The notes under the pieces are model-generated. The model had not been told where the DNA came from, did not search any database, and worked only from the letters and a program-made list of their open reading frames with translations. The translations under genes and the position numbers were made by a program. From a virus (Duplodnaviria; Caudoviricetes): 64,000 nt of DNA. This document shows positions 1-64,000 of this stretch, in pieces (within the stretch, counting starts at the first letter, position 1; the number at the start of each line of letters is the position of its first letter). Where the stretch lies: IMG/VR virus record IMGVR_UViG_3300035134_000062, positions 335 through 64,334 of that record. One strand, given 5' to 3'.

Positions 1-446
1 CCAAGATGAGCATCCCATACGCCCGTCCAACGAGACGCCACCTTATCCGGTTTTGTGATCTCTACTTTGAACGCCAACCTCCGGCCTTCCTGCCATTCAA
101 CTTCGACGTCAATGGACTTAGCTATGCCGTCATCTAACATCCACTGCAAAGCTTCGTAGCTATACGTTTTTACATAGTTGAGTGTAGATTGCGTAGGAGC
201 CGCGCGCCTTAGCAACCAAAGACGAGATCCAATCTGATGCCCCGATTCCTTTTCGTACGCCGACCCCCACCAACCTTCCCGATGCGCAAGTGGTTCCGGC
301 AATACATCATCATCCTCCGCCCGGCGACGGGTGAACAGTGACATAAACACGGCGGTATTCAGAAGTTCGCTTGACTCAAAATTCGCGTCATCCGGGCGCG
401 AAAGATCCGATGTCTGTGTATCCATATCGTACGTCAACTGCATCAT
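1..446 (-). CDS. Mu gp46-like baseplate protein (3' end truncated by the window start)
   Basis: Not in the ORF track. Manual translation from ATG 446 (ATGA overlap with the upstream stop): MMQLTYDMD...LNTAVFMSLFTRRRAEDDD...GWWG...IGSRLWLLRR...YEALQWMLDDGIA, typical gp46 motifs. It follows the gp45-like gene. Confidence 0.88.
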   Translation of the reverse strand, partial: MMQLTYDMDTQTSDLSRPDDANFESSELLNTAVFMSLFTRRRAEDDDVLPEPLAHREGWWGSAYEKESGHQIGSRLWLLRRAAPTQSTLNYVKTYSYEALQWMLDDGIAKSIDVEVEWQEGRRLAFKVEITKPDKVASRWTGVWDAHL

Positions 447-1054
447 GTCGCTTTAACCTTCGTGGCCGCAACGTCACCCACCGCAGCGGGGGGTGTTGCA
501 GTGGAAGTTGTGGGGCTGATAACTCCAACAGCAGGGCCAAGACCTACGGTTGCGGTTGTTATATGAATATGTGCATTATACGCAGTGATAAGGCTATCTA
601 CCGTATCGCGCAACGCGGAAATCTCCGCTTTAGTGTCCGCCGCCAATGCCACCCAGTCTGCTGCACTCTTTGCACCTATGTGCACTACATCATCGGCTTT
701 GTTCAGATACACCCGCTCCCCTGATTCCGTGTAGAGGCATACGTCACCTTCGGCCATGCCCGTGGGGCGGTACTGCCTATCAGACACAGCAACAACCACC
801 CCCGCTGCACGGTTACCACCCACGGAGAGGTAGATCGCCTCAGCTTCCGGCTTCGGAACGCTGGTAAATCCGAAATCTTGAAAACGCTCTACTTGATCGT
901 GCAGCTCCCCCTCATGGAGCTCCACTTGCAGAGATTGCATTTTCTTTGCATCATCAACAACACGAACAACGCCACGTGACACCAGCAAGCGTAACTTGTT
1001 CATTATCGGCTGCAACATCCTCTGCATAATAGGGACGAATCTTCTCGACATCAT
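443..1054 (-). CDS. Baseplate spike / assembly protein V (Mu gp45-like)
   Basis: RGVVRVVDD..MQSLQVEL..GELHDQVERFQDFGFTSVP..EAIYLSVGGNR is the gp45 signature. Start placed at the ATGA overlap at 1054. Confidence 0.9.
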   Translation of the reverse strand: MMSRRFVPIMQRMLQPIMNKLRLLVSRGVVRVVDDAKKMQSLQVELHEGELHDQVERFQDFGFTSVPKPEAEAIYLSVGGNRAAGVVVAVSDRQYRPTGMAEGDVCLYTESGERVYLNKADDVVHIGAKSAADWVALAADTKAEISALRDTVDSLITAYNAHIHITTATVGLGPAVGVISPTTSTATPPAAVGDVAATKVKAT

Positions 1055-2097
1055 GATTCCCAAAAAGACTTCGCCTTTGGTGACGGAAGCGGCTGCACGT
1101 CGAACGCCTCTTTTGCGGAGAGTTGAAGATCAGTAACGGTGCCAGACTCATCCCTTCGTTGGGTGACTCCTGTGATCAGTAGCTCATCGTCTAGCCAATG
1201 CTGTTCATCCACAACACGAACTAGCTGATTAGGCTCCCACAAGCCATCATCATGCTCCCATCCACGTACTGTATAGGTCAACTCTCGAGACTTTCCAGCG
1301 CGAGTATTGCACTCCCAATTCGCACGTTTCTTCAGCTCCGCCCCCGAATCTTCCGTATCCGCCAATATCACTGTAGGACGATAGCGGTCTACCCCACTAT
1401 CCGTAACAGTCCGAGTCAATGATGTAGCAGTACCATACATATTATCATCACCCGTAGCTTGTGTGCTGATCGTGTACGTCTGAAATCGATCCCTCCACGA
1501 ACGCCTGGAGGAGCTACGAAGCACATTCTTGCCAAATTCAATACGGGTAGTAATGCGGCCTGACCCAGCACGGTCGAAAATGAGGTTCCCTTCGTTGTCA
1601 GTCAATAGAAGGAGCCCCCTCCTGCGGGCGGCGCGCTCCAGGCACATGAAAGCAGTTTCCCCCTCCTCAATGGTGAAGCGAGAAAATGCACCGCCGGCGG
1701 AAGCGTTGATCGTAGCAGAAATACCGAATGGGTCGCATATCTCGCTCGCGATAGTCGACAACCCAGCCTTCAACCATGACCGCTTTCCGTTGCTTCTCAC
1801 AGCCGCACAATCAACCAGGTCCCCAGTCTTGCTACGGCCTGAAAACGACAAGCTGCGCTGACCTGCAGAATAGCTGAGCTCATCATCATCAATATAGCCT
1901 GTAGTGATGGTTTGGTTGCCATACTTCACCACAACGACTTGCCCCGCTCTGATCTCTACACGCTCTCCCAAACCAGCCCATTGATCTGTTACCCGCATGT
2001 TGAAGGAATGCGTTAGCTGGCTAAGTCCCCTGGTGACGGAAAGCGCAGTCCACCCAGAATAACGAAGCCCTCCGACGTTGAGTGTGAAATCACTCAT
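1051..2097 (-). CDS. Baseplate hub protein (Mu gpP/gp44-like)
   Basis: YSGWTALSVTRGL, SGRSKTGDLVDC, IEEGETAF..LERAARRRG, WEPNQLV; position between the gpN-like and gp45-like genes. Confidence 0.9.
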   Translation of the reverse strand: MSDFTLNVGGLRYSGWTALSVTRGLSQLTHSFNMRVTDQWAGLGERVEIRAGQVVVVKYGNQTITTGYIDDDELSYSAGQRSLSFSGRSKTGDLVDCAAVRSNGKRSWLKAGLSTIASEICDPFGISATINASAGGAFSRFTIEEGETAFMCLERAARRRGLLLLTDNEGNLIFDRAGSGRITTRIEFGKNVLRSSSRRSWRDRFQTYTISTQATGDDNMYGTATSLTRTVTDSGVDRYRPTVILADTEDSGAELKKRANWECNTRAGKSRELTYTVRGWEHDDGLWEPNQLVRVVDEQHWLDDELLITGVTQRRDESGTVTDLQLSAKEAFDVQPLPSPKAKSFWES

Positions 2098-3403
2098 CGC
2101 TCAAAATTTCCAGCTCCGCAAATTCCGGAATTTTGCATGGGTTGCGAATGTTGTTGCGCGCAATTAAGTCAACGTCTTGTGTGGGGTCTCCGTAGAGTTG
2201 CTGCGCCAATACGAGCGCGGGTAAAGAGGTGGCTGGTGTGTACGACACCACACGTGGCAATGCTGCTGAAACATCAGCCAGGTATTGCACCACAGCTACC
2301 CGCAGATCCACGAAAGGACCGTATTCAGTATCATCGGCCTCTTCGAGTAGTGTGTCTAGCTCATCCAGCACAATATCGCGTACTGTGTTCGCCTCAGAAA
2401 GACTCGTGAACGGTATGTCTACCAAAGCTCTGCAAGTCTCGACGACTGTTTGCGCCCTAATGAGCTTCCTCAGCGCAGCCTGATTAGCAGCCTCCTGTTC
2501 ACGTTGAGGAGTCGTCTCAGCTACGGTTGTCCAATCCGCTCCAATCGATGTCATCTCATCGAAAGTTTTAGTAAGGATATCAACACGCGTGTTACTCGAT
2601 GCGGGAGATGCGCCAATAGCCACAGTGGATGGATCTCCCGCAATACCGCCAGCGGTTTCCACTGTGCTAAAGTAAGCATCCCATGCGCTCCCAATGGACC
2701 CTATACTAGACATCATAGAATTGATGACGGCTTCAAATTCAGACGCAAGTTGCCCTGGTAGAGCGATCAACGACGCCACTGCATCGGCTATGTCATCAAG
2801 TGCCTTGCCAATCGTATCAACGATCGCCATGGCTGCGTTGACGTAGCTCTTAATGTCGCGGATGTCGCTTATTATGGCATTGACCAGATTAGTGGCGGCA
2901 GCAGCCACATGTGCGATGTACCCGATCGTTTCGAAGTCCTCTTCAAATTGCTCTGCTACGGCAACAGCCGCTACGGTAGCCGCCTCCTCCACCTGCGAAG
3001 CCCTATCAGGCTCCACCTGTATGAGCTCCGATCCTGCCTCAACACATTGGAATCGGATCCTGGCAATGCCTCCATCGGAGGGAGTCTCCCGAATGGAAAC
3101 CTGGCCCGTGGGAGTGACTGTCATTGCACCCCAATAAGGGTGCGTCAAAGGACCCGACCCCGCGGCCTCTATGGCGTCGCGCAAAGAGTCGCGTTGCGCC
3201 ATGTAGTCATCGCCTAGTACGTACGCTTCAATCTCGATAACACGCGCCCGACGTCCAAGATCTTCGACAAAAGGCTGGTCCTTCCCCGGGAACTCGTGGA
3301 GCACCGTACGGCGCCCGATGTTGCTCGTGATCGAATCTACGTAGAACTCCACTCCCTTGAAAGATCCCTTACCCTCAAGATGTAGATTATCACGCCAACT
3401 CAT
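2090..3403 (-). CDS. DNA circularisation protein (Mu gpN/gp43-like)
   Basis: N-terminal SWRDNL...SFKGVEF...GRRTVLHEFP..D.PFVEDLGRR, LTHPYWG; C-terminal PALVLAQQLYGD...IARNNIRNP. Confidence 0.92.
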   Translation of the reverse strand: MSWRDNLHLEGKGSFKGVEFYVDSITSNIGRRTVLHEFPGKDQPFVEDLGRRARVIEIEAYVLGDDYMAQRDSLRDAIEAAGSGPLTHPYWGAMTVTPTGQVSIRETPSDGGIARIRFQCVEAGSELIQVEPDRASQVEEAATVAAVAVAEQFEEDFETIGYIAHVAAAATNLVNAIISDIRDIKSYVNAAMAIVDTIGKALDDIADAVASLIALPGQLASEFEAVINSMMSSIGSIGSAWDAYFSTVETAGGIAGDPSTVAIGASPASSNTRVDILTKTFDEMTSIGADWTTVAETTPQREQEAANQAALRKLIRAQTVVETCRALVDIPFTSLSEANTVRDIVLDELDTLLEEADDTEYGPFVDLRVAVVQYLADVSAALPRVVSYTPATSLPALVLAQQLYGDPTQDVDLIARNNIRNPCKIPEFAELEILSDE

Positions 3404-5505
3404 GACGTCGCCATAGCCGGACCGTTGTACCAGCTTTCAATGTCTAGATCGAAACCCTCCGCCTCAGCTTTCCTGATAGATGCATTTCCCTCTGAATCTA
3501 CCTTGACCTCCAAACGTGCAGTCTTCTCCGGAGCTGCGCGCTCCGTAATTGTCCGGTCCCCAGTAGCTATGTATTTCGTCTCTGCAGCGAACTCCTTAGC
3601 TTGCCCACCTACGAAAGATGCAGCCTGGGCAGCCATACCCCCAGCCTCTAAATGAGCATCCAAAATTGCTCGTAGAGGTGCGGGCAGTTCAATTTTCTTC
3701 AACCACCCAACAAGTTCTTTTACTCCAGTCGTAATCGAATCCCACAACTCCGAAAAGAATACCTTGATCGGCTCCCAATACTTCTTCAGCTTCACCGCCA
3801 GGTACGCTAAAGCCAGAACAGGGGACAGAACAGCTATGACAGGAGCCAGCAGCAAACCAAGGATGATTTTGGTTCTCATGGATGCATTTTTGAATCGCTC
3901 CACCGCCGCAGTGATTTTATCCCAATATCTGATGGCCAAATATACGCCCGCCACAATCAAAGTAATGGCTGCAGCAATAGCTAGGACGGGCCACAGAGCT
4001 GCATTGATTCCGATAGCTGCCCCCCATGCTGAAAACTTCAGACCAATGAATGCAGGAATAGCCTTTAAGATCTCCTTCGTCATCCCAAAGATGCCTTTCT
4101 TAGCCGGCATCGTTTCAAAACTCAGGACTTGTGTCGCAGCAGTAGCGGCCTCCATTCTGAGCATAGTGGCTTCCAATGCTCCGCTCAACAGTTGCAGTGC
4201 TGTTTTGAACCCTCCAATCCCGTACGCCGCTACACCGGATGCAGCTTTCAGGGCTACCATCGAAAAAATCAACCCTGTCAAAGCGCTAGACAAAGCTGCC
4301 ACAATAGCAGCAGAACCACCCAACACCTTGGTAAGTGTAGGATGCTCTATAGCCCAGCTAGTCACAGACTGAATCACTTCGGTAAGTGTGTTTTTCAAGG
4401 ACGTTAAAGCTGGTTCAAGCTGTTCGCCTACTTCTACAGCCAATCCATCCAAAGCAGAAAGCAAACGCGTTGTGGCGCCCTTCGCGTTATCATCCGATAT
4501 GCGCGCCATCTCCGCTACGGCTCCGGAGGAATTCTCAATGCGCGCACTGAATTCACGTATGGCGTCCCCTCCCTGGGCCAGCAACTTACTCATCCCAGAA
4601 ATGGCACGTAAACCGAATAATTCTTTCAGGAACGTGGCACGTTGCCGTGTTCCCATGGTCTTCGTCTTGTCCGCTACATCAGACAAAATATCGACCATCT
4701 GCCGCATATTGCCGGTTCCATCATCAACGGCGATGCCAAAATGTTTCAGTCCGGCCCTTGCCTTACTCGTGGGGTCCGCCATCTTAAGCATAGCCGAACG
4801 CAATGCGGTACCCGCCAAAGACCCTTTGATACCGGCGGAGCCCATGAAGCCTGTCATCGCCGCCATATCGGCCATGGAATAGCCGAAATCAGTAGCCACA
4901 GGACCCACAAGCTTCATAGTCTCGAACATTGTTTCCATCGTGACGTTGCTACTGGTCAATGTAGTAGCAAGCTGATCAGAAACGTTCCTGGCGTCTTCTG
5001 CTTCCTTGCCGAAAGCTCCCATGATGTCCGATAAGATGTCAGCCGTACGGCCTAAGTCCGTACCTGATGCGGTGGACAAATCCATAGCCGCGGGGAGTGC
5101 CGCGAGCTGTTGCTCAGCATTGTATCCCGCAATGGCGAAAAATCGGAAACCTTCCGCCGCCTGAGTCGCTGTAAATCGAGTAGTGGCGCCGAGCTCTTTT
5201 GCCCGAGTAGTCAATTTGACAAAAGCATCGTCCGAAAGATTGCCGCTTACAGCGCGCACCCCCGACATAGCCGCCTGAAAGTCCTCAAACGCCGTTATGG
5301 GTGCCGCGACAGCAGCGCGAGCAACACGAGCAAACCGGCTCACGCCTTCTGCAGTCTGGCGCATCGCACCCGCTTGCGCGAACCTTTCATCAGCCTTTCG
5401 CTTGGCCTCAGACATAGCAGCGAAGTTGTTCGTTACCCTCCGCATGGGGGCAGTCATGCGGTCAATCAACCGAACAACGAAACTTACTTGTAGATTACCT
5501 GCCAT
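3400..5505 (-). CDS. Tail tape measure protein (TP901-like core)
   Basis: 701 aa. F.AAMS.VRAVSG...AKELGATTRFTATQAAEG...LA..PA.MDL and MGSAGIKGSLAGTALR, followed by a hydrophobic helical C-terminal half. Confidence 0.93.
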   Translation of the reverse strand: MAGNLQVSFVVRLIDRMTAPMRRVTNNFAAMSEAKRKADERFAQAGAMRQTAEGVSRFARVARAAVAAPITAFEDFQAAMSGVRAVSGNLSDDAFVKLTTRAKELGATTRFTATQAAEGFRFFAIAGYNAEQQLAALPAAMDLSTASGTDLGRTADILSDIMGAFGKEAEDARNVSDQLATTLTSSNVTMETMFETMKLVGPVATDFGYSMADMAAMTGFMGSAGIKGSLAGTALRSAMLKMADPTSKARAGLKHFGIAVDDGTGNMRQMVDILSDVADKTKTMGTRQRATFLKELFGLRAISGMSKLLAQGGDAIREFSARIENSSGAVAEMARISDDNAKGATTRLLSALDGLAVEVGEQLEPALTSLKNTLTEVIQSVTSWAIEHPTLTKVLGGSAAIVAALSSALTGLIFSMVALKAASGVAAYGIGGFKTALQLLSGALEATMLRMEAATAATQVLSFETMPAKKGIFGMTKEILKAIPAFIGLKFSAWGAAIGINAALWPVLAIAAAITLIVAGVYLAIRYWDKITAAVERFKNASMRTKIILGLLLAPVIAVLSPVLALAYLAVKLKKYWEPIKVFFSELWDSITTGVKELVGWLKKIELPAPLRAILDAHLEAGGMAAQAASFVGGQAKEFAAETKYIATGDRTITERAAPEKTARLEVKVDSEGNASIRKAEAEGFDLDIESWYNGPAMATS

Positions 5506-5644
5506 GGGGTTTGTTCAATCTCTCAGCTTGATCACACCAAAAGATGATCTCCTCCGCTGTCATCGCCCATAGCTCGGAGGGTGGGAAGTGGAAAAAAGCG
5601 GCGATGTACCCTATGACGTCTCCGAGGTTACTAATCCTTTTCCC
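5495..5644 (-). CDS. GpE'-like tail chaperone extension reached by a -1 frameshift
   Basis: The -1 frame after G GGA AAA (5638-5644) reads ...DVIGYIAAFFHFPPSELWAMTAEEIIFWCDQAERL..., matching the P2 GpE' pattern (FHWPPSEL..M...EL..W). It has no start codon of its own. Confidence 0.8.
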   Translation of the reverse strand, partial: GKRISNLGDVIGYIAAFFHFPPSELWAMTAEEIIFWCDQAERLNKPHGR

Positions 5645-5967
5645 ACGAAATCACCCACCACCTTCAGCACACGAAGAAAGTCCTCTGATTCCATCTCTTC
5701 AAAGACATCGATAGGAGTATTGGAGCATGCGCTAGCCAGACATACCGTTGTCTTGATATCGCCCTTGACTTTGTCAGTAGCCATCCAATCGCGCCCCTTG
5801 GGCTTGCGAAATGTCAGACTATCGATATCCTGGTAGTCCTTGCCGATCTTCACCCGCACAGTAGACGCCAATGCAACGGTAATGGTGCCGTCATCATTAA
5901 GCGTCAAAAACTGTGCGTCATCGACCGCCAAGTCGTCCAGAAGCGCTTCGTTGTGCTCATCAACCAT
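5611..5967 (-). CDS. Tail assembly chaperone (Mu gp41 / P2 gpE-like)
   Basis: ITVALAS.V....Y..LTFRKPKGRD, and its position between the tube and tape measure genes. Confidence 0.85.
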   Translation of the reverse strand: MVDEHNEALLDDLAVDDAQFLTLNDDGTITVALASTVRVKIGKDYQDIDSLTFRKPKGRDWMATDKVKGDIKTTVCLASACSNTPIDVFEEMESEDFLRVLKVVGDFVGKGLVTSETS

Positions 5968-5970
5968 CTA

Positions 5971-6324
5971 TTATTCCTCTACCGCCGGATCCCCACTCAT
6001 CTCAACCGCCACGTCACCTTCTCCACCGGTCAACTCCGTTGGTTTGGTGGTGAACGCGTTTTGAACGAGGTAAGTAACGCCTACGTCTGTCTCAAATCGC
6101 AACGTAGCTTCAACCAGATCATTGATAGCCATAAGATCTTCGTCCGCAGTATGTGCAAGCGTGAATTCGACAACCGCAGGAACGACCTTCTCCGAATACC
6201 CATACACAGAATGTCCTGTTTGCGCAGTCCTCTCCTTGCCTCCTGTGTTCAGCTTAGCGCCATCTTTGGATCTCTTCAGAGCTCCATTTACAAACACCTT
6301 AACAATGCCAGTCACCTGAGCCAT
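5971..6324 (-). CDS. Tail tube protein (Mu gpM/gp40-like)
   Basis: 117 aa, QVTGIVKVFVNG...GAKLNTGGKER...GYSEKVVPA.VE; directly after the sheath gene. Confidence 0.88.
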   Translation of the reverse strand: MAQVTGIVKVFVNGALKRSKDGAKLNTGGKERTAQTGHSVYGYSEKVVPAVVEFTLAHTADEDLMAINDLVEATLRFETDVGVTYLVQNAFTTKPTELTGGEGDVAVEMSGDPAVEE

Positions 6325-6336
6325 AGCACTAACTCC

Positions 6337-7806
6337 TTACAGCAAAAATTGAATCTGGCCGGCGAACACCCGGAACTGATTCATCAGATCAGGCGAGAGC
6401 AGGACATCAACGCGATTGACATCGCTCGAATTGCGCTCAACAATGATATCCGTTTTGAACTGCTCGAAATCTTCTACAAGCCCCTCTGATTCCCACAGAC
6501 CAAAAAGAGCCAAGATCTCTGATTTGATCAATGCAGGGGTGGCGATTGCTTGGCCAGGACCAAAATTAGTGCCATCGCTCGCCAGCTTATGCCTCGGGAA
6601 CCTAAGCGCAATGCGAGTCCGCAAAGAATACCGCAAGTAAGCCAGTGTCCGCATAGTACACAAATCGAGGTAGCTCGGATCCGGCAAGCTCAGAGCGTTG
6701 GTCTGGTACGTAGTAATCAGCCGCTCAACGTAGCAACTACCATCGGTGCCAATGGTGTACGTCGATACGCCATCAGTGAGCAAAGTATTTCGCTCCGTAC
6801 CCGTTAGCTGATCCGCCGCGAGAGGAGCGACACAACCTTTGATCAACAAGGTTTGTCTCGGTCGCGCAGGATCCGGCTCAGCCTCATCGAGGGCCGCTAC
6901 AACAGACGCCCAAATCCAATGAGGTGTTGGAGACAACCCTCCACCGAAGAGCGTAGTAAATTGGCTGTTACGAGCATTACCCGCCGTAGTCATATTGGAC
7001 AAGGTATCAGTCACGCCGGCGAAGATATGACCATCCTTCATGTACATCGGGCCCCATCTAGTGAGGAGCTCCGCTTCGAGGAGATCAAGGTTCGTGTCAT
7101 CAGCAAGGGCCGACACAATCGTGGTGTACCAGACATCGGAAAACACCGCGATAGGACCAGACATTGCGGGGTCGGTAGCACCGCTCGCCATCGCCACCAC
7201 GGTATTGGTGAGTCCTGCGGGAGTAGTCTCGCCATCCCCTCGATTGATTTCGAGCTTGATCCCGTTGCCGCATGTACCCTTGTGCAGGCAAGTCACAGTG
7301 ACAACCGATGACGCCGCAGCCGCAGATACGGGGAGGTTGCTAGTAGTCAGATACGTAGTGATGTCCGCCGCCACATTGTCATCAACCGTATCCGCCGCAT
7401 CGCCGGAAGCAACCGCCGTGACGATCCTCTCTCCGCCGATGTACGTGTAGATGGATCCAGCTTCTGTGGCCGTACCACTAAATGTGTACGTCCCGGTGGC
7501 TGCAACCCCTCCACCTTCTTCGTCCATAGCGATAGCCCAAAGCTCCGTGTAGGGGTTCAGAGCTTTGAATGCCTCGATCATCTGAGCAAGTTGGCTCCCA
7601 TGACCAAAAAAGGTTTCCCCAGATTGCGAGCTGGGAACCATAGTGGGAGTGTTCTCGGCGACGGTACCGGAAGAAGTGCGAAGGCCGATGACCAACGCCT
7701 TCTTGGGCATCGTAGTAAGCCCTTGAACGGCTCTGCTGTTGTCGTACTCAATAAACTGCCCCGGGATATTGAGATTCACGGGAATTTGGTTGAACGAAAT
7801 AGCCAT
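6337..7806 (-). CDS. Tail sheath protein (Mu gpL-like)
   Basis: ISFNQIP..L.IPGQFIEYDNSRA, FG.GSQLA.M, DPARPRQTL, ERNTLL.DGVST, RLITTYQTN, RFPRHKLA.DG, RVDVLLSPDLMNQFRVFA. Confidence 0.96.
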   Translation of the reverse strand: MAISFNQIPVNLNIPGQFIEYDNSRAVQGLTTMPKKALVIGLRTSSGTVAENTPTMVPSSQSGETFFGHGSQLAQMIEAFKALNPYTELWAIAMDEEGGGVAATGTYTFSGTATEAGSIYTYIGGERIVTAVASGDAADTVDDNVAADITTYLTTSNLPVSAAAASSVVTVTCLHKGTCGNGIKLEINRGDGETTPAGLTNTVVAMASGATDPAMSGPIAVFSDVWYTTIVSALADDTNLDLLEAELLTRWGPMYMKDGHIFAGVTDTLSNMTTAGNARNSQFTTLFGGGLSPTPHWIWASVVAALDEAEPDPARPRQTLLIKGCVAPLAADQLTGTERNTLLTDGVSTYTIGTDGSCYVERLITTYQTNALSLPDPSYLDLCTMRTLAYLRYSLRTRIALRFPRHKLASDGTNFGPGQAIATPALIKSEILALFGLWESEGLVEDFEQFKTDIIVERNSSDVNRVDVLLSPDLMNQFRVFAGQIQFLL

Positions 7807-8049
7807 TTACTTACCCTTTCTCACTTCGGGGCTAATCTCCGCCGTGCGGTCATCCTTCTCTGCAGACAGATCAACGCGCTTCTTTTTCTTCTGTGCTACG
7901 TGCACCTCAACGACATCATTGTCTCGGATTCTACGCAGCCAATAAGAACTGGTAGGCTTCTGCTCACCCTCAGCGGCCAGTTGTTTTAACGTGATAGGGT
8001 CGCGTACAATCAACCCTTCGCGCGCCGGTTTGATATTAAAACGTCCCAT
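7807..8049 (-). CDS. Mu gp38-like (DUF2635-type) protein
   Basis: IKPAREGLIVRDP...L..EGE.KP.SSYWLRRIRDNDV; directly upstream of the sheath gene. Confidence 0.85.
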   Translation of the reverse strand: MGRFNIKPAREGLIVRDPITLKQLAAEGEQKPTSSYWLRRIRDNDVVEVHVAQKKKKRVDLSAEKDDRTAEISPEVRKGK

Positions 8050-8058
8050 TGCAAAACC

Positions 8059-9015
8059 TCATGTAGCAGCCAACACAAAATTGGCCTTAGTAAGAGTCAC
8101 TCCCGCCGCAAGGCTAGCTTTGACCCACACTTCTAAGTAGTCATTCTCATCCAAGCTGACCAGATGTTTGAGCGAGAAAGCTTGCGGGTCCCCTGCTACA
8201 ATTTCTTGTTCGATCTCAGAATCAGTATCGACTGTACCGTTCTTCGCAAAGGCAAGAGTGACTTTGCAACTTGTGTCAACGTCTACAGACACAGAAGCTG
8301 TTGAAAGGAAGGGTTTTGCTACTGTCCCAGTATGCCGCAGCCTATTGTTTGTAGGCATATCAACATCAGAGTACAGATTGAGCTCCGTAGTTCCCGCGGC
8401 CTTAACGTACGTATCAGGCGTGCCGCAACTCGTAGCAGCGGAGGAAGTAACATTCATCTGACCGTACGCAGCCATGAAAGATCCTTGGAGTTGTACCATG
8501 CCCTCAGCTTCGACCTGCCCGTCGCGGGTCGCCAAGTCATGATCAAAATACGTCGTATGGAAATCATCCAAACTGTCGACATCATATACATCGACATCAG
8601 TTTGTTGTGACCAGCTTACCGACCACAAGGCAACGCCTTTTGCATCGATGTCGCCGCTGTAAAGGTTATCAACACGAATGTCCGTTGGAGCCTTAGCATA
8701 CGCGTAGGACCACTTGTTTTCTACAGCAAGCCCTACAACGCTCTCCACAAGAGAGAGAACAGCGGCGTCACGTTTGGTTCCGGACGAACCACGGGTAACA
8801 ATGAAAGCCCCTACGTTGGCCTGAATCACAGCTTGGGTGCTATCTCTGGTAACAGGACCACCCAGCACAGCAACAAAGCAAGCTGGTGCCTTGGTAGCGC
8901 AACGCTGTAGCTCTTGCTTGTTGAACGATCCACCATGCTCCTCCACTTGATTGAATGCAGACACATTCGCTTCAATGGAAGAGACTATGGCGGTCCTTAG
9001 AGCTACAAGCGTCAT
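8059..9015 (-). CDS. Mu gp37-like tail terminator/completion protein with an extra ~139 aa C-terminal beta-rich domain
   Basis: The first ~180 aa fit the gp37 position and motifs (V..HGGSF...EL, IRVDNLYS...KGVALWSVSW). The extension ends in a C1q/BclA-like pattern (LVSLDENDYLEVWV). Confidence 0.7.
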   Translation of the reverse strand: MTLVALRTAIVSSIEANVSAFNQVEEHGGSFNKQELQRCATKAPACFVAVLGGPVTRDSTQAVIQANVGAFIVTRGSSGTKRDAAVLSLVESVVGLAVENKWSYAYAKAPTDIRVDNLYSGDIDAKGVALWSVSWSQQTDVDVYDVDSLDDFHTTYFDHDLATRDGQVEAEGMVQLQGSFMAAYGQMNVTSSAATSCGTPDTYVKAAGTTELNLYSDVDMPTNNRLRHTGTVAKPFLSTASVSVDVDTSCKVTLAFAKNGTVDTDSEIEQEIVAGDPQAFSLKHLVSLDENDYLEVWVKASLAAGVTLTKANFVLAAT

Positions 9016-9452
9016 AGTTTGATACCCATTCTAGATTCGAGCCAGTTCACTGTGAGATCTTCGATCTCATCTCTGTCATCACTCGACACACCTAAAAATG
9101 GGCGTATGCTATTCTGGTAGTTCGCATACACGAGATTACTACCGATATCGACCTTACCCGTCCCCACAACGTATGTAATGCTGTCTCGAAGATGTCCGTC
9201 GAATTCCAACATACCTATACCGGGACGCTTCACAGCTTTCCATGCAGCATAATTCTTGCTGAGAGGCTTCCATGGGTGTCCGCTCGGCTCTCGCTTCTCC
9301 TCAACGATTCGTGCTTTGACTCGGTTGTCAATCAGACTGCCAATGTTGTCTAACAGATCATCGATCTGTATCCATGACATCCTGTTGACAACACGGCGGG
9401 CCCTATCCAAGCCCATGCTGTCGATTTTGAACCGCAGTCCTACACTCACCAC
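9012..9452 (-). CDS. Virion morphogenesis protein (Mu gpG-like)
   Basis: P.G.PWKPLS..Y...K...L...G.LRDSITY...V.IGSNLVYA...RPFLGVS.DD..EI. Confidence 0.9.
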   Translation of the reverse strand: MVSVGLRFKIDSMGLDRARRVVNRMSWIQIDDLLDNIGSLIDNRVKARIVEEKREPSGHPWKPLSKNYAAWKAVKRPGIGMLEFDGHLRDSITYVVGTGKVDIGSNLVYANYQNSIRPFLGVSSDDRDEIEDLTVNWLESRMGIKL

Positions 9453-9877
9453 AAACCTTCTAACTTAGCGCGCGTGAATTGTCGTACGGGATTGTCATCA
9501 TGCAATTCTGGAGCTGCATCCGTTTCTTCAGATGCATCAGTAGTGCCGAGAGTTACTTTCCCTCCCGCAAGTCGCGACAACCACGTCAACGCATCCTCGT
9601 AACGTGTGCGCTTGTCATCGGTCAACGATGCTGACTCGATGGACAGCCGATACATTGCAATATCGCAGCAGTAGTTTTTGAGAACCGTAGGGGTTGTAGT
9701 GGTTAGAGGCAGTTCGTACCGTACACCAATGTACGAATCCATTTCCTCAGATGCATTGGTCAATGCGGTGCTGACCACGCTAGTGTCGAGACTTCCGTCA
9801 CCGTCGCGGTCAGCCGCAATAAGGAGCTCTGTTGTGCCGAAGTACAACTCCATATCTGACTGAGTGGCGTAAGGCAC
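9446..9877 (-). CDS. Head-tail adaptor (Mu gp36 / DUF1320-like)
   Basis: YATQSDM...FG..EL...ADRDG...AL..AS.EMDSYI..RY.LPL, CCDIA.YRL, RYEDA..WL..LA.GK..LG. Confidence 0.93.
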   Translation of the reverse strand: MPYATQSDMELYFGTTELLIAADRDGDGSLDTSVVSTALTNASEEMDSYIGVRYELPLTTTTPTVLKNYCCDIAMYRLSIESASLTDDKRTRYEDALTWLSRLAGGKVTLGTTDASEETDAAPELHDDNPVRQFTRAKLEGLW

Positions 9878-9893
9878 AAACTAAACCCTCCTG

Positions 9894-10427
9894 TCAGAAC
9901 CCAACTTTGGTCACCTTCAGGTGATCCGGGTTACTGCTCTCCAAGTTCCTACGTTGCTCTTTCGTCAGCTCATCGGCAAATACAGTGGTAGGCTGCGTAG
10001 TGAAATGCCGCCCCACACGCCAATAGCCTCTAGAAGTGGCGGACCTCACAATATAATGCTGAACAGACTCTTTGCGCCTGGCCAAATCCGCAACTTCATG
10101 TTCCTTGGCAATCTTCAGAAGCGCTGCACGATACGCCCCAGCAGCCAACTCAGAACATCTCACACCTTCCATGATCTCCTCTACGGAGGGCATTTCTTTA
10201 GTGTTGGGAACTTGCTTCCAAGAAGCTTCTTGGGGCGTTTCCTCTACGGGTTGCGCATCAATTTCCTGGGACGCTTCCTCTACGGATGTATCCGCTTTCT
10301 CCGAGGAAGCGTCCTGTAGGACTTCTGCTTTCTCTTCCGTGGTCTCCACGGTATTCTCCTGTCGATAAAACTTCGTCGGCTGAAAACTTCGCTCCTGCGA
10401 AGATTTTTGGTTGCGTCGACGAGCCAT
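9894..10427 (-). CDS. Mu gp35 / HI1506-like protein with an acidic N-terminal extension
   Basis: C-terminal IVRS...GYWRVGRHFT...ELTKEQ...L...P..LKV; lies between the capsid and gp36-like genes. Confidence 0.7.
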   Translation of the reverse strand: MARRRNQKSSQERSFQPTKFYRQENTVETTEEKAEVLQDASSEKADTSVEEASQEIDAQPVEETPQEASWKQVPNTKEMPSVEEIMEGVRCSELAAGAYRAALLKIAKEHEVADLARRKESVQHYIVRSATSRGYWRVGRHFTTQPTTVFADELTKEQRRNLESSNPDHLKVTKVGF

Positions 10428-10436
10428 AACAACTCC

Positions 10437-11321
10437 TTAGGTCAGATGCGGCGAAACGAGAACGTCCACTTCTTTGTAGTTCGGGTTGTTGGCACCGCCA
10501 GCGAGGAACTGCACTTCGATGAGGTTCCTCGCCGCCGCACGGTTCGAAGGCCCACAAACGAGAAGATTCGGGCGCGCACCAAGTGGCTTCTCTTCATCGC
10601 TCTTCAGGTTCATCATGTTGGTAACATAAGTATCGAAGTTCGTAGAGTTGAGCGTGTCGTTCGAAGCATACGCAAACTGCCACAAACCGTAGGCCGGGGC
10701 CGAACGTCCATCAACGCCATACAAGAACTTCTTCCGCATGAAGACGTTCTCATCAGTGGGGTTAGTAAGCGCTTGGAATGCATACTCCTTACGATTCTGG
10801 AGGATCATCGGTTTCAGCGGATGCCGCGTATCCAAGAGGAACCACAAATTGCCCGAACCGGTGGAATCGTAGTTAGATGCGGTGTTGCCGTCATACGTAG
10901 GATGGTCCGTATCAAAGAACGCCTGGCCGTCGTAACAGAGATCCGTGATACCAGCAGCGAGAGCGGCGAAAATGATCTCATCAGGATGGAGAGCAGCAGA
11001 GTATCCCATTTCCTCCATCAGAGTGGAGTACACTCCATAAGTATCATCTTCGATTGCGTCACGATCAACGCCCACGGTAGCCTCGAAAGGCTTATTCGTG
11101 ACGGTGTATGCGTGCGCCGCAAGGTCTTTCACTTGGCGATCGCCAAGCCACTCACGCAGCCTGGGGAACTGACCAAGAAAAGCGTAGATGTTGGATTCAC
11201 TACCGGACGGAATCCTAGTGGCGATCTGGGTCCAGTCAGGAGTTACCCGGCTGAAGCCGTTTTTGAATGCAGCGTTGTACACACGCCGCAGAGTTGCAAG
11301 GCTGGAATGATTGATGATCAT
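10437..11321 (-). CDS. Major capsid protein (Mu gpT-like)
   Basis: LGQFPRLREWLGDR, NKPFEATVGVDRDAIEDD.YG, HPDEIIF, CYDGQ.FFDTDHP, KPMILQ.RK, YGVDGR...YG.WQ.A. Confidence 0.96.
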   Translation of the reverse strand: MIINHSSLATLRRVYNAAFKNGFSRVTPDWTQIATRIPSGSESNIYAFLGQFPRLREWLGDRQVKDLAAHAYTVTNKPFEATVGVDRDAIEDDTYGVYSTLMEEMGYSAALHPDEIIFAALAAGITDLCYDGQAFFDTDHPTYDGNTASNYDSTGSGNLWFLLDTRHPLKPMILQNRKEYAFQALTNPTDENVFMRKKFLYGVDGRSAPAYGLWQFAYASNDTLNSTNFDTYVTNMMNLKSDEEKPLGARPNLLVCGPSNRAAARNLIEVQFLAGGANNPNYKEVDVLVSPHLT

Positions 11322-11341
11322 CGTACTGTGTTCCTTCTCTC

Positions 11342-12304
11342 TTAGTAGTTGATCCTGATAGTGACATCAGCGAATGCATCTGTGTCGGTGTTCGTACCGC
11401 CCACAGTGCACTCGATCACGTCATCAGCCGCAACGGTGTTTGCTGCAGAAGGGGTTGCCGAATCAACATCACCCGCAGCAGACCCAGATTGTGTGATCGT
11501 GATAGCACCGCTGGTGATAGGCGTTCCACCGATAGAGAACGTCAGCGTCGCATCCCCAGTAGCAAGAGCCGCCTCCTCGAGTACCGACTGAAGATCCACG
11601 ATATCGCCAGCAACCGGAGCCACCGCCCGATAAACCTTGGCATCCGCGCCGACAAGATTACTCACCCGCATGGTGAGCGCGAGCTCATCCGCACCGAGTG
11701 CAGTCCTAGCAGCCGCCGCGGTGGATGCACCGGTACCGCCATCCGCTACAGCAAGATCGGTGATGCCCGCAACAGAACCGCCAGTGATGGCAACGGCGCT
11801 GGCAGCTTGGGTAGCCATGGTGCCGAGGCCGAGGTTAGTCCGCGAAGTAGCAGCACTACCAACGTCCGAAAGGTTGTTCGCAGCCGCAAGGCCAGAAACC
11901 AACGGAGGGTAAGTCTCAACCCAAACGCCGCTGGTATCGATGTCGACCATACGCCCGGCAGCGCTCATACCGGTAGCGAGCGAGCCAACAGTCTGATCAT
12001 CCTCGATATACACGGTATCACCAATATTGGCTTTGGTGAGAGTGTTAGTCGCGGAGTTAGCCCACCGATAAACACCGCCACGGACTTCGATGTTGTCTGC
12101 TGCAGCAGCACCGGTATTGTTGACGTACTCTTCAGCGCGCCCTACGGCAATTTTGCCAGTAGCGGCAGAGCCGGGTTCGGCGTTGCCAGACGAATCCAGC
12201 ACCACAAGAGAACCCATGAAAATTTCAGTGGCCGCCGCCATGGGGTAGCTAAATTGCTCACCATCACGTCGCGGGGTCTTACGATCTGCAGTCAATGCCG
12301 CCAT
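11342..12304 (-). CDS. Capsid decoration/cement-like protein with a fibre-like C-terminal extension
   Basis: N-terminal MAALTADR.TPRRDG...I..GSLV.L...G.A.P...IAVGRAEE.V.N...IGDTVYI.DDQTV, typical of the gene between protease and capsid in Mu-like phages. It is followed by NNLSDV..AATSRTNLGL and DGGTGASTAAAAR.ALG fibre motifs. Confidence 0.72.
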   Translation of the reverse strand: MAALTADRKTPRRDGEQFSYPMAAATEIFMGSLVVLDSSGNAEPGSAATGKIAVGRAEEYVNNTGAAAADNIEVRGGVYRWANSATNTLTKANIGDTVYIEDDQTVGSLATGMSAAGRMVDIDTSGVWVETYPPLVSGLAAANNLSDVGSAATSRTNLGLGTMATQAASAVAITGGSVAGITDLAVADGGTGASTAAAARTALGADELALTMRVSNLVGADAKVYRAVAPVAGDIVDLQSVLEEAALATGDATLTFSIGGTPITSGAITITQSGSAAGDVDSATPSAANTVAADDVIECTVGGTNTDTDAFADVTIRINY

Positions 12305-12325
12305 AAGTCTTCTCCTAGTGTTTTG

Positions 12326-12910
12326 TTACGCCTGCCGCGCAAGCTCTTCTTTCTTGGTGGCCAGGTAACTCTCTTCGGAGATCTGGCAAAGTTCACAAAT
12401 TTTCCGCTCCTCAGCGGTCAATGCACTACCACCGCTATCGGGAGTGGAGCGTGTTTCGAGGTCGCTCGGATCGCCAACAGCGGCGGCGTCCTTCACAAAC
12501 TTCCGGAATCGTTCAAGGCCCTCTACATTGCTGCAAGCATCGACGTAGAAGTCCTTCGTTGCGGGAGTGATCTTACCAGCCTTGAGAGCCGCGGCGATTT
12601 CAGCATCCACAAGATTCTTGTGTTGCTCTTGCGCTTGCTCGCCGAGCTTGTCCTCTGCAGTCTTTGCACGAGCAACGACGGCATCGTAGTCACCACGCGG
12701 CACAAACTTTTCGAGCGACGGATTTGCCTTGCGCGCATTAGTGAGCTGGACTTCGAAATCCTTCTCCTTGGCGCGCGCCGTTTCCAGCTCTGCTTCGAGC
12801 TCTCCCGCTTTGCTCTGTGCATCTTGGTAAGTCTGTACCGCGCTCTTGATCTCGTCATCCGTCGCGTTTTCTGCCAAACCCAGCAGAGCCAAAAGTTCCT
12901 TCTTATCCAT
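12326..12910 (-). CDS. Putative internally initiated scaffold protein (Mu gpZ-like)
   Basis: In-frame ATG at 12910 (MDKKELLALLGLAENATDDEI) with AGGAG 9 nt upstream. Mu expresses gpZ from an internal start in gene I. Confidence 0.6.
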   Translation of the reverse strand: MDKKELLALLGLAENATDDEIKSAVQTYQDAQSKAGELEAELETARAKEKDFEVQLTNARKANPSLEKFVPRGDYDAVVARAKTAEDKLGEQAQEQHKNLVDAEIAAALKAGKITPATKDFYVDACSNVEGLERFRKFVKDAAAVGDPSDLETRSTPDSGGSALTAEERKICELCQISEESYLATKKEELARQA

Positions 12911-13483
12911 TCCGTCTTTCTCCTGATGCGCAGCAATCTGCTGGTTAGTATTCTGTTCCCTAGCTACGGCCGGCATATCTAGCGCCGGCTGGTTAACCAA
13001 AGCGGCTGATTTGATCTTGTAGACAGATCCTATCTCATCATCCGCATTTTTGAACTCCCGTGTAAATGCAGGAGAGATGTAACGATATTCTTTCGAAGTA
13101 ACCGACTCCGCCCCGCGCTCAGTCCAATCAACCTTACCCCAAATAGCCCCATCGCGGAGCTCCATCGCAACAACCCAGCCAGCCGCAGGGGCTTGATCTC
13201 CCCAAGGAGCCTTGACCTCTTGTGCGTGCTCCCAGTCAACTGGGACATCTCGCGGATCCTGCTCAAAACGATCGATTACGCCTTGCGGATCCAGATTGCG
13301 CCATACACGTCCATCAAGAGCTTCAATCAAATCGCCTGCCGGCAAAAGAGGTATCCACTCAGGAGGATCATCACCAACAATCGAGATAACCTGACAGAGC
13401 CCAACTTCGAGATTAGCTTGACGTAGAAGCGCTTTCTCCGCTGAGGCGGTATTACAAAGCGTAACGTCGAAAGATCTTTCCAT
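12326..13483 (-). CDS. Prohead protease / scaffold (Mu gpI-like)
   Basis: WIPLLPAG...DGR.W, VDWEHA, APAAGW, IWGKVDWT..G...V..KEYRYISPAF, ALVNQPAL. Start placed at the ATG preceded by GGAGGGG. Confidence 0.93.
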   Translation of the reverse strand: MERSFDVTLCNTASAEKALLRQANLEVGLCQVISIVGDDPPEWIPLLPAGDLIEALDGRVWRNLDPQGVIDRFEQDPRDVPVDWEHAQEVKAPWGDQAPAAGWVVAMELRDGAIWGKVDWTERGAESVTSKEYRYISPAFTREFKNADDEIGSVYKIKSAALVNQPALDMPAVAREQNTNQQIAAHQEKDGMDKKELLALLGLAENATDDEIKSAVQTYQDAQSKAGELEAELETARAKEKDFEVQLTNARKANPSLEKFVPRGDYDAVVARAKTAEDKLGEQAQEQHKNLVDAEIAAALKAGKITPATKDFYVDACSNVEGLERFRKFVKDAAAVGDPSDLETRSTPDSGGSALTAEERKICELCQISEESYLATKKEELARQA

Positions 13484-13503
13484 CACCCCTCCTGTAGGGT
13501 CTT

Positions 13504-13518
13504 TGGCATAGTATGCCA
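13504..13518. promoter_or_regulatory. Perfect 7-1-7 palindrome TGGCATA-G-TATGCCA upstream of the protease gene; candidate operator
   Basis: Lies in the short gap between the HTH gene and the protease start. Confidence 0.35.
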
Positions 13519-13528
13519 TGGCGGATGC

Positions 13529-13720
13529 TCAGGGTTTGTCACTTAGATTTCGTAAGTCCTTAGAATCAATAAAGAAATATCCGTTATCATGGCGCATAGT
13601 ATTGGGTAATTTGTCCGAGACTCCAGCTTCTGAAGCCCTGCACCAGCGACGTACGGTGCTCACGTGTACCCCCAAAATCCGCGCAGCCTTCGCAGGAGAT
13701 ACCCGTCCACGCACTCTCAC
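13529..13720 (-). CDS. Small helix-turn-helix DNA-binding protein (excisionase/MerR-like)
   Basis: VSPAKAARILGVHVSTVRRWC; overlaps the gpF stop. Confidence 0.75.
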   Translation of the reverse strand: MRVRGRVSPAKAARILGVHVSTVRRWCRASEAGVSDKLPNTMRHDNGYFFIDSKDLRNLSDKP

Positions 13721-14436
13721 AGACCAGCCTCCTTCTCCGCCGTCTCGGGCCCTAGCATGCGATTTTTGCCGGGATTATAATTCCATCCCGGGTCAATGCC
13801 TTCCGGGATCATCTCGACCTTTCCAGTCTTCTTGTTCACCCATCGGACTTTTGGGCTGGGTGGGGAGTCATCGCTAATGCCGCGCCTTTCCGCTTCTCGT
13901 CTGCTTACCTGCTGCACCCAGCATTTACAGAGCCATCCATTGGGCACCATATGGTCGTCCCACCATGGATGATCAGCAGGTAGTGTAGTTCCCGCCCACG
14001 CTTCATGGTGGGGTCTGTGACGAATCGATGGCCCGAGACTGTAGACCAGATACGGTAGCAAATCCTTAGTGCGATCTATTCTCTGCCACTGCCCTGAAGA
14101 TCTCGCAACACGCATATTCGTGTCGTAGATTACGCGCATACGATGAATTTTGGATCGGCCCTTGTTGTAGTCACTCCATCCGCTACGGTCCATCGTAGCT
14201 GCCAAGTCCTCACGAAACTTCCGAAACGTGGTCCCATCTTTGAGCGCTGCGTCTACGTGCTGCCTAATCGTCTCAAGAACATCATGTTCCATAACCTTCG
14301 CTACCGTGAAGGCTGCACTATGCTCCTCCTTCCATACATCCGTATAGTCGAAACTTGGCTTCATGCCTTTCGCTTCAAAATATTCAATCGCCTCCTTGGG
14401 CGGCGGACCTGGAACCTTAGCTTTTTTCGGTGGCAC
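13717..14436 (-). CDS. Minor head protein (Mu gpF/gp30-like)
   Basis: EAIEYF..KG....FDY.DVW.EEH..AFTVAK, R..VIYDTNMR, PYL.Y...R.RP.H.AW.G..LP.DHPWW.....PNGWLCKC.V, GIDPGWNYNPG. Start reassigned to GTG 14436 (GGAG upstream). Confidence 0.92.
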   Translation of the reverse strand: MPPKKAKVPGPPPKEAIEYFEAKGMKPSFDYTDVWKEEHSAAFTVAKVMEHDVLETIRQHVDAALKDGTTFRKFREDLAATMDRSGWSDYNKGRSKIHRMRVIYDTNMRVARSSGQWQRIDRTKDLLPYLVYSLGPSIRHRPHHEAWAGTTLPADHPWWDDHMVPNGWLCKCWVQQVSRREAERRGISDDSPPSPKVRWVNKKTGKVEMIPEGIDPGWNYNPGKNRMLGPETAEKEAGL

Positions 14437-14597
14437 TAGTGGCGCTCCAACTTCTTGTGGAGGGCTGCATTCTCCTTCCACAACTTACGGATCACGAAGT
14501 AAGCAACCACCCCTTCAATTACAGCTACAGCCCACGGACCGCCGCTCTGCAACAACCCGATAACCCGCTCAGCGGCGGTCAACGTCGACTCAATCAT
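14436..14597 (-). CDS. 53-aa single-TM membrane protein (not in the ORF track)
   Basis: MIESTLTAAERVIGLLQSGGPWAVAVIEGVVAYFVIRKLWKENAALHKKLERH. The start overlaps the portal stop, GAAGGA lies upstream, and the stop overlaps the gpF start. Confidence 0.65.
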   Translation of the reverse strand: MIESTLTAAERVIGLLQSGGPWAVAVIEGVVAYFVIRKLWKENAALHKKLERH

Positions 14598-16317
14598 TAG
14601 GATCGTCCTTCGTATCCCCGTGCCCCCGTGCCTTGAACCCGGCGGTCGCTAGACTCTCCACAAAATTGGAGCTATCCATTTGCTCCGCTACGTCAACTAG
14701 TCCATCGCTAAACGCTTCGAATGTTTCCACCCTACGAGCAAGTTCGAAGATAGGTTGTAGCACCGGATCCTGAAGCTCTCGCCAATCCTTCAACGCCTCC
14801 ACCGCTAAGCGATCCATCTCATCCTCATCATCAGCGCCATCTTGCGCCAGGCTCGTAGAACCTCCCGCGAAAGCCACTACCGCCGCACGTTGGTCGCTGG
14901 TTAAACTCTTACCCTTGCGGATCTTCCCAAAGAGTTCGGCCATGACCTGATTGCGAACACGCGCCGCGTCTACATCCTCGGCATCAGCATCATCGTTCTT
15001 AGGTTTCTTCCCCGTCCCCTGTTCATCATCATCGTCTAGGTTCTCTTCAGCGCCCGGCGTAGTACCAACCTGAAGCAGCACCGCTCCTTTCGCGGGTTCG
15101 TCCAGGCCAAACTTATCAAGAATCACAGAAGCCTCAACAGGAAGGCCACGATCGATGAACGGCGGCAAAGACTTGCTCAACATCTCCAAGTCTTCTGGGG
15201 TATCTGTGAAAAGCTTAAGCCGTGGGTACGTGCCACGCTCTTGAGGGCCGAAGTTCAGATCAATGAGAGGCTTGACCAGATCACGATTCAGCGTAGAGCT
15301 GAGTTGTTTTGCATCGCTATGGAGGATATCGGTGCGTACGTTCTCCTGCGTATCATCAGCACCAAGCTTGCCTGGTGTACCTTCCGTAGTAGCTACCTGC
15401 CCAAGTACTGCTTTGCTGATCTGCTTATCCACCCAGTCAGCGAAATTTTGAAAGATGGCGTCGTTGTTAGTTCCCTTACCTCCTCCAGACTCCACAAATT
15501 CAATCATCATCGAATCTGGGATGATGGCTCCTGCATCAACTCCAAGCTGAGCAACGGCGTTGAGAAGTGTGTTCTTCTCGTCATCCGTTGCACCCTTCGT
15601 GTACTTACCAAGCCGCAAAGGCATGCCGTAAACTTCGATAAACGCCAGCCAATCCTTGACTGTGAAGCTCTTACAGATGTACCCAACCGCGGCAAGGCGA
15701 GCAAACCCAGCTCGAATCTGCAGCCCCATCTTTAGCTGTGGCTGATGGACGATGAACTTGTATGGCTCAAGCGCAAGGCCATCAACCATATCTTGTTCAT
15801 CCCGCATACGTAGTTCTTTTTGTGTCTTGAAGTCATACTGAAAATGTCTCGGGTCCCGCCATTTGTACTCCAACGGAGTCCACTTCTCACCTCGGTCCCA
15901 CATAATCTCTGCTACAGAGTATCCCTTGCCCAGAGCATCCAACAACGAATCAACCAACGGACTGAACGAATCATCCTTTACAACGTTGGTTACGAACTCC
16001 GCATGCTCTGCATGTTGGGCATCCTCGCTATGCGCTTCGACCATTACATCGAGACCACCCACCGCAAGCCTACGAGTGCTCAATACGGAGCGATAATGAA
16101 ACTCGTTCTCTTCCATCTCTTCCGCAAGAGTCAGATACTGTTCTGCGTCCCCCTGATCTACACTCTGTATAATCAGGGCTAAGTCTTGTGGGGTGAGTCC
16201 AGAAGCAACGCTGGAGTGCCAAACCTGCCGGATGCTCGTGATGCTGCTAGTAGCAACTTCCTTCGTAAGCTTTCCGGTTCGCAATGGGTTACCCCGATGA
16301 TCCAAAATTGTAGCCAT
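14590..16317 (-). CDS. Portal protein (Mu gp29 / DUF935-like)
   Basis: GLTP..LA.I......G....YL.LAEEMEE...HY.SVL.TR, EVYGMPLRLGKY, ISKAVLGQ.AT, L..TLNRDLV.PLIDLNFG. Confidence 0.95.
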   Translation of the reverse strand: MATILDHRGNPLRTGKLTKEVATSSITSIRQVWHSSVASGLTPQDLALIIQSVDQGDAEQYLTLAEEMEENEFHYRSVLSTRRLAVGGLDVMVEAHSEDAQHAEHAEFVTNVVKDDSFSPLVDSLLDALGKGYSVAEIMWDRGEKWTPLEYKWRDPRHFQYDFKTQKELRMRDEQDMVDGLALEPYKFIVHQPQLKMGLQIRAGFARLAAVGYICKSFTVKDWLAFIEVYGMPLRLGKYTKGATDDEKNTLLNAVAQLGVDAGAIIPDSMMIEFVESGGGKGTNNDAIFQNFADWVDKQISKAVLGQVATTEGTPGKLGADDTQENVRTDILHSDAKQLSSTLNRDLVKPLIDLNFGPQERGTYPRLKLFTDTPEDLEMLSKSLPPFIDRGLPVEASVILDKFGLDEPAKGAVLLQVGTTPGAEENLDDDDEQGTGKKPKNDDADAEDVDAARVRNQVMAELFGKIRKGKSLTSDQRAAVVAFAGGSTSLAQDGADDEDEMDRLAVEALKDWRELQDPVLQPIFELARRVETFEAFSDGLVDVAEQMDSSNFVESLATAGFKARGHGDTKDDPND

Positions 16318-17846
16318 TAGAGCAACCCTCCTTTGCGAGCTCTCAACTGAGACCCAATGCCTTGGTATCCATTTCGAGCCCCCAAACCACTCCTGCGCTT
16401 GTTAGCTGACGTATACTCATACACACTCATCTCCTGTCTCGATGCATAATACCCCAACGCAATAGCTACACCTGCGTCGCCGTGGCGTGTGACTCTGCCG
16501 CGTTTCGTATTTGCTTTCTGTTTTGTCTTCGCATCAGGCAACCTCGGCACCCCGTCAATCATCTTGAATGCCAGCAAATCTTGTAGCACGTCAGCGTCCT
16601 TTGGCACTACTATTTCGCTATCTTCAAAAGCTTTCTTCAGCGGAGGAAGATGTTCGCTGTACCACTTAGTAGATAGATGCACTTGTTCGACGCAATCTTC
16701 ACCATACCTCTGCCATGCACGCTCCGCCATGTACTGGCCGTTACCCGTAGCATCGAGCGCAGCTTTGAAGAACCTCGGCAACCGATCACAAATGAAGTTG
16801 AACGCTTGTTCCTGTTCCCTGAACGGCGTATCACGTAGCTCTACCAAGAACGGAACCCTACGATCTAGGTTCTGCAGCATCACCACCGGAGCAAATACCG
16901 TCAAATCAACTGTGCGCCCGAAGTCCTCCCCCAACGCATGTAGAAGTTTCTTGTCGAGTCCCGCAAGAACAGGAGCCGCTACTTGATCTAGCCAATCTTT
17001 CATTTCTCGCGTACGGCGATCATCGGGCCACGATGCAAAGTCCGTAGTAGGAGGCTCCCATCGCAAGACCCTGATATCCTCCATGGCATTTTCAACCATG
17101 CCGCGTGGCAAATACGTACCGCCTGATCTCGAAGGAACTAAGAACAACTCCTCATCAGCATCATCGCCGTAATCTGCTACGAGCTCTTCGCGCCACTTAC
17201 GTTCCCCATCTTCTGACCACGGCCTACCCGTTACGAGACATATGCGCTTGAAGAGTCCATCCCGCAACGCATCATCCAGAGATGTCTGATGTAGGCTGTA
17301 GTTGCGGCGCCCTTTTTTTACATCCTCTACGATCTCGTTGAAGTACGAATCCACGCCATTATGGGTGGAAAGGATATCAACACGACCACCCCACATTAAG
17401 ATGGCCATTGCAGCCTTCATGGTCTCTTGGAGGTCCGGCATAAAGGCCGCTTCGTCGACGATGATACGACCTTTGCGGTTACGTAGGTTGGTAGGTTTGC
17501 TAGACAGCGCCACGATGCGGTTGCCACTCGGGTACCGGATCACGTAGGTCAACACCTCTAGGCCGTCAATCTTCTGCTCTTCCTCTTCATGCTTGATCTG
17601 AGACCCCAAAAAATGGCGTGTCCAGAACTCACAATCCCTTACGAACTCCTGTGTGACGTCCTTGTTGTATGACGTGTAATATGTCGACGAACCTCCTTGG
17701 GTAGCCGCTTCGAGCGCGCTTTCTCCAGCGCACCCCCAGGATGCTCCTATACGCCTGGACTTCTCCCAAACACGTACGCGACTTTGATCAGAACACCAGC
17801 GAGATTGATACGGAAGGAACACACTAGTAGGAATCTGCTCGCTCAT
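16317..17846 (-). CDS. Terminase large subunit (Mu gp28-like)
   Basis: FLPYQ.RW, EKSRRIGASW, IVDEAAF, LSTHNG.DSYFN, LGEDFGR..DLT, LDATGNG.YMAE, RHGD.GVA.AL. Confidence 0.95.
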   Translation of the reverse strand: MSEQIPTSVFLPYQSRWCSDQSRVRVWEKSRRIGASWGCAGESALEAATQGGSSTYYTSYNKDVTQEFVRDCEFWTRHFLGSQIKHEEEEQKIDGLEVLTYVIRYPSGNRIVALSSKPTNLRNRKGRIIVDEAAFMPDLQETMKAAMAILMWGGRVDILSTHNGVDSYFNEIVEDVKKGRRNYSLHQTSLDDALRDGLFKRICLVTGRPWSEDGERKWREELVADYGDDADEELFLVPSRSGGTYLPRGMVENAMEDIRVLRWEPPTTDFASWPDDRRTREMKDWLDQVAAPVLAGLDKKLLHALGEDFGRTVDLTVFAPVVMLQNLDRRVPFLVELRDTPFREQEQAFNFICDRLPRFFKAALDATGNGQYMAERAWQRYGEDCVEQVHLSTKWYSEHLPPLKKAFEDSEIVVPKDADVLQDLLAFKMIDGVPRLPDAKTKQKANTKRGRVTRHGDAGVAIALGYYASRQEMSVYEYTSANKRRSGLGARNGYQGIGSQLRARKGGLL

Positions 17847-18640
17847 TCTACCTTAACCAACTCCGCGTCTATAATATCTTCAGAATATTCTTCAAGCTGT
17901 TCCTGTTGTGTCTCTGGCAACGCCGGTGCATCATAGCCAAGAATCTGTGCACGCATAGTAGCCGCTTGGTCGGGAGTGATGACTCCAACTTGAATGGGGC
18001 CGCCATTCGGTCCTGTGTGTTCGTGGTGCTCAATAATCATTTGATGGATCTTGGCCAACGCTTCGAGCGCTTGCGTCTTAGGCCATAGCTTAATCTCTGT
18101 TTCGCCACGCGTAACGTTACCGTTCTGGTCATAAAAGAATCGTTGCTTGACAGCCTGAACGGCGCGGCTTTTCTCCGGAGCCATCACTTCGTCGTCCACC
18201 ATCAACCGGCCTTCGCTATTTACAGTATAATCTGTGATGTCACTGAAAGCTAACAACTCATACTCACGTAGAATGCGTTTGATCGTGACGTCGGCTTGTG
18301 TTGTAGTGCTACGCAAATATTCCTTGACCGCTTTTACAACACTAGGTCGACGTGATAGTTTTGATGCTTCAACTCGAAGGTGTGCTCCTTCGAGCTTCGA
18401 CCCCGCGCGTACCATAGCGCGCGCTGCATTGAAGTCCTTGCAATATTCTGAAACGAATTTGTGTTCGAATGGTAGTGTGCTTTCGAGCTTCGCCATACGG
18501 CCCGGCTTCATTTCTTTAGCTAGCTTCTGCCTGCTCTCGATTGCTTTGTATGCCGCTGCTCGTCTTGATTCAAAAGTGCGGTTGTTCCCCCTCCCCGCAC
18601 CTTTTTTGGAGGCCTTACGCTTCGCTTTTCTGGGAGCCAT
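17843..18640 (-). CDS. Terminase small subunit (general HTH-type, not Mu gp27-like)
   Basis: KFVSEYCKDFNAARAMVRAG, VTIKRILREYELLAFSDITDY, EIKLWPKTQALEALAK; directly upstream of TerL. Confidence 0.85.
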   Translation of the reverse strand: MAPRKAKRKASKKGAGRGNNRTFESRRAAAYKAIESRQKLAKEMKPGRMAKLESTLPFEHKFVSEYCKDFNAARAMVRAGSKLEGAHLRVEASKLSRRPSVVKAVKEYLRSTTTQADVTIKRILREYELLAFSDITDYTVNSEGRLMVDDEVMAPEKSRAVQAVKQRFFYDQNGNVTRGETEIKLWPKTQALEALAKIHQMIIEHHEHTGPNGGPIQVGVITPDQAATMRAQILGYDAPALPETQQEQLEEYSEDIIDAELVKVE

Positions 18641-18692
18641 ACCATTACTGTAGGGTATGGGAAGGGATGTCTTATCGTGGTGCCACGACCAA

Positions 18693-18805
18693 CATTTTTG
18701 GTAATCCAGTACAACCCATTTGGTGATCCAGTAGCATATTGAACAATATCAAGAACTTAGACCTTACTGGATCACCAAATGGGTTGTACTGGATCACCAA
18801 AAATG
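18693..18805. repeat. 41-bp inverted repeat (1 mismatch), arms 18693-18733 and 18765-18805, 31-nt spacer
   Basis: CATTTTTGGT(A/G)ATCCAGTACAACCCATTTGGTGATCCAGTA and its reverse complement. Confidence 0.95.
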
Positions 18806-19102
18806 GGCGGAATCATTAGCGAAAGCGTTCTGGTGATCCAGTGATCCGGTGATCCGGCCCTCAAATTATTATATACTCTGAAAAACCCCTAAAAACCTTA
18901 CTTTTGAACTTACTATTAATATAGAGGTGGATCACTGGATCACTGGATCACGGGGGCTTAAACTTATGATTTTATTACAGATTCGATTTGAACCCCGTGA
19001 TCCAGTACTTTTCAAAAACGGCTCTTGCTGGATCACCGACGTTTTTTTCTCAATATATCTAGCTACATAGTATTTTCACTATGTGCTTTTCGTACTGGAT
19101 CA
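18701..19102. other. Putative replication origin: 12 exact GGATCAC/GTGATCC repeats plus one variant around an AT-rich core
   Basis: Copies at 18723, 18769, 18791, 18833, 18841, 18849, 18929, 18937, 18945, 18997, 19030, 19096. Two oppositely oriented triple 8-bp tandems flank AT-rich 18860-18925, directly upstream of the primase-helicase. Confidence 0.75.
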
Positions 19103-19156
19103 CCAAAATGGCCTTTTTTTGACTTTTTTGCTTGCATTGTGTTGTATGCTCCGCTC

Positions 19157-19259
19157 AGTCGCGCGTCGCTCCGCCTCGCGGATCTTGTCCATCCGCGGTG
19201 GTTTCAGCCCCTCAGCCCTTGGAGCGGCGCGCGGCTAGGCTGAGGACAAAAGTAGCATG
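19157..19259 (+). promoter_or_regulatory. Structured 5' leader of the primase-helicase gene
   Basis: 16-bp stem 19157-19172/19221-19236 with two G-U pairs. An inner hairpin CGCGGAT/ATCCGCG has a CTTGTCC loop complementary to GGACAA in the RBS region. Confidence 0.5.
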
Positions 19260-21269
19260 ACAACACCAAAATCCCTTTTTAATCAAAAACTTGCGTCCAG
19301 TGGTATCACGCCATCCCAAGCCACAAAGCTTGGGATCAAGCTACTGTCTGCGACCCAAACTCAAGCGGCGCACCCTGACCGTCAGGTCAATGTACCCTCG
19401 ATGTTGATCCAATATTTCGACTTGGACGGACGTCTGCGGGAGGACATATGTCGCTTTAGACTGCTCGAAAAACCCACCGGATCCTTCGGTTCTGAGCTCG
19501 ATTTACGCTATTTGCAGCCCAAAAATACCCCCCCAGGGGCCTATTTGCCCCGGATCGTGCCTTGGAAACGCATCATTTTGGAGCCAAAAACGACCATAAT
19601 TTTGACCGAAGGAGAGCTAAAAGCGGCTTGCGCGGCCCAAAATGGGTGGGCTTGCCTCGGATTAGGGGGTGTTTGGAGCTGGCGGAGCCGAAAATTGGGG
19701 TGGGATTTCCTCCCCGAGCTCGAAAAAATCGTATGGGAAGGGCGTCTGGTGGTCATCTGCTATGACTCTGACCTCAGCACCAACCCCCAGGTGCAGACCG
19801 CAATAGGGGCCCTTGTACACGCCTTGAGGCTCCGTGGAGCTCAGCCGGCCGTTGCTTTCGTCCCTCCCGTGGAGGGGTACGCAAAGACTGGGCTCGATGA
19901 TCTAGTGGTGGCCCGCGGCCCGGATGCTCTCGAACAGGTAATTCAAGAGGCCTCACCGGATAATCTGAGTGCCCACCTCTGGAGTATGAACCATGAAGTG
20001 TGTCTTATTCACTCTCCCACCATGGTGTATCATGAATCAGGCCGGCGACATAAGCCGCAAGACTTCCGCACCATATGGAACAAACACCGATGCATCACAC
20101 CATCGAGTGAAGTAGGACTTGGCAACGCTTGGCTGCAATGGCCCTTGCGGAGAGACGTCCACGAGATCACTTACCTCCCAGGACAACCCAAGTATGTAAC
20201 GAAAGGCACCAATACCCTCCTTAACGCATGGAATGGCTGGGGGTGCGAATCCATCAAAGGTGACATCTCCCCATGGTTGGATCTTTTGAAACTACTTTTC
20301 CACGATGCTCGTCCATGCGATCGGCGATGGTTTGAACAGTGGTGCTACTACCCCATACAAAACCCTGGCGTGAAGATGAACTCGTGTGTAGGTATCTGGT
20401 CGAGGGGTACAGGACAGGGCAAGAGTCTCGTAGGCGTTACGCTAGGGAAGATCTACGGTTCCAACTACAATGAGATCAGCCAACGCGAGCTCGAAGACTC
20501 CTTCACGGACTGGGCGGCCAACAGACAGTTTGTAATGGTCGATGACGTCAGCGCCTTCGATTCGAGGAGCAAAGCCGACGTCCTGAAGAAATTCATTACC
20601 CAGCAGATGTTGCAGGTTAATACCAAAGGCGTTCCAAAATACTCCATCCCTGACTGCTGCAACTACTACCTCACCAGTAACCATCCCGACGCCTTCTACC
20701 TCGAACCTAACGATCGCCGTTACTTCGTTCACGAGGTGACCACGGATCGTAGCTCCGCCTCGTGGTATCAGACCTATTTTGATTGGCTCATCAATGGAGG
20801 CGCCGAGGCTCTGCGTTACTACGCGGAACATTATAAGGGCTTCGCCGGCTTCGATCCATTTGGTGAACCTCCCATGACGCCCGCCAAGCGTGACATGATC
20901 GGACTCGTGCGGTCGGATTTAGAAGCCTGGCTTGCGGAGCTGCAAGAGCAACCCGCTACAAAACTCGTCGTGGGGCAAATGGCTCTCGACCGCGACATCT
21001 ACACCGTCCAGGAACTCTACGATATCTTCACCCCACAAAACCGCGGGAGGCCCGTAGCGCTTTCAAAATTCCGCAAGGCTTTACACTCGCTCTTCCCCAA
21101 GGCTGGAGAAACCGGCAGGCTCCGTGTGGAACCCCGCCGTGGGGGGAAGTTGGAGCGGTTCCTTGTGGTGCGTAACTTCGCAAAATGGCATGGAGTTTCT
21201 TCCAAGGATCTTGTCAAGCATATCCTCGAAGGCCGCCGGGCCGAGCAGGGCCAAGAGACAAAATACTAA
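19257..21269 (+). CDS. Primase-helicase (DUF3854 TOPRIM-like N-terminus plus D5/SF3-like helicase)
   Basis: IILTEGELKAACA....LGLGGVWSW, VVICYDSD, KTGLDD, Walker A GTGQGKS, FVMVDD, NYYLTSNHPDA..LEPNDRRYFV. Confidence 0.9.
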   Translation: MTTPKSLFNQKLASSGITPSQATKLGIKLLSATQTQAAHPDRQVNVPSMLIQYFDLDGRLREDICRFRLLEKPTGSFGSELDLRYLQPKNTPPGAYLPRIVPWKRIILEPKTTIILTEGELKAACAAQNGWACLGLGGVWSWRSRKLGWDFLPELEKIVWEGRLVVICYDSDLSTNPQVQTAIGALVHALRLRGAQPAVAFVPPVEGYAKTGLDDLVVARGPDALEQVIQEASPDNLSAHLWSMNHEVCLIHSPTMVYHESGRRHKPQDFRTIWNKHRCITPSSEVGLGNAWLQWPLRRDVHEITYLPGQPKYVTKGTNTLLNAWNGWGCESIKGDISPWLDLLKLLFHDARPCDRRWFEQWCYYPIQNPGVKMNSCVGIWSRGTGQGKSLVGVTLGKIYGSNYNEISQRELEDSFTDWAANRQFVMVDDVSAFDSRSKADVLKKFITQQMLQVNTKGVPKYSIPDCCNYYLTSNHPDAFYLEPNDRRYFVHEVTTDRSSASWYQTYFDWLINGGAEALRYYAEHYKGFAGFDPFGEPPMTPAKRDMIGLVRSDLEAWLAELQEQPATKLVVGQMALDRDIYTVQELYDIFTPQNRGRPVALSKFRKALHSLFPKAGETGRLRVEPRRGGKLERFLVVRNFAKWHGVSSKDLVKHILEGRRAEQGQETKY

Positions 21270-21294
21270 CATCCATAACCCTCCGCAAAAACCC

Positions 21295-21323
21295 TTGCGC
21301 CCCGATGTTAGTTTTGCTAGGCT
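21295..21323 (+). promoter_or_regulatory. Putative sigma70-type promoter
   Basis: TTGCGC-N17-TAGGCT with TG immediately upstream of the -10 and an A-tract upstream, in the intergenic gap before 21409. Confidence 0.5.
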
Positions 21324-21408
21324 CGTAGACAGAGCACCGTAATACCGCGGAGCTCAGAGGGGCGCGCTACCAGACTCAATTTTTGGGTGTACACACCAGA
21401 GGTTTACC

Positions 21409-21669
21409 ATGGCCAAGATGAAGTTCTACGCCACCTACGTTGGCGAGGTTGAAATTCCGGATTCTGCGTCTGCGGAGGAGATGGAAGATTGGTACCCCGG
21501 AGCAAAGAGTAGCAAGGACGCCTTTGATCAACAGTGCGCGTTCTTCAAAGAGGACTTCTGGGAGTTGAACGAGTACTGTGAAGATCTCGTGAGTTCGTGG
21601 GGCGTGTTGCGAGACGACGACGGTAAGTTTGTGTCCGTGGAGATGATCTACGAAGGAGACGACGAGTAG
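21409..21669 (+). CDS. Small acidic hypothetical protein (paralog pair, copy 1)
   Basis: MAKMKFYATYVGEVEI...; clear paralog of the next ORF. Confidence 0.8.
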   Translation: MAKMKFYATYVGEVEIPDSASAEEMEDWYPGAKSSKDAFDQQCAFFKEDFWELNEYCEDLVSSWGVLRDDDGKFVSVEMIYEGDDE

Positions 21670-21691
21670 CCTCGGGAGGCGGGAACCTATC

Positions 21692-21958
21692 ATGCCCAAG
21701 ATGAAATTCTACGCTATCCACGTTGGAGAGTTTGAACTTCCGGGTTCTGTGGAAGAGATGGAGAAGTGTTACCCCGGAATGAAGTCTATTAAGGAGGTGT
21801 TCGAACAGCATTGTGCGGATTTTAGGGAGGATCCTGAGTGGCTGAAGGAGTGCTGTGATAGGCTCGTGAATGCGTGGGGGTTGCTGCAAGATGAAGTCAA
21901 TATGTCTGTATCTGTAGAGGTGATCCATGAGGATAGTGATTATAACCTCGGAGGGTAG
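21692..21958 (+). CDS. Small acidic hypothetical protein (paralog pair, copy 2)
   Basis: MPKMKFYAIHVGEFEL...; GGAGG upstream. Confidence 0.8.
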   Translation: MPKMKFYAIHVGEFELPGSVEEMEKCYPGMKSIKEVFEQHCADFREDPEWLKECCDRLVNAWGLLQDEVNMSVSVEVIHEDSDYNLGG

Positions 21959-21960
21959 AG

Positions 21961-22290
21961 ATGGTTAGGCAAGTCGACTTCAATAGGTACGAAGAGGTAT
22001 TCATCGACGCCGCGGATTTTTGGACCCGTGATAGCCAACTGGCGCAAGCAATGGAGGAGTGTGGTGAACTCATTGCGGCGATCAATCATTGGCGCCGCAA
22101 TAGGATATCTTCTTTGCGCTTGGCGTCTGAGATCGCAGACGTTGAGATCATGTGTGCAACGCTCCGGCATATGATCGGTGATGTCATCGTCGATGACGCA
22201 CTTCAGAAGAAACTCGATCGGCTGCAATGGCGGATGTCCGATGGCGTTGACAAGTGGAGCGGTGAACACGTGGACGAGGAGGAGGATTGA
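21961..22290 (+). CDS. MazG-like nucleotide pyrophosphohydrolase
   Basis: QAMEECGELIAAI...LASEIADVEIM, the EExxE...ExxD all-alpha NTP-PPase signature. Confidence 0.85.
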   Translation: MVRQVDFNRYEEVFIDAADFWTRDSQLAQAMEECGELIAAINHWRRNRISSLRLASEIADVEIMCATLRHMIGDVIVDDALQKKLDRLQWRMSDGVDKWSGEHVDEEED

Positions 22291-22291
22291 G

Positions 22292-22465
22292 ATGTTCATG
22301 TGCCGTGATTGTGTATTGTACGGATCTGACGTGTACGGACTTGGGTTTTGTTGGAGTCTACTTGTGTCTGTGCGCGGCGATGATGCAGCCCCAACAGATT
22401 GCTTTGAGCAGAGCTCAAGGAAGCCGATCGTGCACGTAGACGACAAGGAGGAGAACGATGAGTGA
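22292..22465 (+). CDS. Small Cys-rich hypothetical protein
   Basis: MFMCRDC...FCW...DCFE; RBS GGAGG; coupled to its neighbours. Confidence 0.55.
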   Translation: MFMCRDCVLYGSDVYGLGFCWSLLVSVRGDDAAPTDCFEQSSRKPIVHVDDKEENDE

Positions 22466-22700
22466 CAGGCGTTTCATAGGTGCGGGTCTCGTCGTGGAGC
22501 CTGTATTTGACGGCAGTTGGGACGTATATGGTGCTAGCGGTGGAGTCGTATTTGGGTATGTGCATCTACATACTATCGCGCATATTAGTCTGTACACATT
22601 TCACCCAAGCTTCGGCGTGAGATTCTATACCCACCAGCAGATGGAGGCGATCGCCAAGTTCATTCGCGAGTTGGAGGAGAAGGAGAAGAACGATGAGTGA
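22458..22700 (+). CDS. Hypothetical protein, 'AIA.F..EL' family
   Basis: Tandem paralog of 22693; ends HQQMEAIAKFIRELE. Confidence 0.8.
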   Translation: MSDRRFIGAGLVVEPVFDGSWDVYGASGGVVFGYVHLHTIAHISLYTFHPSFGVRFYTHQQMEAIAKFIRELEEKEKNDE

Positions 22701-22941
22701 AAAGCGTTGCATAGGTGCGGGCCTTGTTGTGGAGCCTACTTCTGAAAACAGTTGGGATGTCTATGGCGCCGGGCGTGTGGGCGTATTATTTGGGCACGTA
22801 CGGCGGAGCTATTGTTATAGCATTAGCCTGTGTACGTTCCACCCAAGCTATTCTGTGAGGTTCTACGACCACCAGCAAATGGCAGCGATCGCCAAGTTCC
22901 TCCGTGAGCTGGAAGTGAACCTTCCTGAGAAGTCAACCTAG
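22693..22941 (+). CDS. Hypothetical protein, 'AIA.F..EL' family
   Basis: Tandem paralog of 22458. Confidence 0.8.
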   Translation: MSEKRCIGAGLVVEPTSENSWDVYGAGRVGVLFGHVRRSYCYSISLCTFHPSYSVRFYDHQQMAAIAKFLRELEVNLPEKST

Positions 22942-22942
22942 G

Positions 22943-23167
22943 ATGCTCCTCCCACCCCATAAGGAAGCAAGAGAGTTGTTCGGCCAGCTTGGTGCGGCCA
23001 TCAATCGATGGACGCTTCTCCATGATTTGTGGGGTGTGAATGACTCGACTGCGAACATCGAGCTGCGCGATGCGCTGCTGGCTCTTTTCGAGAATGACGA
23101 GGCCGTGAAGTATATGTCGGAGGGTTTTGGTTTGGAAGTTGACGTCCGCAAGACGTCGAGAAAGTAG
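22943..23167 (+). CDS. Hypothetical protein
   Basis: Fills the gap in a tightly packed operon. Confidence 0.6.
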   Translation: MLLPPHKEARELFGQLGAAINRWTLLHDLWGVNDSTANIELRDALLALFENDEAVKYMSEGFGLEVDVRKTSRK

Positions 23168-23172
23168 TACTG

Positions 23173-23988
23173 ATGTCGGAACACGTTGAATCCCTGAGTC
23201 CTGAAATACAAAGGATGATAGCGGCTCCCATCGAGAAGATCACCAAGGAGGGGGAGCTAGAATTCATCAGAGCTGCCAGGAAGGGGTGTCGGAGATCGAG
23301 GGAGCGGCTGTTTCGCATCCATATGCGGTTCATCCTCAAAAAAACTTTGAAGTACAAAGGATACGTCGGACAGTACATCGTGTTTCCTGATTTGATGCAG
23401 GAGGCGATGATTGGGTTCAATGATAGCATTGACAAGTTTGACGAGGATAGAGGCGTCAGACTCACCACATTTGCTATCTGGGGCATACAATGGAGAATAC
23501 ACGATTTCATCCTGCACACGTGGTCTATGGTACGTGTCAAGGGAAGCAATGGTTTATTTTTCAGTGTACTGCGTCGGTTGGATGCTGGAGAGACTGTAGA
23601 GGATATTGCTGAGAAGGCCAATAGACCGCCATCCTTTGTCGAAAATATGCGACTCAGGAGGTTGAACGTCGATGTCTCTCTAGATCACAGCAGTGATGAT
23701 ATGGGTACGCCGCAGGATTTGTTGACGTATGATAATGATACACCGTTGGACAATACCGCGGCCCAGTCGGAGCAATATCGGAAGTTGCATTATGCATTGG
23801 GCGAATTGAAGAAAAATAATCCTGCGGCGTACCGAGCCATCATAGGAAAATTTTTCCGAAACGGTGGGGACGGGTTTTCTTTTCGTGAGCTTAGTGAAGA
23901 AGAAGGGGTTTCTCACGAAAGGGTGTACCAACGAAACATCGCTGGTTTGGAATTTTTGCGAAATTGTATGGAGGATATGGTTCCATGA
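23173..23988 (+). CDS. Sigma70-family RNA polymerase sigma factor, RpoH/sigma32-like
   Basis: Region 2 DLMQEAMIGF..SIDKFD.DRGVRLTTFAIW.I, RpoH-box-like DFILHTWSMVRV, region 4 FSFRELSEEEGVSHERVYQ. Confidence 0.85.
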   Translation: MSEHVESLSPEIQRMIAAPIEKITKEGELEFIRAARKGCRRSRERLFRIHMRFILKKTLKYKGYVGQYIVFPDLMQEAMIGFNDSIDKFDEDRGVRLTTFAIWGIQWRIHDFILHTWSMVRVKGSNGLFFSVLRRLDAGETVEDIAEKANRPPSFVENMRLRRLNVDVSLDHSSDDMGTPQDLLTYDNDTPLDNTAAQSEQYRKLHYALGELKKNNPAAYRAIIGKFFRNGGDGFSFRELSEEEGVSHERVYQRNIAGLEFLRNCMEDMVP

Positions 23989-24260
23989 AGTTAGAGGAAG
24001 CTTTGCGGGTTCTGGGTCTCGATGAAGTGCCAGAGTCTTTGGAGGATCTACGCTCTGTCTACCATATGAAAACCATAGAAGCTCATCCCGATAAGGGTGG
24101 CGACGTGGAGGCTTTCGTACGTATTGTACAGGCGGCAGGGCGAGTTCGTGAAGCTGTGAATTGTGTGTGCGAAGAATGTGGCGGGACAGGAGTTGTGGAG
24201 AAGGGTGTTGGTTTCCGCAAGTTGCGTAGTAGGTGCACAAAGTGCAGGGGTTCAGAGTGA
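23985..24260 (+). CDS. Mini J-domain (DnaJ-like) protein with a CxxCxGxG zinc-finger motif
   Basis: EALRVLGL...LRSVYH....AHPDKGGD.EAF..I..A, then CEECGGTG and CTKCRG; ATGA overlap with the sigma stop. Confidence 0.85.
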   Translation: MKLEEALRVLGLDEVPESLEDLRSVYHMKTIEAHPDKGGDVEAFVRIVQAAGRVREAVNCVCEECGGTGVVEKGVGFRKLRSRCTKCRGSE

Positions 24261-24514
24261 GCGAAAATACAATAGGATTGAATACCATCTCTATCGAGGA
24301 AGCTCGGGCGGTGGCGTTGGTATCGATGCGGAAGTGTTCTGGACTTTCCCAGAAGGGGCTGGCTGCCATGATGAGTATGTGTTCGTTGCAAGTCCTACGG
24401 TGGGAGCGGGGGTACACCCCCATCAGTGAGCTCAGGCTGTATGACGCTGGCCATTTTTGCGGGTTCAACGCGGAAGAAGTTGATCTGTTGATGCAGGAGA
24501 TCCTTGATGCGTGA
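24257..24514 (+). CDS. XRE/Cro-like HTH protein
   Basis: MRKCSGLSQKGLAAMM......VLRWERG..P; GTGA overlap with the J-protein stop. Confidence 0.75.
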   Translation: MSENTIGLNTISIEEARAVALVSMRKCSGLSQKGLAAMMSMCSLQVLRWERGYTPISELRLYDAGHFCGFNAEEVDLLMQEILDA

Positions 24515-24608
24515 ATTCGATAGGATTGATGCGGAAGTCTTTTTGTTTGGGTTCTGTACAGGGTGTGCGCTCTGTGCGGTTGTAATTTTTGCTGTAGTGC
24601 TTTTGTGA
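24507..24608 (+). CDS. 33-aa single-TM micro-protein
   Basis: MREFDRIDAEVFLFGFCTGCALCAVVIFAVVLL; AGGAG upstream; coupled to the previous gene. Confidence 0.5.
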   Translation: MREFDRIDAEVFLFGFCTGCALCAVVIFAVVLL

Positions 24609-24617
24609 GGGTGGCGT

Positions 24618-24809
24618 ATGAATCCTGTTGGCAAGTCAAAGAAATTCGACGCGGATCGCATCCGCTACCTTGGCTGCGTTACTTGCGCATACCTGAACGA
24701 AAGCTGGGATCACCCAAAGTGTCGCGGCAATGAGCATCGGTGTTTCAATCATTCGCGGCATGGCGGGACTCGTGGCAGTCTCGTGGCGGTGAGTGGAAAG
24801 GGGGATTGA
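24618..24809 (+). CDS. Small Cys-rich hypothetical protein
   Basis: CVTC...KC...RC; GAGGG upstream. Confidence 0.55.
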   Translation: MNPVGKSKKFDADRIRYLGCVTCAYLNESWDHPKCRGNEHRCFNHSRHGGTRGSLVAVSGKGD

Positions 24810-24810
24810 G

Positions 24811-25029
24811 ATGGTTGAACGTAGAGGTCCCTGGCGAAGGGTCGTTGAAGTATTGCCTAGGGTTGATGATAAGGAGTGGCAATGCACGCTTGAGTGTGGA
24901 CACACTGTCATGCGCCCCATGAAGCGTAGATGGGTGAAGCACAGTGAAAATTCATCCATTGAAGTGCATAAAGTAACCGAACCCCGGTGGGTCTACTGCG
25001 AGGAGTGTGCGTGCAATGAAGAAACGTAG
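24811..25029 (+). CDS. Zn-ribbon-like protein, 'GPRRRV-LECGH-WVYCEEC' family
   Basis: One of three tandem paralogs. Confidence 0.8.
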   Translation: MVERRGPWRRVVEVLPRVDDKEWQCTLECGHTVMRPMKRRWVKHSENSSIEVHKVTEPRWVYCEECACNEET

Positions 25030-25240
25030 AGGTCCACGGCGAAAGGTAGACGCAGTGTCGCGTAACATTCTCAAGAATGTTTGGCGGCTCCGCTTGTCAT
25101 GTGGGCATATTGTGCATCGGAGGGTGAGGGGGCGGTATGTGGATTCTTTCATTGTTGAAGATGGGGTGATGATTCCTATGCAGGAACGCCTTGAAGATCA
25201 TTCACCGCGGTGGGTCTACTGTGAGGAGTGTGACGTATGA
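25016..25240 (+). CDS. Zn-ribbon-like protein, 'GPRRRV-LECGH-WVYCEEC' family
   Basis: One of three tandem paralogs. Confidence 0.8.
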   Translation: MKKRRGPRRKVDAVSRNILKNVWRLRLSCGHIVHRRVRGRYVDSFIVEDGVMIPMQERLEDHSPRWVYCEECDV

Positions 25241-25452
25241 AGCATCAGCCTAGCTTAGGCCCCCGGCGACGGGTCGACGTTGCGTCGCAGATGGTTGACG
25301 GCGAAGTGTGGACGTGCTCGCTTGAGTGTGGACACACTGTTACCCGCTCGGTGTGGATCTGGGATGATGGACTTACCCATGGGGACATCACACAACTGCC
25401 AGCGCCAACTTGGGTGTACTGCGAAAAGTGCGCTGAAAGGAAAGGCAAATGA
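25237..25452 (+). CDS. Zn-ribbon-like protein, 'GPRRRV-LECGH-WVYCEEC' family
   Basis: One of three tandem paralogs. Confidence 0.8.
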   Translation: MKHQPSLGPRRRVDVASQMVDGEVWTCSLECGHTVTRSVWIWDDGLTHGDITQLPAPTWVYCEKCAERKGK

Positions 25453-25757
25453 ACCAGAAAGCGTTGTTTATGGAGAGGGTTTCAACAGCCGTAGCTGTAG
25501 CATGCATTGAGAGCCAACGGCCCTTGGATCTTGAATGTAGTCTTGCGGAGTGGAGTAGCGCGTTCGCGAAGGAACTTTGGGATTGCTTGGGGATCGACAA
25601 TGCTGCGGAAGAGGAGTCGCAAGAGCAGAACACGGTTTCCACCGTCTCGGCCAACCAACCGTGTACTGATTGTAAACACGTCTATGCTTCAGCTGACCAA
25701 CTTCCATGCACGCTATGCACCACAAGCAGGCCAAGTAAGTGGGAAAAAGCACCATGA
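25449..25757 (+). CDS. Hypothetical protein, 'CxxCKH-PCxxC-PSxWE' family
   Basis: Ends PCTDCKH...PCTLC...PSKWE. Confidence 0.8.
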   Translation: MNQKALFMERVSTAVAVACIESQRPLDLECSLAEWSSAFAKELWDCLGIDNAAEEESQEQNTVSTVSANQPCTDCKHVYASADQLPCTLCTTSRPSKWEKAP

Positions 25758-25933
25758 ACAAGCGAGACATCACTCAAGAGACATCTCCATCATCACGAGA
25801 AACGGACTCAGATCCGGACCACTCGTGTCTGACTTGTGTGTACCGCAACGTTTACCACACCCATGACCCGTGCGCTAGATGTATTGGGTTGGATGGTACT
25901 ACCCACGTGGATGCATGGGAGCCCCGCACATGA
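25754..25933 (+). CDS. Short member of the 'CxxC-PCxxC-WE' family
   Basis: MNKRDI...CLTC...PCARC...WE. Confidence 0.7.
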   Translation: MNKRDITQETSPSSRETDSDPDHSCLTCVYRNVYHTHDPCARCIGLDGTTHVDAWEPRT

Positions 25934-26202
25934 CAAAGCGAGACTACATTCGAGAGAAGGCCCCACTCATTGCATCTGTGGAGAGAGAAGGCTACAATGA
26001 TTATGAGGTTGCTGAATTTGCCGTGAAGGTGGCCGGAGCTATCTGGGACGCGACCGAAGGGGAGGAGTCGCAAGACCAGAGCACACTTCCTACATTTACC
26101 AACGAACCGTGCGCTGGTTGTAAACACTTTGGGGTCCCGGTTACTCAACCACCATGTGCTTTATGCACACAAAGCACCCCGAGCAAATGGGAGAATCCAT
26201 GA
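25930..26202 (+). CDS. Hypothetical protein, 'CxxCKH-PCxxC-PSxWE' family
   Basis: MTKRDYIREKA...IWDATEG...PCAGCKH...PSKWE. Confidence 0.8.
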   Translation: MTKRDYIREKAPLIASVEREGYNDYEVAEFAVKVAGAIWDATEGEESQDQSTLPTFTNEPCAGCKHFGVPVTQPPCALCTQSTPSKWENP

Positions 26203-26489
26203 ACAAGCGAGACTTCATCCGAGAGAAGGCCGCACTCATAGCCGCAGGAATAGAATCTGCAGAAACGTCTGCAACGTGGGCAGCTAGACAGACTGTAAAA
26301 CACGCCATCGAGATTGCTAAGGAGATTTGGGACGCGACCGAGGGCGATGAGCCGCAGGACGTTTATATAGTATCAACTACAGGGTTCCCTTGCGGGACCT
26401 GCAAACACGAGGATATCTCGTCTTTCAAAGAGCCATGCATATCTTGTTGCCATGATGTCCCAAGCAATTGGGAGAAAAGACAACTCTAA
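26199..26489 (+). CDS. Hypothetical protein, 'CxxCKH-PCxxC-PSxWE' family
   Basis: MNKRDFIREKA...IWDATEG...PCGTCKH...PSNWE. Confidence 0.8.
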   Translation: MNKRDFIREKAALIAAGIESAETSATWAARQTVKHAIEIAKEIWDATEGDEPQDVYIVSTTGFPCGTCKHEDISSFKEPCISCCHDVPSNWEKRQL

Positions 26490-26617
26490 TGGATCTCGTG
26501 GGATTGATAGGTGTGTTGCTGCTGCCGTTCGTCGGTGTGGTGTTGATTGGTATCGGCTATCTTTGTGGTCTACGCGATTATGACGTGAAGAAGAGGGGTG
26601 ACGATGACTCCAATTAA
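26489..26617 (+). CDS. 42-aa single-TM micro-protein
   Basis: MDLVGLIGVLLLPFVGVVLIGIGYLCGLRDYDVKKRGDDDSN; TAATG coupling. Confidence 0.55.
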   Translation: MDLVGLIGVLLLPFVGVVLIGIGYLCGLRDYDVKKRGDDDSN

Positions 26618-27035
26618 AATACCGAACCGGTGTTGTGACTGCAAGCATTGGAGTTTCCCTGTTGGGCTTAGATGGTCGCTGCAGGATCAAGGATACTGCA
26701 AGGCTCGTGACATTGAAGTTATGCCAAAACATTCGACAGCGGGGTGTTTGTTCAGAGAAGGAAGGACGGGCGAGATGAGCTATAGAGCCTACCCATGCCG
26801 CATGTGTGGCAAGACGACAGGCGACCCGGACCGCTATCAGTGCTCATGCGGAGGGGTTTACGACCACGACTATTGGGATGCCGTTGATGCTGCAGCGGAG
26901 CGCGCCAAAGACGTGCAACGCGAGCGCCTCAACGAGATGGGTGATGAATACTTGGATACTCCGTATGACATCACGCCGCCAGGCGATGTACCGGCCGAGA
27001 CAGAAACTGCGGGATGCCCGCATAGGAAAGGATGA
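26598..27035 (+). CDS. Cys-rich hypothetical protein
   Basis: CCDCKHW, CRMCG...CSCGG zinc-ribbon motifs. Confidence 0.65.
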   Translation: MTMTPIKIPNRCCDCKHWSFPVGLRWSLQDQGYCKARDIEVMPKHSTAGCLFREGRTGEMSYRAYPCRMCGKTTGDPDRYQCSCGGVYDHDYWDAVDAAAERAKDVQRERLNEMGDEYLDTPYDITPPGDVPAETETAGCPHRKG

Positions 27036-27457
27036 GTGAGATGAGAACAAGCGTTGCGTTGTTGGTTTTGGTTGTTGGGTTAGTGGTTGGGTGCGACCGC
27101 CGCGTCGGAGTAGAATCCAGCAATTGTTGTGACTGCATCGCTTCCTGGAATCCTGACCCGGAATGGGTGGAACGCAGGAATGACCAGTACCGCGCCAGGT
27201 TTGGTGATGGCAACCAATATAGCCACGTTGATGCGATGATGGCTCGATGGGTGGACGACCCAACACCTGCTACACGAGATGACATTGAGGCTGCGGCTTT
27301 ATTGCTGGGCGGTGCGCCACTCGATCACCTTATAGAGAAGATCGTTGCCACAGACGATCCTACGCTCATCGGCGTGCTCAAAAAGATCGAACGCCACACC
27401 AGCACACCATGGATTGCTCGTCGGGCACTTCGCGCGATTGAAACGCTCACGCGGTGA
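27032..27457 (+). CDS. Putative lipoprotein
   Basis: MRTSVALLVLVVGLVVG-C, a lipobox-like signal. Confidence 0.6.
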   Translation: MSEMRTSVALLVLVVGLVVGCDRRVGVESSNCCDCIASWNPDPEWVERRNDQYRARFGDGNQYSHVDAMMARWVDDPTPATRDDIEAAALLLGGAPLDHLIEKIVATDDPTLIGVLKKIERHTSTPWIARRALRAIETLTR

Positions 27458-27484
27458 CGTTGAGCGGTAGAAAGGAGGGTAGAG

Positions 27485-27718
27485 ATGAGTGAGCAACGGG
27501 AAGTTGGTAGGTTCACGGCCACGAAAGGCACCTACGCCGGCATCTCTTGGATGTGGGAGCTGCGCGATGAGTGGGGGCAGAAGTGGGTAGCGTTGCATAC
27601 AGACGACGAAGGTAAATACTATGCCGCCTTCGACGGATATTACCCCGAACCGGTGGGCGCGAAAGATCTGTCAGCCATTGCTACGTTCCTCAATGAACTG
27701 AACGATAAGGAAGGTTGA
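27485..27718 (+). CDS. Hypothetical protein, 'AIA.F..EL' family
   Basis: MSEQREVGRF...AKDLSAIATFLNELN. Confidence 0.75.
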   Translation: MSEQREVGRFTATKGTYAGISWMWELRDEWGQKWVALHTDDEGKYYAAFDGYYPEPVGAKDLSAIATFLNELNDKEG

Positions 27719-28125
27719 CTGACATGAGCTACTCACGCAGAGTCTACGTAGCGACAGCGCAACCGAACAAATCTGTTGTGTGCAAGGTTGCCAATGCTCT
27801 GCCGGATGGGTGGGTGTTGTCCTACGATTGGACGACCCACACCACCGACGATGACCCGAAGGATGTTTGTTATGGCGACTTCATAGGTGTACTTGAGGCC
27901 GATGTATTCATCCTGGTGGCGCCAGGCCGTAAGGGCGCACACTTCGAGTTTGGCCTTGCGTGTGGGCGGTATTTGAATGGACACCGGCCGCGTGCAATCA
28001 TCATTGTAGGTGGTATGCGTGGTGGTGAAGTGGAAGACTGGCCTCAGTGTCCGTTCTACCTTCTGGATTTCGTGTACAACGTTGAAACCATCGATGAGGC
28101 CATCGCCATCGTGTGGAGGATGTAA
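27715..28125 (+). CDS. Nucleoside 2-deoxyribosyltransferase-like / dNMP N-glycosidase-like protein
   Basis: D..GVLEADVFILV.PG.KGAHFEFG.A, the NDT-fold catalytic motif. Confidence 0.75.
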   Translation: MTDMSYSRRVYVATAQPNKSVVCKVANALPDGWVLSYDWTTHTTDDDPKDVCYGDFIGVLEADVFILVAPGRKGAHFEFGLACGRYLNGHRPRAIIIVGGMRGGEVEDWPQCPFYLLDFVYNVETIDEAIAIVWRM

Positions 28126-28376
28126 TGTCCAGGGTATGGCAAGTTCTTTGTATCGCCGCCGCCATGATGTTCATGTTGCTAGCGCCATTCATCCACGACG
28201 TGGTGTCGGCGCCCCGTTGGGATGCTACCGTAGAAACATCGGCGGAGGAGATTGTGTTCCCGTCTGAGGATCCAGAATGGGCCATCCAGTGCGTGTGCGC
28301 TACCAGGGTCGACGCTGATACTTGTTGGAACACAACCGTTGATTCCCACATTGTCTTGATCTGCAAGCGGAGGTGA
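28125..28376 (+). CDS. Hypothetical membrane-anchored protein
   Basis: N-terminal hydrophobic helix VWQVLCIAAAMMFMLLAPFI. Confidence 0.6.
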   Translation: MSRVWQVLCIAAAMMFMLLAPFIHDVVSAPRWDATVETSAEEIVFPSEDPEWAIQCVCATRVDADTCWNTTVDSHIVLICKRR

Positions 28377-28380
28377 CGCA

Positions 28381-29097
28381 ATGGCCATCGAACCAACTTT
28401 TAGCGTAGGCGACCGCGTTGCGTTCGAGCTGCAGGCAAATGGCGGCGGAGAGCCGCGGCATAGCCATGGGATGGACCGTCAAGGTTCTGGTGAGTGGGCT
28501 ATTGGGAGGATTTCTGATGTACACTCTTCGCTTGTGAGAACCAAATGGACAGAGGCGCCGACGAAGTTCTTAGTAGGTTGGGCGTGGCCATTACAAGGGT
28601 ATTCGACACACTCCCCAGATCAGTGGGACAGGCCGGGCTATCTCTGCAAGGTGTGCTGCAGTACGTGCGCATGGTGGGACCCGTATAGCGCTTGTGGCCG
28701 TGATCGTGCATGCGTCGGTGAGTATTCAGGGTGGACTCCACCCTACGGTACCCTGGTGAGCTCCAGCGACACACTAGAGGTTGCTGCACTCCCATTGCCG
28801 TCGAACCCCAAACCTGATCTATGCGCTCCGGTGCACGCGGAGGAGTACACCACAAAGACCTGGATCCGCCGCCGATTGCCTTCGAATCAACGCCAACGAG
28901 CTTACGATGCCGCTACTCAGGCCGCCAAAGATGAGCTGAAGTCCCAAGTTTTCTTGCGTTGTAGTGATTGGCCGTTCTGCCATGTTTGCGGCAAGCCGCG
29001 GGTTCTGGACTTTGACGTCCTGTGTGATGCTGAGACCCCAACCCAGACTGTGTATCGAGTCAGTGCGAAATTTGTGTGTGAGCCACCGGTAGTGTGA
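28381..29097 (+). CDS. Two-domain hypothetical protein
   Basis: The N-terminal domain is shared with the dUTPase fusion (QWD.PGYLC.V.CSTC, PPYG.LV). The C-terminal domain is shared with 49246-49989. Confidence 0.75.
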   Translation: MAIEPTFSVGDRVAFELQANGGGEPRHSHGMDRQGSGEWAIGRISDVHSSLVRTKWTEAPTKFLVGWAWPLQGYSTHSPDQWDRPGYLCKVCCSTCAWWDPYSACGRDRACVGEYSGWTPPYGTLVSSSDTLEVAALPLPSNPKPDLCAPVHAEEYTTKTWIRRRLPSNQRQRAYDAATQAAKDELKSQVFLRCSDWPFCHVCGKPRVLDFDVLCDAETPTQTVYRVSAKFVCEPPVV

Positions 29098-29294
29098 ATG
29101 TGCGTTGTATTCAGATAGCGGTCGTTGAATACAAGGAGTTGCGGTACCTCGGCAAAGGATACGACGGAGGGCGTTGTTGGATGGCGAGAGAGGTCTATGG
29201 GGGTTTGATCATGTTGCGTGGTGTGTGTGATCAAGCTCATGCTTTAGCCTATATGGGAAGTAGAATGCGCCGCGCTGTAGCGTACGAGGTTTAA
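29094..29294 (+). CDS. Hypothetical protein
   Basis: GTGA coupling to the upstream gene. Confidence 0.5.
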   Translation: MNVRCIQIAVVEYKELRYLGKGYDGGRCWMAREVYGGLIMLRGVCDQAHALAYMGSRMRRAVAYEV

Positions 29295-29298
29295 TGTA
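29280..29298 (+). repeat. 19-bp direct repeat, copy 1 (GCGTACGAGGTTTAA(T/C)GTA)
   Basis: The second copy is at 30262-30280; together they flank the dUTPase gene. Confidence 0.85.
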
Positions 29299-29329
29299 TA
29301 TCCAATCGATTTGTAACGGAGGTAATGCA

Positions 29330-30247
29330 ATGACAATCAAACCGAATCTACAAAAAGGAACCATGGTAGCGTGTGAGCTAGGAGGGGCTCTTAGGTTCCC
29401 ACGTTGGGATTACAGTTCCGACGCCGGTGGTAGTGGCCACTGGCTCCGTGGTGTTGTGATCGAAGCACATTCGTACGAGTATGAAGTTCGCTTCCCTTCC
29501 ATTGCTACGGAAAACCCTTATTGCTGGAGTTGGCCTAACAGCGGATCTTGTTGGTACGACGAAAGCCAATGGGACTTCCCTGGCTATCTTTGCGAGGTGA
29601 CGTGTAGTACGTGCGGTGATAAAGACCTATGCCTTAAGCAAGGTATGCGGTGCAGAGATATGTTTGAATTTTGGAGGCCACCCTACGGTGTTTTGGTGGA
29701 TTATGGCGGTCCGCAGGAGGTTGTTACTCCACCGGAGCTGACCTCCGTACCCGATTCATGTGCTTCGGCCTTATCACCCACTCCTATTTGTCAGCGACTT
29801 GTTGAGGTCAAGATCCAGCCGCTTTATCGGCCCGATGCCCCGTGGGTTAGACCTCCTCAGCGTATGAGCTCCGGTGCTGTTGGGTTTGATTTACATGCTG
29901 ACATCGATCTACCGACGTCCCTACGACCGGGCGAGAGGCGGTCGTTTTCTGTAGGTTTCAAAATGGCGTTGCCGCTTGGCTATGAGGCGCAGATACGTTC
30001 GCGTTCGGGCCTTGCGTTCGACCACGGGATTGTTGTGCTCAATGCTCCCGGGACGATCGATTCAGATTACCGTGGGGTAGTGTCTGTGATGTTGATCAAC
30101 CTTAGTGGTGCCGCTTACCTTGTGCGTCCCGGTGCACGGATTGCTCAGATGGTTATTGCGCCGGTGGCTCCTGCGTCTATGGTTGTGGTCGAATCTCTCG
30201 ACGACACCGAACGCGGTGCTGGTGGTTTCGGGTCTACGGGCGAGTAG
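29330..30247 (+). CDS. dut: Trimeric dUTPase with an N-terminal accessory domain
   Basis: GAVGFDL, IRSRSGLA, NAPGTIDSDYRG.V.V.LIN, RIAQMVI, RGAGGFGSTG (all five motifs). Start after GGAGG. Confidence 0.93.
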   Translation: MTIKPNLQKGTMVACELGGALRFPRWDYSSDAGGSGHWLRGVVIEAHSYEYEVRFPSIATENPYCWSWPNSGSCWYDESQWDFPGYLCEVTCSTCGDKDLCLKQGMRCRDMFEFWRPPYGVLVDYGGPQEVVTPPELTSVPDSCASALSPTPICQRLVEVKIQPLYRPDAPWVRPPQRMSSGAVGFDLHADIDLPTSLRPGERRSFSVGFKMALPLGYEAQIRSRSGLAFDHGIVVLNAPGTIDSDYRGVVSVMLINLSGAAYLVRPGARIAQMVIAPVAPASMVVVESLDDTERGAGGFGSTGE

Positions 30248-30261
30248 TGATGACGTACTCC

Positions 30262-30280
30262 GCGTACGAGGTTTAACGTA
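30262..30280 (+). repeat. 19-bp direct repeat, copy 2
   Basis: Matches 29280-29298 with one mismatch. Confidence 0.85.
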
Positions 30281-30478
30281 CACCTGGAGGTGTTCTGTGC
30301 CGAAGATTCTCAACAGTGCTCCGTCCTTGGCTTTGGAATGCGCTACATGCATCCATGCATTGCGCTCATGGGAGGACAATCCTTGCAACCAAGCGCTTGC
30401 GAACGTCATTCAGGGTAAGCGTGTTGTAGTAGGTTGCCCATTTCATCAGAGGGGGCCGTCATGGATTTCCGAAGCTGT

Positions 30479-30553
30479 ATGACAATTGTTGTCCTTGTTG
30501 TTGTGTCGTGGGCGTTGCTTATCTTAGGTCTTTGCTTTGGGGCGGGAGGGTGA
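30479..30553 (+). CDS. 24-aa hydrophobic micro-peptide
   Basis: MTIVVLVVVSWALLILGLCFGAGG; ATGA coupling to the upstream ORF stop. Confidence 0.4.
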   Translation: MTIVVLVVVSWALLILGLCFGAGG

Positions 30554-30558
30554 GTGGG

Positions 30559-30930
30559 ATGAGTGATACAGTTGATATCAAACCCTACATGCGTGAAGCT
30601 CTCATTGTTACTGCGCGTGTGTGGGCGTTTCGGTTAGCAAAGGCGGCTAAGCTTCCGGCGACGAACGCTGAGATTTTAGATTGTCTTGAATGTCCACTTT
30701 GTGTGGCTGTTGAAACGGCTTCTAGGGTCGCTGGTAGAGAGTGGTGTGGTATTTGCCCGGTTGGTGTTGTTCTGCAGTCGTTTGGTAAGGGGCCGTATAA
30801 TTCTGCGTGTATGCGTGTGATTGAAAATGGAGGCACTGTGGAGTCTGTTTTCATGAGTATCGTTCTACTCGGTGAGCTCTGCGGCGTCGATGTTGAGGCG
30901 GAGCTTTTGAAGGAGCGGGGAGATGGCTGA
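30559..30930 (+). CDS. Hypothetical protein (paralog of 48911-49240)
   Basis: CPLC...CGIC...TVESVFMSIVLLGELCGVDVEAEL. Confidence 0.75.
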   Translation: MSDTVDIKPYMREALIVTARVWAFRLAKAAKLPATNAEILDCLECPLCVAVETASRVAGREWCGICPVGVVLQSFGKGPYNSACMRVIENGGTVESVFMSIVLLGELCGVDVEAELLKERGDG

Positions 30931-31249
30931 ACGCAAAGTGGGCAGGTACAGAATTGTTGACCGAGCCGTGTTCGATGGGTGGGGCAACAGGGTGGCGACT
31001 GTGTTTGACAATGATGGACAGGCAGTTGTTGAGTTCATCGATATAGGCGAGGCTTTCCTGTCTGCTGCAGACTTGAAAGCGATTGCAGCTTACTTGGATG
31101 AGCGGGACGGAAACGGAGCTGATCCATTACAGCGTTTCCTGCAGGCCTACGATGATCTTGTTGCTGATACTCGGGTACGTCTCGACGCTATCGGTCTAGG
31201 TTCTAGTCTTGTGAAGATGCGAGATGAGGAGGAGGAGGAGGGTGAGTAA
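30923..31249 (+). CDS. Hypothetical protein, 'AIA.F..EL' family
   Basis: MAERKVGRY...AADLKAIAAYLDE. Confidence 0.75.
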   Translation: MAERKVGRYRIVDRAVFDGWGNRVATVFDNDGQAVVEFIDIGEAFLSAADLKAIAAYLDERDGNGADPLQRFLQAYDDLVADTRVRLDAIGLGSSLVKMRDEEEEEGE

Positions 31250-31250
31250 G

Positions 31251-31481
31251 ATGGTTGAACGCAAAGTGGGTAGGTTCATCGTTGAGAGATCTGTAGATAA
31301 ATCTGGGCGGGCGTTGCAATGGTGGACTTTGTATGATGAGGAGTTAGCGGTTGCGTCCGTAGGTTTGGATGGGTATATCAATTTCTTATGTGGCGAGTAT
31401 GAGGATGATTATTCTTTGAGCGCGGAGGACCTGCGAGCTATTGCGGTGTTCATTGATGATCTGAATAAGAAGGATTGGTGA
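31251..31481 (+). CDS. Hypothetical protein, 'AIA.F..EL' family
   Basis: MVERKVGRF...AEDLRAIAVFIDDLN. Confidence 0.78.
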   Translation: MVERKVGRFIVERSVDKSGRALQWWTLYDEELAVASVGLDGYINFLCGEYEDDYSLSAEDLRAIAVFIDDLNKKDW

Positions 31482-31482
31482 G

Positions 31483-31893
31483 ATGACTGAACGCAAAGTG
31501 GGTAGGTTCGATGCTACCGATGAAGTTTTTTGCGATGATGCGGTATGGGCTTTGTATGACAAAGCTGGTGGCTGTGTTGTGACTGTGTTTGTGAGTGATG
31601 GCCGGCATGTAGTTGATTTCTCCGAAGGAGTTGGAGACTTCCTCTCCGCGGAGGACTTGCGAGCTATTGCGGTGTTCATTGATGAGCTGAATGGTGAGGC
31701 TTTCTTACGCTCAGCGTTCTTCAAGTGTGGCTACTGTACCTACTTTCACCACAAGCATCAGTCCTTCACTCCGAGTGGTGGCACGTACTCATGGTGCAGC
31801 CACTTCGAAGAGTCGGTGGAAGCTTTCGATATGCCTAAACAAGGTGAGAAGTGCTTTTCTGGACCTATTGTGAAGGCTCCGGGAGAAGGGTGA
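31483..31893 (+). CDS. 'AIA.F..EL' family protein with a C-terminal Cys-rich domain
   Basis: MTERKVGRF...AEDLRAIAVFIDELN followed by KCGYCTYF...WC...KC. Confidence 0.78.
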   Translation: MTERKVGRFDATDEVFCDDAVWALYDKAGGCVVTVFVSDGRHVVDFSEGVGDFLSAEDLRAIAVFIDELNGEAFLRSAFFKCGYCTYFHHKHQSFTPSGGTYSWCSHFEESVEAFDMPKQGEKCFSGPIVKAPGEG

Positions 31894-31898
31894 GTGAC

Positions 31899-32123
31899 AT
31901 GAGCAAAGAGGAAGAGCAAAGCATGCACTGTGACGGACATCGACTATGTGTTCGCGGTGCGGGGAAGGTGCGCTATAAATGCAGATGTCCGGATTGCGGT
32001 GCACTGCATCGGTGGCACAGTCCAGAGGATGGTGAGACTTTGCTATGGTGCCACATGTGTGGTCGTACGTATAAACCAAGTCAGAATGATCTCCTCGCCA
32101 CTGACTGGGAGGTGGTCGAATGA
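31899..32123 (+). CDS. Zn-finger-like hypothetical protein
   Basis: CRCPDCG...WCHMCG; ends DLLATDWEVVE. Confidence 0.65.
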   Translation: MSKEEEQSMHCDGHRLCVRGAGKVRYKCRCPDCGALHRWHSPEDGETLLWCHMCGRTYKPSQNDLLATDWEVVE

Positions 32124-32212
32124 GTAACAAAATCGAAATATCGTGCCGCATAGTCTTTGGCGCTCTGCTATATCTGGCCGTTCTCAACATCTACCAATGT
32201 GTGCAAGGCTGA
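32120..32212 (+). CDS. 30-aa single-TM micro-protein
   Basis: MSNKIEISCRIVFGALLYLAVLNIYQCVQG; ATGA coupling. Confidence 0.45.
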   Translation: MSNKIEISCRIVFGALLYLAVLNIYQCVQG

Positions 32213-32240
32213 GTCTGTACCAACAAGGAGGGTGAGTGTG

Positions 32241-32483
32241 ATGAGCAACAAAAAGCAGAACGAGATTGAAAGCGAAGGCATTGAGATTGATCGCCTGTTT
32301 TTCGTTTCCCAAACGTCGGCCCGCTGCCTTGCAACCTACTTGGCTGCCACTTCAGGACGGTATGGCGGAATGATAGAGTCGCTCCGCCATGTGATCATAC
32401 CTGGACTTGTCGACAACGCCGAGGAGCTGTGGGACGAACTGTGCAAGCGATTTCCCGCTCCGGCTGAGGAGGAGAAGGAGTGA
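32241..32483 (+). CDS. Hypothetical protein
   Basis: AAGGAGG upstream; coupled to the next gene. Confidence 0.65.
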   Translation: MSNKKQNEIESEGIEIDRLFFVSQTSARCLATYLAATSGRYGGMIESLRHVIIPGLVDNAEELWDELCKRFPAPAEEEKE

Positions 32484-32815
32484 TGGAAGCCGGGACGTGT
32501 TACTGTGATTTCGATGGTCATGACGTTGTGCAGTGCTACAGAGAGCAACTTGTGAAAGCACGGAAGCGTTATGAATGCCCGGAGTGTGGTGTCACCATAG
32601 ATGTTGGGTCGCAGTATTGGCGCCTTGATTACTTTGGGCATGATGGGTGGTGCTCGGACAAGCGGTGTCAGATCTGCAAGAAGATTGCTGACGATTACTG
32701 CTGCAGAATCCTCGGCGAAGGCACCGTTCGAGATACGGTGTGGGATGTTCTTGGAGTGGATCTGAAGACTGGGAAGATCGACGAATCTTTTGTGGGTAGA
32801 GAGGATGACGAGTAG
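32480..32815 (+). CDS. Zn-ribbon hypothetical protein
   Basis: KARKRYECPECG..I..G..Y...C..C, a motif common in phage proteins. Confidence 0.75.
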   Translation: MMEAGTCYCDFDGHDVVQCYREQLVKARKRYECPECGVTIDVGSQYWRLDYFGHDGWCSDKRCQICKKIADDYCCRILGEGTVRDTVWDVLGVDLKTGKIDESFVGREDDE

Positions 32816-33040
32816 ATGGGTAAAAAGACGGAGCATTGTCTTGTCGATCAGATCATTGAGACGTGCCAAGAAATTTCTTGTTGTCTTGCAAGTCCATCTT
32901 CCAGCCATTATGCGTGGCATGGATCTAACTTCCCAACCCGTGTGGTGGTTATGAGTAACTCGCAAGGAGTGCGGTGGGATGAAATTGGAGAGCGCCCGGT
33001 ATGGGAGTGCATTGTTTACGAGCCAGCAGAGGAGGACTGA
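32816..33040 (+). CDS. Hypothetical protein
   Basis: GAGGA upstream; contiguous operon packing. Confidence 0.55.
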   Translation: MGKKTEHCLVDQIIETCQEISCCLASPSSSHYAWHGSNFPTRVVVMSNSQGVRWDEIGERPVWECIVYEPAEED

Positions 33041-33044
33041 AGTC

Positions 33045-33281
33045 ATGGAAGAAGAAAAAGGCGCGTTTGTGAGTCATGCGTGGTTCGAAGAAACACTGGG
33101 GCATGCTCTGGAGCGTGCTCAGAAAGAACCTCTAGACTACATGTTCGGAGCCTTGTGCTCGGAGATCGGATTAAGCCGCAGCCAAATGGAACTGTATTGG
33201 GACAGGATCCAGGAGTGGCGTGACGATCGGAAAGATGAAGTGCTTGCACAGCTCACGCAAGCGCTGGAGGAGAAGCAATGA
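33045..33281 (+). CDS. Hypothetical protein
   Basis: GGAGGA upstream; ATGA coupling. Confidence 0.65.
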   Translation: MEEEKGAFVSHAWFEETLGHALERAQKEPLDYMFGALCSEIGLSRSQMELYWDRIQEWRDDRKDEVLAQLTQALEEKQ

Positions 33282-33535
33282 CTGACACAACGATCCGGCG
33301 ATGTCGGCAATGTGGTCATGAGTATCAGGACGATTACACCTATGAGCTGTGCACGTGCGGCGGGGTGTTGGAGGTAGTTAAAGAAGGTGTGCTTTTGGCT
33401 GATGCGCTTGAGACTGTTTTTACAGAAATGGATCGCACACAACCGGATAGTGCATGGCAGAGTCGACCTCTCTCAAACTACGAAATCGCATTGGCGCGAG
33501 CTTTGGTAGAAGCTCAACAAGACGAGGAAGAGTGA
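33278..33535 (+). CDS. Zn-ribbon hypothetical protein
   Basis: CRQCG...CTCGG, a motif also seen in 26598-27035. Confidence 0.65.
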   Translation: MTDTTIRRCRQCGHEYQDDYTYELCTCGGVLEVVKEGVLLADALETVFTEMDRTQPDSAWQSRPLSNYEIALARALVEAQQDEEE

Positions 33536-34050
33536 TGCCGCAGCCGCCGCACCATACATCGATTGCTCGCGGAACGTACAGCAGCGACCAGGGTACTCCT
33601 GATTGGGTGCTCGATATTGCCAGACAATACGTCGGCAACTTCACACTCGATTTGTGTTCGTCAGAGCACCACAACAAGATCGTCAAAGCACGCCGGTTCC
33701 ATTCGTTGGAGAAGCCTTGCCCGAGACGTCCGCGTGTTCAATCTACGGGGGTTGTCTGGTGCAACCCACCGGGCCCTTGCGGATCCGTAGGTGAGTTCTG
33801 GCAAACATGGCTATACTGCGTGTGCGAAAAAGCTGCCAACGGAGCCTTCCTGTTCTTCAACATCGATCACTGGCGTCAGCTTCCGCCCCCTCCTATGGAG
33901 TTGCCGGCGATCGTTTTGCGGCGGCGCATCCGGTTTCTTGGTAACGAGAACGGCGCTAGCTTCCCTTCCGTTTTGGTGCTCTCCCCATGCCATGACGCTT
34001 TACGTAGCTTTGATCACACGTATGGGCACTCTATTATGTGGCGTCCGTAG
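33532..34050 (+). CDS. Phage DNA N6-adenine methyltransferase-like (Dam-family) protein
   Basis: GTPDWVL......FTLDLC......KA.RF......VWCNPPG; motif IV is NPPG rather than NPPY. Confidence 0.7.
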   Translation: MMPQPPHHTSIARGTYSSDQGTPDWVLDIARQYVGNFTLDLCSSEHHNKIVKARRFHSLEKPCPRRPRVQSTGVVWCNPPGPCGSVGEFWQTWLYCVCEKAANGAFLFFNIDHWRQLPPPPMELPAIVLRRRIRFLGNENGASFPSVLVLSPCHDALRSFDHTYGHSIMWRP

Positions 34051-34129
34051 ATGTTACTTTTCTATGGACACCGCGCGCGTGTTGGGGTACAGTGGGCGTG
34101 AGGGATCTGAGAGACGAAGGGGTTTCCTT

Positions 34130-34471
34130 ATGATTTGGCTTGATGAGCTGAAGCCGGGCGATAAGGTGGCTGTAGATACAACGCGTAGCCGACGCAAACA
34201 GATCGCCAGTGTTGCGAAAGTGACAAAAACGCAAGTTGTGACTACTGATAGAAGGCGATGGCGGAAGTCGTCTGGAGACAGAGTGGGGAGCGGCAGAGAT
34301 TATTCGATAGAGCGGATTGTACAGCTTACTCCGGAGATACAAACACAAATTGATTATGATCGACTTGTGACGTGGTTTCAATCGTTTTCGAAATATTTGC
34401 GGTCAGGCGAGCTTGTTATTTCCCACGAGATCCTTGAGGATATGCAAAGGATCTACAAGGATAATCAGTAG
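34130..34471 (+). CDS. Hypothetical protein
   Basis: LKPGDKVAV....I..V.KVTKTQVVT..RRWRKSSG..VG, a motif common in small phage proteins. Confidence 0.7.
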   Translation: MIWLDELKPGDKVAVDTTRSRRKQIASVAKVTKTQVVTTDRRRWRKSSGDRVGSGRDYSIERIVQLTPEIQTQIDYDRLVTWFQSFSKYLRSGELVISHEILEDMQRIYKDNQ

Positions 34472-34543
34472 GTGCAACATATATGGGAGGTGCACCATTG
34501 AACACTACTGGCCCTATTTGACACTACAACGATTTGGAAAGAG

Positions 34544-34936
34544 ATGGCATCGAAGAAACAGACTATGCCGAAAACACTCGGCACGTGCGTTGATAGGCTT
34601 TATGATCTACGGCAGAAAAGGTTTGATCTGCAGAAGGAGATAGCTAATATCAAGAAAGCGGAAGCGGAGCTTGCTGATCGTCTGATCAATGAGCTCCCTA
34701 AGAGCGATGCGACAGGCGTTGCTGGTCGTAAAGCTCGGGCAGTGGTGCAGACTAAGGTGGTGCCGCAAGTTCAGGATTGGCCTACACTCCATAAGTACAT
34801 CCTTCGAACGAAGGATTTTAGCTTGTTACAGCGTAGGCTTTCGGAGTCAGCTATCAAGGAAAGGTGGGACGATAGCAAGAAGATACCAGGCGTAGAGCCG
34901 TTCAACGCAGTTAAGGTTTCAGTAACAAAAGTCTAA
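34544..34936 (+). CDS. Conserved phage replication-module protein
   Basis: Coiled-coil N-terminus, V.DW..L..YI......LLQRR.SE.A..E......IPGVE; typical upstream of SSB/PolA modules. Confidence 0.75.
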   Translation: MASKKQTMPKTLGTCVDRLYDLRQKRFDLQKEIANIKKAEAELADRLINELPKSDATGVAGRKARAVVQTKVVPQVQDWPTLHKYILRTKDFSLLQRRLSESAIKERWDDSKKIPGVEPFNAVKVSVTKV

Positions 34937-34958
34937 GCAACAAGGGACAAAGATCAAA

Positions 34959-35762
34959 ATGGCAAGGAAAAAGACTACAGCAATGGCGCAGTGGGATAGG
35001 GAGTTGGCGGAGCTTGCCGGCGAAGCTGCGAATCAAGAGGCCGGAACTGGCGGGGGTTCGTTCTTCTCCCTCCGCGGTGGGCAGCTTACTTTCGACGGAG
35101 CTCCGGTTCCCGGCAATGAGATGGCCGTCGTTGTCCTCGATTCGGTTATGGAGAATGTATATTTTGAAGGCGACTTCGATCCGGACAATCCGGCGGGCCC
35201 GAAGTGCTATGCATACGCACGGGAGGAAAGCGCTCTACGTCCGCATGAAGCGGTGAAGTCCCCACAGTCCGAACAATGCTCTGACTGCCCCCACAATCAA
35301 TGGGGGACGGCGGACCGTGGACGTGGCAAGGCGTGCAAGAATCGTAGACGCCTCGGTGTGCTGAGTGGAGGAACGATCACACGGGGTGATGTTGATCTCG
35401 AAGAGGACCCCGATCATTTCGCGCGGGCGGAGCTCGGTATCCTTCCGCTTCCTCCGACAAGCCTCAATAGTTGGGGAGCCTACGTCAAGAGCCTTGCCGT
35501 GACTAAACGCCCACCACTGGCTGTGTACACTCGGGTATCCGTAGTGGCGGATCCAAAAACTCAGTTCAAGGTTCAGTTCGAGCTCATTCAGACGGTGCCC
35601 AACGAGGTTGTGGCAGTGCTGCTCAAACGCAACAAAGAGCTTCGTGAATCGAACGGCCTCGACTTTCCCTACCCGGAGCGGGAAGAAGAGAGTGCGCCAG
35701 CACCGAAAAAAGGTGCTAGGAGAAAGACCACAAAGAAGAAGGTGCAAACCAGAAAGTATTAG
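34959..35762 (+). CDS. Putative ssDNA-binding/annealing protein
   Basis: FFSLRGG.L......VV.LD....VYFEG.FDP.NP..P.C, C..CP.NQWG...G.GKAC.NRRRL, LPPTSL.SW..Y; lies upstream of PolA. Confidence 0.6.
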   Translation: MARKKTTAMAQWDRELAELAGEAANQEAGTGGGSFFSLRGGQLTFDGAPVPGNEMAVVVLDSVMENVYFEGDFDPDNPAGPKCYAYAREESALRPHEAVKSPQSEQCSDCPHNQWGTADRGRGKACKNRRRLGVLSGGTITRGDVDLEEDPDHFARAELGILPLPPTSLNSWGAYVKSLAVTKRPPLAVYTRVSVVADPKTQFKVQFELIQTVPNEVVAVLLKRNKELRESNGLDFPYPEREEESAPAPKKGARRKTTKKKVQTRKY

Positions 35763-35771
35763 GAGGGTGTT

Positions 35772-36293
35772 ATGTGCAAGTGGGGGGAGGTTCTTTTCTT
35801 GACAGTCACAGCATATGGGTGCGGTAAAGACACTAAGGTAGCCGTGTACAACCACACGACTTTTGGTGTGCATGAGCCGGCGATCCATTGGGTTGTCGAT
35901 CGGATTTGGGACGGGTTGCCTGCATATGATTTGGACATCCATCTTTTTTCGAGTTGGAAAGGCGACCCGTGCCCACAGTATCAAGGGCCTGATCTCATGA
36001 CTGACGGAAGCTGGTGTGCGGAGCTCAACGGTTTTGCGTACACACCTGGAGGTCCGGTTATGATACGTCTACAAGAGGAGATGCCTTGGACTGCATGCTT
36101 GACTGAGTCTGCTCTCGTACATGAGCTACTACATCTATGGGCATACGATCACAGCATCAAAGGCGCGTTAGAACACTACTCTGCATTTTGGTATATAAAA
36201 CCGGGCGTGAATGCAGAGCTGTTTTGCCGTGATCCTAACTGCTACCCGGATTTATTTGAACGGTGTGACGGTGTGGAGATACCTGCATGGTGA
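35772..36293 (+). CDS. Putative lipoprotein with an HExxH zincin motif (paralog of 53397-53855)
   Basis: LFLTVTAYG-C lipobox-like start; SALVHELLH. Confidence 0.65.
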   Translation: MCKWGEVLFLTVTAYGCGKDTKVAVYNHTTFGVHEPAIHWVVDRIWDGLPAYDLDIHLFSSWKGDPCPQYQGPDLMTDGSWCAELNGFAYTPGGPVMIRLQEEMPWTACLTESALVHELLHLWAYDHSIKGALEHYSAFWYIKPGVNAELFCRDPNCYPDLFERCDGVEIPAW

Positions 36294-36362
36294 AGATCGA
36301 TTTTGGTGATAGCGAAGTTCTGCGCATCTTGGTGCTGTGGATCGAATCTACTCTGAGGCTGT

Positions 36363-36659
36363 ATGACAGACAAAACCAAAAAAATTGGCGGCGGTGAATA
36401 CAACACACAATTTGCATTGGACGAACTACGTCGCAGGAGAGCGCTAGGACACACTCCGGGTTGTCTATGTTCGTCTCGTGATGAACGTATATGTCCCAAA
36501 TGTGATCACAAGGCTAGTTTCCATGGGGTTGGTGGTTGTACTATTTGCGATTGTTTAGAGACTCCAGAAAGTTTGGGTGTTGCTGGTCTGACTCCTGGCG
36601 TTTCTTGCCGTAAGCTGCGGCAATATCTTGGCTCCCGTAAAATCGAGGTCTCAGAATGA
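36363..36659 (+). CDS. Small Cys-rich hypothetical protein
   Basis: CPKCDH...CTICDC; ATGA coupling to PolA. Confidence 0.55.
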   Translation: MTDKTKKIGGGEYNTQFALDELRRRRALGHTPGCLCSSRDERICPKCDHKASFHGVGGCTICDCLETPESLGVAGLTPGVSCRKLRQYLGSRKIEVSE

Positions 36660-38542
36660 CAGACTGGCTGCGTGATGCTGCGGTAATCGATTTTGAATCG
36701 ATGGCCATAGAGCCGCGCCCTAAATATCCTCCTACCCCCGTAGGTGTGGCCATCGAAGTAGGGCGCAAGCGTCGTTACATGGCGTGGGGACATCCGACGA
36801 AGAACAACTGCTCGTGGTCTGATGCTCGCCGTGAGCTTGGAGAGTTGTTCGATTCTAAAAGACCCTTGCTGTTCCACAACGCGAAGTTCGATGTTGAGGT
36901 GGCGGTAGCGGAATTTGGGGTTGAGTATCCTGAATGGAATAGAATCCATGATACGCTTCCGATGCTCTTCCTCTACAACCCACGGCTTGAAAGTTTCAGC
37001 CTCAAGCCTTCCAGTGAATTGCTGTTGGGGATGCCGCCGGAAGAAAGAGACATCGTCGTTGATTGGCTCATAGAGCATCAGCCGGTTGCCGGATGGAAGC
37101 TTTCCGACAACCCCCGCAGCAAAGGGAAGCATACACGATACGCAGGGGCTTACATTGCTCTTGCGCCAGGCGACATCGTTGGAAAATACGCTATCGGTGA
37201 TACAACCCGCACCAAGAAGCTGGCTCAGTTCCTTTATCCGGATCTCAAGCGTAGAGGGATGGTAGACGCTTATGATCTAGAGCGTGAGCTAATGCCGCAC
37301 CTATCGCTCATGGAGAAGCAAGGGGTGCGGGTCAACGTTCGTAGGCTGTCACGAGACATCGAGTTGTACGAGAAAGCCAAAGCTCGCTTAGAGGCGTGGC
37401 TTCTGAAGAAACTCCGAGCTGGCGAAGATTTCAATCTGGATAGCGGGCCACAGTTGGTTGATGCTTTGGTGTCCGCTAAGCTCGCAGTGCCTGAGAAGCT
37501 TGGCTACACTCCTACGGGTAAGTTGCAATCCAACAAAGCTGCGCTGAGTTTGGGGGTGACGAACAAACAAGTTCTTGCAGCTCTCAAGTATCGGTCCAGT
37601 CTTGCTACGTGCCTACGTACTTTCATGCGCCCATGGCATGCTACTGCTATTGAGAGTGGTGGCTACATATACACTACGTGGAACTCCACACGAAAGTCTC
37701 GTGACGCAGGGAATGTAGGCGCTAGTACTGGGAGGTTCAGCAGCACCCCTAATTTCCAAAATCTGGCTACTATATTCGAGATATTATTCGGGGATGGTAA
37801 GTCGTTACCAAAGGCGCCTGTTGAGCTCCCTCCACTGCCTCATGTTCGTCAATACGTGATACCTCACGCTCCTGGGGAGAAGCTCATAGGCCGAGACTTC
37901 GATGGCCAGGAGTTGCGGGTGTTGGCGCACTATGAAGATGACGTATTGCGCGAACAGTACTGCCGTGCGCCTAAGACTGACCTGCATCAACACGTTGCGG
38001 ATCAATTGGCGTCCAGGGGCTTCCCCATTGGTAGGCGTCGGGCGAAGACCATCAATTTTGCGATCATCTATGGCGTCGGTTTAGGGAAGTTGGCGGAACA
38101 GCTTAGCACCACGGTAGACGAGGCCAGAGAGATCCGCAAAGCCTATTTTTCTACGTTCCCCTCCATCCGGCGCATGACAAGGGAGGTTTCTTCGAGGTTG
38201 GAAAGCGGTGGGTCCATACGTACACTAGCAGGGAGAGAGTATTACGTAGAGGATCCTAAGATCGTAAATGGAAAGATGCGAACTTTTGGGTACAAAGGGC
38301 CCAACATTTTGATTCAGGGGAGTAGTGCTGACCTTACCAAAATGGCAATGGTGCACCTGGCAAAGGTTAAGCCTAAGAGAATGAAGCTACTGTTGTCTGT
38401 CCATGACGAGATTGTATGCTCTACACCCAAAGAACATTGGCGCGAAGATATGGCTTTGATGGCTGAAGTCATGAACACTCCACGATTGGATGTCCCTATC
38501 TTGAGTGATGGCTATCACGGAACAACCTGGGATTTGAAGTAG
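36656..38542 (+). CDS. polA: Family A DNA polymerase with a 3'-5' exonuclease domain
   Basis: ExoI IDFES, ExoII FHNAKFD, TGRFSSTPNFQN, motif A DFDGQELRVLAHY, motif B RRRAKTINFAIIYG, motif C LSVHDEIV. Confidence 0.97.
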   Translation: MTDWLRDAAVIDFESMAIEPRPKYPPTPVGVAIEVGRKRRYMAWGHPTKNNCSWSDARRELGELFDSKRPLLFHNAKFDVEVAVAEFGVEYPEWNRIHDTLPMLFLYNPRLESFSLKPSSELLLGMPPEERDIVVDWLIEHQPVAGWKLSDNPRSKGKHTRYAGAYIALAPGDIVGKYAIGDTTRTKKLAQFLYPDLKRRGMVDAYDLERELMPHLSLMEKQGVRVNVRRLSRDIELYEKAKARLEAWLLKKLRAGEDFNLDSGPQLVDALVSAKLAVPEKLGYTPTGKLQSNKAALSLGVTNKQVLAALKYRSSLATCLRTFMRPWHATAIESGGYIYTTWNSTRKSRDAGNVGASTGRFSSTPNFQNLATIFEILFGDGKSLPKAPVELPPLPHVRQYVIPHAPGEKLIGRDFDGQELRVLAHYEDDVLREQYCRAPKTDLHQHVADQLASRGFPIGRRRAKTINFAIIYGVGLGKLAEQLSTTVDEAREIRKAYFSTFPSIRRMTREVSSRLESGGSIRTLAGREYYVEDPKIVNGKMRTFGYKGPNILIQGSSADLTKMAMVHLAKVKPKRMKLLLSVHDEIVCSTPKEHWREDMALMAEVMNTPRLDVPILSDGYHGTTWDLK

Positions 38543-38551
38543 GAGATTATA

Positions 38552-39247
38552 ATGTGTCCTCGAAAACGTTTGCAAAAGATCACTGCCTGGTCCTACAGTA
38601 GGCTGAGCGAATATTGCCGTTGTCCTTTCTCTGCAAAGCTGAAGTTTCTCGACAGGATCAAGGAGCCGCAAAACGCTGCTATGGCGCGTGGACAAAGCAT
38701 CCACGAGAAAGCTGGCGTATTCATCAAGGGGCGTTCCAAAAAAACCCCGGAGGAGTTGGAGCGCTTCACCGATGAATTTGCACACCTCAGGCATATTAAG
38801 AAGTCAGTAGCCATAGAGTTGGAGCTCGCCGTACGGGCAGACTGGTCTGTGTGCGATTGGTTTGCAAAGGATGCCTGGCTCCGTGCGAAGCTCGATACAG
38901 CATACGTCATGGACGACTCCTGGAAGATCATCGATTTCAAAACGGGGAAGGTTCGTCCGGAGAATGTCGAGCAGTTGGATTTGTACGCTGCCGTCGCCAT
39001 AGCGCACGCACCGGATCATGTACAGGTTATTGATGCGGAGCTTTGGTACCTCGACTGGGGGGAGATCATCCGCCGAACCTATTCCCGCGCGGATGCGTTG
39101 CGGCTGCAGAAGAAGTACAAGAAGGATAAGGCTGTACTCAAGATGTTGTCTGATACGACGTTCAAACCTACTCCGGGAAACCATTGCCGGTGGTGCTACT
39201 TCGGGCAGGCGAAGAAGGAAGAGGGTCCAGGGCTTTGCAAGTATTGA
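38552..39247 (+). CDS. PD-(D/E)xK (RecB/Cas4-like) nuclease
   Basis: AWSYSRL..Y..CP, RGQSIHE, RAKLD......IIDFKTGK, QLDLYA, C-terminal C.WC.F...C. Confidence 0.9.
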   Translation: MCPRKRLQKITAWSYSRLSEYCRCPFSAKLKFLDRIKEPQNAAMARGQSIHEKAGVFIKGRSKKTPEELERFTDEFAHLRHIKKSVAIELELAVRADWSVCDWFAKDAWLRAKLDTAYVMDDSWKIIDFKTGKVRPENVEQLDLYAAVAIAHAPDHVQVIDAELWYLDWGEIIRRTYSRADALRLQKKYKKDKAVLKMLSDTTFKPTPGNHCRWCYFGQAKKEEGPGLCKY

Positions 39248-39254
39248 GGGCAGT

Positions 39255-39545
39255 ATGCGGCAGTTGGAACGATCCGTCGAGAATCGATTTGTTGAGTTGT
39301 GCAATGGTGCAAGCCTCACGCATGTAAAATGTACACCAGAGGGGACTGTTGCATGGCCTGATAGACTCATCCTAGCACCGGGCGGGCGAGCTATTTTCGT
39401 AGAGCTCAAACGCCCGGGGGAGGAGCCTAGGCCAGCGCAAGCGCACATTCATAGAAGGCTCAAGAGCCTTGGGTATACGGTTATCGTAGCTGATGATGCA
39501 GATGAGGCTTTTCAGAAGGTGTGCATTACATTGGGTGTAATATAA
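39255..39545 (+). CDS. VRR-NUC domain nuclease
   Basis: E.SVE..F, G..AWPDRLIL.PGG..IFVELKRPGE.PRP.Q...H..L..LG..V.V.D. Confidence 0.92.
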   Translation: MRQLERSVENRFVELCNGASLTHVKCTPEGTVAWPDRLILAPGGRAIFVELKRPGEEPRPAQAHIHRRLKSLGYTVIVADDADEAFQKVCITLGVI

Positions 39546-41014
39546 TGCGGCCTGAGAAATGGAATCCTCTACCCCACCACAAGACGGCAGTTAGATGGTT
39601 GGTGAAGCACCCGGAAGCGGCTCTTCTTCTGGCTCCGGGGTTGGGTAAGACTAGTGTAACGCTTGCAGCGTTTGCTGCACTACGCAAAGCTGGCACGGCC
39701 CGCAAGATGCTGGTCATAGCTCCACGTAGGCCGTGCTACAGCGTTTGGTCGTCAGAAGCCCCAGGAGAGCTTTGGAGGTGGAAAGACTTTCACGACCTTC
39801 GTGTAACGCTGCTACACGGTCCTCACAAGGATGATAGGCTCGAAGAAGATAGCGACATCTTCGTGATTAATTTCGATGGCCTCGTGTGGCTCATAGAAAA
39901 ACAGAAGTATCTGACGAAGTTGATCAAGCGTGGAGTTGATATTCTGGCCGTGGATGAGCTGAGCCGATTCAAGCATCCTAAGAGTAAACGCTTCAAGCTT
40001 CTCAAGCCGCACCTAGGAAGGTTTTCCAGGAGGTGGGGCCTCACTGGCTCCCCCGCCACAAATGGACTGCTAGATCTCTTTGGGCAGATCTACATGGTGG
40101 ACCTTGGGAAGTCCCTTGGGCGGTATATTTCACACTACCGTACGAAGTTCTTTGTTCCTTCCGGGTACAGGGGGTATAAGTGGAAGCTGCAGGACGGTGC
40201 GGAGAGGAGGATCTATCAAGCAATCAAACCCGTCGCGCTGTCGATGAAAGCTGAAGATCATTTGGATCTTCCTAAGCTTGTTGAGCAGGATGTATATGTA
40301 GACATCCCTTCCGAAGCTCAAAAGACTTACGCAGAGATGGAGGGGGAGTTCATTACTTTACTCAAAGATGGGGTGATTACAGCGGCGAATGCTGGGGTTG
40401 CTAGCCTGAAATGCAGGCAGATTGCTAGCGGTGGTCTGTACGCGCAGGATGAAAACCAAGCAACTACGCTCGAAGCTGTGAAGCAGAAGATCAAATCTCC
40501 ACCCCCCACGAGACGCAGGAAGACTCTACATATCCACCATGCAAAGACAGAAGCTTTGGAAGATTTGGTTAGTGAGTTGCAAGGGTCGCCGTTACTCGTA
40601 GCGTACGAATTTGAGCACGACTTGCAGCGTATCATGAGTATATTAGGCAAGGATGTTCCAGCGCTCAAGGGTGGTACGAGCGACAAAAAAGCAAACAAGT
40701 TGATCCAACAGTGGAATGCCGGACAGCTACCGGTTCTTTGTGGGCACCCTGCGGCTATGGGGCATGGGTTGAACCTGCAGCAATCCGGGTATCATGTCTG
40801 CTGGTATAGTCTGCCATGGGATTTCGAGATGTACGATCAGACGATTCGCCGAGTGTACCGCCATGGTAGTACTGCAGAGCGGGTGTTCGTGCATCGTTTG
40901 ATCGCAAGAGATACGCTAGACGAAGTTGTAGCTTCCGTACTACGTGCAAAGCAACGTCGCCAGGACGCGCTTTTCAAGGCTCTCAAAGCACACATTCGAA
41001 GATCTAGGAGTTAG
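39545..41014 (+). CDS. SNF2-like (SF2) helicase
   Basis: APGLGKT, VDELS.FK...SKRFK, LTGSP..NGLLDLFGQ, HPAAMGHGLNLQ, YDQTIRRVYR.G. Confidence 0.94.
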   Translation: MRPEKWNPLPHHKTAVRWLVKHPEAALLLAPGLGKTSVTLAAFAALRKAGTARKMLVIAPRRPCYSVWSSEAPGELWRWKDFHDLRVTLLHGPHKDDRLEEDSDIFVINFDGLVWLIEKQKYLTKLIKRGVDILAVDELSRFKHPKSKRFKLLKPHLGRFSRRWGLTGSPATNGLLDLFGQIYMVDLGKSLGRYISHYRTKFFVPSGYRGYKWKLQDGAERRIYQAIKPVALSMKAEDHLDLPKLVEQDVYVDIPSEAQKTYAEMEGEFITLLKDGVITAANAGVASLKCRQIASGGLYAQDENQATTLEAVKQKIKSPPPTRRRKTLHIHHAKTEALEDLVSELQGSPLLVAYEFEHDLQRIMSILGKDVPALKGGTSDKKANKLIQQWNAGQLPVLCGHPAAMGHGLNLQQSGYHVCWYSLPWDFEMYDQTIRRVYRHGSTAERVFVHRLIARDTLDEVVASVLRAKQRRQDALFKALKAHIRRSRS

Positions 41015-41015
41015 T

Positions 41016-41822
41016 ATGCCGAGCAAAGAGCAACTCAAGTTTGCATGCCCCCATTGCGCTACGAAGTTCGACGTTCAGGAGTTGGCGGTACACATTGACT
41101 CGACGAAATGCGGTGTGTACTTGCGCGAACATCTCGGGAAGCAATTCCGCAAAAACGTAGACGTGAAGGAGCCTACAAAAGCGCAAGCTGCCGCGCGTTC
41201 TGAAGCGCTGCTCGTACAGGACAAAAAAGGAAACACCGCTCTCAAGATGAGTGGGGGTTCGGAGGTTATCTACATCCCATACAGCTCTGATGGGTTGGAA
41301 GTTCGTACACTTCGCAAAGTGCAGTTCGATACTCAATATAAAGGGTCCCCCGAGTATCCGCCTGGCCGTGCGGCGATGCTGTATCTAGAATTTGCTCAAC
41401 TGCACGGAGCTACGGAGGAGACTCTCAATATGCTAGCGACTTTGGTTGACGTGCCATCGGCTGTACGGAAAAGGGCCCTTGAAGCTATGCACGTGCAAGA
41501 GACTACGTCTGATACGACAAAGATTGTGAAGGCCCAGATGGGCAGTGCTCGGGCGGAGGTGATACGCAAACCGCGTCGTAGTGCAGCGGCGATGTTTCAA
41601 GATCTGATCATGAAGGGGCTGTATACCGATGATGAGATCTTTGAACAGGTGCAAGAGGCTTTCGATCTTCCGGAAAGCAAACGGCGTTATGTTCAAGTAT
41701 ATCGTAGTAGGCTCCGCACCAAAGGGATGAATCCCCCACCTCGACGAGTGCATTCGGTGTCCGAAGCTCGCCCTTCGCAGCTCAAGGATATTCCAGCTCC
41801 GCCGCCTAAACCTTTGCGATAA
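41016..41822 (+). CDS. Hypothetical protein with an N-terminal CPHC motif and a possible C-terminal winged-helix
   Basis: AGGAG upstream; C-terminal TDDEIFEQVQEAF......YV..YRSRLR.KG. Confidence 0.7.
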   Translation: MPSKEQLKFACPHCATKFDVQELAVHIDSTKCGVYLREHLGKQFRKNVDVKEPTKAQAAARSEALLVQDKKGNTALKMSGGSEVIYIPYSSDGLEVRTLRKVQFDTQYKGSPEYPPGRAAMLYLEFAQLHGATEETLNMLATLVDVPSAVRKRALEAMHVQETTSDTTKIVKAQMGSARAEVIRKPRRSAAAMFQDLIMKGLYTDDEIFEQVQEAFDLPESKRRYVQVYRSRLRTKGMNPPPRRVHSVSEARPSQLKDIPAPPPKPLR

Positions 41823-41858
41823 ATACACTGAGTATATTTTGAAACCGGAAAGGAGCCA

Positions 41859-42095
41859 ATGATGTTGCTGAGCGTAGATCCAGATAGCGGAGTAGAGACT
41901 GTGACACTATCGGACGCGGATGTCACGCAGATCGTCTCCCGTGGGGGTGTGGTCGTGCGGATATCTATCATGACGTGTGACGGTACTTGGAAGGGAGAGG
42001 CGTATGACCGTGACACGGGGCGCGCCGGGGCGTTGCTTGATAGAGTGTACAATTTGTGGTGCTGCAGCCGCCGTGGGCGATCTGTACCCAGGTGA
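41859..42095 (+). CDS. Hypothetical protein
   Basis: AAGGAG upstream; its 3' end runs into the 98-bp repeat. Confidence 0.5.
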   Translation: MMLLSVDPDSGVETVTLSDADVTQIVSRGGVVVRISIMTCDGTWKGEAYDRDTGRAGALLDRVYNLWCCSRRGRSVPR

Positions 42096-42183
42096 GTGAC
42101 CAACCCAGGCCCGCGGTGCCCACCGACAGGCCGTAGATGACCAGCCAAGATGGCACGCAGTCTGCAAGGTAAGAAGGCATGAC
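42086..42183 (+). promoter_or_regulatory. 98-bp repeat copy 1 containing a sigma54-type -24/-12 motif (class II)
   Basis: Colinear with 51925-52022. TGGCACGCAGTCTGCA at 42151-42166 (GG-N10-GC); ACCCAGG direct repeats and a CGGTG-CC-CACCG palindrome lie upstream. Confidence 0.7.
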
Positions 42184-42352
42184 GTTGCCACACAGAACAG
42201 AAGACATTCTTCACCGCATCGAAGAAATTGATGCCTCCATCAGGCGCCTCAAAGGCACCGGCCTTACGTGGACTATGGATGCACTTGGTGACGCATACGC
42301 TTTGGATTACGAGCGAGCTCGCCTTGAGGATGAGCTTAGGAGACAATCATGA
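42179..42352 (+). CDS. 57-aa hypothetical protein (not in the ORF track)
   Basis: MTLPHRTEDILHRIEEIDASIRRLKGTG...ERARLEDELRRQS; ATGA coupling to 42349. Confidence 0.5.
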   Translation: MTLPHRTEDILHRIEEIDASIRRLKGTGLTWTMDALGDAYALDYERARLEDELRRQS

Positions 42353-42540
42353 CGATCAAGATTTGTCCTTGTTGTGGTCGTGAATATGACCTCGAAGGCT
42401 TCCGGGCCCTCGCCGATGGCGGGTACCAGGATATGATCGATACCGACATCCGGCTTGAGCAGCATCACTGCACCTGCAAGTCGACGATCGGGATTTTTGT
42501 GGCGCCGGATGGCACGGTTGTTGATGACCTGGATTGGTAA
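42349..42540 (+). CDS. Small Zn-ribbon protein
   Basis: CPCCGREY...HCTCKST; AGGAG upstream. Confidence 0.7.
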   Translation: MTIKICPCCGREYDLEGFRALADGGYQDMIDTDIRLEQHHCTCKSTIGIFVAPDGTVVDDLDW

Positions 42541-42552
42541 GCGCGGAGTGTA

Positions 42553-42654
42553 GTGACATCCCTGTCGCGGTCCGCAAAAAGGTGCGAGATTTCAGGTGTG
42601 TTTTGGATGTAAGTACTTGATTTCGTGTGCGCGATATCTGGCATGGAGAGTGCA
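42553..42654 (+). promoter_or_regulatory. sigma54-type promoter A (class I): upstream palindromes, IHF site and -24/-12
   Basis: GTGACA-N4-TGTCGC 42553-68; CCGCA-N6-TGCGA 42572-87; IHF consensus AATCAAGTACTTA (minus strand, 42610-22); TGGCATGGAGAGTGCA 42639-54. Confidence 0.75.
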
Positions 42655-42695
42655 TTAGGTATTAGCGTGCTTAGCCTAGAGAGGGAGACAGAGAC

Positions 42696-43667
42696 ATGAG
42701 CACAAAGAAACGCACCGATCCTCACCGCAAAGGTGCAATCATCCCCGCCGAGTACACCCACGTCCTGAGCTACAACGGCGGGACTACTAAGGATGGGTGG
42801 CCCGTACCGGCATTTGGGATCAACTGCACGTTCGACCGCCGAGTTGGGTACGATAAGGACGACCACCCTGTATCTCAGTGGGATCGTACCGCCGTACGTC
42901 ATGTAGACGGCCAGCATGATGCGGATGGTCAGTGTTGCGTCGTAGGGCTTATGCAGGTCGCCAAGGCGAAATTCGCGAGCCACGGGACCACCGGAAAGTG
43001 CACGGCTTGCGGGGCACAGTTTGTCTACGGCGAGGTATGGCGGCATGAGCCGACCGGCGAGCATATCCACGTAGGACATATCTGCGGCACCAAGTATGGC
43101 CTCCTTGCAGATCGTAGTGCTTTCGAGCTCGAAGCAGGGCGCAGAGCTCAGGCCGCCGCGATCGCCGCTCAAAAAGCCGTCAACGCTGAGAAGCGCAAAG
43201 CTTTCTTGGAGGCCCATGAAGGACTTGAAAAAGCGTTGGAGACACCCCACCGCATTGTGGGGGACATCAAGCGGCGGTTTGAGAAGTTCTGCACCCTGAG
43301 CGACAAGCAAATCGCTCTCGTGTACAAGCTTGCGGCCGAAGAAACAGCCCCCAAGGTGTGCGATCACTGCCACGGCGACCATGAGTTGGATGACTGCCCT
43401 GAGAGAACGCCACTTACAGATGGTCGCCAAGAGCTTTGTGGGCGTATCCTATCTGTTCAAGCGCGGGAGGAATTTTTTGGAACGTCGCTCAAAATGCTGG
43501 TGCTCTTGACCACAGGTGCGAAGGTATGGGGCACCCTGCCGCAAAGTCTCTGTAGCGTAGATGGTATTCTCCGGGGGAAGACAGTTCAATTTACGGCGCA
43601 GGTGACGGCTAAAGATCAATTTTTTGGCTTCTTCTCACGTCCAACCAGGGCGTCGGTTGTGCAGTAG
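42696..43667 (+). CDS. Early hypothetical protein with a probable C-terminal OB-fold
   Basis: CTACG, GHICG, LSDKQIAL, then a beta-rich C-terminus (G.ILSV...FG.SLKMLV....G.KVWGTLP...F.A.V...D..FGFF.RPT.A). Confidence 0.75.
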   Translation: MSTKKRTDPHRKGAIIPAEYTHVLSYNGGTTKDGWPVPAFGINCTFDRRVGYDKDDHPVSQWDRTAVRHVDGQHDADGQCCVVGLMQVAKAKFASHGTTGKCTACGAQFVYGEVWRHEPTGEHIHVGHICGTKYGLLADRSAFELEAGRRAQAAAIAAQKAVNAEKRKAFLEAHEGLEKALETPHRIVGDIKRRFEKFCTLSDKQIALVYKLAAEETAPKVCDHCHGDHELDDCPERTPLTDGRQELCGRILSVQAREEFFGTSLKMLVLLTTGAKVWGTLPQSLCSVDGILRGKTVQFTAQVTAKDQFFGFFSRPTRASVVQ

Positions 43668-43735
43668 CACGGAGGGCGCCCCTGGGACATCCCGGGGGCG
43701 TTGCTCGGCACTATTGCCGGAGGGAGAGAGACATG
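43661..43735 (+). promoter_or_regulatory. Double-hairpin stop-to-start leader, copy 1
   Basis: Near-identical to 51199-51269. A GC stem with G-U pairs, then CGGCA-CTAT-TGCCG, then the AGGGAGA RBS. Confidence 0.7.
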
Positions 43736-43921
43736 AAGATCTATCATATATACAACAACATCAGCGGTAAATACGTCGGCGGCTACCCGGCCGACACTGA
43801 GGATGCAGCCGCCGACGCCATGGTCCGTGAGGCCGGCTATGCAGATTTCGTAGAGTTCTGCGATATGCTAGGGGTGTCGGTCGATGATGCCAAGATTGAC
43901 CTGTTGCATATCTTTCTCTGA
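43733..43921 (+). CDS. Small acidic protein homologous to the N-terminus of 50429-51205
   Basis: Y.I.N..SG...G.Y.AD..E.A..AM.R.AGY.DF.E.CD..G.S. Confidence 0.8.
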   Translation: MKIYHIYNNISGKYVGGYPADTEDAAADAMVREAGYADFVEFCDMLGVSVDDAKIDLLHIFL

Positions 43922-43935
43922 GGGGAGACACAGCC

Positions 43936-44229
43936 ATGAGATCAGCGAAAGAAATCATCGAGCGCTTTGGCGAACTGACCACCACCGACCGCCGCTGCAT
44001 TGATGCCGGCTTCGCTGCAGGTAATTACTCCAACGGGTGCGAGACGGAAGACTACACCGAGACAGAGAAGCAAAGGGACGGCCGGAACGGCTTCTGGCGC
44101 ATGGGATTCTTGCTGGGATTCTTCTCTAGCTATGAACTCCATGAAGTGCCACCCGAGTACCGAGAGCAAGTGGGCACGTACAGGGAAGTGCTCGCGCTTC
44201 TCGAAGATGAAGGGGAGACACAGTCATGA
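43936..44229 (+). CDS. Hypothetical protein
   Basis: GGGGAGAC RBS motif. Confidence 0.75.
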   Translation: MRSAKEIIERFGELTTTDRRCIDAGFAAGNYSNGCETEDYTETEKQRDGRNGFWRMGFLLGFFSSYELHEVPPEYREQVGTYREVLALLEDEGETQS

Positions 44230-44483
44230 GCAACCACGCCACAATCGAGACTTATGAGCAGTATTGGGCCATGGTTTTTGGCCCGCATCGAGACCCTGCG
44301 GATGTCGTCGCCGACGATGACTGCCTATGCACTCCTGACGACATCAGGCATTTCGTGCTCGACGCAGAGCGGGAGGCCTTCGCCCAAGGAGCACAATGCA
44401 CATTCACCAAGCTCGTGAAGTTCCGAATCATAGCCGCTGAAGACTTGCACGCCGCCATGCTGGACGACGACAAGCCATTCTGA
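44226..44483 (+). CDS. Acidic hypothetical protein ('IETYEQYW' family)
   Basis: Paralog of 44500 and of the middle of 50429. Confidence 0.8.
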   Translation: MSNHATIETYEQYWAMVFGPHRDPADVVADDDCLCTPDDIRHFVLDAEREAFAQGAQCTFTKLVKFRIIAAEDLHAAMLDDDKPF

Positions 44484-44499
44484 GGAGGGAGACACAGTC

Positions 44500-44754
44500 A
44501 TGAGTATTTATCCCAGAATCGAGACTTACGAGCAGTATTGGGCCATTCTTTTCGGCAAAGACGAACCGGATGATGTCGTCTTCTCTGAGGATAGCCTACG
44601 GGGCATCGAAGACATCGAGCCTTTCTTGATTCGCACTGAACAGTATCGGCTCGCCGCGACAGCGGTTCCTTCCTCCGAGAAGCTTCGAGCCTTTCGAGCG
44701 GAAGCGGCGGAGGAACTCGAAGTCAGCATGCTGTGCGACGATATGGCATTCTGA
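44500..44754 (+). CDS. Acidic hypothetical protein ('IETYEQYW' family)
   Basis: Paralog of 44226. Confidence 0.8.
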   Translation: MSIYPRIETYEQYWAILFGKDEPDDVVFSEDSLRGIEDIEPFLIRTEQYRLAATAVPSSEKLRAFRAEAAEELEVSMLCDDMAF

Positions 44755-44768
44755 GGAGGGAGAGAGAC

Positions 44769-45176
44769 ATGACAAAGAAGACTGTCCACTACGCCGTGGC
44801 CTATGATACCTACGGAGTCCGCATGTGTCGCTATGCAGGGAAGACCCTGAAAGATACGCTGCTAAAGCTGGTCGATGATCAAGTAGTGGCTGACGAAACT
44901 TGTTCGATTGATATTTCTGTCGATCACGTTGCGGACGAACCGCTAACCACCGCCGAACAGCTCTATGCTGTCCTGGCCCGTGATGCCGCACCAAGTTTCG
45001 TAGCCCGCCTTTGTCAAGGACTCTTTGGGGAGTTGGCAGAAGAAGAAGTCATTTCGGATACTGGATGTGTTACATTTCAATGTTACATATTCCCGGACGG
45101 GAGCCGCCTTTGTATCAGCCACGACATTAATACGTGGTGGGTAAGCGAGGGTGGTGAGAAGGACGAGGAGAATTGA
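44769..45176 (+). CDS. Hypothetical protein
   Basis: GAGGAGGGAGAGAGAC RBS motif. Confidence 0.75.
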   Translation: MTKKTVHYAVAYDTYGVRMCRYAGKTLKDTLLKLVDDQVVADETCSIDISVDHVADEPLTTAEQLYAVLARDAAPSFVARLCQGLFGELAEEEVISDTGCVTFQCYIFPDGSRLCISHDINTWWVSEGGEKDEEN

Positions 45177-45382
45177 TGAATACAAAAAAGCGACTTCGTT
45201 TTCTGTCGGCGGTAGCAGAACAAAGGGTTGATGACATCCTAGCGATGGCAGATGAAGAGATTCTCAAGGAGGTAGAAGAATCCGGCAATGCCGAGAAAAT
45301 GGCAAGTCATCTGCGAGCAAAAGCGGCGGCCCTTGTTGCCCAAATCCGTAGGGAGAGACGAGATAAGGACGAGGAGGGATGA
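45176..45382 (+). CDS. Hypothetical protein
   Basis: GAGGAG upstream; coupled to the previous gene. Confidence 0.6.
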   Translation: MNTKKRLRFLSAVAEQRVDDILAMADEEILKEVEESGNAEKMASHLRAKAAALVAQIRRERRDKDEEG

Positions 45383-45385
45383 ACC

Positions 45386-45640
45386 ATGCCACGCGAACTG
45401 AGGAACTTTGGGCTACACTTGGCAGTGGACGGCAAAGCACGGTCCCTGCAGACCGGTCCGAATGGCAAGGATGGAGGTTTCACACTGCACTTTCTCATCA
45501 GAGAAGGTGAAAACGTCTCAGAGAAGCGCTTGTGCATTAAAGCATTTGTCTTCTCTGATGGCACTCTCGAAATCCGCGCAGACAGCGATGAGCCAGAACT
45601 TAGAGACAAGAGCATCACGCTCCTTCGAGGGTGGAGGTAG
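45386..45640 (+). CDS. Hypothetical protein (paralog pair)
   Basis: MPR...NF.L.L.VDGKARSL.TGP.GKDGGF. Confidence 0.8.
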   Translation: MPRELRNFGLHLAVDGKARSLQTGPNGKDGGFTLHFLIREGENVSEKRLCIKAFVFSDGTLEIRADSDEPELRDKSITLLRGWR

Positions 45641-45646
45641 GACGCC

Positions 45647-45901
45647 ATGCCACGCGCAGTGCCAAATTTTTGGCTCGACCTGACAGTGGACGGCAAAGCA
45701 CGGTCCTTGCGGACCGGACCGAAAGGCAAGGACGGGGGCTTTCAGCTTGCGTTCTTCATAAGAGAGGAGGGATCCGTTTCTCTGAAGAAGCTGACCATCG
45801 ACGGAGTCGTGCGCTTCGACGGCACTCTCGAAATCCAAGCCTGCAGCGATGAACCATGGCTTGAAGGCAAAGTCATGACGCTACTCAGCGGTAGGAGGTA
45901 G
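45647..45901 (+). CDS. Hypothetical protein (paralog pair)
   Basis: Tandem duplicate of 45386. Confidence 0.8.
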   Translation: MPRAVPNFWLDLTVDGKARSLRTGPKGKDGGFQLAFFIREEGSVSLKKLTIDGVVRFDGTLEIQACSDEPWLEGKVMTLLSGRR

Positions 45902-45907
45902 GGCACC

Positions 45908-46198
45908 ATGATAACCGCGTACGTTGGCGACCTCGCGTACCTCTTCTCATCCACCGTAGTCCTGGTGCCTGTGAAGACTCTAGACTGGCATTTTGTTGCC
46001 GGTAAGAATGCCGCACAAGACGGCAAAGTCCATAAAAATAGCGTAATGGAGGTCAGAGTCACCGCCACACGTGGCTCATACCGCCGGGGAGAGACTCTGC
46101 ATGTCCCACTCACCTCCGTGGCACCACGAAGGGCAGTGAAAAGCAAAGAGGGCAAGCTCATCGCGATTCGGCCCTACGAGTGGAAGGAGAGAACGTGA
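45908..46198 (+). CDS. Hypothetical protein (paralog pair)
   Basis: MITAYVGDLAYL...ATRG.YRRGE...PYEWKER. Confidence 0.8.
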   Translation: MITAYVGDLAYLFSSTVVLVPVKTLDWHFVAGKNAAQDGKVHKNSVMEVRVTATRGSYRRGETLHVPLTSVAPRRAVKSKEGKLIAIRPYEWKERT

Positions 46199-46476
46199 TG
46201 ATAACCGCGTACGTTGGCGACCTCGCGTACCTCGACACATTCAGTGGCCTTATCCCGGTGAAAACTTTCGGCAGTGGTTTTGTCCGAGGTGTGGATGACT
46301 TCAGCGACACGAAGACAGCCATTCAAGCTAAGGTTATTGCTACTCGTGGGGCCTACCGACGGGGCGAAGTTCTGATTAGACCACGCCGCACGGTAATCCC
46401 CCGACCAGCAGTGCGCCGCCACAAGTACAAGACCACAATCCTGCCGTACGAGTGGAAGGAGAGGAGTGAACTATGA
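46198..46476 (+). CDS. Hypothetical protein (paralog pair)
   Basis: Tandem duplicate of 45908. Confidence 0.8.
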   Translation: MITAYVGDLAYLDTFSGLIPVKTFGSGFVRGVDDFSDTKTAIQAKVIATRGAYRRGEVLIRPRRTVIPRPAVRRHKYKTTILPYEWKERSEL

Positions 46477-46691
46477 TCCGTTTCCTACTCATCATTACTG
46501 GGTTTACGCTCATCGGGTTAGCAATACGTCAAATGGTGCTGGCGCCTGATGGCGATGAGTGTGTTTTGACCAGAAATCGAATGGGGTTGTCGGGTCAAAT
46601 AGTCATCATCAGGGACCATGATCAGCTCCATTGTTTGCACACGATCACGGATGATTCGATCATTTACGTGTGCCCAAGGACGGAACCATGA
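46473..46691 (+). CDS. Small membrane-anchored protein
   Basis: MIRFLLIITGFTLIGLAI N-terminal TM segment. Confidence 0.6.
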   Translation: MIRFLLIITGFTLIGLAIRQMVLAPDGDECVLTRNRMGLSGQIVIIRDHDQLHCLHTITDDSIIYVCPRTEP

Positions 46692-47134
46692 ACATCACAG
46701 TTGATCAGATCATGAAGTGGAACCCATGTGGACGCTGGCCTCGTGAGCGCATCGAGAAAATGATGGGGGGCGCGCCGGTGTCGTTGGAGAGAATCCTGGT
46801 GGCCCCCGACATACCACGTTCTGACCGCATTTGGGTAGCATGTTACGTGTTCCCCGAAACTATCCAAGTTTGGATAAACCGAGCTGATACTTATGCCACC
46901 GAAGCCGAGGAATCCACTGAACTTACACAGGACTACAAAGAGGCGGCCGAAAATGCGGCCATCGACGCCGCCGAGTGCGCTGACAACTTTAGTTGGTTCC
47001 CTGGAGCGCGAGCCTACGCTGCCCACCTCTACGCTTTGGACGCCGCCCGCTACGTGAGGGGCTGGAAAGGTTGGGGGAAAGAACTCGAAGCACAACTTGC
47101 GATCCTGATTCAGCTCGCCAAGGAGAGAAAATAG
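46688..47134 (+). CDS. Ala-rich 'MNITVDQIM.W.PC' family protein
   Basis: Paralog of 53852 and 54433. Confidence 0.8.
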   Translation: MNITVDQIMKWNPCGRWPRERIEKMMGGAPVSLERILVAPDIPRSDRIWVACYVFPETIQVWINRADTYATEAEESTELTQDYKEAAENAAIDAAECADNFSWFPGARAYAAHLYALDAARYVRGWKGWGKELEAQLAILIQLAKERK

Positions 47135-47136
47135 CT

Positions 47137-47670
47137 ATGCGTATGTGGATGGTTAGTCCCGAGTGCCTTTGCGACCTGCATCTGAACGGAGAGCATGGCG
47201 AGATACACAAACATCGCGGCAGCTTCGTCAATCAACATTCCATCAAGGGGCGCTATGGTCAGATTGAGCCGCTGGCCATGAAGAGACGGCATGATGCCCT
47301 CGCCAAGGAAATGATGTATCGAGGTATGAATCATCACTCACCATACGAGATGCCGGACATCTCCTATCTCTCGAAGAGGGACCGCGAAGGCAAGGTGGAC
47401 ACAACTGTCTCCGTGGCCTTGCTCAGCTTGAGGTGCATGGCCTGCAACGAACGCTTGAACGATTTTTTCAGAGGTAAGCTGCAGCGACGGCGGTTGCTGG
47501 AGTCCATCCGGATGGACTTCGGCGACCTGCACCGTCTCGTTGACCCGGAAGACATCAAAGACACTGCAGTGGAATTAATGGGGGCCATCAGGAGCGGGCA
47601 TCAACTTGGACTCCTATCCCCCACTGAGAGCAGAGCTCTCTACCGACGCGCATGGAGCATCGCAACATGA
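47137..47670 (+). CDS. Pyrimidine-dimer DNA glycosylase (DenV-like) with an appended helical domain
   Basis: MRMWMV.P..LC..HL.GEH.EIH....RHDAL..EM..RG.NH.SP. Confidence 0.8.
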   Translation: MRMWMVSPECLCDLHLNGEHGEIHKHRGSFVNQHSIKGRYGQIEPLAMKRRHDALAKEMMYRGMNHHSPYEMPDISYLSKRDREGKVDTTVSVALLSLRCMACNERLNDFFRGKLQRRRLLESIRMDFGDLHRLVDPEDIKDTAVELMGAIRSGHQLGLLSPTESRALYRRAWSIAT

Positions 47671-47954
47671 AACCTTTTCAAGGATTAGCTTTTCGCGTAA
47701 TGCCAGTGCCAACTCGATTCCCGGAAAGTCTGGTAAAGAATGTCGTTGGAAAATTCAGGCAAGCTCAAGCGGATTTCAAGGATGCACAAGCGGCCTACGA
47801 CGAAGGAGACCCAGCTTCCGTGTACGCATTCTGGACTGCATCTAAAGAGTTCAGCGAAGCTGGTTTGGCGATATGCCGTTTGGCGTACGCGGACGAGTTG
47901 GACCGCGATAGTGCCGAAGTGAAAGTCATGTCAGCAGAGGATGCTATGTCATGA
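47667..47954 (+). CDS. Hypothetical protein
   Basis: ATGA coupling on both sides. Confidence 0.6.
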   Translation: MKPFQGLAFRVMPVPTRFPESLVKNVVGKFRQAQADFKDAQAAYDEGDPASVYAFWTASKEFSEAGLAICRLAYADELDRDSAEVKVMSAEDAMS

Positions 47955-48163
47955 AAGATTCACGTGTTGTGGTGTTAGAGCATTTGAGGGATCATTTTTG
48001 GTGGCTACGAAACTGCTACGTTTGCAAGCATCAAAGAAGTCGGTGGTGCCACGAACTCATAGGCTCTGTTGAGGTATGTAAAGAAATTGGTATTATTTCA
48101 AACAAGGAAGCGATTGCGCTTATAAATCGCGCCCAAGAAATTGTGGGGGAGGATGCCGAATGA
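47951..48163 (+). CDS. Small helical protein resembling the DenV-like C-terminal domain
   Basis: LEHLRDHF...ELIG.......GIIS..E...L..RA. Confidence 0.65.
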   Translation: MKDSRVVVLEHLRDHFWWLRNCYVCKHQRSRWCHELIGSVEVCKEIGIISNKEAIALINRAQEIVGEDAE

Positions 48164-48570
48164 AAATCATGACAGCACAAGAAGTTCGTGAGAAGCAACG
48201 CGCCATTACCGAGGAGAGAGAAGTCAAGAAAGACACTTGGGAGGCGGAGTTGTTGCGGGAAATGTTGGAAGCAATCAACGCAGCAACAGAGTATGCTATC
48301 AACCGAGATCTGAACCAACCAGTAACTGAAGCCCATATAGTGGTAGAGCAACTGCCACAAGAATACACGAGGTGGAGGGCATCCGGTATCCACTCATGGC
48401 GTCCAAGTAAGTTGTCTATGCACAAGACGGAGAAATTGGTTTTAGGTCGAGTAAAAGCGGTTCTGCTGCATAAGTTCACCGTAAGATGGAATACATCATA
48501 CTATGGAGATTCTCCAAATAGCTTCCGTACACTGCGGTTAATCTGGTCCTGGGGGGAGGAAGACAAATGA
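48160..48570 (+). CDS. Hypothetical protein
   Basis: GGGAGGA upstream; ATGA coupling. Confidence 0.65.
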   Translation: MKIMTAQEVREKQRAITEEREVKKDTWEAELLREMLEAINAATEYAINRDLNQPVTEAHIVVEQLPQEYTRWRASGIHSWRPSKLSMHKTEKLVLGRVKAVLLHKFTVRWNTSYYGDSPNSFRTLRLIWSWGEEDK

Positions 48571-48914
48571 TTCTCAAACTACAGACATACGACCATACCC
48601 GCGTGGTCTTCGAGACAATCAATGAGAACTTTGCGCATCTGGAAAAGCGCATCGCCAAGCTCGAAGCGGAGCGGGGAGCTCCCAAGGAACCAGCGCCGGA
48701 CTTCAATCGAGAACAAGCCAGGAAAAAGGCGCTCAAGAACCTCCGTCGTAGCTTCATTCGCTTGCGTTCGAGGCGCCGCTTCAGGATGCGCGCAGCGTAT
48801 GGCCTAGCCTGCAAACTTCAGCTTATGGATGATCTTCAGCTTGTATCGTCGGACGAGTACAACAAGCTGGCCCGCCGCGCGATGGCCCTGCGCTACGAGG
48901 AGCAAGAGCCATGA
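48567..48914 (+). CDS. Hypothetical protein with a C-terminal helical domain shared with 47951
   Basis: LKNLRRSF...L.LVS.DE...L.RRA. Confidence 0.65.
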   Translation: MILKLQTYDHTRVVFETINENFAHLEKRIAKLEAERGAPKEPAPDFNREQARKKALKNLRRSFIRLRSRRRFRMRAAYGLACKLQLMDDLQLVSSDEYNKLARRAMALRYEEQEP

Positions 48915-49240
48915 AAGCAACGCGAGCAGAGAAGCGAGCTTTGCTTGAGACTGTAGAACGGTGGGCCGCGGTTGTTGTCATCGACAGAGAGGGATACCCG
49001 CGCTCGTTCTTTAGCGCATGTTCTCTGTGCCGGCTAGCAGGTGGGTGTGTAACCAGACAACCGGACTGTCTGCAGTGTGTTGCGTACCAAGCGCTAGGGG
49101 CAGTATGCACAGGACCGAGCGGGGCATTTGGGCGCTATTTTAACGGCGTCCCAACCAACGAAAGCGTTCTACTCACAGCGATTTTGCTCTGCGAAATCTA
49201 CGGAATCGACGTCGAAGCGGAGCTCGGATGGGAGGAGTAA
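48911..49240 (+). CDS. Hypothetical protein (paralog of 30559-30930)
   Basis: CSLC...CLQC...TNESVLLTAILLCEIYGIDVEAEL. Confidence 0.75.
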   Translation: MKATRAEKRALLETVERWAAVVVIDREGYPRSFFSACSLCRLAGGCVTRQPDCLQCVAYQALGAVCTGPSGAFGRYFNGVPTNESVLLTAILLCEIYGIDVEAELGWEE

Positions 49241-49245
49241 GAAAG

Positions 49246-49989
49246 ATGAGCACCACAACATCGACCGCCTGCGGCACTTGTGCACACTGTATGGGTCCAG
49301 CTCAAAGCTGCATCCTAATCCCAGCTGAAGAAGCCGAATGCCATGCGTCTGATCCGCACAACAGAAAGCATTGGAAGCAATGGGAACCAAAGGCCGTCAC
49401 ATTAGCATCAACGCCGGGCAGGACTTGCGGTGCTTGCCACTACTTCGAGGACAGCACTTCTGGCCTCATCATATGCACATTGTACTGCACTCCGGCCGAG
49501 GCCCATGTCGCTGCTTGCTCCAACTGGAGAGCTCCGCGCACCGGTGCCGTACAGATGAGTTGTGGCAATTGCGCCAGGCAGCGCAAAGATGGGAGTTGCG
49601 GCATTGGAGCCGACAAGGTGAGCGAGTGCATCATCTACAGCCGCCGCAAGCATTGGATACCTAAAACCACAAGCTCAGAGTCCGCGCCCCCGCCGAGCAC
49701 GGCCGCTCCGCAACCGGACCCTTGCGCTCCGACGCCCATCGAAGGTCATCACGCCAGAATCAAAGTGGACGTAGGGGACCATATCGTCGACCCGAGTGTG
49801 CTTCAGCAAATTGCGGAGCGCGCGGAGGCTCAGCTCCGCCGAGACATTTTCTTCTGCGAGACATGCCCATTCTGCCCCACGTGCGGCAAGAATCGCCGCC
49901 TGAATTTCCGGAGAAGTCCGGAGTATGTCTCCAAACATGCCGAGTTCTATCGCATCACAGCCGAGTGGGTCTGCGATCATGAAGTGTAG
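49246..49989 (+). CDS. Multi-CxxC protein with a C-terminal domain shared with 28381-29097
   Basis: Three CxxC..C modules (two ending ..RKHW.PK), then PD.CAP...PFC..CGK.R.L.F....YR..A..VC. Confidence 0.75.
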   Translation: MSTTTSTACGTCAHCMGPAQSCILIPAEEAECHASDPHNRKHWKQWEPKAVTLASTPGRTCGACHYFEDSTSGLIICTLYCTPAEAHVAACSNWRAPRTGAVQMSCGNCARQRKDGSCGIGADKVSECIIYSRRKHWIPKTTSSESAPPPSTAAPQPDPCAPTPIEGHHARIKVDVGDHIVDPSVLQQIAERAEAQLRRDIFFCETCPFCPTCGKNRRLNFRRSPEYVSKHAEFYRITAEWVCDHEV

Positions 49990-50090
49990 TGACAACCGTG
50001 TCACGGTCCGCAAAAATGTGCGGATTCTTGAAGGTGGTATGAGCGTAAGTAGTTGTTTTTACGTGCTCAATATTTGGCACGTGGAGTGCA
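49989..50090 (+). promoter_or_regulatory. sigma54-type promoter B (class I)
   Basis: GTGACA-ACCG-TGTCAC 49989-50004; CCGCA-N6-TGCGG 50008-23; IHF-like AAACAACTACTTA (minus strand, 50046-58); TGGCACGTGGAGTGCA 50075-90. Spacings are identical to promoter A. Confidence 0.75.
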
Positions 50091-50135
50091 TTAAGGATCA
50101 ATGTGTCTGTCAGACACAAGAGGGAGAGAGACATC

Positions 50136-50351
50136 ATGGGTCATGGCGGTAGACGTCCCGGTTCTGGCCGGCCGAGCCTTGGGGTTGGGTACACCCGCAT
50201 TACGGCTTTGTTGAGTGATAAGCAGATCGCTGCTATCCACACCTGGCGTGACACATACCAGTGCAAGACGGTATCTGAGGCCCTACGGCAGATCTTGGAT
50301 GCCTTGAGGGATACGCTGGATTCCCCGGCGCAAAAAAAGCCGCCTGAGTGA
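50136..50351 (+). CDS. Small DNA-binding protein (GGRRPGSGRP motif plus a ribbon-helix-helix-like region)
   Basis: GGRRPGSGRP, RITALLSDKQIAAI.......TVSEALRQIL. Confidence 0.7.
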   Translation: MGHGGRRPGSGRPSLGVGYTRITALLSDKQIAAIHTWRDTYQCKTVSEALRQILDALRDTLDSPAQKKPPE

Positions 50352-50360
50352 TTTTTTTTG

Positions 50361-50389
50361 TTGACGAGTCCAGTTGATTACCGTATACT
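50361..50389 (+). promoter_or_regulatory. Strong sigma70-type promoter
   Basis: TTGACG-N17-TATACT with a T/A tract directly upstream, 40 nt before the 50429 start. Confidence 0.8.
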
Positions 50390-50428
50390 GTATTCATGAT
50401 CGAGGCAACGTCAACGAGGGAGAGAGAC

Positions 50429-51205
50429 ATGACAACTTATCGAATCAGCAATCGCACCAGTGGAGCGGACCTTGGCACCTACAATGCGGATTCGCCAGAA
50501 GAAGCGCTCAACGCCATGGCCCGGGATGCGGGTTATGACGACTTCACAGAAAATTGCGATGTCGTGGGGTTGTCAATCGGCGAAGCTACGAGAGACTTGG
50601 TCATCGTGGAACTCGACGAGACCCCGACAGCCGCAGAAGCCGACACCCACGCACGGATCGACAGTTACAGCGCGTATTGGGATATGGTGGTTGGCCCATA
50701 CCGCGACCCAGAGGGCGTCATCGATGAAGTCGGCGAGGGGTGCTACGCCAGCGTCAGGGACTGGCTAATCGCTGCAGAGACCCAGTGTCTGGACCAAGGC
50801 GCGACCTGCAGCGGGGATGATTTGGCCGCTTACCGCGAAAAGGCGGCTCAAGAGATCAATGTTGCAACGGGTCAGGTACGCGAGGATCCTCCCCGCGCCC
50901 GCTTGATCCTGGACAACGGCGGCGGGGCTACCCTACAGCTCGGCTCCTGGGGCGGCGACTTTGACGCCAGGACGGCCTCGGCGTGCGCGCAGTCTATCGC
51001 AGCATGGCTTCGCGACCAGACCACCGAAGGGTGGGAGGGAACGGAATCCGCCGCGGTGCTCAAACCGACGGAAGAGCAGATCCGGAATGGCGGGTACACG
51101 GTAGTCGAGCTCGATGATCTCGCATCGCTCGATGGTGAGTACGGTGGCGAGGCCGAGGCCGAGATCCGCGCGGCCCTGATCCGCTTTGGTGTGCTCGCGC
51201 AGTAG
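50429..51205 (+). CDS. Three-domain acidic early protein
   Basis: Domain 1 resembles 43733, domain 2 resembles 44226/44500, and domain 3 is unique here; AGGGAGAGAGAC RBS. Confidence 0.8.
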   Translation: MTTYRISNRTSGADLGTYNADSPEEALNAMARDAGYDDFTENCDVVGLSIGEATRDLVIVELDETPTAAEADTHARIDSYSAYWDMVVGPYRDPEGVIDEVGEGCYASVRDWLIAAETQCLDQGATCSGDDLAAYREKAAQEINVATGQVREDPPRARLILDNGGGATLQLGSWGGDFDARTASACAQSIAAWLRDQTTEGWEGTESAAVLKPTEEQIRNGGYTVVELDDLASLDGEYGGEAEAEIRAALIRFGVLAQ

Positions 51206-51269
51206 CACGGAGGGCGCCCCTGGGAGACCGGGGGCGTCGCTCGGCACTATTGCCGGAGAGGGAGACATG
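51199..51269 (+). promoter_or_regulatory. Double-hairpin stop-to-start leader, copy 2
   Basis: Same stems as 43661-43735; the apical loop is GAGA (GNRA). Confidence 0.7.
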
Positions 51270-51938
51270 AAGCTTTACAAGCTGACAGACGCTGACAGCT
51301 ACACTCGGCGTGGGCAACCCGAGGCCGTGGCGTGGATCCCTGGCGCACCACCGCCGAAACTCGACGGGACAGAGCTCTGCAGCGCAGGCGTTTACCACGC
51401 CTACCGCACTCCAGAGATCGCAGTATTTATGGATTCTATCCACGCCGCCTATCTACCCGGTGGCCTCCTGTGGGAAGCTGATGGCGACGTTGTGGCGGAC
51501 GACGGTACAAAGGTTGGTTGTCAGTCCCTGACCGTGCACCGCGTCATCACGCCACCCGTGCTCCCTCTAGCGGTGCGGGTGCGGGTGGCGATTTATGCAG
51601 TGCAGCGGGTGATGCCCACTTCCCAGTGCCAGTCCTGGCATGAATGGGCGCACTCGTGGCTGTCGGGTACAGATCGATCAGCGAAGGCGGCGGATGCAGC
51701 GGCGCGGGCAACGGCGCGGGCGGTGTGGTTGGCGGCGGATGCAGAGGCGCGGGCGGCGGCGCGAGCGACATGGTTGGCGGCGGAGGCGGATGCGGAGGCG
51801 GATGCGGAGGCGTGGTCGGCGGAGGCGGTGGAGCGTGCGACGTATTCCACCGGAGCCGCCTTTACTCTGCAGGCGTACATCGAAAGAGCTATACAGGACG
51901 AAGAGCGGCTTGGGGGTAATCCCCACCCAGGTGAGTGA
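51267..51938 (+). CDS. Hypothetical protein with a C-terminal Ala-rich 15-aa repeat
   Basis: LYKLTD..., W..DG....DGTKVGC..LT....I, then W.EWA.SWLSG.DRS..AA and AADAAARATARAVWL/AADAEARAAARATWL repeats. Confidence 0.8.
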   Translation: MKLYKLTDADSYTRRGQPEAVAWIPGAPPPKLDGTELCSAGVYHAYRTPEIAVFMDSIHAAYLPGGLLWEADGDVVADDGTKVGCQSLTVHRVITPPVLPLAVRVRVAIYAVQRVMPTSQCQSWHEWAHSWLSGTDRSAKAADAAARATARAVWLAADAEARAAARATWLAAEADAEADAEAWSAEAVERATYSTGAAFTLQAYIERAIQDEERLGGNPHPGE

Positions 51939-52022
51939 CCAACCCAGGCTAGCGGTGCCCACCGAGGCAGCAGAGACGGCCAGCGGAGATGGCACGACGG
52001 GTGCAAGGTAAGAAGGCATGAC
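51925..52022 (+). promoter_or_regulatory. 98-bp repeat copy 2 containing a sigma54-type -24/-12 motif (class II)
   Basis: TGGCACGACGGGTGCA at 51990-52005; colinear with 42086-42183. Confidence 0.7.
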
Positions 52023-52038
52023 ACGGAGGGACGACACG

Positions 52039-52158
52039 ATGACACTCAGCCTCAAAGACAAGATCGCCATTGCCAACGTCAAAGCGGACGCCCACGACGC
52101 CGCCAAGACTTTCGCCGCCGCCACCCGCGAGCTCCGCGCCGCGCTACAAGCCAAGTAG
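52039..52158 (+). CDS. 39-aa helical micro-protein
   Basis: MTLSLKDKIAIANVKADAHDAAKTFAAATRELRAALQAK; GGAGGG RBS just downstream of the predicted sigma54 start site. Confidence 0.55.
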   Translation: MTLSLKDKIAIANVKADAHDAAKTFAAATRELRAALQAK

Positions 52159-52168
52159 GGAGCCTGAA

Positions 52169-52357
52169 ATGAACGCTTACGCCGTAAGAGCCATTGACGC
52201 CGCCGGGACCGAGACTTTACTGCGCACCGCAGCCCACAGCGCCGACATCGCCGTGACCAAAGCCGCCGTCCTGCTGGGGACCGGCTATCTGGTAACCCAT
52301 GTCGCGCTGGTCGGCGCCTCCTGCTGGACCGAGATCGACGGCGGCATCGCCGCCTGA
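52169..52357 (+). CDS. Hypothetical protein
   Basis: MNAYAVRAIDAAG...; GGGAG upstream. Confidence 0.55.
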   Translation: MNAYAVRAIDAAGTETLLRTAAHSADIAVTKAAVLLGTGYLVTHVALVGASCWTEIDGGIAA

Positions 52358-52380
52358 AACACACACAAGAGAGGGAAGCC

Positions 52381-52620
52381 ATGTCAGATCCATTATACGC
52401 AGTCTTTTCGTGCGACCAGAATGGTTCCGTAGTATCACTGGCCCGGTTCCGGAGTGCAGATGATGCGGTGGAGCGCGCCAAGAAAATTTGTGCGGACTGT
52501 CCGACTCATTCGGTTGTGATCATCGTCCAGGGAGAGGATGCCGGCCAAGGTGGGTACCTGGTACCGCCGGATGGTGATTGGTCCGCCGATGCGGTGGTGT
52601 GGAGGGGTGAGCAGCGCTGA
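52381..52620 (+). CDS. Hypothetical protein
   Basis: GAGAGGGAAG upstream. Confidence 0.65.
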   Translation: MSDPLYAVFSCDQNGSVVSLARFRSADDAVERAKKICADCPTHSVVIIVQGEDAGQGGYLVPPDGDWSADAVVWRGEQR

Positions 52621-52630
52621 ATTTTTGCTA

Positions 52631-52734
52631 TGAGAGCAGGGTCGCCGAGGCCGCCATTGCAGGCCTACCCCCGCCCCGCGGATGGCAGGCTACACTGTGG
52701 TCTCCCTGCTGCAGTGTAGGCGGCCCTGCTCTCA
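52631..52734 (+). ncRNA. Candidate structured RNA 1 (multibranch) displaying GUCUCCCU in an apical loop
   Basis: Intergenic. 16-bp closing stem 52631-46/52719-34 with one G-U pair; hairpin CTACACTG/CAGTGTAG with the loop containing TGGTCTCCCT. Confidence 0.65.
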
Positions 52735-52755
52735 CCTTCGCAAGAGGAGGGTATT

Positions 52756-53067
52756 ATGTTCTCGATGATCGATTTTCTACGACGCAAGCGGAGCGAAGTG
52801 GATTTGAATCTCAAAAGAATTACATTCCATGGCGATGGAGATTTAGCTTATCGTGTCGAGCTACGCAAAGATGGTGGTCCGGATTGCTGTGTGTACTCCA
52901 CGCAGAATGTAGACCTGGCGGAGCGGTGGGCGAGGAGAGAAGTTTGCAGCGCACGCAGAGCTTTTGATTCTGCGGAAGTCTTTGTGACTTGGACTGACTT
53001 AGTCACTGGTGAGAATGGGTACCTGAACACCACCACCGTACACGAAAGCACAGGAAAGGCGTGGTAA
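52756..53067 (+). CDS. Hypothetical protein
   Basis: GAGGAGGG RBS. Confidence 0.65.
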   Translation: MFSMIDFLRRKRSEVDLNLKRITFHGDGDLAYRVELRKDGGPDCCVYSTQNVDLAERWARREVCSARRAFDSAEVFVTWTDLVTGENGYLNTTTVHESTGKAW

Positions 53068-53288
53068 ATCTCTTGAAGCTGAAAGCATACCGAGGACGCG
53101 CCATGCTCAGCTTGCGAAAGAGCTTTACTGATCTGCGTAATCCTCTGAAAGGAAGTTACGGCGTAGACGCAGCATATTGGTGCCTGCAGGGAAAAATCGT
53201 GATGGCTGCTCTAAATCTCTTGATCTCAGATGAGGAGGTAGGTAACTTGGTGGTGCGTGCTACTTATCTGTACAATCGCAGAAGGTAG
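53061..53288 (+). CDS. Hypothetical protein
   Basis: GGAAAGG upstream; overlaps the previous stop. Confidence 0.5.
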   Translation: MVNLLKLKAYRGRAMLSLRKSFTDLRNPLKGSYGVDAAYWCLQGKIVMAALNLLISDEEVGNLVVRATYLYNRRR

Positions 53289-53298
53289 CTTGAGGGAG

Positions 53299-53383
53299 CT
53301 GTAGACTTGAGGGTTCGGGTCCTGTGTGCGGCGTAGCTTGGTCTCCCTCCCAAGCCTGCCCGCAGGGCCCTGCCCACCTACAG
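53299..53383 (+). ncRNA. Candidate structured RNA 2 (long hairpin) displaying UCUCCCUC in an apical loop
   Basis: Intergenic. Nested stems CTGTAG/CTACAG, GGGTCCTGTG/CGCAGGGCCC (two G-U pairs) and GCTTGG/CCAAGC closing the loop TCTCCCTC (53342-49). Confidence 0.65.
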
Positions 53384-53396
53384 AGGGGTTTACGTC

Positions 53397-53855
53397 ATGC
53401 GATTCGCCGCCATACTGTTGCTCACTTCTTGTGGACCGCCGTCGATCATCATCCACAACCCGACGTCGCACCCGGTGCACGAGCCTAGCATCCACTGGCT
53501 TGCCGATGAGCTCTGGCCCAAGGGCCTAGAATTCGATCTTGAAATTTGGTTCACCGCTGCTCGGTGGGGGTTTTCGTGCCCCGAAGGAACAGTACCTGAT
53601 TGGACAAAATGGGATGAGTCTTGGTGCCGCAATCAGGATGGCCTTGCTGAGCTTCCCGGGGGCAAGATGTTGATTCGTCTACATGAGGAGGAGGAAGATC
53701 CTGCGTGCCTGGGCCACACCGGCCTTGTGCACGAGATGATCCACGCCAAGACTGGTGTAGAGAGATACTGGCACGAAGGCGGTGAATGGCTGCGACAAGC
53801 CAAGCTCGAAGAAAAGCTTTATGAGCGGGATCCAAATTGTGGAGGAGAATCATGA
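53397..53855 (+). CDS. Putative lipoprotein with an HExxH zincin motif (paralog of 35772-36293)
   Basis: MRFAAILLLTS-C lipobox; GLVHEMIH. Confidence 0.7.
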   Translation: MRFAAILLLTSCGPPSIIIHNPTSHPVHEPSIHWLADELWPKGLEFDLEIWFTAARWGFSCPEGTVPDWTKWDESWCRNQDGLAELPGGKMLIRLHEEEEDPACLGHTGLVHEMIHAKTGVERYWHEGGEWLRQAKLEEKLYERDPNCGGES

Positions 53856-54436
53856 ACATCACAGTAGATCAGATCATGGAGTGGAAGCCCTGCAAGGATT
53901 GGCCACGTGTACGCATTGAGAAGCTTTTCGGTGGGCGGGGGTCAATCCCATTGGTTGAGATCTTAGAGTGTATGGGGCTTTTTGAATTTGATCGTATTTG
54001 GGTTGGTTGTCATGCGCTACCAGAGACCCGTTGGACTTGGGTTGATCGCGCTCGCCTCTACGCTGCCGATGCTATGGAGGATGTAGGGCTTCAGTGGGCG
54101 GCTGAAGCTTTGAGATCTTTGCCGCAGGTAGTTGATGAGACGACCGCTCGTGATGTCGTGGCTATTGCTGATCATGCGGCTATTGCGGCTTTTTCTGTTG
54201 GGGTTTTTTGTGCAGTCGATGCCACTAAAGCTGCAAAAGTTGCTGCATACACAGCATATGCAGCTTGTGATGGACGTACTGTGGACGCTGCATTTGATGC
54301 CGCCAATGTCTGTGCCGCCTGTACGGCTTGTGCTGTTGATGCCTGTAATGCTGCCTACGAAAAGGCTTATGATGAAGAGATTCAGCAACAGCTCGACATC
54401 TTGATCGCATTGGCGAAGGAGAAGGAAGAATCATGA
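53852..54436 (+). CDS. Ala-rich 'MNITVDQIM.W.PC' family protein
   Basis: DRIWVGCHALPETRW.WVDRAR...ALRSLPQ...YDEEIQ.QLDILI. Confidence 0.8.
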   Translation: MNITVDQIMEWKPCKDWPRVRIEKLFGGRGSIPLVEILECMGLFEFDRIWVGCHALPETRWTWVDRARLYAADAMEDVGLQWAAEALRSLPQVVDETTARDVVAIADHAAIAAFSVGVFCAVDATKAAKVAAYTAYAACDGRTVDAAFDAANVCAACTACAVDACNAAYEKAYDEEIQQQLDILIALAKEKEES

Positions 54437-55002
54437 ACATCACAGTAGATCAGATCATGGAGTGGAATCCATGCGGAGAATGGCTTCGCAAGCATATTGA
54501 AGAAATTTTCAAAGGCAGTAAGTCAGTGTCTTTGGTAGATTTTCTACAGTGTACAGACATCTCTTCGCCTGATCGTATTTGGGTGGGGTGCCACGCGCTA
54601 CCAGAAACCCGATGGATTTGGGTCGACCGTGCTCGCTTTCATGCCGCGGAAGCTATGGAGGTTTTAGGTCTATCAAAGCACGCCGAAGCTTTGAGAAGTC
54701 TGCCGCAGGCGGTTGACGAAAAGACTGCCTGCGCCGTTCGTAGTGCTGCGCGTGCTGCTGATAATGATGCCGTTTCTGATGTTGTCGTCGATGCTGATTT
54801 TACATATACAGGAACTGCGTACGCTGCGTATGCTGCTGTTCGCGCCGCTGATTTCGCTATTGATGATGCCGCTGGCGTTGCCGCAATTTATGTTGCTGAT
54901 GCCGCCGCTGCATGCAGTGAAGATGTCTACGATGAAGAGATTCAGCGACAGCTCGACATCTTGATTACCAAGGCCAAAGAAAGAGAGGGTTCAAATGAGT
55001 AA
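54433..55002 (+). CDS. Ala-rich 'MNITVDQIM.W.PC' family protein
   Basis: Tandem duplicate of 53852. Confidence 0.8.
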   Translation: MNITVDQIMEWNPCGEWLRKHIEEIFKGSKSVSLVDFLQCTDISSPDRIWVGCHALPETRWIWVDRARFHAAEAMEVLGLSKHAEALRSLPQAVDEKTACAVRSAARAADNDAVSDVVVDADFTYTGTAYAAYAAVRAADFAIDDAAGVAAIYVADAAAACSEDVYDEEIQRQLDILITKAKEREGSNE

Positions 55003-55303
55003 GAAAGATTTTGTAGAACATGCCGCTATTTCGATCACGGCTGCGTACGTCGCGAGCACCAGGCCTATCGTAACACGTAATGCTTTAGCAGAATGGAGTA
55101 TAGATGTAGCCCGCGAACTTTGGATGCAGCTTGATCGTGGCGACGTTTCACAGGAAGGATCCGTTCCTACAGTTGTTGGGTCTTGTACGTACTGTAAACA
55201 CGTTGGGTCTCTTTCAAGCTGTGAACCATGTATATCGTGTTACATGAAAGCCCCAAGCAATTGGGAGCATCACTTAACCGACGAAGATGACGAGAGCGAA
55301 TGA
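54995..55303 (+). CDS. Hypothetical protein, 'CxxCKH-PCxxC-PSxWE' family (distant copy)
   Basis: MSKKDFVEHAA...ELW...SCTYCKH...PCISC...PSNWE. Confidence 0.75.
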   Translation: MSKKDFVEHAAISITAAYVASTRPIVTRNALAEWSIDVARELWMQLDRGDVSQEGSVPTVVGSCTYCKHVGSLSSCEPCISCYMKAPSNWEHHLTDEDDESE

Positions 55304-55314
55304 GACCACTCTAA

Positions 55315-55818
55315 TCACTGCAATACACCACGCAGTTGCCACCCTGCCACAAAGCTAAGGCCTACTATTGCGGTGGCTCCAACGATAATGATTGGCACTT
55401 CCAACGCTTGCCACAGACGATCGAGCCATCCGGATTCATGCGCCACACTACCCTTCAGCCACCTTGCTCTTTCCTTCGCTGCAGCTAGATTTGCGGCGTG
55501 CTCGATCTCGATCAATGTTATCCGCTTTAGCTGGTCGAGTTGCGTTTGAAAGACCCATGGTAGCTTGTCGCAAGCGCGGCTTTGTTTCCGAAGCTCTAGG
55601 TTGAGCTCCATAGGTAAGAAGACTCCCGGACCCCATGGCTCTGCATCTTCGTTGGGATACCATTGGCCCTCCGCTGGAGCTATTTGTGGGGGTGGTAGAT
55701 TTGAAGGGAGCGGGGAAACTGCTGGCGCGGTCCACAAGTCGTCTGTGTCTCTGACTATTTCAAGATCTGTGTCGGCGATTTGAACGAGCCCAGTCAGCAA
55801 CATCACTAGGACTTCCAT
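55315..55818 (-). CDS. Lysis-cassette protein with a C-terminal TM segment (possible spanin-like function)
   Basis: Last gene of the late operon; overlaps the upstream TM gene; C-terminal IIIVGATAIVGLSFVAGW; no lipobox seen. Confidence 0.5.
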   Translation of the reverse strand: MEVLVMLLTGLVQIADTDLEIVRDTDDLWTAPAVSPLPSNLPPPQIAPAEGQWYPNEDAEPWGPGVFLPMELNLELRKQSRACDKLPWVFQTQLDQLKRITLIEIEHAANLAAAKERARWLKGSVAHESGWLDRLWQALEVPIIIVGATAIVGLSFVAGWQLRGVLQ

Positions 55819-56068
55819 TAGCGTACTCCTCAACATGGGTATCCGCAGCCTCTAAAGCATCTTTTGCCGTAGTTACAGCGGCGGCTGTATCCGACTTTCC
55901 GTTGGCTTCTACGGCTTCGGTGTAGTCATCCGTTAGATCTGCCACCTCCTTCTTGATGTCCTCACCTACCTTTTCGTTGCTCTTGCCTAGGGCTAGCAGC
56001 ACCAAACCAGCTACACCAGCCAGCACAGCAACGATCCATTGCCATGACTTCGTTATGGCTTTCAGCAT
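55760..56068 (-). CDS. N-terminally anchored lysis protein (i-spanin-like)
   Basis: WQWIVAVLAGVAGLVLLAL followed by a helical soluble region; downstream of the holin. Confidence 0.55.
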   Translation of the reverse strand: MLKAITKSWQWIVAVLAGVAGLVLLALGKSNEKVGEDIKKEVADLTDDYTEAVEANGKSDTAAAVTTAKDALEAADTHVEEYANGSPSDVADWARSNRRHRS

Positions 56069-56073
56069 ACTAC

Positions 56074-56355
56074 TTACTTTGGACCTTCGTTGGATGCCTT
56101 CACGAGTTGAGCTCCGGCCCATTTGTCGCCAACGCGCTTCGCTACCCACAGTCCAAAAATCCATTTTGTGGAATCGATCATTGTTGACACTGCGAATCGC
56201 CAAGATTCGACATCTACATGATCGAACCATCGCATAACACTCGCTATGATGAACGGCATTACGATGATGATTAGGACAAGCAGAAACGTTCTAGCACGCA
56301 CTCCTTTGCTCTTTGAAATCATCTCCACGATCTGTTGTTGTTGCGGTTGCTGCAT
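56074..56355 (-). CDS. Putative holin
   Basis: 93 aa, two hydrophobic segments, basic C-terminus, adjacent to the endolysin. Confidence 0.6.
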   Translation of the reverse strand: MQQPQQQQIVEMISKSKGVRARTFLLVLIIIVMPFIIASVMRWFDHVDVESWRFAVSTMIDSTKWIFGLWVAKRVGDKWAGAQLVKASNEGPK

Positions 56356-56978
56356 TACCTTTTTCTCCTCTTCAAATGGCCAGCTTCGAGTTGCTGCACA
56401 CGTAGAAGTATACCTTGTTTGATTGCACCAATGATCATTGCTTGAACTGAATCTTCAAGCATCGCTGCTACATCATCGACGTTCGACGCAAAACCCATCT
56501 CGCACAACACGGTATCCAGTTGTCCGTATGTGCGAATCACATTGTAAGCTTGCGGGTAATCCTTTTTCGTAGCTGGGGACCCACCGCGAGTGCGGCGTAA
56601 TGGAGGCGGCCACGAACTGGCAATCTGATTAGCAATAGCGCACGTCACACTATTGGTAGGCCAATACAGAATAGTGCCGCCGTAAGTAGCTGGATTTTTC
56701 CACGCATCCACATGCAGACTCACAACAAGATCAGCTTTGCCTTTGGCGGCTATCGATGCGCGTTCCGGCACAGGTACTACTTCGCCGTCCCCTGTACGGA
56801 GCAAGAACGCATCGACCCTGGGGGTTCCATCCAGCTCACGCAACAGCCGGCGCCCCATATACATGGTGTAGTCTGGCTCCTTAATTCTACCGCACCGGGA
56901 GGTTGAACCTCTGTCTCCTTCTTTGCTTGGATGTCCTGGATCGATGGCAACGGAAATATTTTTAGGCATCTCGATCAT
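56355..56978 (-). CDS. Endolysin, N-acetylmuramoyl-L-alanine amidase (Amidase_3)
   Basis: VAIDPGH, E at KEPDY, ADLVVSLHVDA, VLCEMGF.SN..D. Confidence 0.92.
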   Translation of the reverse strand: MIEMPKNISVAIDPGHPSKEGDRGSTSRCGRIKEPDYTMYMGRRLLRELDGTPRVDAFLLRTGDGEVVPVPERASIAAKGKADLVVSLHVDAWKNPATYGGTILYWPTNSVTCAIANQIASSWPPPLRRTRGGSPATKKDYPQAYNVIRTYGQLDTVLCEMGFASNVDDVAAMLEDSVQAMIIGAIKQGILLRVQQLEAGHLKRRKR

Positions 56979-56984
56979 GTTTCC

Positions 56985-57257
56985 TCACTTCAATTGCTTA
57001 ACCATATTGCATAGCTCTCTCATCTGCTCTTGGAGAGCTTCCCGAGTCTCCTGAATCAGCTCGGCTATGGAGGTGAACTGCCCAGCCATCCAGGTGCGCT
57101 GCAGAGCGAGCCGCTCATTGAACTCCCTCTGGTTTTGCATCAGGGTGGCACGCAGGTTGGTAACCTCAATCGTGAGCTTAGTCATAGAAGTGCACTCTCG
57201 GGTATCCGTAGGGCATTGCAGAGGATGGACATTGGAGTCTCTAGGAACCGCGCTCAT
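56985..57257 (-). CDS. Small coiled-coil protein
   Basis: AGAGG RBS; heptad-rich sequence. Confidence 0.6.
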   Translation of the reverse strand: MSAVPRDSNVHPLQCPTDTRECTSMTKLTIEVTNLRATLMQNQREFNERLALQRTWMAGQFTSIAELIQETREALQEQMRELCNMVKQLK

Positions 57258-57261
57258 TGTG

Positions 57262-57558
57262 TCACCTCTTGTTTGATACATTATCGTACCGCTCGTGTAG
57301 CCTATTGACCTTCTGGTCCAGGTGCGTGAGTGCATTGTCCAGCACGCGGAGCTGCCCACGCGTCTCAATCAGAACGATATGAATCTCGCGCAGCAAGTGC
57401 GTGTGCTCCTGGAGGCTCTCCAGGATGCGGTGGGTGAGCCCAGACTGCCGCGGAGGCGCATCCTTCTTACCGCGCTTGAGTAGCAGAGCACCCCAGAAGG
57501 TTCCTGCGCCTCCAATAGCTCCGAGGACCGCCGTCAGCACTTGCTCCAAGTTGCTCAT
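57262..57558 (-). CDS. N-terminal TM plus coiled-coil protein (holin/antiholin-like)
   Basis: VLTAVLGAIGGAGTFWGALLL followed by a coiled coil. Confidence 0.6.
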   Translation of the reverse strand: MSNLEQVLTAVLGAIGGAGTFWGALLLKRGKKDAPPRQSGLTHRILESLQEHTHLLREIHIVLIETRGQLRVLDNALTHLDQKVNRLHERYDNVSNKR

Positions 57559-58679
57559 TGCAGCACCACGTATCTCCAAGTGTAGCCAGACCCGCAGACC
57601 CACAATAGGTCGTCGTCATCTTCATCCGCTTCGACTTTGGTTTTGCCGATGTCGGCCTGCACCGCACAATCGTCATCTGGCGGCTGGCGGTACGTCCGGC
57701 CAAATTTGATGTAACCGTCACTCACTGTTAGATTGCCGGTCTCGATCAGAACGTTACCGTCTTGTACGTGGAGCAACTCGTGCGCGCCGCCGGGGTCTGG
57801 CGCACTCGAAAGGATCATTCTGGTCCCACCGCCTACGCGCACGAATTCTTTACTGACGCGCAGATGGATGGTGCCGGCGCCTGAGTCGAGGTAGGCCACG
57901 TAATCTTTTGCGGTACCCTCATAATCGACTCTGTAAATGGCTCCGGAATCGCCCGGTACATCCACAACATGTACGGAGTAGACGTTGCCTGTATTACCGG
58001 CAAAAACATCAAAGCACGTGTTGTCGCTCGCACACCGCCATTCAGCAAGTTCTCCCCCGGGAAAGACCACAGCGGTTGGGTTGCGGCGATGTCCAGATTC
58101 ATCGTGAATTAGACAATCAACTGGCTCACCATCAGCATCGAAGCACCCAGTCGCATCGTTCTGAAACGTCATGCCTATCCCGTGGCCTCGGTGCTGCACC
58201 CATACACTTCGGCCCAGTTCCACCTCTGGCGTCGTTGCGATCGCAAGTGTCGTCTCAACTCCTGAGCGGCGTTGGACCTGCAACACCGTACCGTCGCCGG
58301 CGTGCTTGCCCACGAGCATCGTTGTACCGGACCCCTCGCCCTTATCTTTAAAGACATATGCCGTCTCAGCGTCTACAACCGTCTCGGCAAACCGCTCTGC
58401 GTAAAGCACCCGTGCCGATGCGTCGGTCCCGTATCCCGACGCAAACGTGGCTCGTGCCATGTGAGAGTTATGACCAAACTTCACTGCCCGATCAAAAGCC
58501 GCAGTCCCCCCAACGTGAAGATCAGCGTCCATGGACGTGCGGCCAACGCCGATCCTGCCATCGCTCTCATAGAGTACCTCGCTGTCGACGCAATAGCACT
58601 CCGCCTCACAGTCCCCTACCTGGATGTAGCCTTCCGTGACCACTGCTGTGCACTGCAACAGCACCGCAAACAAGACCAT
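57555..58679 (-). CDS. Tail fibre/spike-like beta-rich protein
   Basis: DGRIGVG, LHVGG, LLHVQDGNVLI.TGNL.V.DG.IK beta-helix-like motifs. Start reassigned to the ATG after AGGAG. Confidence 0.6.
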   Translation of the reverse strand: MVLFAVLLQCTAVVTEGYIQVGDCEAECYCVDSEVLYESDGRIGVGRTSMDADLHVGGTAAFDRAVKFGHNSHMARATFASGYGTDASARVLYAERFAETVVDAETAYVFKDKGEGSGTTMLVGKHAGDGTVLQVQRRSGVETTLAIATTPEVELGRSVWVQHRGHGIGMTFQNDATGCFDADGEPVDCLIHDESGHRRNPTAVVFPGGELAEWRCASDNTCFDVFAGNTGNVYSVHVVDVPGDSGAIYRVDYEGTAKDYVAYLDSGAGTIHLRVSKEFVRVGGGTRMILSSAPDPGGAHELLHVQDGNVLIETGNLTVSDGYIKFGRTYRQPPDDDCAVQADIGKTKVEADEDDDDLLWVCGSGYTWRYVVLQ

Positions 58680-58689
58680 AGCAGCACTC

Positions 58690-59493
58690 CTAATAGAAAG
58701 GACACGCCGTGCCGACAACATCGCCCATGTCTCGCCAGTCATAGCCCGTCCCGTCCAAATTTGCGCATTGACAATTGCGACCATATGCAGTGTCGTCCGT
58801 GTCGTCTACATACTGCCATGCGCCTTCAATTGACGCGTCGCATGTCGCCGGTTCTGTTGGAGAGGCGTTGATTTGCCGCGGAGGAATGAGCGTATCAGCG
58901 CTCGATACATCCAACGAACCGCTGCCGACAGTCAGAACTGCGTTTGTTTGGTTGTGGGACATGCAGGCGTGGTTCGTGTTGTCCGAGTCCGGGTCTACCG
59001 TCGCAAACGCACAGAAAATCGGATCGGTGGGCACTGCTACATCAAAATCTTTCGACCGGTACGCCGCTGGCACTAGCAATAGTTGGTTGCCGGAATCGGC
59101 ATGCGACGAAACCACTGCCTGGTCATACGTCGGATTTGTGCCAAGTCTAAACCCAGTAGACCCACCACCGCCACTCGCGCTCAAGAACAGGTCATTATGA
59201 TAGAGCTGCAGGTCATGGTACACACGGGTGAGGCCAAGGTCGATACCTGCATAATTCGAATCGTCCCCCAGTTTCATCTGCACCTGCGTCCCAGTGGCGT
59301 ACACCATTGCATACGACGCTGTTCTCGGCCCAAAATGCAGCGAGTCGCCTGCGTTCAACACAATTTCATAGCCGTTCATTTCAATGTCGGCCACAGCAGA
59401 ACCACCCATCTGACACATACTATCTATGTAGAAATCAGGCGGGTAGATAGGCGGTGCTGTCAATAACACGAAAGTCAGAATACTCGTGATCAT
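58690..59493 (-). CDS. Tail fibre-like protein
   Basis: Beta-rich; C-terminal P.TCDAS.EG...YVDD...CQC..DG..Y.W, echoed in the C-terminus of 57555. Confidence 0.55.
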   Translation of the reverse strand: MITSILTFVLLTAPPIYPPDFYIDSMCQMGGSAVADIEMNGYEIVLNAGDSLHFGPRTASYAMVYATGTQVQMKLGDDSNYAGIDLGLTRVYHDLQLYHNDLFLSASGGGGSTGFRLGTNPTYDQAVVSSHADSGNQLLLVPAAYRSKDFDVAVPTDPIFCAFATVDPDSDNTNHACMSHNQTNAVLTVGSGSLDVSSADTLIPPRQINASPTEPATCDASIEGAWQYVDDTDDTAYGRNCQCANLDGTGYDWRDMGDVVGTACPFY

Positions 59494-59504
59494 TATGCTG
59501 TCTC

Positions 59505-59981
59505 CTAGTCCGTAAGGTATGCGTTTTCTGTGACTATGTCACTGGCGGAAGGTGTTCCGCTATGGGTGGTGGTGCAAGACCATGCACGGTACCCACGAAT
59601 ACCAAACCGGAAAGTCCACTTCTTATCCCCCGTCACTGCTTTCTGCGCAATGCCAGCGTCATCCAAAATACACACTCCGTCAGTGACGGAGCCGCACACT
59701 TGAGGCACCTTATCGGCGGTAGAAACACTTTGCCCAGTAGTGCATGTCAGGACTACGTTGCCGTTATTGTCATGGGTGTAATCCATCTCCACTACGAGGT
59801 ATCCATATGAAGATGTAGATCTACCACAAGCACGTGGACCGAATTTGAAATTTACTGTGCCGTTGAGTGGCTTTGCCTTGGCGACAACCCCCGCCACTCC
59901 AAGGTTACAAAATTTCGCATCATCTTGCGCCCATGCAGCCGAACCAAACAACAAACAACCTACGAAAACAAAACTTCTCAT
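59505..59981 (-). CDS. Protein with a predicted Sec signal peptide in the tail region
   Basis: MRSFVFVGCLLFGSAAWA-QDD; AGGAG RBS. Confidence 0.6.
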   Translation of the reverse strand: MRSFVFVGCLLFGSAAWAQDDAKFCNLGVAGVVAKAKPLNGTVNFKFGPRACGRSTSSYGYLVVEMDYTHDNNGNVVLTCTTGQSVSTADKVPQVCGSVTDGVCILDDAGIAQKAVTGDKKWTFRFGIRGYRAWSCTTTHSGTPSASDIVTENAYLTD

Positions 59982-59992
59982 CACGTCTCCTG

Positions 59993-61162
59993 TCATCCTC
60001 TTGCGGATGCTACGATTAACCCAGAATCACCCACCGCTACGAACCTACCAGAAAGGGGAGCAAAGCAAACTTGATTCACATTACCGCCAGCGATACTGAT
60101 GTCTAATTCAGTCCAATCTGCAGCATTTTCCGGGTCGCTCCCATAGCAAACATCATGCGGCGATTGTGCTCCAAAAACTACAAATATCCCGCGAGCCCAA
60201 ACCCCTGCACTTGGGTATATGCGTGGGTAGTAGCTACCATTGACCGATGTAAAACCGTTTGTCGATGCCACCCCTTCACTATCCGCCTGGAAAGATATTG
60301 CATAACCTTGATCTGAGACAGCCAGGAAAAGAGGTCCATTCCCCGAAGAATCGTTATATAATTCTGTCCAAGTATCTCCGTCATCCGCAGAACGTGCATA
60401 ATAGTCTGCCCCTGGGCCTCCAGCAATGAAACACTCATTGTAAGGATCATATACCATGAAAGTATACCCGGCATTCGTTGGCGGTGTAGTGGCTTGGGTC
60501 CAGCTAGTTCCATTGGTGCTGTACTGCCAACCTCCAGTAGTCCCTCCTGTGACAAAAGTACCATTCCCATACGCAATACACCCAAAATCGCCAGAAAAAC
60601 TTCCAGCCGGAGTACGTTGAGTCCATGTAGCTCCTGTAGGAGACGTTTGTATCTCCCCACTTGCACCTACTAATACGAATAATGACGTGTTAGCAGCAAC
60701 GCCAGAAAAAGTTCCAGTATAAGACCCCGCTGCAGTTTCTTGTGCCCAAGTCTCTCCCCCATCATCACTAGACTGAATTTCTCCTGTCTCTCCTGCAGCA
60801 ATGATTGTAGTGTGATCACCAGTAACCCGATCCTCATTGTATGCAATCAGCCGCTCTACTACACACTGAAAATCTCCAGTGTAAGATCCGGCTGCAGTCT
60901 TGGTAGCCCACGACCCCGCCATGCTACGCCCTGCCGATGCATTGATGAGCCTAGCAATCCCGTCTCGTAATTGATGATGGTTGGTCTTGCTTAGTGTAAC
61001 GCCCTCCTCTTCAATTACATACGCGATCTCCTCCTGTACCGCGTCGAACCAGTCTTCGGTGGTCTCTGTAGCGGCGGTAACTCCCGGCTCCCCCTCCGTC
61101 CAGCCATCCTTACCCGTGCCGTGCTTATCAGCCTCAACGTTCGTGCTATCGATCCTATGCAT
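59993..61162 (-). CDS. Tail fibre protein (Mu gp49/S-like N-terminus) with Asp-box/BNR beta-propeller repeats
   Basis: MHRID...FDAVQEEIAYVIE..G.TL.K.N..QL..I; SSDDGGETW, TSPTGATW, YSTNGTSW, RSADDGDTW. Confidence 0.85.
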   Translation of the reverse strand: MHRIDSTNVEADKHGTGKDGWTEGEPGVTAATETTEDWFDAVQEEIAYVIEEEGVTLSKTNHHQLRDGIARLINASAGRSMAGSWATKTAAGSYTGDFQCVVERLIAYNEDRVTGDHTTIIAAGETGEIQSSDDGGETWAQETAAGSYTGTFSGVAANTSLFVLVGASGEIQTSPTGATWTQRTPAGSFSGDFGCIAYGNGTFVTGGTTGGWQYSTNGTSWTQATTPPTNAGYTFMVYDPYNECFIAGGPGADYYARSADDGDTWTELYNDSSGNGPLFLAVSDQGYAISFQADSEGVASTNGFTSVNGSYYPRIYPSAGVWARGIFVVFGAQSPHDVCYGSDPENAADWTELDISIAGGNVNQVCFAPLSGRFVAVGDSGLIVASARG

Positions 61163-61167
61163 TGTTG

Positions 61168-62721
61168 CTACGTCCTTCCAAGTATTACGGATCCATTCTG
61201 CCTACTGCAAACAACGTAATTGTCTCCACTAGGGTTCGTGTATGGGTAATGTGTTCCGATGCCGTAAAGCGTGCCGCTAGTATGATCAAAAACCCTCCAC
61301 ACTTCACCAAACCTAGATTCGTAAACCTCGCCATTACTAGCGCAAACTAGCCACTTATCTCCTGCGTATGTGACATCAACAAACGTCACACCGCTCCACG
61401 TAGGAGTAGCTTCGTTCCATGAAGTCCCGTCCTCGTTACCGCGTAAAATACTGTCCTCCGTAATGACTACAAAGGAAGCGTTACTCCCGGCTCCTCCGCG
61501 ATTAGCGGCGATAGCTACGACCGTTCCCGTGCTAATGGGAAGGTCGTAATAAGTGGACCATGACGTTGGGTCACTAGTCACCCAAACAGTCTTTTCTTCT
61601 ATGGCACAATACACTGTACCGTTGTATGCGACTCCTTGAAAGTCATCAGGACTACCATCAGGAGCCACAGTGATGGATGCATTGTTCCATGTATCCCCGC
61701 CATCTGTGCTATACTGTATCTCCCCACGAAGGCCGTTGCCTTCAGTGCCAACAATTACCACATTAGTACCACTACCATCCGTGACTCCCGTAAAATCGCC
61801 TACGTAAGCCCCGGCTGAAGTGCGCGCGGTCCATGTTGATAAGTCGCCTTGGGATGTTTTGATTCCATTGGAATTACCTACAAGGATGAATTGCCCCCCA
61901 TTACTTGGAGACTTATTAGGGCAATGTGCTAACCCACGTGGGTACACCAATCCTTGTCCAAATCTGCTGGTCCAATCTGATGTATCTGTAGGAGGGGCGT
62001 ACCCGTCCGCTGTAGAAAGATCAGTAACAAGCCCAGCAACAACCCATTTTGGATCACTGTTAGTGTCCTTGAACTTCGTAACAAACAAATTCTGTGTCCC
62101 GACAGTTTTAGAAACCAAAGGCCCGGACAGCCAAAACATCTTCAATATAGTATGCAGCGGGGTCACTCTTCCTAGCGACCATTCTAACAACGCATCATCG
62201 TCCCCCCGTTGCGTTACCATCTCCCATAGGTACATCCAATCAGTATTATTGATCGATGCTCCACATGAAGACCCCGCTACAAAAACAGGATAATCATGTT
62301 GCGAAACTTCCGCGTCAGTGTAGCCTTGTGCTGTTGCGATAGCTTCCATTGCTGATGCTGTGGGGTCGGCATTGCCCAGCAAACGCGCCCATATATCGGA
62401 TCTCCTGGTCGCAGTTGTGCTCGGAGGGCTTGGATTAGACCCCGGCAACCCCAGCACACGCTCCCAATCTGCTATGAGTTCGAACATCGTTTGCGGGTCA
62501 AATTCGTTCAGAAGATCTAACCCCCGCTTTTCAATACGAACAAACGCATGGCTCAGAGCTCTGAGTAAGTTCTCAAAGTTGCCACCAGACTCCAATTGCC
62601 AAGCAGCCCCAGTTGGCAACAGCTTCTTCAACACGTCGACATACGAGTCATTGACTACGTCTTGTATCGCGGTGCCAGTCGAAGCGTCCCACGTTACGCC
62701 GTATATGCTTACTGTAGCCAT
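61168..62721 (-). CDS. Mu gp48/YmfQ-like baseplate protein fused to an Asp-box beta-propeller
   Basis: Y...L..LLP.G.AW, E.DP.T..ELI.DWERVLGLP, P.HT.L; then ~315 aa with YSTDGGDTW-type repeats. Confidence 0.82.
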   Translation of the reverse strand: MATVSIYGVTWDASTGTAIQDVVNDSYVDVLKKLLPTGAAWQLESGGNFENLLRALSHAFVRIEKRGLDLLNEFDPQTMFELIADWERVLGLPGSNPSPPSTTATRRSDIWARLLGNADPTASAMEAIATAQGYTDAEVSQHDYPVFVAGSSCGASINNTDWMYLWEMVTQRGDDDALLEWSLGRVTPLHTILKMFWLSGPLVSKTVGTQNLFVTKFKDTNSDPKWVVAGLVTDLSTADGYAPPTDTSDWTSRFGQGLVYPRGLAHCPNKSPSNGGQFILVGNSNGIKTSQGDLSTWTARTSAGAYVGDFTGVTDGSGTNVVIVGTEGNGLRGEIQYSTDGGDTWNNASITVAPDGSPDDFQGVAYNGTVYCAIEEKTVWVTSDPTSWSTYYDLPISTGTVVAIAANRGGAGSNASFVVITEDSILRGNEDGTSWNEATPTWSGVTFVDVTYAGDKWLVCASNGEVYESRFGEVWRVFDHTSGTLYGIGTHYPYTNPSGDNYVVCSRQNGSVILGRT

Positions 62722-62722
62722 C

Positions 62723-63127
62723 TCAGCTAATGCCTACTTTGAGCTCTTGACTCACAAATTGAGGCTGATCCGTAGCTACAAAATTATAGGTAGTGGCGGT
62801 GCCAGACACATTCGTAGTAGGTCCATACGCAATCAACGTAGTCCCCGCGTTGTCGTAAATGGCCCACCCAAGGATCCCAGTTAGAGCTCCTGTCAAAGCG
62901 CTAAACGTAATGGTTCCGTTGTTCGCCCTATACCATCCCGTCCCCGACTCTTCCACGGAGACCCACGCAGAATGAGTAGCGCGTGCATACCCAGAGCCGC
63001 TAGCTTCGACCAAACTAGTCCCGGTGTAGTCATCAGGAAGCGTAGTCAACAACGCAATTTTGTAGGACGTTCCATCCGCAATAGCGCCAGCTAGAGCATA
63101 CTGGAGGCCATCTTCTGCGAGACCCAT
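62723..63127 (-). CDS. Minor tail/fibre-base-like protein
   Basis: YKIALLTT.P......E.SG.GYAR......N...ITF......I.GWAIYD.....I.YG. Confidence 0.65.
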   Translation of the reverse strand: MGLAEDGLQYALAGAIADGTSYKIALLTTLPDDYTGTSLVEASGSGYARATHSAWVSVEESGTGWYRANNGTITFSALTGALTGILGWAIYDNAGTTLIAYGPTTNVSGTATTYNFVATDQPQFVSQELKVGIS

Positions 63128-63128
63128 A

Positions 63129-64000
63129 TCACACCCACGTAATAGTACCCATGACGGGCAGGTAACCAGTAGTGTAAACTTGATCAGCCGTCGGATTAGT
63201 CAGCGTATGATCTTCCTCTCCTGTGGCAATGGATATCGCTTCGTTGATTTGCGATAGGTAGATTGTACACCCATCGGCCTCTCCTTTTCGAAGAATCAAG
63301 TCCTCTAGCTCATCCTCTACCGCAGATCGAATGGCGGAAGTATCAGGGGTTACTGATATCGTAAAATCCAGGGTGCTTTCTGTGGGAGCGTAAACATTCA
63401 CGTCAGCAGTTACCGGCGCCGCGGCATCTAGGTAATCCTGCACAGTAGAGATTTCAGAAGCATCAGGGATGATGCTGGGCGTATCATTGTCTCGGACGAA
63501 ATACAACACAACGGTTCCCGTACCATCGCCGTTGGGAATCTCCCACGCACGCGTAACACCTGATACCTCTAACGCCCAGCTTTCGTAGTCTCCAGGACCG
63601 CCCCCAGAAGGTGGATTTTGAAGCCGGAGTAAAAGTCTAGCAAGGAGCTCTGCATCCGTCTCCTCATCAGTGCCTTGTGTAAGTCCAGATCCTGTTACTG
63701 TGCCGTCCGTATCAATGCCCGACACGGGAGATACAAGGCTGAGTGTGGCACCTGAGCTTTGATTGCCGTCAGCCCCGCCTTCTACGGCCGTAACAGTAAC
63801 CGTATCCGTACCTCCAGCTATGGTACCCGCCGTGTCCTGCTCGTATTCAATGCCTGCCGCATCTTCCCACAACGTGCCTATGGGGCATGTAGAGCCATTG
63901 GTACCAGTGATTACCAAATCCCCAGTAGCCTCAACAGATGCCGTCTTTTCAAGGCCCCAAATAGCCGCCCACTTGAGGAGGTATTCGGATTCTGCGGTAT
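63129..64000 (-). CDS. Baseplate J-like protein (Mu gp47), 5' end outside the window
   Basis: The frame is open to 64000 (TAESEYLLKWAAIWGL.K...A.G); GTDEETD.ELL.RLL.R...PP.GG...DY..WAL.V.GV.RAW. Confidence 0.95.
   Translation of the reverse strand, partial: TAESEYLLKWAAIWGLEKTASVEATGDLVITGTNGSTCPIGTLWEDAAGIEYEQDTAGTIAGGTDTVTVTAVEGGADGNQSSGATLSLVSPVSGIDTDGTVTGSGLTQGTDEETDAELLARLLLRLQNPPSGGGPGDYESWALEVSGVTRAWEIPNGDGTGTVVLYFVRDNDTPSIIPDASEISTVQDYLDAAAPVTADVNVYAPTESTLDFTISVTPDTSAIRSAVEDELEDLILRKGEADGCTIYLSQINEAISIATGEEDHTLTNPTADQVYTTGYLPVMGTITWV

Follow-up and report, generated by a model that had tools for sequence, protein, structure and literature searches.

Candidate sigma-54 promoters on short duplicated cassettes in the accessory arm of a phage genome

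Introduction

How could promoters of the enhancer-dependent sigma-54 type be read in a phage with no recognizable activator of its own? This question is raised by two intergenic regions of a Caudoviricetes genome (IMG/VR record IMGVR_UViG_3300035134_000062), of which we analyzed a window of 64,000 nucleotides (positions 335 to 64,334 of the record). Bacterial enhancer-dependent sigma-54 promoters with an IHF bend, such as glnHp2, nifH and Pu/Po, have the consensus TGGCACG-N4-TTGCW. In an initial sequence-only reading, a layout of this kind was proposed to wire the early genes of the phage to a host enhancer-binding protein.

Four sigma-54-type cores

The exact pattern TGGCAYG-N5-TGCA (a 16-mer, identical to TGGCAYG-N4-NTGCA) occurs four times on the plus strand of the complete 64,334-bp genome, and neither the reverse strand of this genome nor a backwards control yields a match; the count expected in random sequence is, by arithmetic, about 0.06. 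All four cores are intergenic and oriented into the next gene: core A (TGGCATGGAGAGTGCA, 42639-42654) and core B (TGGCACGTGGAGTGCA, 50075-50090), which both show GG-N10-GC and have predicted transcription starts near 42665 and 50101, respectively, core C (TGGCACGCAGTCTGCA, 42151-42166), and core D (TGGCACGACGGGTGCA, 51990-52005). They agree with TGGCACG-N4-TTGCA at 10-11 of 12 positions and carry GTGCA or CTGCA, not TTGCA, at -15. The sequence-only reading had listed A and B, both of which are present, and had noted C and D, a further repeat pair, in a separate finding. Support for the four sites comes from paralogues within this genome and thus amounts to two independent comparisons, A/B and C/D.

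The phage encodes a sigma factor of the sigma-70 family (23173-23988), and the four sites might instead be promoters for this factor, binding sites of another protein, or recombination scars with an accidental likeness to sigma-54 cores. Such an origin would agree with the absence of the sites from relatives of the phage, and with the partial dyad symmetry of the corresponding viral motif class (GCACG-N3-CGTGC in many members), as for a dimeric binding protein; in A-D, however, this dyad is weak and comprises 3-4 bp only. Sigma-70-family factors require 16-18 bp between their two boxes. Since the boxes of A-D are about 8 bp apart, the phage's own sigma factor does not fit as their reader. Moreover, all four sites match an 11-position pattern exactly, are correctly oriented and intergenic, and lie in one accessory block instead of showing the genome-wide spread expected of a phage sigma regulon. 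A non-sigma-54 identity of these sites therefore seems very improbable.

Architecture of the modules

One duplicated unit of about 150 bp is present as two paralogous intergenic copies, module A (42547-42695) and module B (49983-50135), which are offset by 7436 positions and align gap-free from 42547 to approximately 42669. Direct reading of the sequence located every element where it had originally been placed. Upstream of its core, module A contains (i) the palindrome GTGACA-N4-TGTCGC (42553-42568, plus strand), centered at about -104 from the predicted start, (ii) a second palindrome, CCGCA-N6-TGCG (42572-42586, plus strand), centered at about -86 and a candidate activator site, and (iii) between the palindromes and the core, an exact match to the IHF consensus WATCAA-N4-TTR (AATCAAGTACTTA, 42610-42622, minus strand), centered at about -49. 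The counterparts in module B are a perfect GTGACA-N4-TGTCAC palindrome (49989-50004, plus strand), which overlaps the stop codon of an upstream 253-aa gene, CCGCA-N6-TGCGG (50008-50023, plus strand), and an IHF-like site (AAACAACTACTTA, 50046-50058, minus strand), which aligns with the exact site of A and has one mismatch in the WATCAA core.

Identity between the two modules is 0.86 in UAS1 (42547-42568), 0.94 in UAS2 (42569-42586), 0.85 in the IHF-like block and 0.79 in the -24/-12 block, compared with 0.39 and 0.58 in the spacers. This mosaic conservation bears out the earlier observation that the intervening bases have diverged. The distance of 87 nt from the start of the first palindrome to the GG is indeed equal in A and B; because the two are a single duplicated gap-free module, however, this equality is inherited and not independent. 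The exact IHF consensus has 6 matches in the window versus 1.6 expected, and the first palindrome alone, with at most two mismatches, is not enriched (4 observed versus 3.0 expected).

Modules C and D are likewise conserved. Module C contains the dyad CGGTG-CC-CACCG (42114-42125, plus strand), centered at about -57, within a conserved block (42085-42126). The conserved C/D block spans the upstream stop codons, and these are in different frames; thus the conservation acts at the level of DNA.

The phage sites share with the bacterial IHF-bend promoters the GG-N10-GC cores, the pair of upstream dyads, the IHF consensus of A, and the orientation. They differ from them in the -15 variants, in a start codon at about +3, and in belonging to a genome without sigma-54, activator or IHF genes.

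DNA or RNA role of the upstream palindromes

The palindromes of A and B start at, or 13 nt past, the upstream stop codon. This position recalls the promoter-early stem-loop (PeSL) elements, mobile regulatory cassettes documented in T4-type phages (Arbiol et al. 2010, PMC2839356). As with PeSLs, a promoter and inverted repeats are packed together in a short intergenic cassette that recurs in a plastic region, among small non-essential genes and next to duplicated or shuffled ones. The promoters of PeSLs are, however, early ones of the sigma-70 type, and their terminators are effective, whereas A and B carry a sigma-54-type promoter and inverted repeats that are not convincing terminators. By this analogy, the cores would still be sigma-54 promoters, and the palindromes would be stem-loops that end or stabilize the upstream transcript and serve as recombination homology for the shuffling of accessory genes. 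The arm is rich in repeated intergenic modules (A/B, C/D, and a strongly folding pair E/F with z of about -3.5) and in paralogous small genes, and each of six sigma-54-like cores in an unrelated phage has a GC-rich hairpin immediately before it; both observations suit a PeSL-like role.

As RNA, however, the A/B palindromes fold no better than shuffled sequence (z of -0.5 and -1.3), the second hairpin does not form in A, and the base changes between the copies are non-compensatory. The palindromes lack a T tract and were not called terminator-like. With neither a significant RNA fold nor a T tract, a binding role at the level of DNA is the better reading, and the second palindrome resembles DNA sites that adjoin bacterial activator genes (see below). 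We consider a PeSL-like function of the palindromes unlikely.

Candidate activators

HMM searches in six frames of the complete genome revealed no match to PF00158, PF14532 or PF00004, and none to sigma-54 (PF04552) or IHF/HU (PF00216); no GAFTGA-like motif was seen. The HMM search thus upholds the claim that the phage lacks a Sigma54_activat protein.

A host activator would have to recognize one of the upstream dyads. The first palindrome, searched in 185,579 bacterial genomes, gave 2 matches with a sigma-54 core and 5 for the composite, which is not beyond chance. The second one, as CCGCA-N6-TGCGG, was found 45 nt upstream of a sigma-54 core at four loci: in a Woeseiaceae genome, two Lentisalinibacter species and a gammaproteobacterial MAG. 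At the Woeseiaceae and gammaproteobacterial loci, the divergent neighbor is a PAS-Sigma54_activat-HTH_8 protein by Pfam; in the Lentisalinibacter genomes, where the site lies upstream of a DUF1348 gene, an activator-like sequence adjoins by tblastn. Half-sites and their spacing are the same as in the phage; three of the four bacterial sites share the extended form CGGTCCGCAAA...TGCG(G) with the phage copies, and three of the four have, like the phage, a third half-site directly upstream. The dyad-to-core distance is 51 nt in the phage versus 45 nt in these bacteria, about half a helical turn apart. Each bacterial genome has one such site, without an accompanying GTGACA-N4-TGTCAC palindrome, and the Woeseiaceae-like bacteria are tied to the phage by the CCGCA-N6-TGCGG motif only. 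Most of the 49 bacterial matches to this motif are due to chance, and the extended match, with a roughly estimated p of about 0.01, may be luck as well. The likeness of the second palindrome to sequences that flank genes for PAS-type activators gives a lead but falls short of proof.

A putative near-leaderless promoter class

In all four modules, the start codon lies exactly 12 nt past TGCA, at about +3; C and D use ATG, A and B use GTG. Judging from the predicted +1, transcription would start 1-2 nt ahead of the start codon, and the mRNAs would be near-leaderless.

The same spacing stands out in IMG/VR: among the matches listed for TGGCACG-N4-GTGCA-N{0,30}-GCATG, 23 of 90 have the 12-nt start spacing, versus about 2 for each other spacing. 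At -15, this viral class favors GTGCA where bacteria have TTGCA, and additional positions past -12 are conserved. We found no PF00158 gene in 57 viral records that carry these motifs (12 + 45, including 19 rated at least 90% complete), and hence a different activation route may be at work. The stricter form of the motif is rare in bacteria, with 11 matches in 596 Gbp, 10 of them at ORF starts. One of the 11, in Alicycliphilus denitrificans, lies at the head of a phenol-hydroxylase operon, and the adjoining gene is divergent and encodes an XylR/DmpR-type activator; this operon with its activator is a textbook sigma-54 system. Its promoter, TGGCACG-N4-GTGCA-ATA-N7-GCATG, shares the core variant and start offset with C and D, and the offset with the GTG codons of A and B. 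Unlike the phage sites, it is chromosomal and adjoins an activator gene, and its ATG, 12 nt past TGCA, is assigned from ORF and Pfam coordinates only.

These data bear on an activation route without a bacterial enhancer-binding protein, in which the cores bind sigma-54, a phage protein or activator-independent opening replaces the activator, and the palindromes are operators for a phage regulator, such as the ribbon-helix-helix-like product of the gene behind B or an XRE-like protein (24257-24514). The sharp spacing preference in viral contigs, the viral sequence variants, the lack of PF00158 in the viral records, the missing bacterial counterpart of the first palindrome, and the small DNA-binding-like gene directly behind B are in its favor. 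However, sigma-54 closed complexes are not known to open without an AAA+ ATPase, and AAA-type domains are entirely absent from the phage. Furthermore, the same GTGCA, start-at-+3 form heads the phenol-hydroxylase operon beside a classical activator gene, and the second palindrome resembles bacterial activator sites. Such a route is an unlikely alternative.

Target genes and genomic context

Behind A, a 10-codon mini-ORF (42667-42699, plus strand) begins with GTG at about +3, and its TGA stop overlaps the ATG (42696) of a 323-aa gene (42696-43667, plus strand), the C-terminal part of which matches PHROGs 18425 and 4750. The JGI call for this gene begins at 42951. The B-driven gene (50103-50351, plus strand) has two candidate starts, the GTG at about +3 (82 aa) and an SD-led ATG at 50136 (71 aa). 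Its product has no Pfam match, and its Atlas structural look-alikes include RHH/CopG clusters (TM 0.62-0.64); this marks it, as a lead only, as a probable ribbon-helix-helix-like regulator. Between this gene and a 258-aa gene lies a near-consensus sigma-70 promoter, TTGACG-17-TATACT (50361-50389, plus strand; 10 of 12 matches). Module C precedes a 57-aa gene (ATG 42179, plus strand), and module D a gene with ATG 52018 (plus strand) and, at 52039, another ATG preceded by an SD of its own.

The four sites head a block of small genes without family assignment, internal to a co-directional arm (19-55 kb) and downstream of the primase, polymerase and helicase genes, a position at odds with the initial description of early genes. 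No terminator-like site was found directly upstream of them, so read-through could also express these genes. The promoters may consequently matter little, and infection need not depend on sigma-54.

Sites A-D are absent from the closest relatives found, four phages with a 55-61% identical SNF2 helicase, whose arm past the helicase is also much shorter, and a Manatee Spring phage has none of them. By terminase and polymerase, the cultured phages most closely related to this one have Burkholderia, Pseudoxanthomonas and Stenotrophomonas (Pseudomonadota) as hosts, which lends no support to the Myxococcota or Desulfobacterota host inferred originally.

Comparison with phage YuA

The GenBank record of Pseudomonas phage YuA (NC_010116) annotates three active "-24/-12 consensus" promoters. 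YuA, the published precedent found, was reported to employ host sigma-54 promoters (Ceyssens et al. 2008, as cited in PMC10914365), and ONT-cappable-seq located a sigma-54-like start site (PMC10914365). Both phages lack an own activator and encode a family A DNA polymerase; their primases and polymerases are only distantly similar (25-26% identity). In contrast to the sites described here, the three annotated YuA fragments lie in the structural module and agree poorly with the consensus, our scan finding no site there with at least 10 of 12 positions. YuA has promoter-trap and start-site data, whereas the promoters of the present phage are predicted from sequence.

Proposed mechanism

On balance, we favor the interpretation that A, B, C and D function as sigma-54 (RpoN) promoters, carried on short duplicated cassettes in a lineage-specific accessory arm and activated by the host. 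Host RNA polymerase with host sigma-54 would bind the -24/-12 core and wait as a closed complex, which a host AAA+ enhancer-binding protein at the upstream dyads would open. The better candidate dyad is CCGCA-N6-TGCGG, and the best activator lead is a PAS-type NtrC-family protein of a gammaproteobacterial host; in A and B, an IHF-type bend would aid contact between activator and core. Transcription from the predicted starts would yield the near-leaderless mRNAs, and the products would be small proteins and, from B, the probable ribbon-helix-helix regulator, encoded just ahead of the sigma-70 promoter. Thus, a host regulator probably turns on a block of the accessory genes of this phage.

Sigma-54-type cores in intergenic regions

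In the 64,334-bp phage genome, the plus strand has four exact matches to TGGCAYG-N5-TGCA, against about 0.06 expected in random sequence by our arithmetic; over the whole genome, there are no matches on the minus strand and none in the backwards control. All four cores lie on the coding strand in intergenic gaps of 79-155 nt and are oriented into the next gene. Two of them belong to the paralogous modules A (42547-42695) and B (49983-50135), and the other two to a second repeat pair, C (core at 42151) and D (core at 51990). Scored against TGGCACG-N4-TTGCW with the GG and GC 10 nt apart, A matches at 10 of the 12 positions and B, C, and D at 11. The sequence-only reading had proposed a sigma-54 promoter layout for A and B; all its elements are in place, including the distances of 87 nt from the first palindrome and 30 nt from the IHF site to the GG. 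We confirm the observation and extend it to four sites, which fall into two cassette families. The repeats carrying C and D (42075-42183 and 51914-52022) are 80% identical and span the stop codons of the upstream genes. Since these stops are in different frames, the conservation is that of DNA and not of protein.

Other sigma factors were considered for the same regions. Neither inspection by eye nor a promoter scan revealed a -35/-10 pair conserved in both copies. A promoter of a phage sigma-70-family factor needs boxes 16-18 bp apart, and was rejected because only about 8 bp separate the two conserved boxes. For CTTGAA in B, a sigma-32-type reading was discarded, as this hexamer has no conserved counterpart in A. 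The assignment of the cores to sigma-54 is well supported by sequence.

Organization of the duplicated upstream modules

A and B represent a single duplicated module with an offset of 7436 that aligns without gaps from 42547 to about 42669; thus, the identical spacing was inherited and not reached twice. Rather than this spacing, it is the mosaic pattern of identity that carries weight: 0.86 in the first palindrome block (UAS1, GTGACA-N4-TGTC(A/G)C), 0.94 in the second palindrome block (UAS2, CCGCA-N6-TGCG(G)), 0.39 in spacer 1, 0.85 in the IHF-like block, 0.58 in spacer 2, and 0.79 in the -24/-12 block. Conservation between A and B includes the two dyads, which lie at about -104 and -86. The IHF consensus WATCAA-N4-TTR, located between the dyads and the core, is exact in A and has one core mismatch in B; the window contains 6 matches to this consensus versus 1.6 expected, which is only a moderate enrichment. 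Another exact match, at 18747-18759, falls in the iteron-rich control region from which the two gene arms diverge.

The palindromes might instead function in RNA, as intrinsic terminators. Their folds are no better than those of shuffled sequences (z of -0.5 and -1.3), the second hairpin fails to form in A, a terminator scan of 42540-42600 and 49980-50040 made no call, and no T tract follows the palindromes. The terminator reading was rejected, and the poor folding together with the lack of a T tract or terminator call favors a role at the DNA level, as candidate sites. The combined UAS1 and UAS2 pattern had no matches in IMG/VR, and the A/B core with its flank had none in metagenome contigs.

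A third intergenic repeat pair, E and F (43668-43732 and 51206-51266), contains two hairpins that, unlike those of A and B, fold much more strongly than shuffled sequences (z of -3.5 and -3.7). It is not followed by a T tract and ends in a common GGAGGGAGA...ATG ribosome-binding motif.

Search for the cognate activator

A sigma-54 promoter gives no transcript unless an ATP-driven activator has opened it. A six-frame HMM search of the whole record, positive in the control genomes, yielded no match to Sigma54_activat, Sigma54_activ_2, or AAA, nor to Sigma54_DBD or Bac_DNA_binding (IHF/HU), and no GAFTGA-like motif was seen in the phage. These results bear out the earlier suggestion that the phage encodes no activator of its own, and from the lack of an AAA+ activator with the Sigma54_activat domain we infer that a host activator would be required.

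Bacterial genomes were searched for the corresponding enhancer sites. The first palindrome combined with a sigma-54 core had 2 matches in 185,579 bacterial genomes, and the UAS1 and UAS2 composite had 5, both at chance level. The CCGCA-N6-TGCGG dyad followed by a core 36-66 nt later had 49 matches, most of which look like chance occurrences in coding sequence. One group is clearly genuine: in Woeseiaceae, two Lentisalinibacter species, and a gammaproteobacterial MAG (loci L343, L370, L385, and L390), the dyad is intergenic, is located 45 nt before the core, and occurs at one such site per genome. The adjoining divergent gene in the Woeseiaceae and gammaproteobacterial loci encodes a PAS-Sigma54_activat-HTH_8 protein, as identified using Pfam, and activator-like sequence adjoins the Lentisalinibacter sites too (tblastn). 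The string CGGTCCGCAAA...TGCGG, including a third half-site just upstream, is common to three of the four bacterial sites and the phage copies. By our own rough estimate, the extended UAS2 match would arise by luck with a probability of about 0.01; the dyad-to-core spacing in the phage differs from that in the bacterial group by 6 nt. The bacterial site reads CTGCGG-T-CCGCA-N6-TGCGG. A DUF1348 (SnoaL-like) gene is located downstream of the site in the two Lentisalinibacter genomes. The genes downstream of the bacterial sites are varied (DUF1348, DUF2282, YcgR-like, and TctC) and do not point to a single regulon. The UAS2-like sites are a lead that hints at the kind of host activator that the phage may borrow. 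The putative host-activator and IHF steps are plausible, and this is the one concrete lead to them.

Start codon position relative to the core

In C and D, an ATG is located exactly 12 nt after the TGCA (TGCA-N10-GC-ATG), that is, at about +3 when the C of the GC is counted as -12. In A and B, a GTG occupies the same 12-nt offset, at 42667 and 50103, respectively. The GTG of B shares its frame with the downstream gene (ORF 50103-50351), and that of A begins a mini-ORF of 10 codons, the stop of which overlaps the ATG of a 323-aa gene. This start-codon layout is a feature absent from the sequence-only reading.

The same layout was found at several co-oriented sites of an unrelated 66-kb phage, IMGVR_UViG_3300044487_000013. 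This genome (64% GC) has seven co-oriented sigma-54-like cores with matches at 10 or more of the 12 positions, and six of these cluster near the genome ends (loci L014 and L018-L021); six of the seven have both a GC-rich hairpin ahead of the core and an ATG exactly 12 nt past its final GCA. It has no match to PF00158 (Sigma54_activat).

In IMG/VR, the pattern TGGCAYG-N5-TGCA-N10-GCATG has at least 113 distinct matches. About 50 of the 113 distinct matches listed are at the start of an ORF that has 45 or more codons and whose frame is closed upstream, and this subset prefers GTGCA over TTGCA. A distance control with the 12-base core was swamped by chance matches and uninformative, and the stricter pattern TGGCACG-N4-GTGCA-N{0,30}-GCATG was used instead; among the 90 IMG/VR matches listed, the gap is 10 nt in 23 and 11 nt in 7, and every other gap is represented by about 2. 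A stricter form is rare in bacterial genomes (11 matches in 596 Gbp), and 10 of the 11 are at ORF starts. One such match, on the Alicycliphilus denitrificans chromosome, heads a phenol-hydroxylase operon that has a divergent gene for a XylR/DmpR-type activator beside it. The apparent start of the first phenol-hydroxylase gene is 12 nt past the TGCA of a DmpR-type sigma-54 promoter, which, if true, makes it a near-leaderless transcript in a textbook system. This case suggests that an authentic sigma-54 system can have the same geometry. None of the viral records with such motifs has a PF00158 match (0 of 12 plus 45), and literature searches yielded no relevant account of leaderless starts at sigma-54 promoters in phages.

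It is conceivable, if rather unlikely, that the four sites belong to a widespread, virus-enriched class of near-leaderless promoters, TGGCAYG-N4-(G)TGCA followed after 12 nt by the start codon, by which activator-less phages run accessory or host-takeover genes via host sigma-54. Within such a class, each phage may imitate the enhancer of a particular host activator, so that its genes are gated on a host signal; alternatively, the phages may have a novel way of opening closed complexes of sigma-54 that needs no classical AAA+ activator.

Genomic context and genes downstream of the predicted promoters

The window covers bases 335-64334 of the virus record, which has direct terminal repeats and is rated 100% complete in IMG/VR. 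In a simple gene map, two divergent arms flank an iteron-rich gap (18641-19256). The minus-strand arm consists of structural genes; the plus-strand arm (19257-55303) includes genes for a VapE-like primase, a sigma-70-family sigma factor (23173-23988), dUTPase, Dam, a family A DNA polymerase, a PD-(D/E)XK nuclease, and an SNF2 helicase (39521-41014). Downstream of the helicase, about 40 small genes fill the region from about 41.8 kb to 55.3 kb. Pfam and PHROGs assign almost none of them, and many form paralogous pairs or triplets. The regions 43733-47134 and 50429-55002 look like a shuffled, expanding accessory block. Paralogy was observed among 44226-44483, 44500-44754, and an internal part of 50429-51205; between 45386-45640 and 45647-45901; between 45908-46198 and 46198-46476; and among 46688-47134, 53852-54436, and 54433-55002. 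The gene at 43733-43921 is similar to the N-terminus of the 258-aa protein encoded at 50429-51205. No matches were obtained in an Rfam search of 41000-54000 or in a tRNA gene search of the phage.

The 10-mer TCCGCAAAAA occurs four times versus 0.16 expected. The copy at 21282 is intergenic, after the primase gene, within a CGCAA-N6-TTGCG dyad (21282-21297) that overlaps the -35 box of TTGCGC-17-TAGGCT, a sigma-70-like promoter; a gene contains the fourth copy (41146).

Pfam and PHROGs gave no function for the genes behind the four promoters. A precedes the gene for the 323-aa protein, whose function is not assigned and whose tail matches PHROGs without known function. The JGI gene call behind A starts at 42951 (238 aa), leaving a 410-nt gap, and the ATG at 42696, which has the ribosome-binding motif common to neighboring genes, gives 323 aa. 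B is followed by a gene for a 71- or 82-aa protein, and as a lead, its Atlas look-alikes include ribbon-helix-helix clusters; C and D precede genes for proteins of 57 and 46 aa, respectively. Directly after the B-driven gene is a near-consensus sigma-70 promoter, TTGACG-17-TATACT (50361-50389), and the segment 50352-50428 that follows the ribbon-helix-helix-like gene may be a small regulatory switch. A T8 run precedes this sigma-70 promoter, which is bracketed by the 7-bp inverted repeat GTTGACG ... CGTCAAC.

The genes belong to one co-directional array without clear upstream terminators, and read-through may therefore also express them. The proposal that infection depends on a host signal is thus stronger than the data allow, and the label of early genes is unsupported; a conditional boost of accessory genes fits better.

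Related phages and the probable host

Terminases of BcepMu-like Burkholderia phages share no more than 52.6% identity with that of the phage, and the polymerase is 42-45% identical to those of Manatee Spring, Pseudoxanthomonas, and Stenotrophomonas phages. Against 401 genomes of a Gammaproteobacteria sample, the best TerL identity was 49%. A Pseudomonadota host, suggested by these relatives, is likelier than the host in Myxococcota or Desulfobacterota that had been proposed, for which we found no support. A megablast search of 40000-53000 against cultured phages gave no match, and exact peptide patterns from the 323-aa protein and the SNF2 helicase confirmed no close relatives in IMG/VR.

Metagenomic phages with a 55-61% identical SNF2 helicase have the polymerase-nuclease-helicase module in common with the phage. 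None has a convincing sigma-54-like site: the four with 10-kb flanks gave only 10/12 matches, in coding-like contexts. No intergenic sigma-54-like site was found in a scan of the Manatee Spring phage. Loss of the motif in related phages had been named as evidence against the sigma-54 reading; the relatives do lack the sites, but their arm after the helicase is also much shorter. Taken together, these two differences suggest that the predicted promoters belong to a lineage-specific accessory region.

Comparison with known systems and implications

The layout of the phage modules resembles that of classical enhancer-dependent sigma-54 promoters. Among phages, a sigma-54-like start site has been mapped for YuA (PMC10914365), and the GenBank entry of this phage lists three active '-24/-12 consensus' promoters; the annotated fragments match the consensus poorly in our scan. 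A relation to YuA was rejected, since the similarity is distant and limited to the primase and polymerase. The modules also resemble the PeSL elements of T4-type phages in being cassette-like and repeated, whereas PeSL elements carry sigma-70 promoters and real terminators (PMC2839356). The A/B, C/D, and E/F repeats are likewise dispersed among paralogous small genes in a plastic region; the A/B hairpins (z of -0.5 and -1.3) lack a T tract, and the geometry is -24/-12 and not that of early sigma-70 promoters.

Genes placed behind sigma-54 promoters in a phage without its own activator would be tied to a host signaling protein. If true, this would let the virus read host physiology, for which published cases are very few (YuA). 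A second unusual feature is the start codon at about +3, which points to near-leaderless sigma-54 mRNAs and is shared by many unrelated viral contigs. The enhancer sequence may help to assign hosts to uncultured phages, provided that its match to host activator sites holds.

Follow-up and report, generated by a model that had tools for sequence, protein, structure and literature searches.

Two intercistronic RNA structures of an uncultured phage, S1 (52631-52734, + strand) and S2 (53299-53383, + strand), expose at their apices the same C/U-rich sequence, and the loop in each is exactly complementary to a tag, GAGGGAGA(C), that stands in front of the start codon of nine other genes. Both the folds and the complementarity between loop and tag are real and beyond chance. 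The best single reading, to which we give a probability of about 0.4, is that the two loops are anti-tags that would lower translation of the tagged genes in trans; it leads because the tag is the best-fitting partner of the loop in the genome.

Genomic setting

The window, that is, the whole stretch of 64,000 nt that was analysed, is nearly the whole of a 64.3-kb contig from a wetland metagenome, and the overlapping ends of this contig suggest a circular assembly. A Mu-like head and contractile-tail module occupies the - strand, and the + strand from 19.2 to 55.3 kb carries genes for a primase, PolA, a helicase and a sigma factor (23173-23988) together with many small ORFans. Our own gene map is consistent with the annotation on record for the contig. 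S1 lies in a gap of 135 nt before gene 52756 and S2 in a gap of 108 nt before gene 53397. The gene directly 3' of S1 (52756-53067, + strand) encodes a 103-aa ORFan; a relative from sequencing run X5 retains both this gene and S1 (see below). The gene directly 3' of S2 (53397-53855, + strand) encodes a 152-aa ORFan with an HExxH motif and a lipobox-like N-terminus, for which the only Atlas lead is metallopeptidase-like. All neighbours of S1 and S2 are ORFans, and so are all the tagged genes.

A start tag shared by nine genes

Nine genes, all starting with ATG, all on the + strand and all within 42.7-51.3 kb, are preceded by a tag of 13-16 nt with the consensus GAGGGAGA(G/C)A(G/C)AG(A/T)C-ATG. 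In the first run of these genes the tag reads GAGGGAGACAGAGAC at 42681-42695 (before ATG 42696), GAGGGAGAGAGAC at 43720-43732 (before ATG 43733), AGGGGAGACACAGCC at 43921-43935 (before ATG 43936), AGGGGAGACACAGTC at 44211-44225 (before ATG 44226), GAGGGAGACACAGTC at 44485-44499 (before ATG 44500) and again GAGGGAGAGAGAC at 44756-44768 (before ATG 44769). In the second run it reads GAGGGAGAGAGACATC at 50120-50135 (before ATG 50136), GAGGGAGAGAGAC at 50416-50428 (before ATG 50429) and GAGGGAGAC at 51258-51266 (before ATG 51267). It abuts the ATG at eight starts and ends 3 nt before it at 50136. The first-pass annotation of this DNA had described the motif as AGGGAGA(C) at nine starts; its association with starts is confirmed, the real tag being longer, and AGGGAGA is exact at seven of the nine, with GGGGAGA at 43936 and 44226. 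The tag is confined to these nine genes, all seven copies of GAGGGAGA in the window being found 9-16 nt before an ATG.

Genes 43936, 44226 and 44500 are paralogues, and two pairs of leaders (43733 with 51267, and 42696 with 50136) are duplicated along with their upstream hairpins or promoters; judging from these sequences, the sharing of the tag is owed in part to duplication. In three unrelated phage contigs, the genes for homologues of the 42696 protein have ordinary GGAGG/AGGAG sites and no tag, indicating that the tag is a property of the phage rather than of the gene. As in the start-associated sequences (SAS) of Cluster K mycobacteriophages discussed below, the nine leaders carry an asymmetric motif that is longer than the Shine-Dalgarno core, is present in one orientation and marks a subset of non-structural genes.

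Two stable RNA folds with the same apical sequence

S1 is a three-way-junction element composed of a 16-bp closing stem, a helix 2 and a hairpin 3, with a folding energy of -65.2 kcal/mol (z -5.7, 0/200 shuffles as good), and it represents the second most structured 100-nt window in the genome. S2 is predicted to form a long nested hairpin of -44.2 kcal/mol (z -4.2, 0/200 shuffles as good). The folds proposed by the first-pass annotation were thus exact in their coordinates, both are stable, and the G.U pairs reported for them are present. Because of these wobble pairs, the + strand folds beat those of the - strand by 4 and 7 kcal/mol (-65.2 versus -60.9 kcal/mol for S1, and -44.2 versus -37.1 kcal/mol for S2), and S1 and S2 are therefore RNA elements of the coding strand. 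Two more GC-rich intergenic folds, at 43631-43730 and 51181-51280, are among the most structured windows. A 29-codon ORF within S1 (ATG 52630 to TAG 52719) lacks a ribosome site and was taken as chance.

The 10-mer TGGTCTCCCT is present exactly twice in the 64 kb, both strands being searched with one mismatch allowed: at 52698-52707 in S1 and at 53339-53348 in S2, in each case on the + strand. It had been placed at an apical loop in both structures, and it does lie at both apices, the loop itself comprising only 6 nt in S1 (CUCCCU, 52702-52707) and 8 nt in S2 (UCUCCCUC, 53342-53349), with the leading UGG(U) of the 10-mer forming the top of each stem. The loop bases had further been supposed to be single-stranded, and they are indeed predicted to be unpaired with a probability of 0.87-1.0 in a 400-nt context, at a predicted opening cost of zero in both elements. 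The heptamer TCTCCCT is found three times on the + strand, for about 3.7 expected, and two of the three copies lie in apical loops of intergenic folds. A complement of the second loop of S1, CUACCCCC, was sought across the window and none was found.

S1 and S2 have more in common than the loop. The distance from the start of the 10-mer to the next ATG is 58 nt in both (ATG 52756 for S1, ATG 53397 for S2), and a second block, GCCCTGC, follows on the + strand 15 nt after the 10-mer in S1 (52723-52729, where it belongs to the 3' strand of the closing stem) and 18 nt after it in S2 (53367-53373). A GGGUC/GGCCC helix segment with the same U.G wobble is also found in both elements, and the description of the two stems as unrelated must be qualified in view of this helix and of the shared GCCCTGC. 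The rest of the stretch between 10-mer and ATG is about 25% identical between the two, which is the random level. From these comparisons, S1 and S2 look like two old duplicates of a single + strand element that have since diverged while retaining the apex. Since the 10-mer is identical while the rest is only about 25% identical, the loop sequence itself looks kept, and not just the fold, which favours sequence-specific recognition. The 10-mer and the two-block motif are each present in only two copies in the genome, in contrast to dispersed repeats of the REP or MITE type.

A degenerate tag, GAGGGAG, followed after 8 nt by a mini-ORF of 9 codons (TTG 53307, TAG 53334-53336), precedes S2 on the + strand (53292-53336 in total), and this mini-ORF runs up the 5' arm of S2. 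The suggestion that GAGGGAG at 53292-53298 could pair with the S2 loop does not hold, the loop being unreachable for it in folded S2 and the alternative fold being worse by about 12 kcal/mol. A comparison with the Rfam 15 covariance models gave no match at gathering scores over the whole window, and five sub-threshold chance matches over 52400-53600 at E up to 10, the best reaching 16.8 bits against a threshold of 40; the Rfam/Infernal search advised in the first-pass annotation thus assigns neither S1 nor S2 to a family.

Promoters and transcripts

Exact sigma54-like elements (TGGCAYR-N5-TGCA) are found on the + strand only at 42151, 42639, 50075 and 51990. Two of them stand ahead of the tagged genes, which are the first six genes behind the element at 42639-42654 (tagged run 42696-44769) and all three genes behind the element at 50075-50090 (tagged run 50136-51267). 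For the operon 52039-55303, the closest candidate promoter upstream is the -24/-12 element TGGCACGACGGGTGCA at 51990-52005, and S1 and S2 sit 0.6 and 1.3 kb behind it; the operon that holds them therefore probably starts there.

No sigma70-like site was detected in 51800-55800, and the genome scan for sigma54-like sites gave none adjoining S1 or S2. No intrinsic terminator was found behind the two elements, save a small hairpin over the ribosome site of 52756: where a terminator would show a GC-rich stem-loop with a U run, the sequence that comes next is CCTTCGCAAG at S1 and AGGGGTTTAC at S2. S1 and S2 thus differ from stand-alone small RNA genes, which have their own promoter and intrinsic terminator, and they had been called small RNAs too readily, being intercistronic and free of any sigma70-like or sigma54-like promoter or terminator of their own. 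They are consequently parts of an mRNA, from which a small RNA would need to be excised. Metatranscriptome contigs (runs X2 and X3) cover parts of 43.1-45.4 and 49.0-52.3 kb, outside S1 and S2, and may include DNA carry-over.

Pairing of the loops with the tag

The match between the S1/S2 loop and the tag is exact over 8-9 nt. By plain duplex energy, all nine tags are among the top 11 of 124 start regions. When accessibility is taken into account, the S2 loop has tagged starts at ranks 1 to 5 of 123 and a sixth tag at rank seven, the top five reaching a net -11.0 to -11.9 kcal/mol versus a mean of -3.0 (sd 3.2) over the 123 starts. The selective pairing with the tag that had been proposed from the sequence is upheld by these predicted ranks, both for the plain duplexes and for the S2 loop with accessibility included. 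The 6-nt loop of S1 is predicted to bind weakly (net -7 to -8 kcal/mol), and the tags at 44226, 44500 and 44769 are predicted to be poorly accessible. Among the 61 intergenic hairpin loops of the genome, just those of S1 and S2 match many starts. This selectivity is confined to exposed loops, a scan of the whole genome for duplexes of 20-22 nt having failed to single out the tags. When S1 or S2 was folded jointly with the leaders in RNAcofold, no pairing of the loops appeared, loop-to-strand contacts being beyond that method.

Pairing of the loops in cis was also considered and rejected, the ribosome sites directly downstream of them ranking 48-97 of 123; masking of these sites therefore fails to explain the loop. 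The conserved UG of the 10-mer pairs with no tag. In addition, apart from one additional G, the 5' strand of hairpin 3 of S1 and its loop together form the reverse complement of GGGAGACACAGU, a match of 13 bp with one bulge. As a working interaction this extended duplex was discarded, since what it gains is offset by the energy needed to open the stem, leaving a net of about 0 to -3 kcal/mol, and the match looks more like a trace of origin.

Search for relatives

A blastn search of 52300-53900 against 50,697 phage records returned no relative, and the three flanking ORFans searched against IMG/VR gave no relative carrying S1 or S2. The 103-aa ORFan found only itself among 5.8 billion proteins, a second contig (L001) being identical DNA, and had no relative in JGI metagenome contigs. 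Gapped patterns of S1 and S2 had no match in IMG/VR, nor did the S1 pattern in JGI metagenome contigs. For the portal protein, the relatives in IMG/VR are only Mu-like elements of 33-43% identity.

The contigs of four wetland runs were also compared with the window, and a relative was seen in run X5. One contig of 435 nt aligns to 52629-53027 and shows nine differences from it; all eight of those listed lie in the ORF (52777-52875), and none is listed in S1. If all nine lie in the ORF (about 3% divergence), an unchanged S1 of 104 nt has a probability of about 0.03. No change is listed in the tag at 44211-44225 either. Upstream of 52629 this contig is unlike the phage studied here, so that S1 appears to travel with the gene behind it.

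Proposed role and alternative explanations

S1 and S2 each sit in the leader of one gene (52756 and 53397) of the operon probably promoted from 51990, and each has its C/U-rich sequence at the end of a highly stable stem. As anti-tags, the loops would act while still within the operon mRNA or else as stable pieces that outlast its decay, and would pair with the tags of the two neighbouring operons that have sigma54-like promoters, covering the ribosome-binding site. Translation of the tagged genes would then fall, with S2 as the main effector and S1 as a weaker one. The meeting of S1 and S2 with tagged RNAs, the blocking of ribosomes and any timing of the effect are the parts of this reading that we infer, and the energies have to be read with the caveat that some degree of match to purine-rich ribosome sites is inevitable for a C/U-rich loop. 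In its most complete form, the proposal would make of the nine genes a private regulon, silenced by loops of a third operon through mRNA-mRNA or fragment pairing, while the tagged mRNAs, by binding to these loops, may in turn tune the two genes 58 nt downstream; as a whole, we regard this extended scheme as tentative and rather doubtful.

The identical distance of the 10-mer to the next ATG is a prediction of a cis role and not of a trans one, and S1 and S2 may act only on their own leaders, protecting the downstream or upstream mRNA segment from RNases or insulating or setting the translation of 52756 and 53397, with the tag match as a by-product. The folds end 13-21 nt before the start codon, beside the Shine-Dalgarno site, the X5 relative keeps S1 and its downstream gene behind a different upstream sequence, signals of an independent transcript are absent at both elements, and the highly structured folds at 43631-43730 and 51181-51280 lie in the same region. 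We nevertheless hold this explanation to be unlikely, although it is the most credible of the alternatives: a stability element needs no specific loop, yet the 10-mer is the one long stretch that S1 and S2 share, and the loops, which pair poorly with the sites next to them, fit the tag exactly over 8-9 nt and selectively. The fixed distance would also suit an operator, UGG-UCUCCCU, bound by an RNA-binding protein of the phage or of its host, for instance a repressor of translation or an antiterminator, through which the two genes that follow would be controlled in the manner of coat-protein or boxB-type hairpins. Such an operator would account for the inclusion in the 10-mer of the stem-top UGG, which is complementary to no tag, and for the U.G wobble helix of both elements, a common feature of protein recognition. 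However, no recognisable RNA-binding protein is encoded nearby, where the genes are ORFans with only the metallopeptidase-like lead for 53397, and the exact complementarity to the tag would be left as a coincidence, which makes this explanation the less probable of the two by our estimate and improbable in itself.

About as improbable, and perhaps slightly less so than the operator, is an origin of the apices as remnants of inverted, tag-bearing start regions, brought in by leader recombination and leaving loops that have no role. Duplicated leaders and promoters abound in the region, the relation of S1 hairpin 3 to GGGAGACACAGU is of the kind expected from such an event, and S2 is preceded by the degenerate GAGGGAG-N8-TTG. 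Against a passive origin, two independent copies have the inverted tag placed exactly in an apical loop at zero opening cost, the 10-mer is identical between flanks that have diverged to random-level identity, and S1 has no listed change in the X5 relative, in which the adjacent ORF differs by about 3%. A DNA-level site is by far the least probable explanation. The arrangement TGGTCTCCCT-N15/18-GCCCTGC has a promoter-like, two-block geometry at a fixed distance from the ATG and could be bound by a protein, for instance the sigma factor that the phage itself encodes at 23173-23988, to drive the genes 58 nt downstream; S1 moreover reads TGG-N10-TGCA, which resembles a sigma54 -24/-12 element. 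The two-block promoter was rejected since its only two copies in the genome never precede late or structural genes, and its spacer differs by 3 bp between them. A sigma54 promoter at the 10-mer was rejected likewise: neither copy is found at <=1 mismatch to the sigma54 element, S1 matching 7 of 12 specified positions and S2 having AA in place of the -12 GC. The G.U pairs and the strand asymmetry of the folds also favour RNA over DNA.

The timing of phage genes is usually ascribed to promoters, sigma factors and antiterminators. If the anti-tag reading is true, an RNA that reads a private tag at ribosome sites would add a translational layer to phage gene control, and the phage could address chosen genes of its own and leave host mRNAs untouched. 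Short orthogonal pairs of tag and anti-tag could also become synthetic translational switches.

Comparison with known systems

Among phages, the c4 RNA of P1/P7 and the CI immunity RNA of P4 are antisense RNAs that are processed from a longer transcript and whose exposed loops pair with short sites at or near phage ribosome-binding sites. They act on one or two targets within their own operon, and the C4 family is included in Rfam. S1 and S2 differ from them by facing a tag carried by nine genes and by having no Rfam match at E up to 10.

S1 and S2 resemble the bacterial anti-Shine-Dalgarno RNAs with C-rich loops and are members of no catalogued family. RNAIII and the Rsa RNAs of S. aureus have C-rich loops with a UCCC motif (PMC2790875), and the cuckoo/alpha-r14 sRNAs have CCUCCUCCC loops (PMC4615179); in both groups a fixed C/U-rich loop on variable stems pairs with the ribosome-binding sites of several mRNAs (PMC2790875, PMC4615179). 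The fixed loop of S1 and S2, which contains UCCC, and their variable stems are alike in this respect. However, these RNAs are transcribed independently, each from its own promoter to its own terminator, and carry adjacent hairpins in one RNA, whereas S1 and S2 lie 640 nt apart within an mRNA and would target a tag private to the phage instead of the generic Shine-Dalgarno sequence. The 2-4 adjacent hairpins with CCUCCUCCC loops that characterise cuckoo/alpha-r14 are likewise not what is seen here, the loops being CUCCCU and UCUCCCUC with a gene between them. Closer in this regard is the 3'UTR of the icaR mRNA, in which the anti-Shine-Dalgarno motif UCCCCUG blocks translation by pairing with the ribosome-binding site (PMC3868564), and which, like S1 and S2, has its C-rich motif inside an mRNA and not in a dedicated sRNA. 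In icaR the two ends of the same mRNA pair, whereas the S1 and S2 loops fit the sites of other operons best and their own poorly.

A further parallel is with the Cluster K mycobacteriophages. Their SAS is an asymmetric motif of 13 nt that includes the Shine-Dalgarno core and extends beyond it (PMC3203893). It is specific to this phage group and is found, in a single orientation, a few nucleotides upstream of the ATG in some of the non-structural genes (PMC3203893); its role and its partner, RNA or protein, are described as unknown (PMC3203893, PMC11373665, PMC12699233). We found that phage Anaya has 15 forward SAS sites and one reverse site, the latter in a 10-nt apical loop (RNAfold). The anti-SAS hairpin persists in 11 representatives chosen from the 133 matching Cluster K records, with changes that are mostly one-sided and include one compensatory pair. 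In Adephagia it lies, at about 58657-58718, in the gap between genes 92 and 93, where late transcription begins (PMC11373665). Three lineages, Amgine, Hammy and SirPhilip, keep the SAS and have lost the anti-SAS loop, so that the loop is dispensable for the function of the tag in Cluster K.

The Cluster K SAS is thus like the tag of the phage studied here in extending the Shine-Dalgarno sequence, in preceding the ATG of a non-structural subset of genes and in having a reverse copy in a hairpin loop, and a functional role is putative in both. The sequences are different (GGGATAGGAGCCC in Cluster K, GAGGGAGAGAGAC here), and the host phylum and the type of phage are unrelated; the likeness is therefore one of kind and not of homology. 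The arrangement differs as well, with two anti-tag loops inside an operon in this phage and a single reverse SAS in the 92-93 gap in Cluster K. If the loops of S1 and S2 are indeed anti-tags, the anti-SAS loop in the leader of a late operon would explain the Cluster K SAS by the same logic, and a concrete partner would be offered for these start-associated sequences.

Promoter candidates, tagged genes and structured intergenic regions

Four exact sigma54-like -24/-12 elements (TGGCAYR-N5-TGCA) are present, all on the + strand and within 42-52 kb, at 42151-42166, 42639-42654, 50075-50090 and 51990-52005. Two of these elements are located on duplicated upstream regions, of which 42547-42669 matches 49983-50105 and 42075-42183 matches 51914-52022. 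No activator gene for the sigma54-like elements was recognised. The start-associated tag ahead of ATG persists in decayed versions at the start regions of all three genes lying between the promoter candidate at 51990 and S1 (52631-52734), the first of the two intergenic RNA folds that expose the tag's complement, namely GGAGGGACGACACG-ATG at 52039, AGGGAGCC..ATG at 52169 and GAGAGGGAAGCC-ATG at 52381.

The first tagged gene (42696-43667, +) encodes one of a widespread family of phage proteins with no assigned function (186 homologues, at most 57% identity). Members of this family are carried by unrelated phage contigs and have ordinary ribosome sites there. Another tagged gene, 51267-51938, contains tandem GGCGGCGGATGC-type repeats at 51686-51838 (+), which should give the encoded protein a Gly-rich repetitive segment. 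The tags of 43733 and 51267 are adjoined by GC-rich intergenic double-hairpin modules (43631-43730 and 51181-51280, +), which are duplicates of each other and take 7th and 9th place when 100-nt windows of the genome are ordered by degree of structure. The most structured one by a wide margin is 18701-18800 (-59.7 kcal/mol, 40% GC, z -7.8), in the divergent control region that separates the two gene blocks.

Mosaic joints and genes downstream of S2

A relative among the contigs of the wetland sequencing run X5 carries 393 other bases in place of 44504-46184 (joints 44503/46185) and diverges abruptly upstream of 52629, breaks that place the mosaic joints at leader or element boundaries. Behind S2, the second fold (53299-53383), gene 53397-53855 (+) encodes a 152-aa product whose N-terminus is lipobox-like (LLLTSC) and which contains an HExxH motif. 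Its structure neighbours in the Atlas have small zinc-peptidase, SprT-like and YbeY-like folds (TM 0.51-0.59), likenesses that are leads only. Directly after it lies a tandem pair, 53852-54436 and 54433-55002, forming with 46688-47134 a paralogous trio of ORFans (genes without recognised homologues), all on the + strand, with 77-80% identity over the first 79 nt and proteins starting MNITVDQIM.W.

Comparison with Cluster K mycobacteriophages

A conserved hairpin of Cluster K1 mycobacteriophages, found in Anaya at 59845-59905 of record JF704106, has in its 10-nt apical loop (CCUCCUAUCC) the sole reverse-orientation copy of their start-associated sequence (SAS). The Adephagia hairpin is located in the gap between genes 92 and 93, to which published RNA-seq assigns the onset of late transcription (PMC11373665). 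Amgine, Hammy and SirPhilip have a different loop, with both the hairpin and SAS retained.
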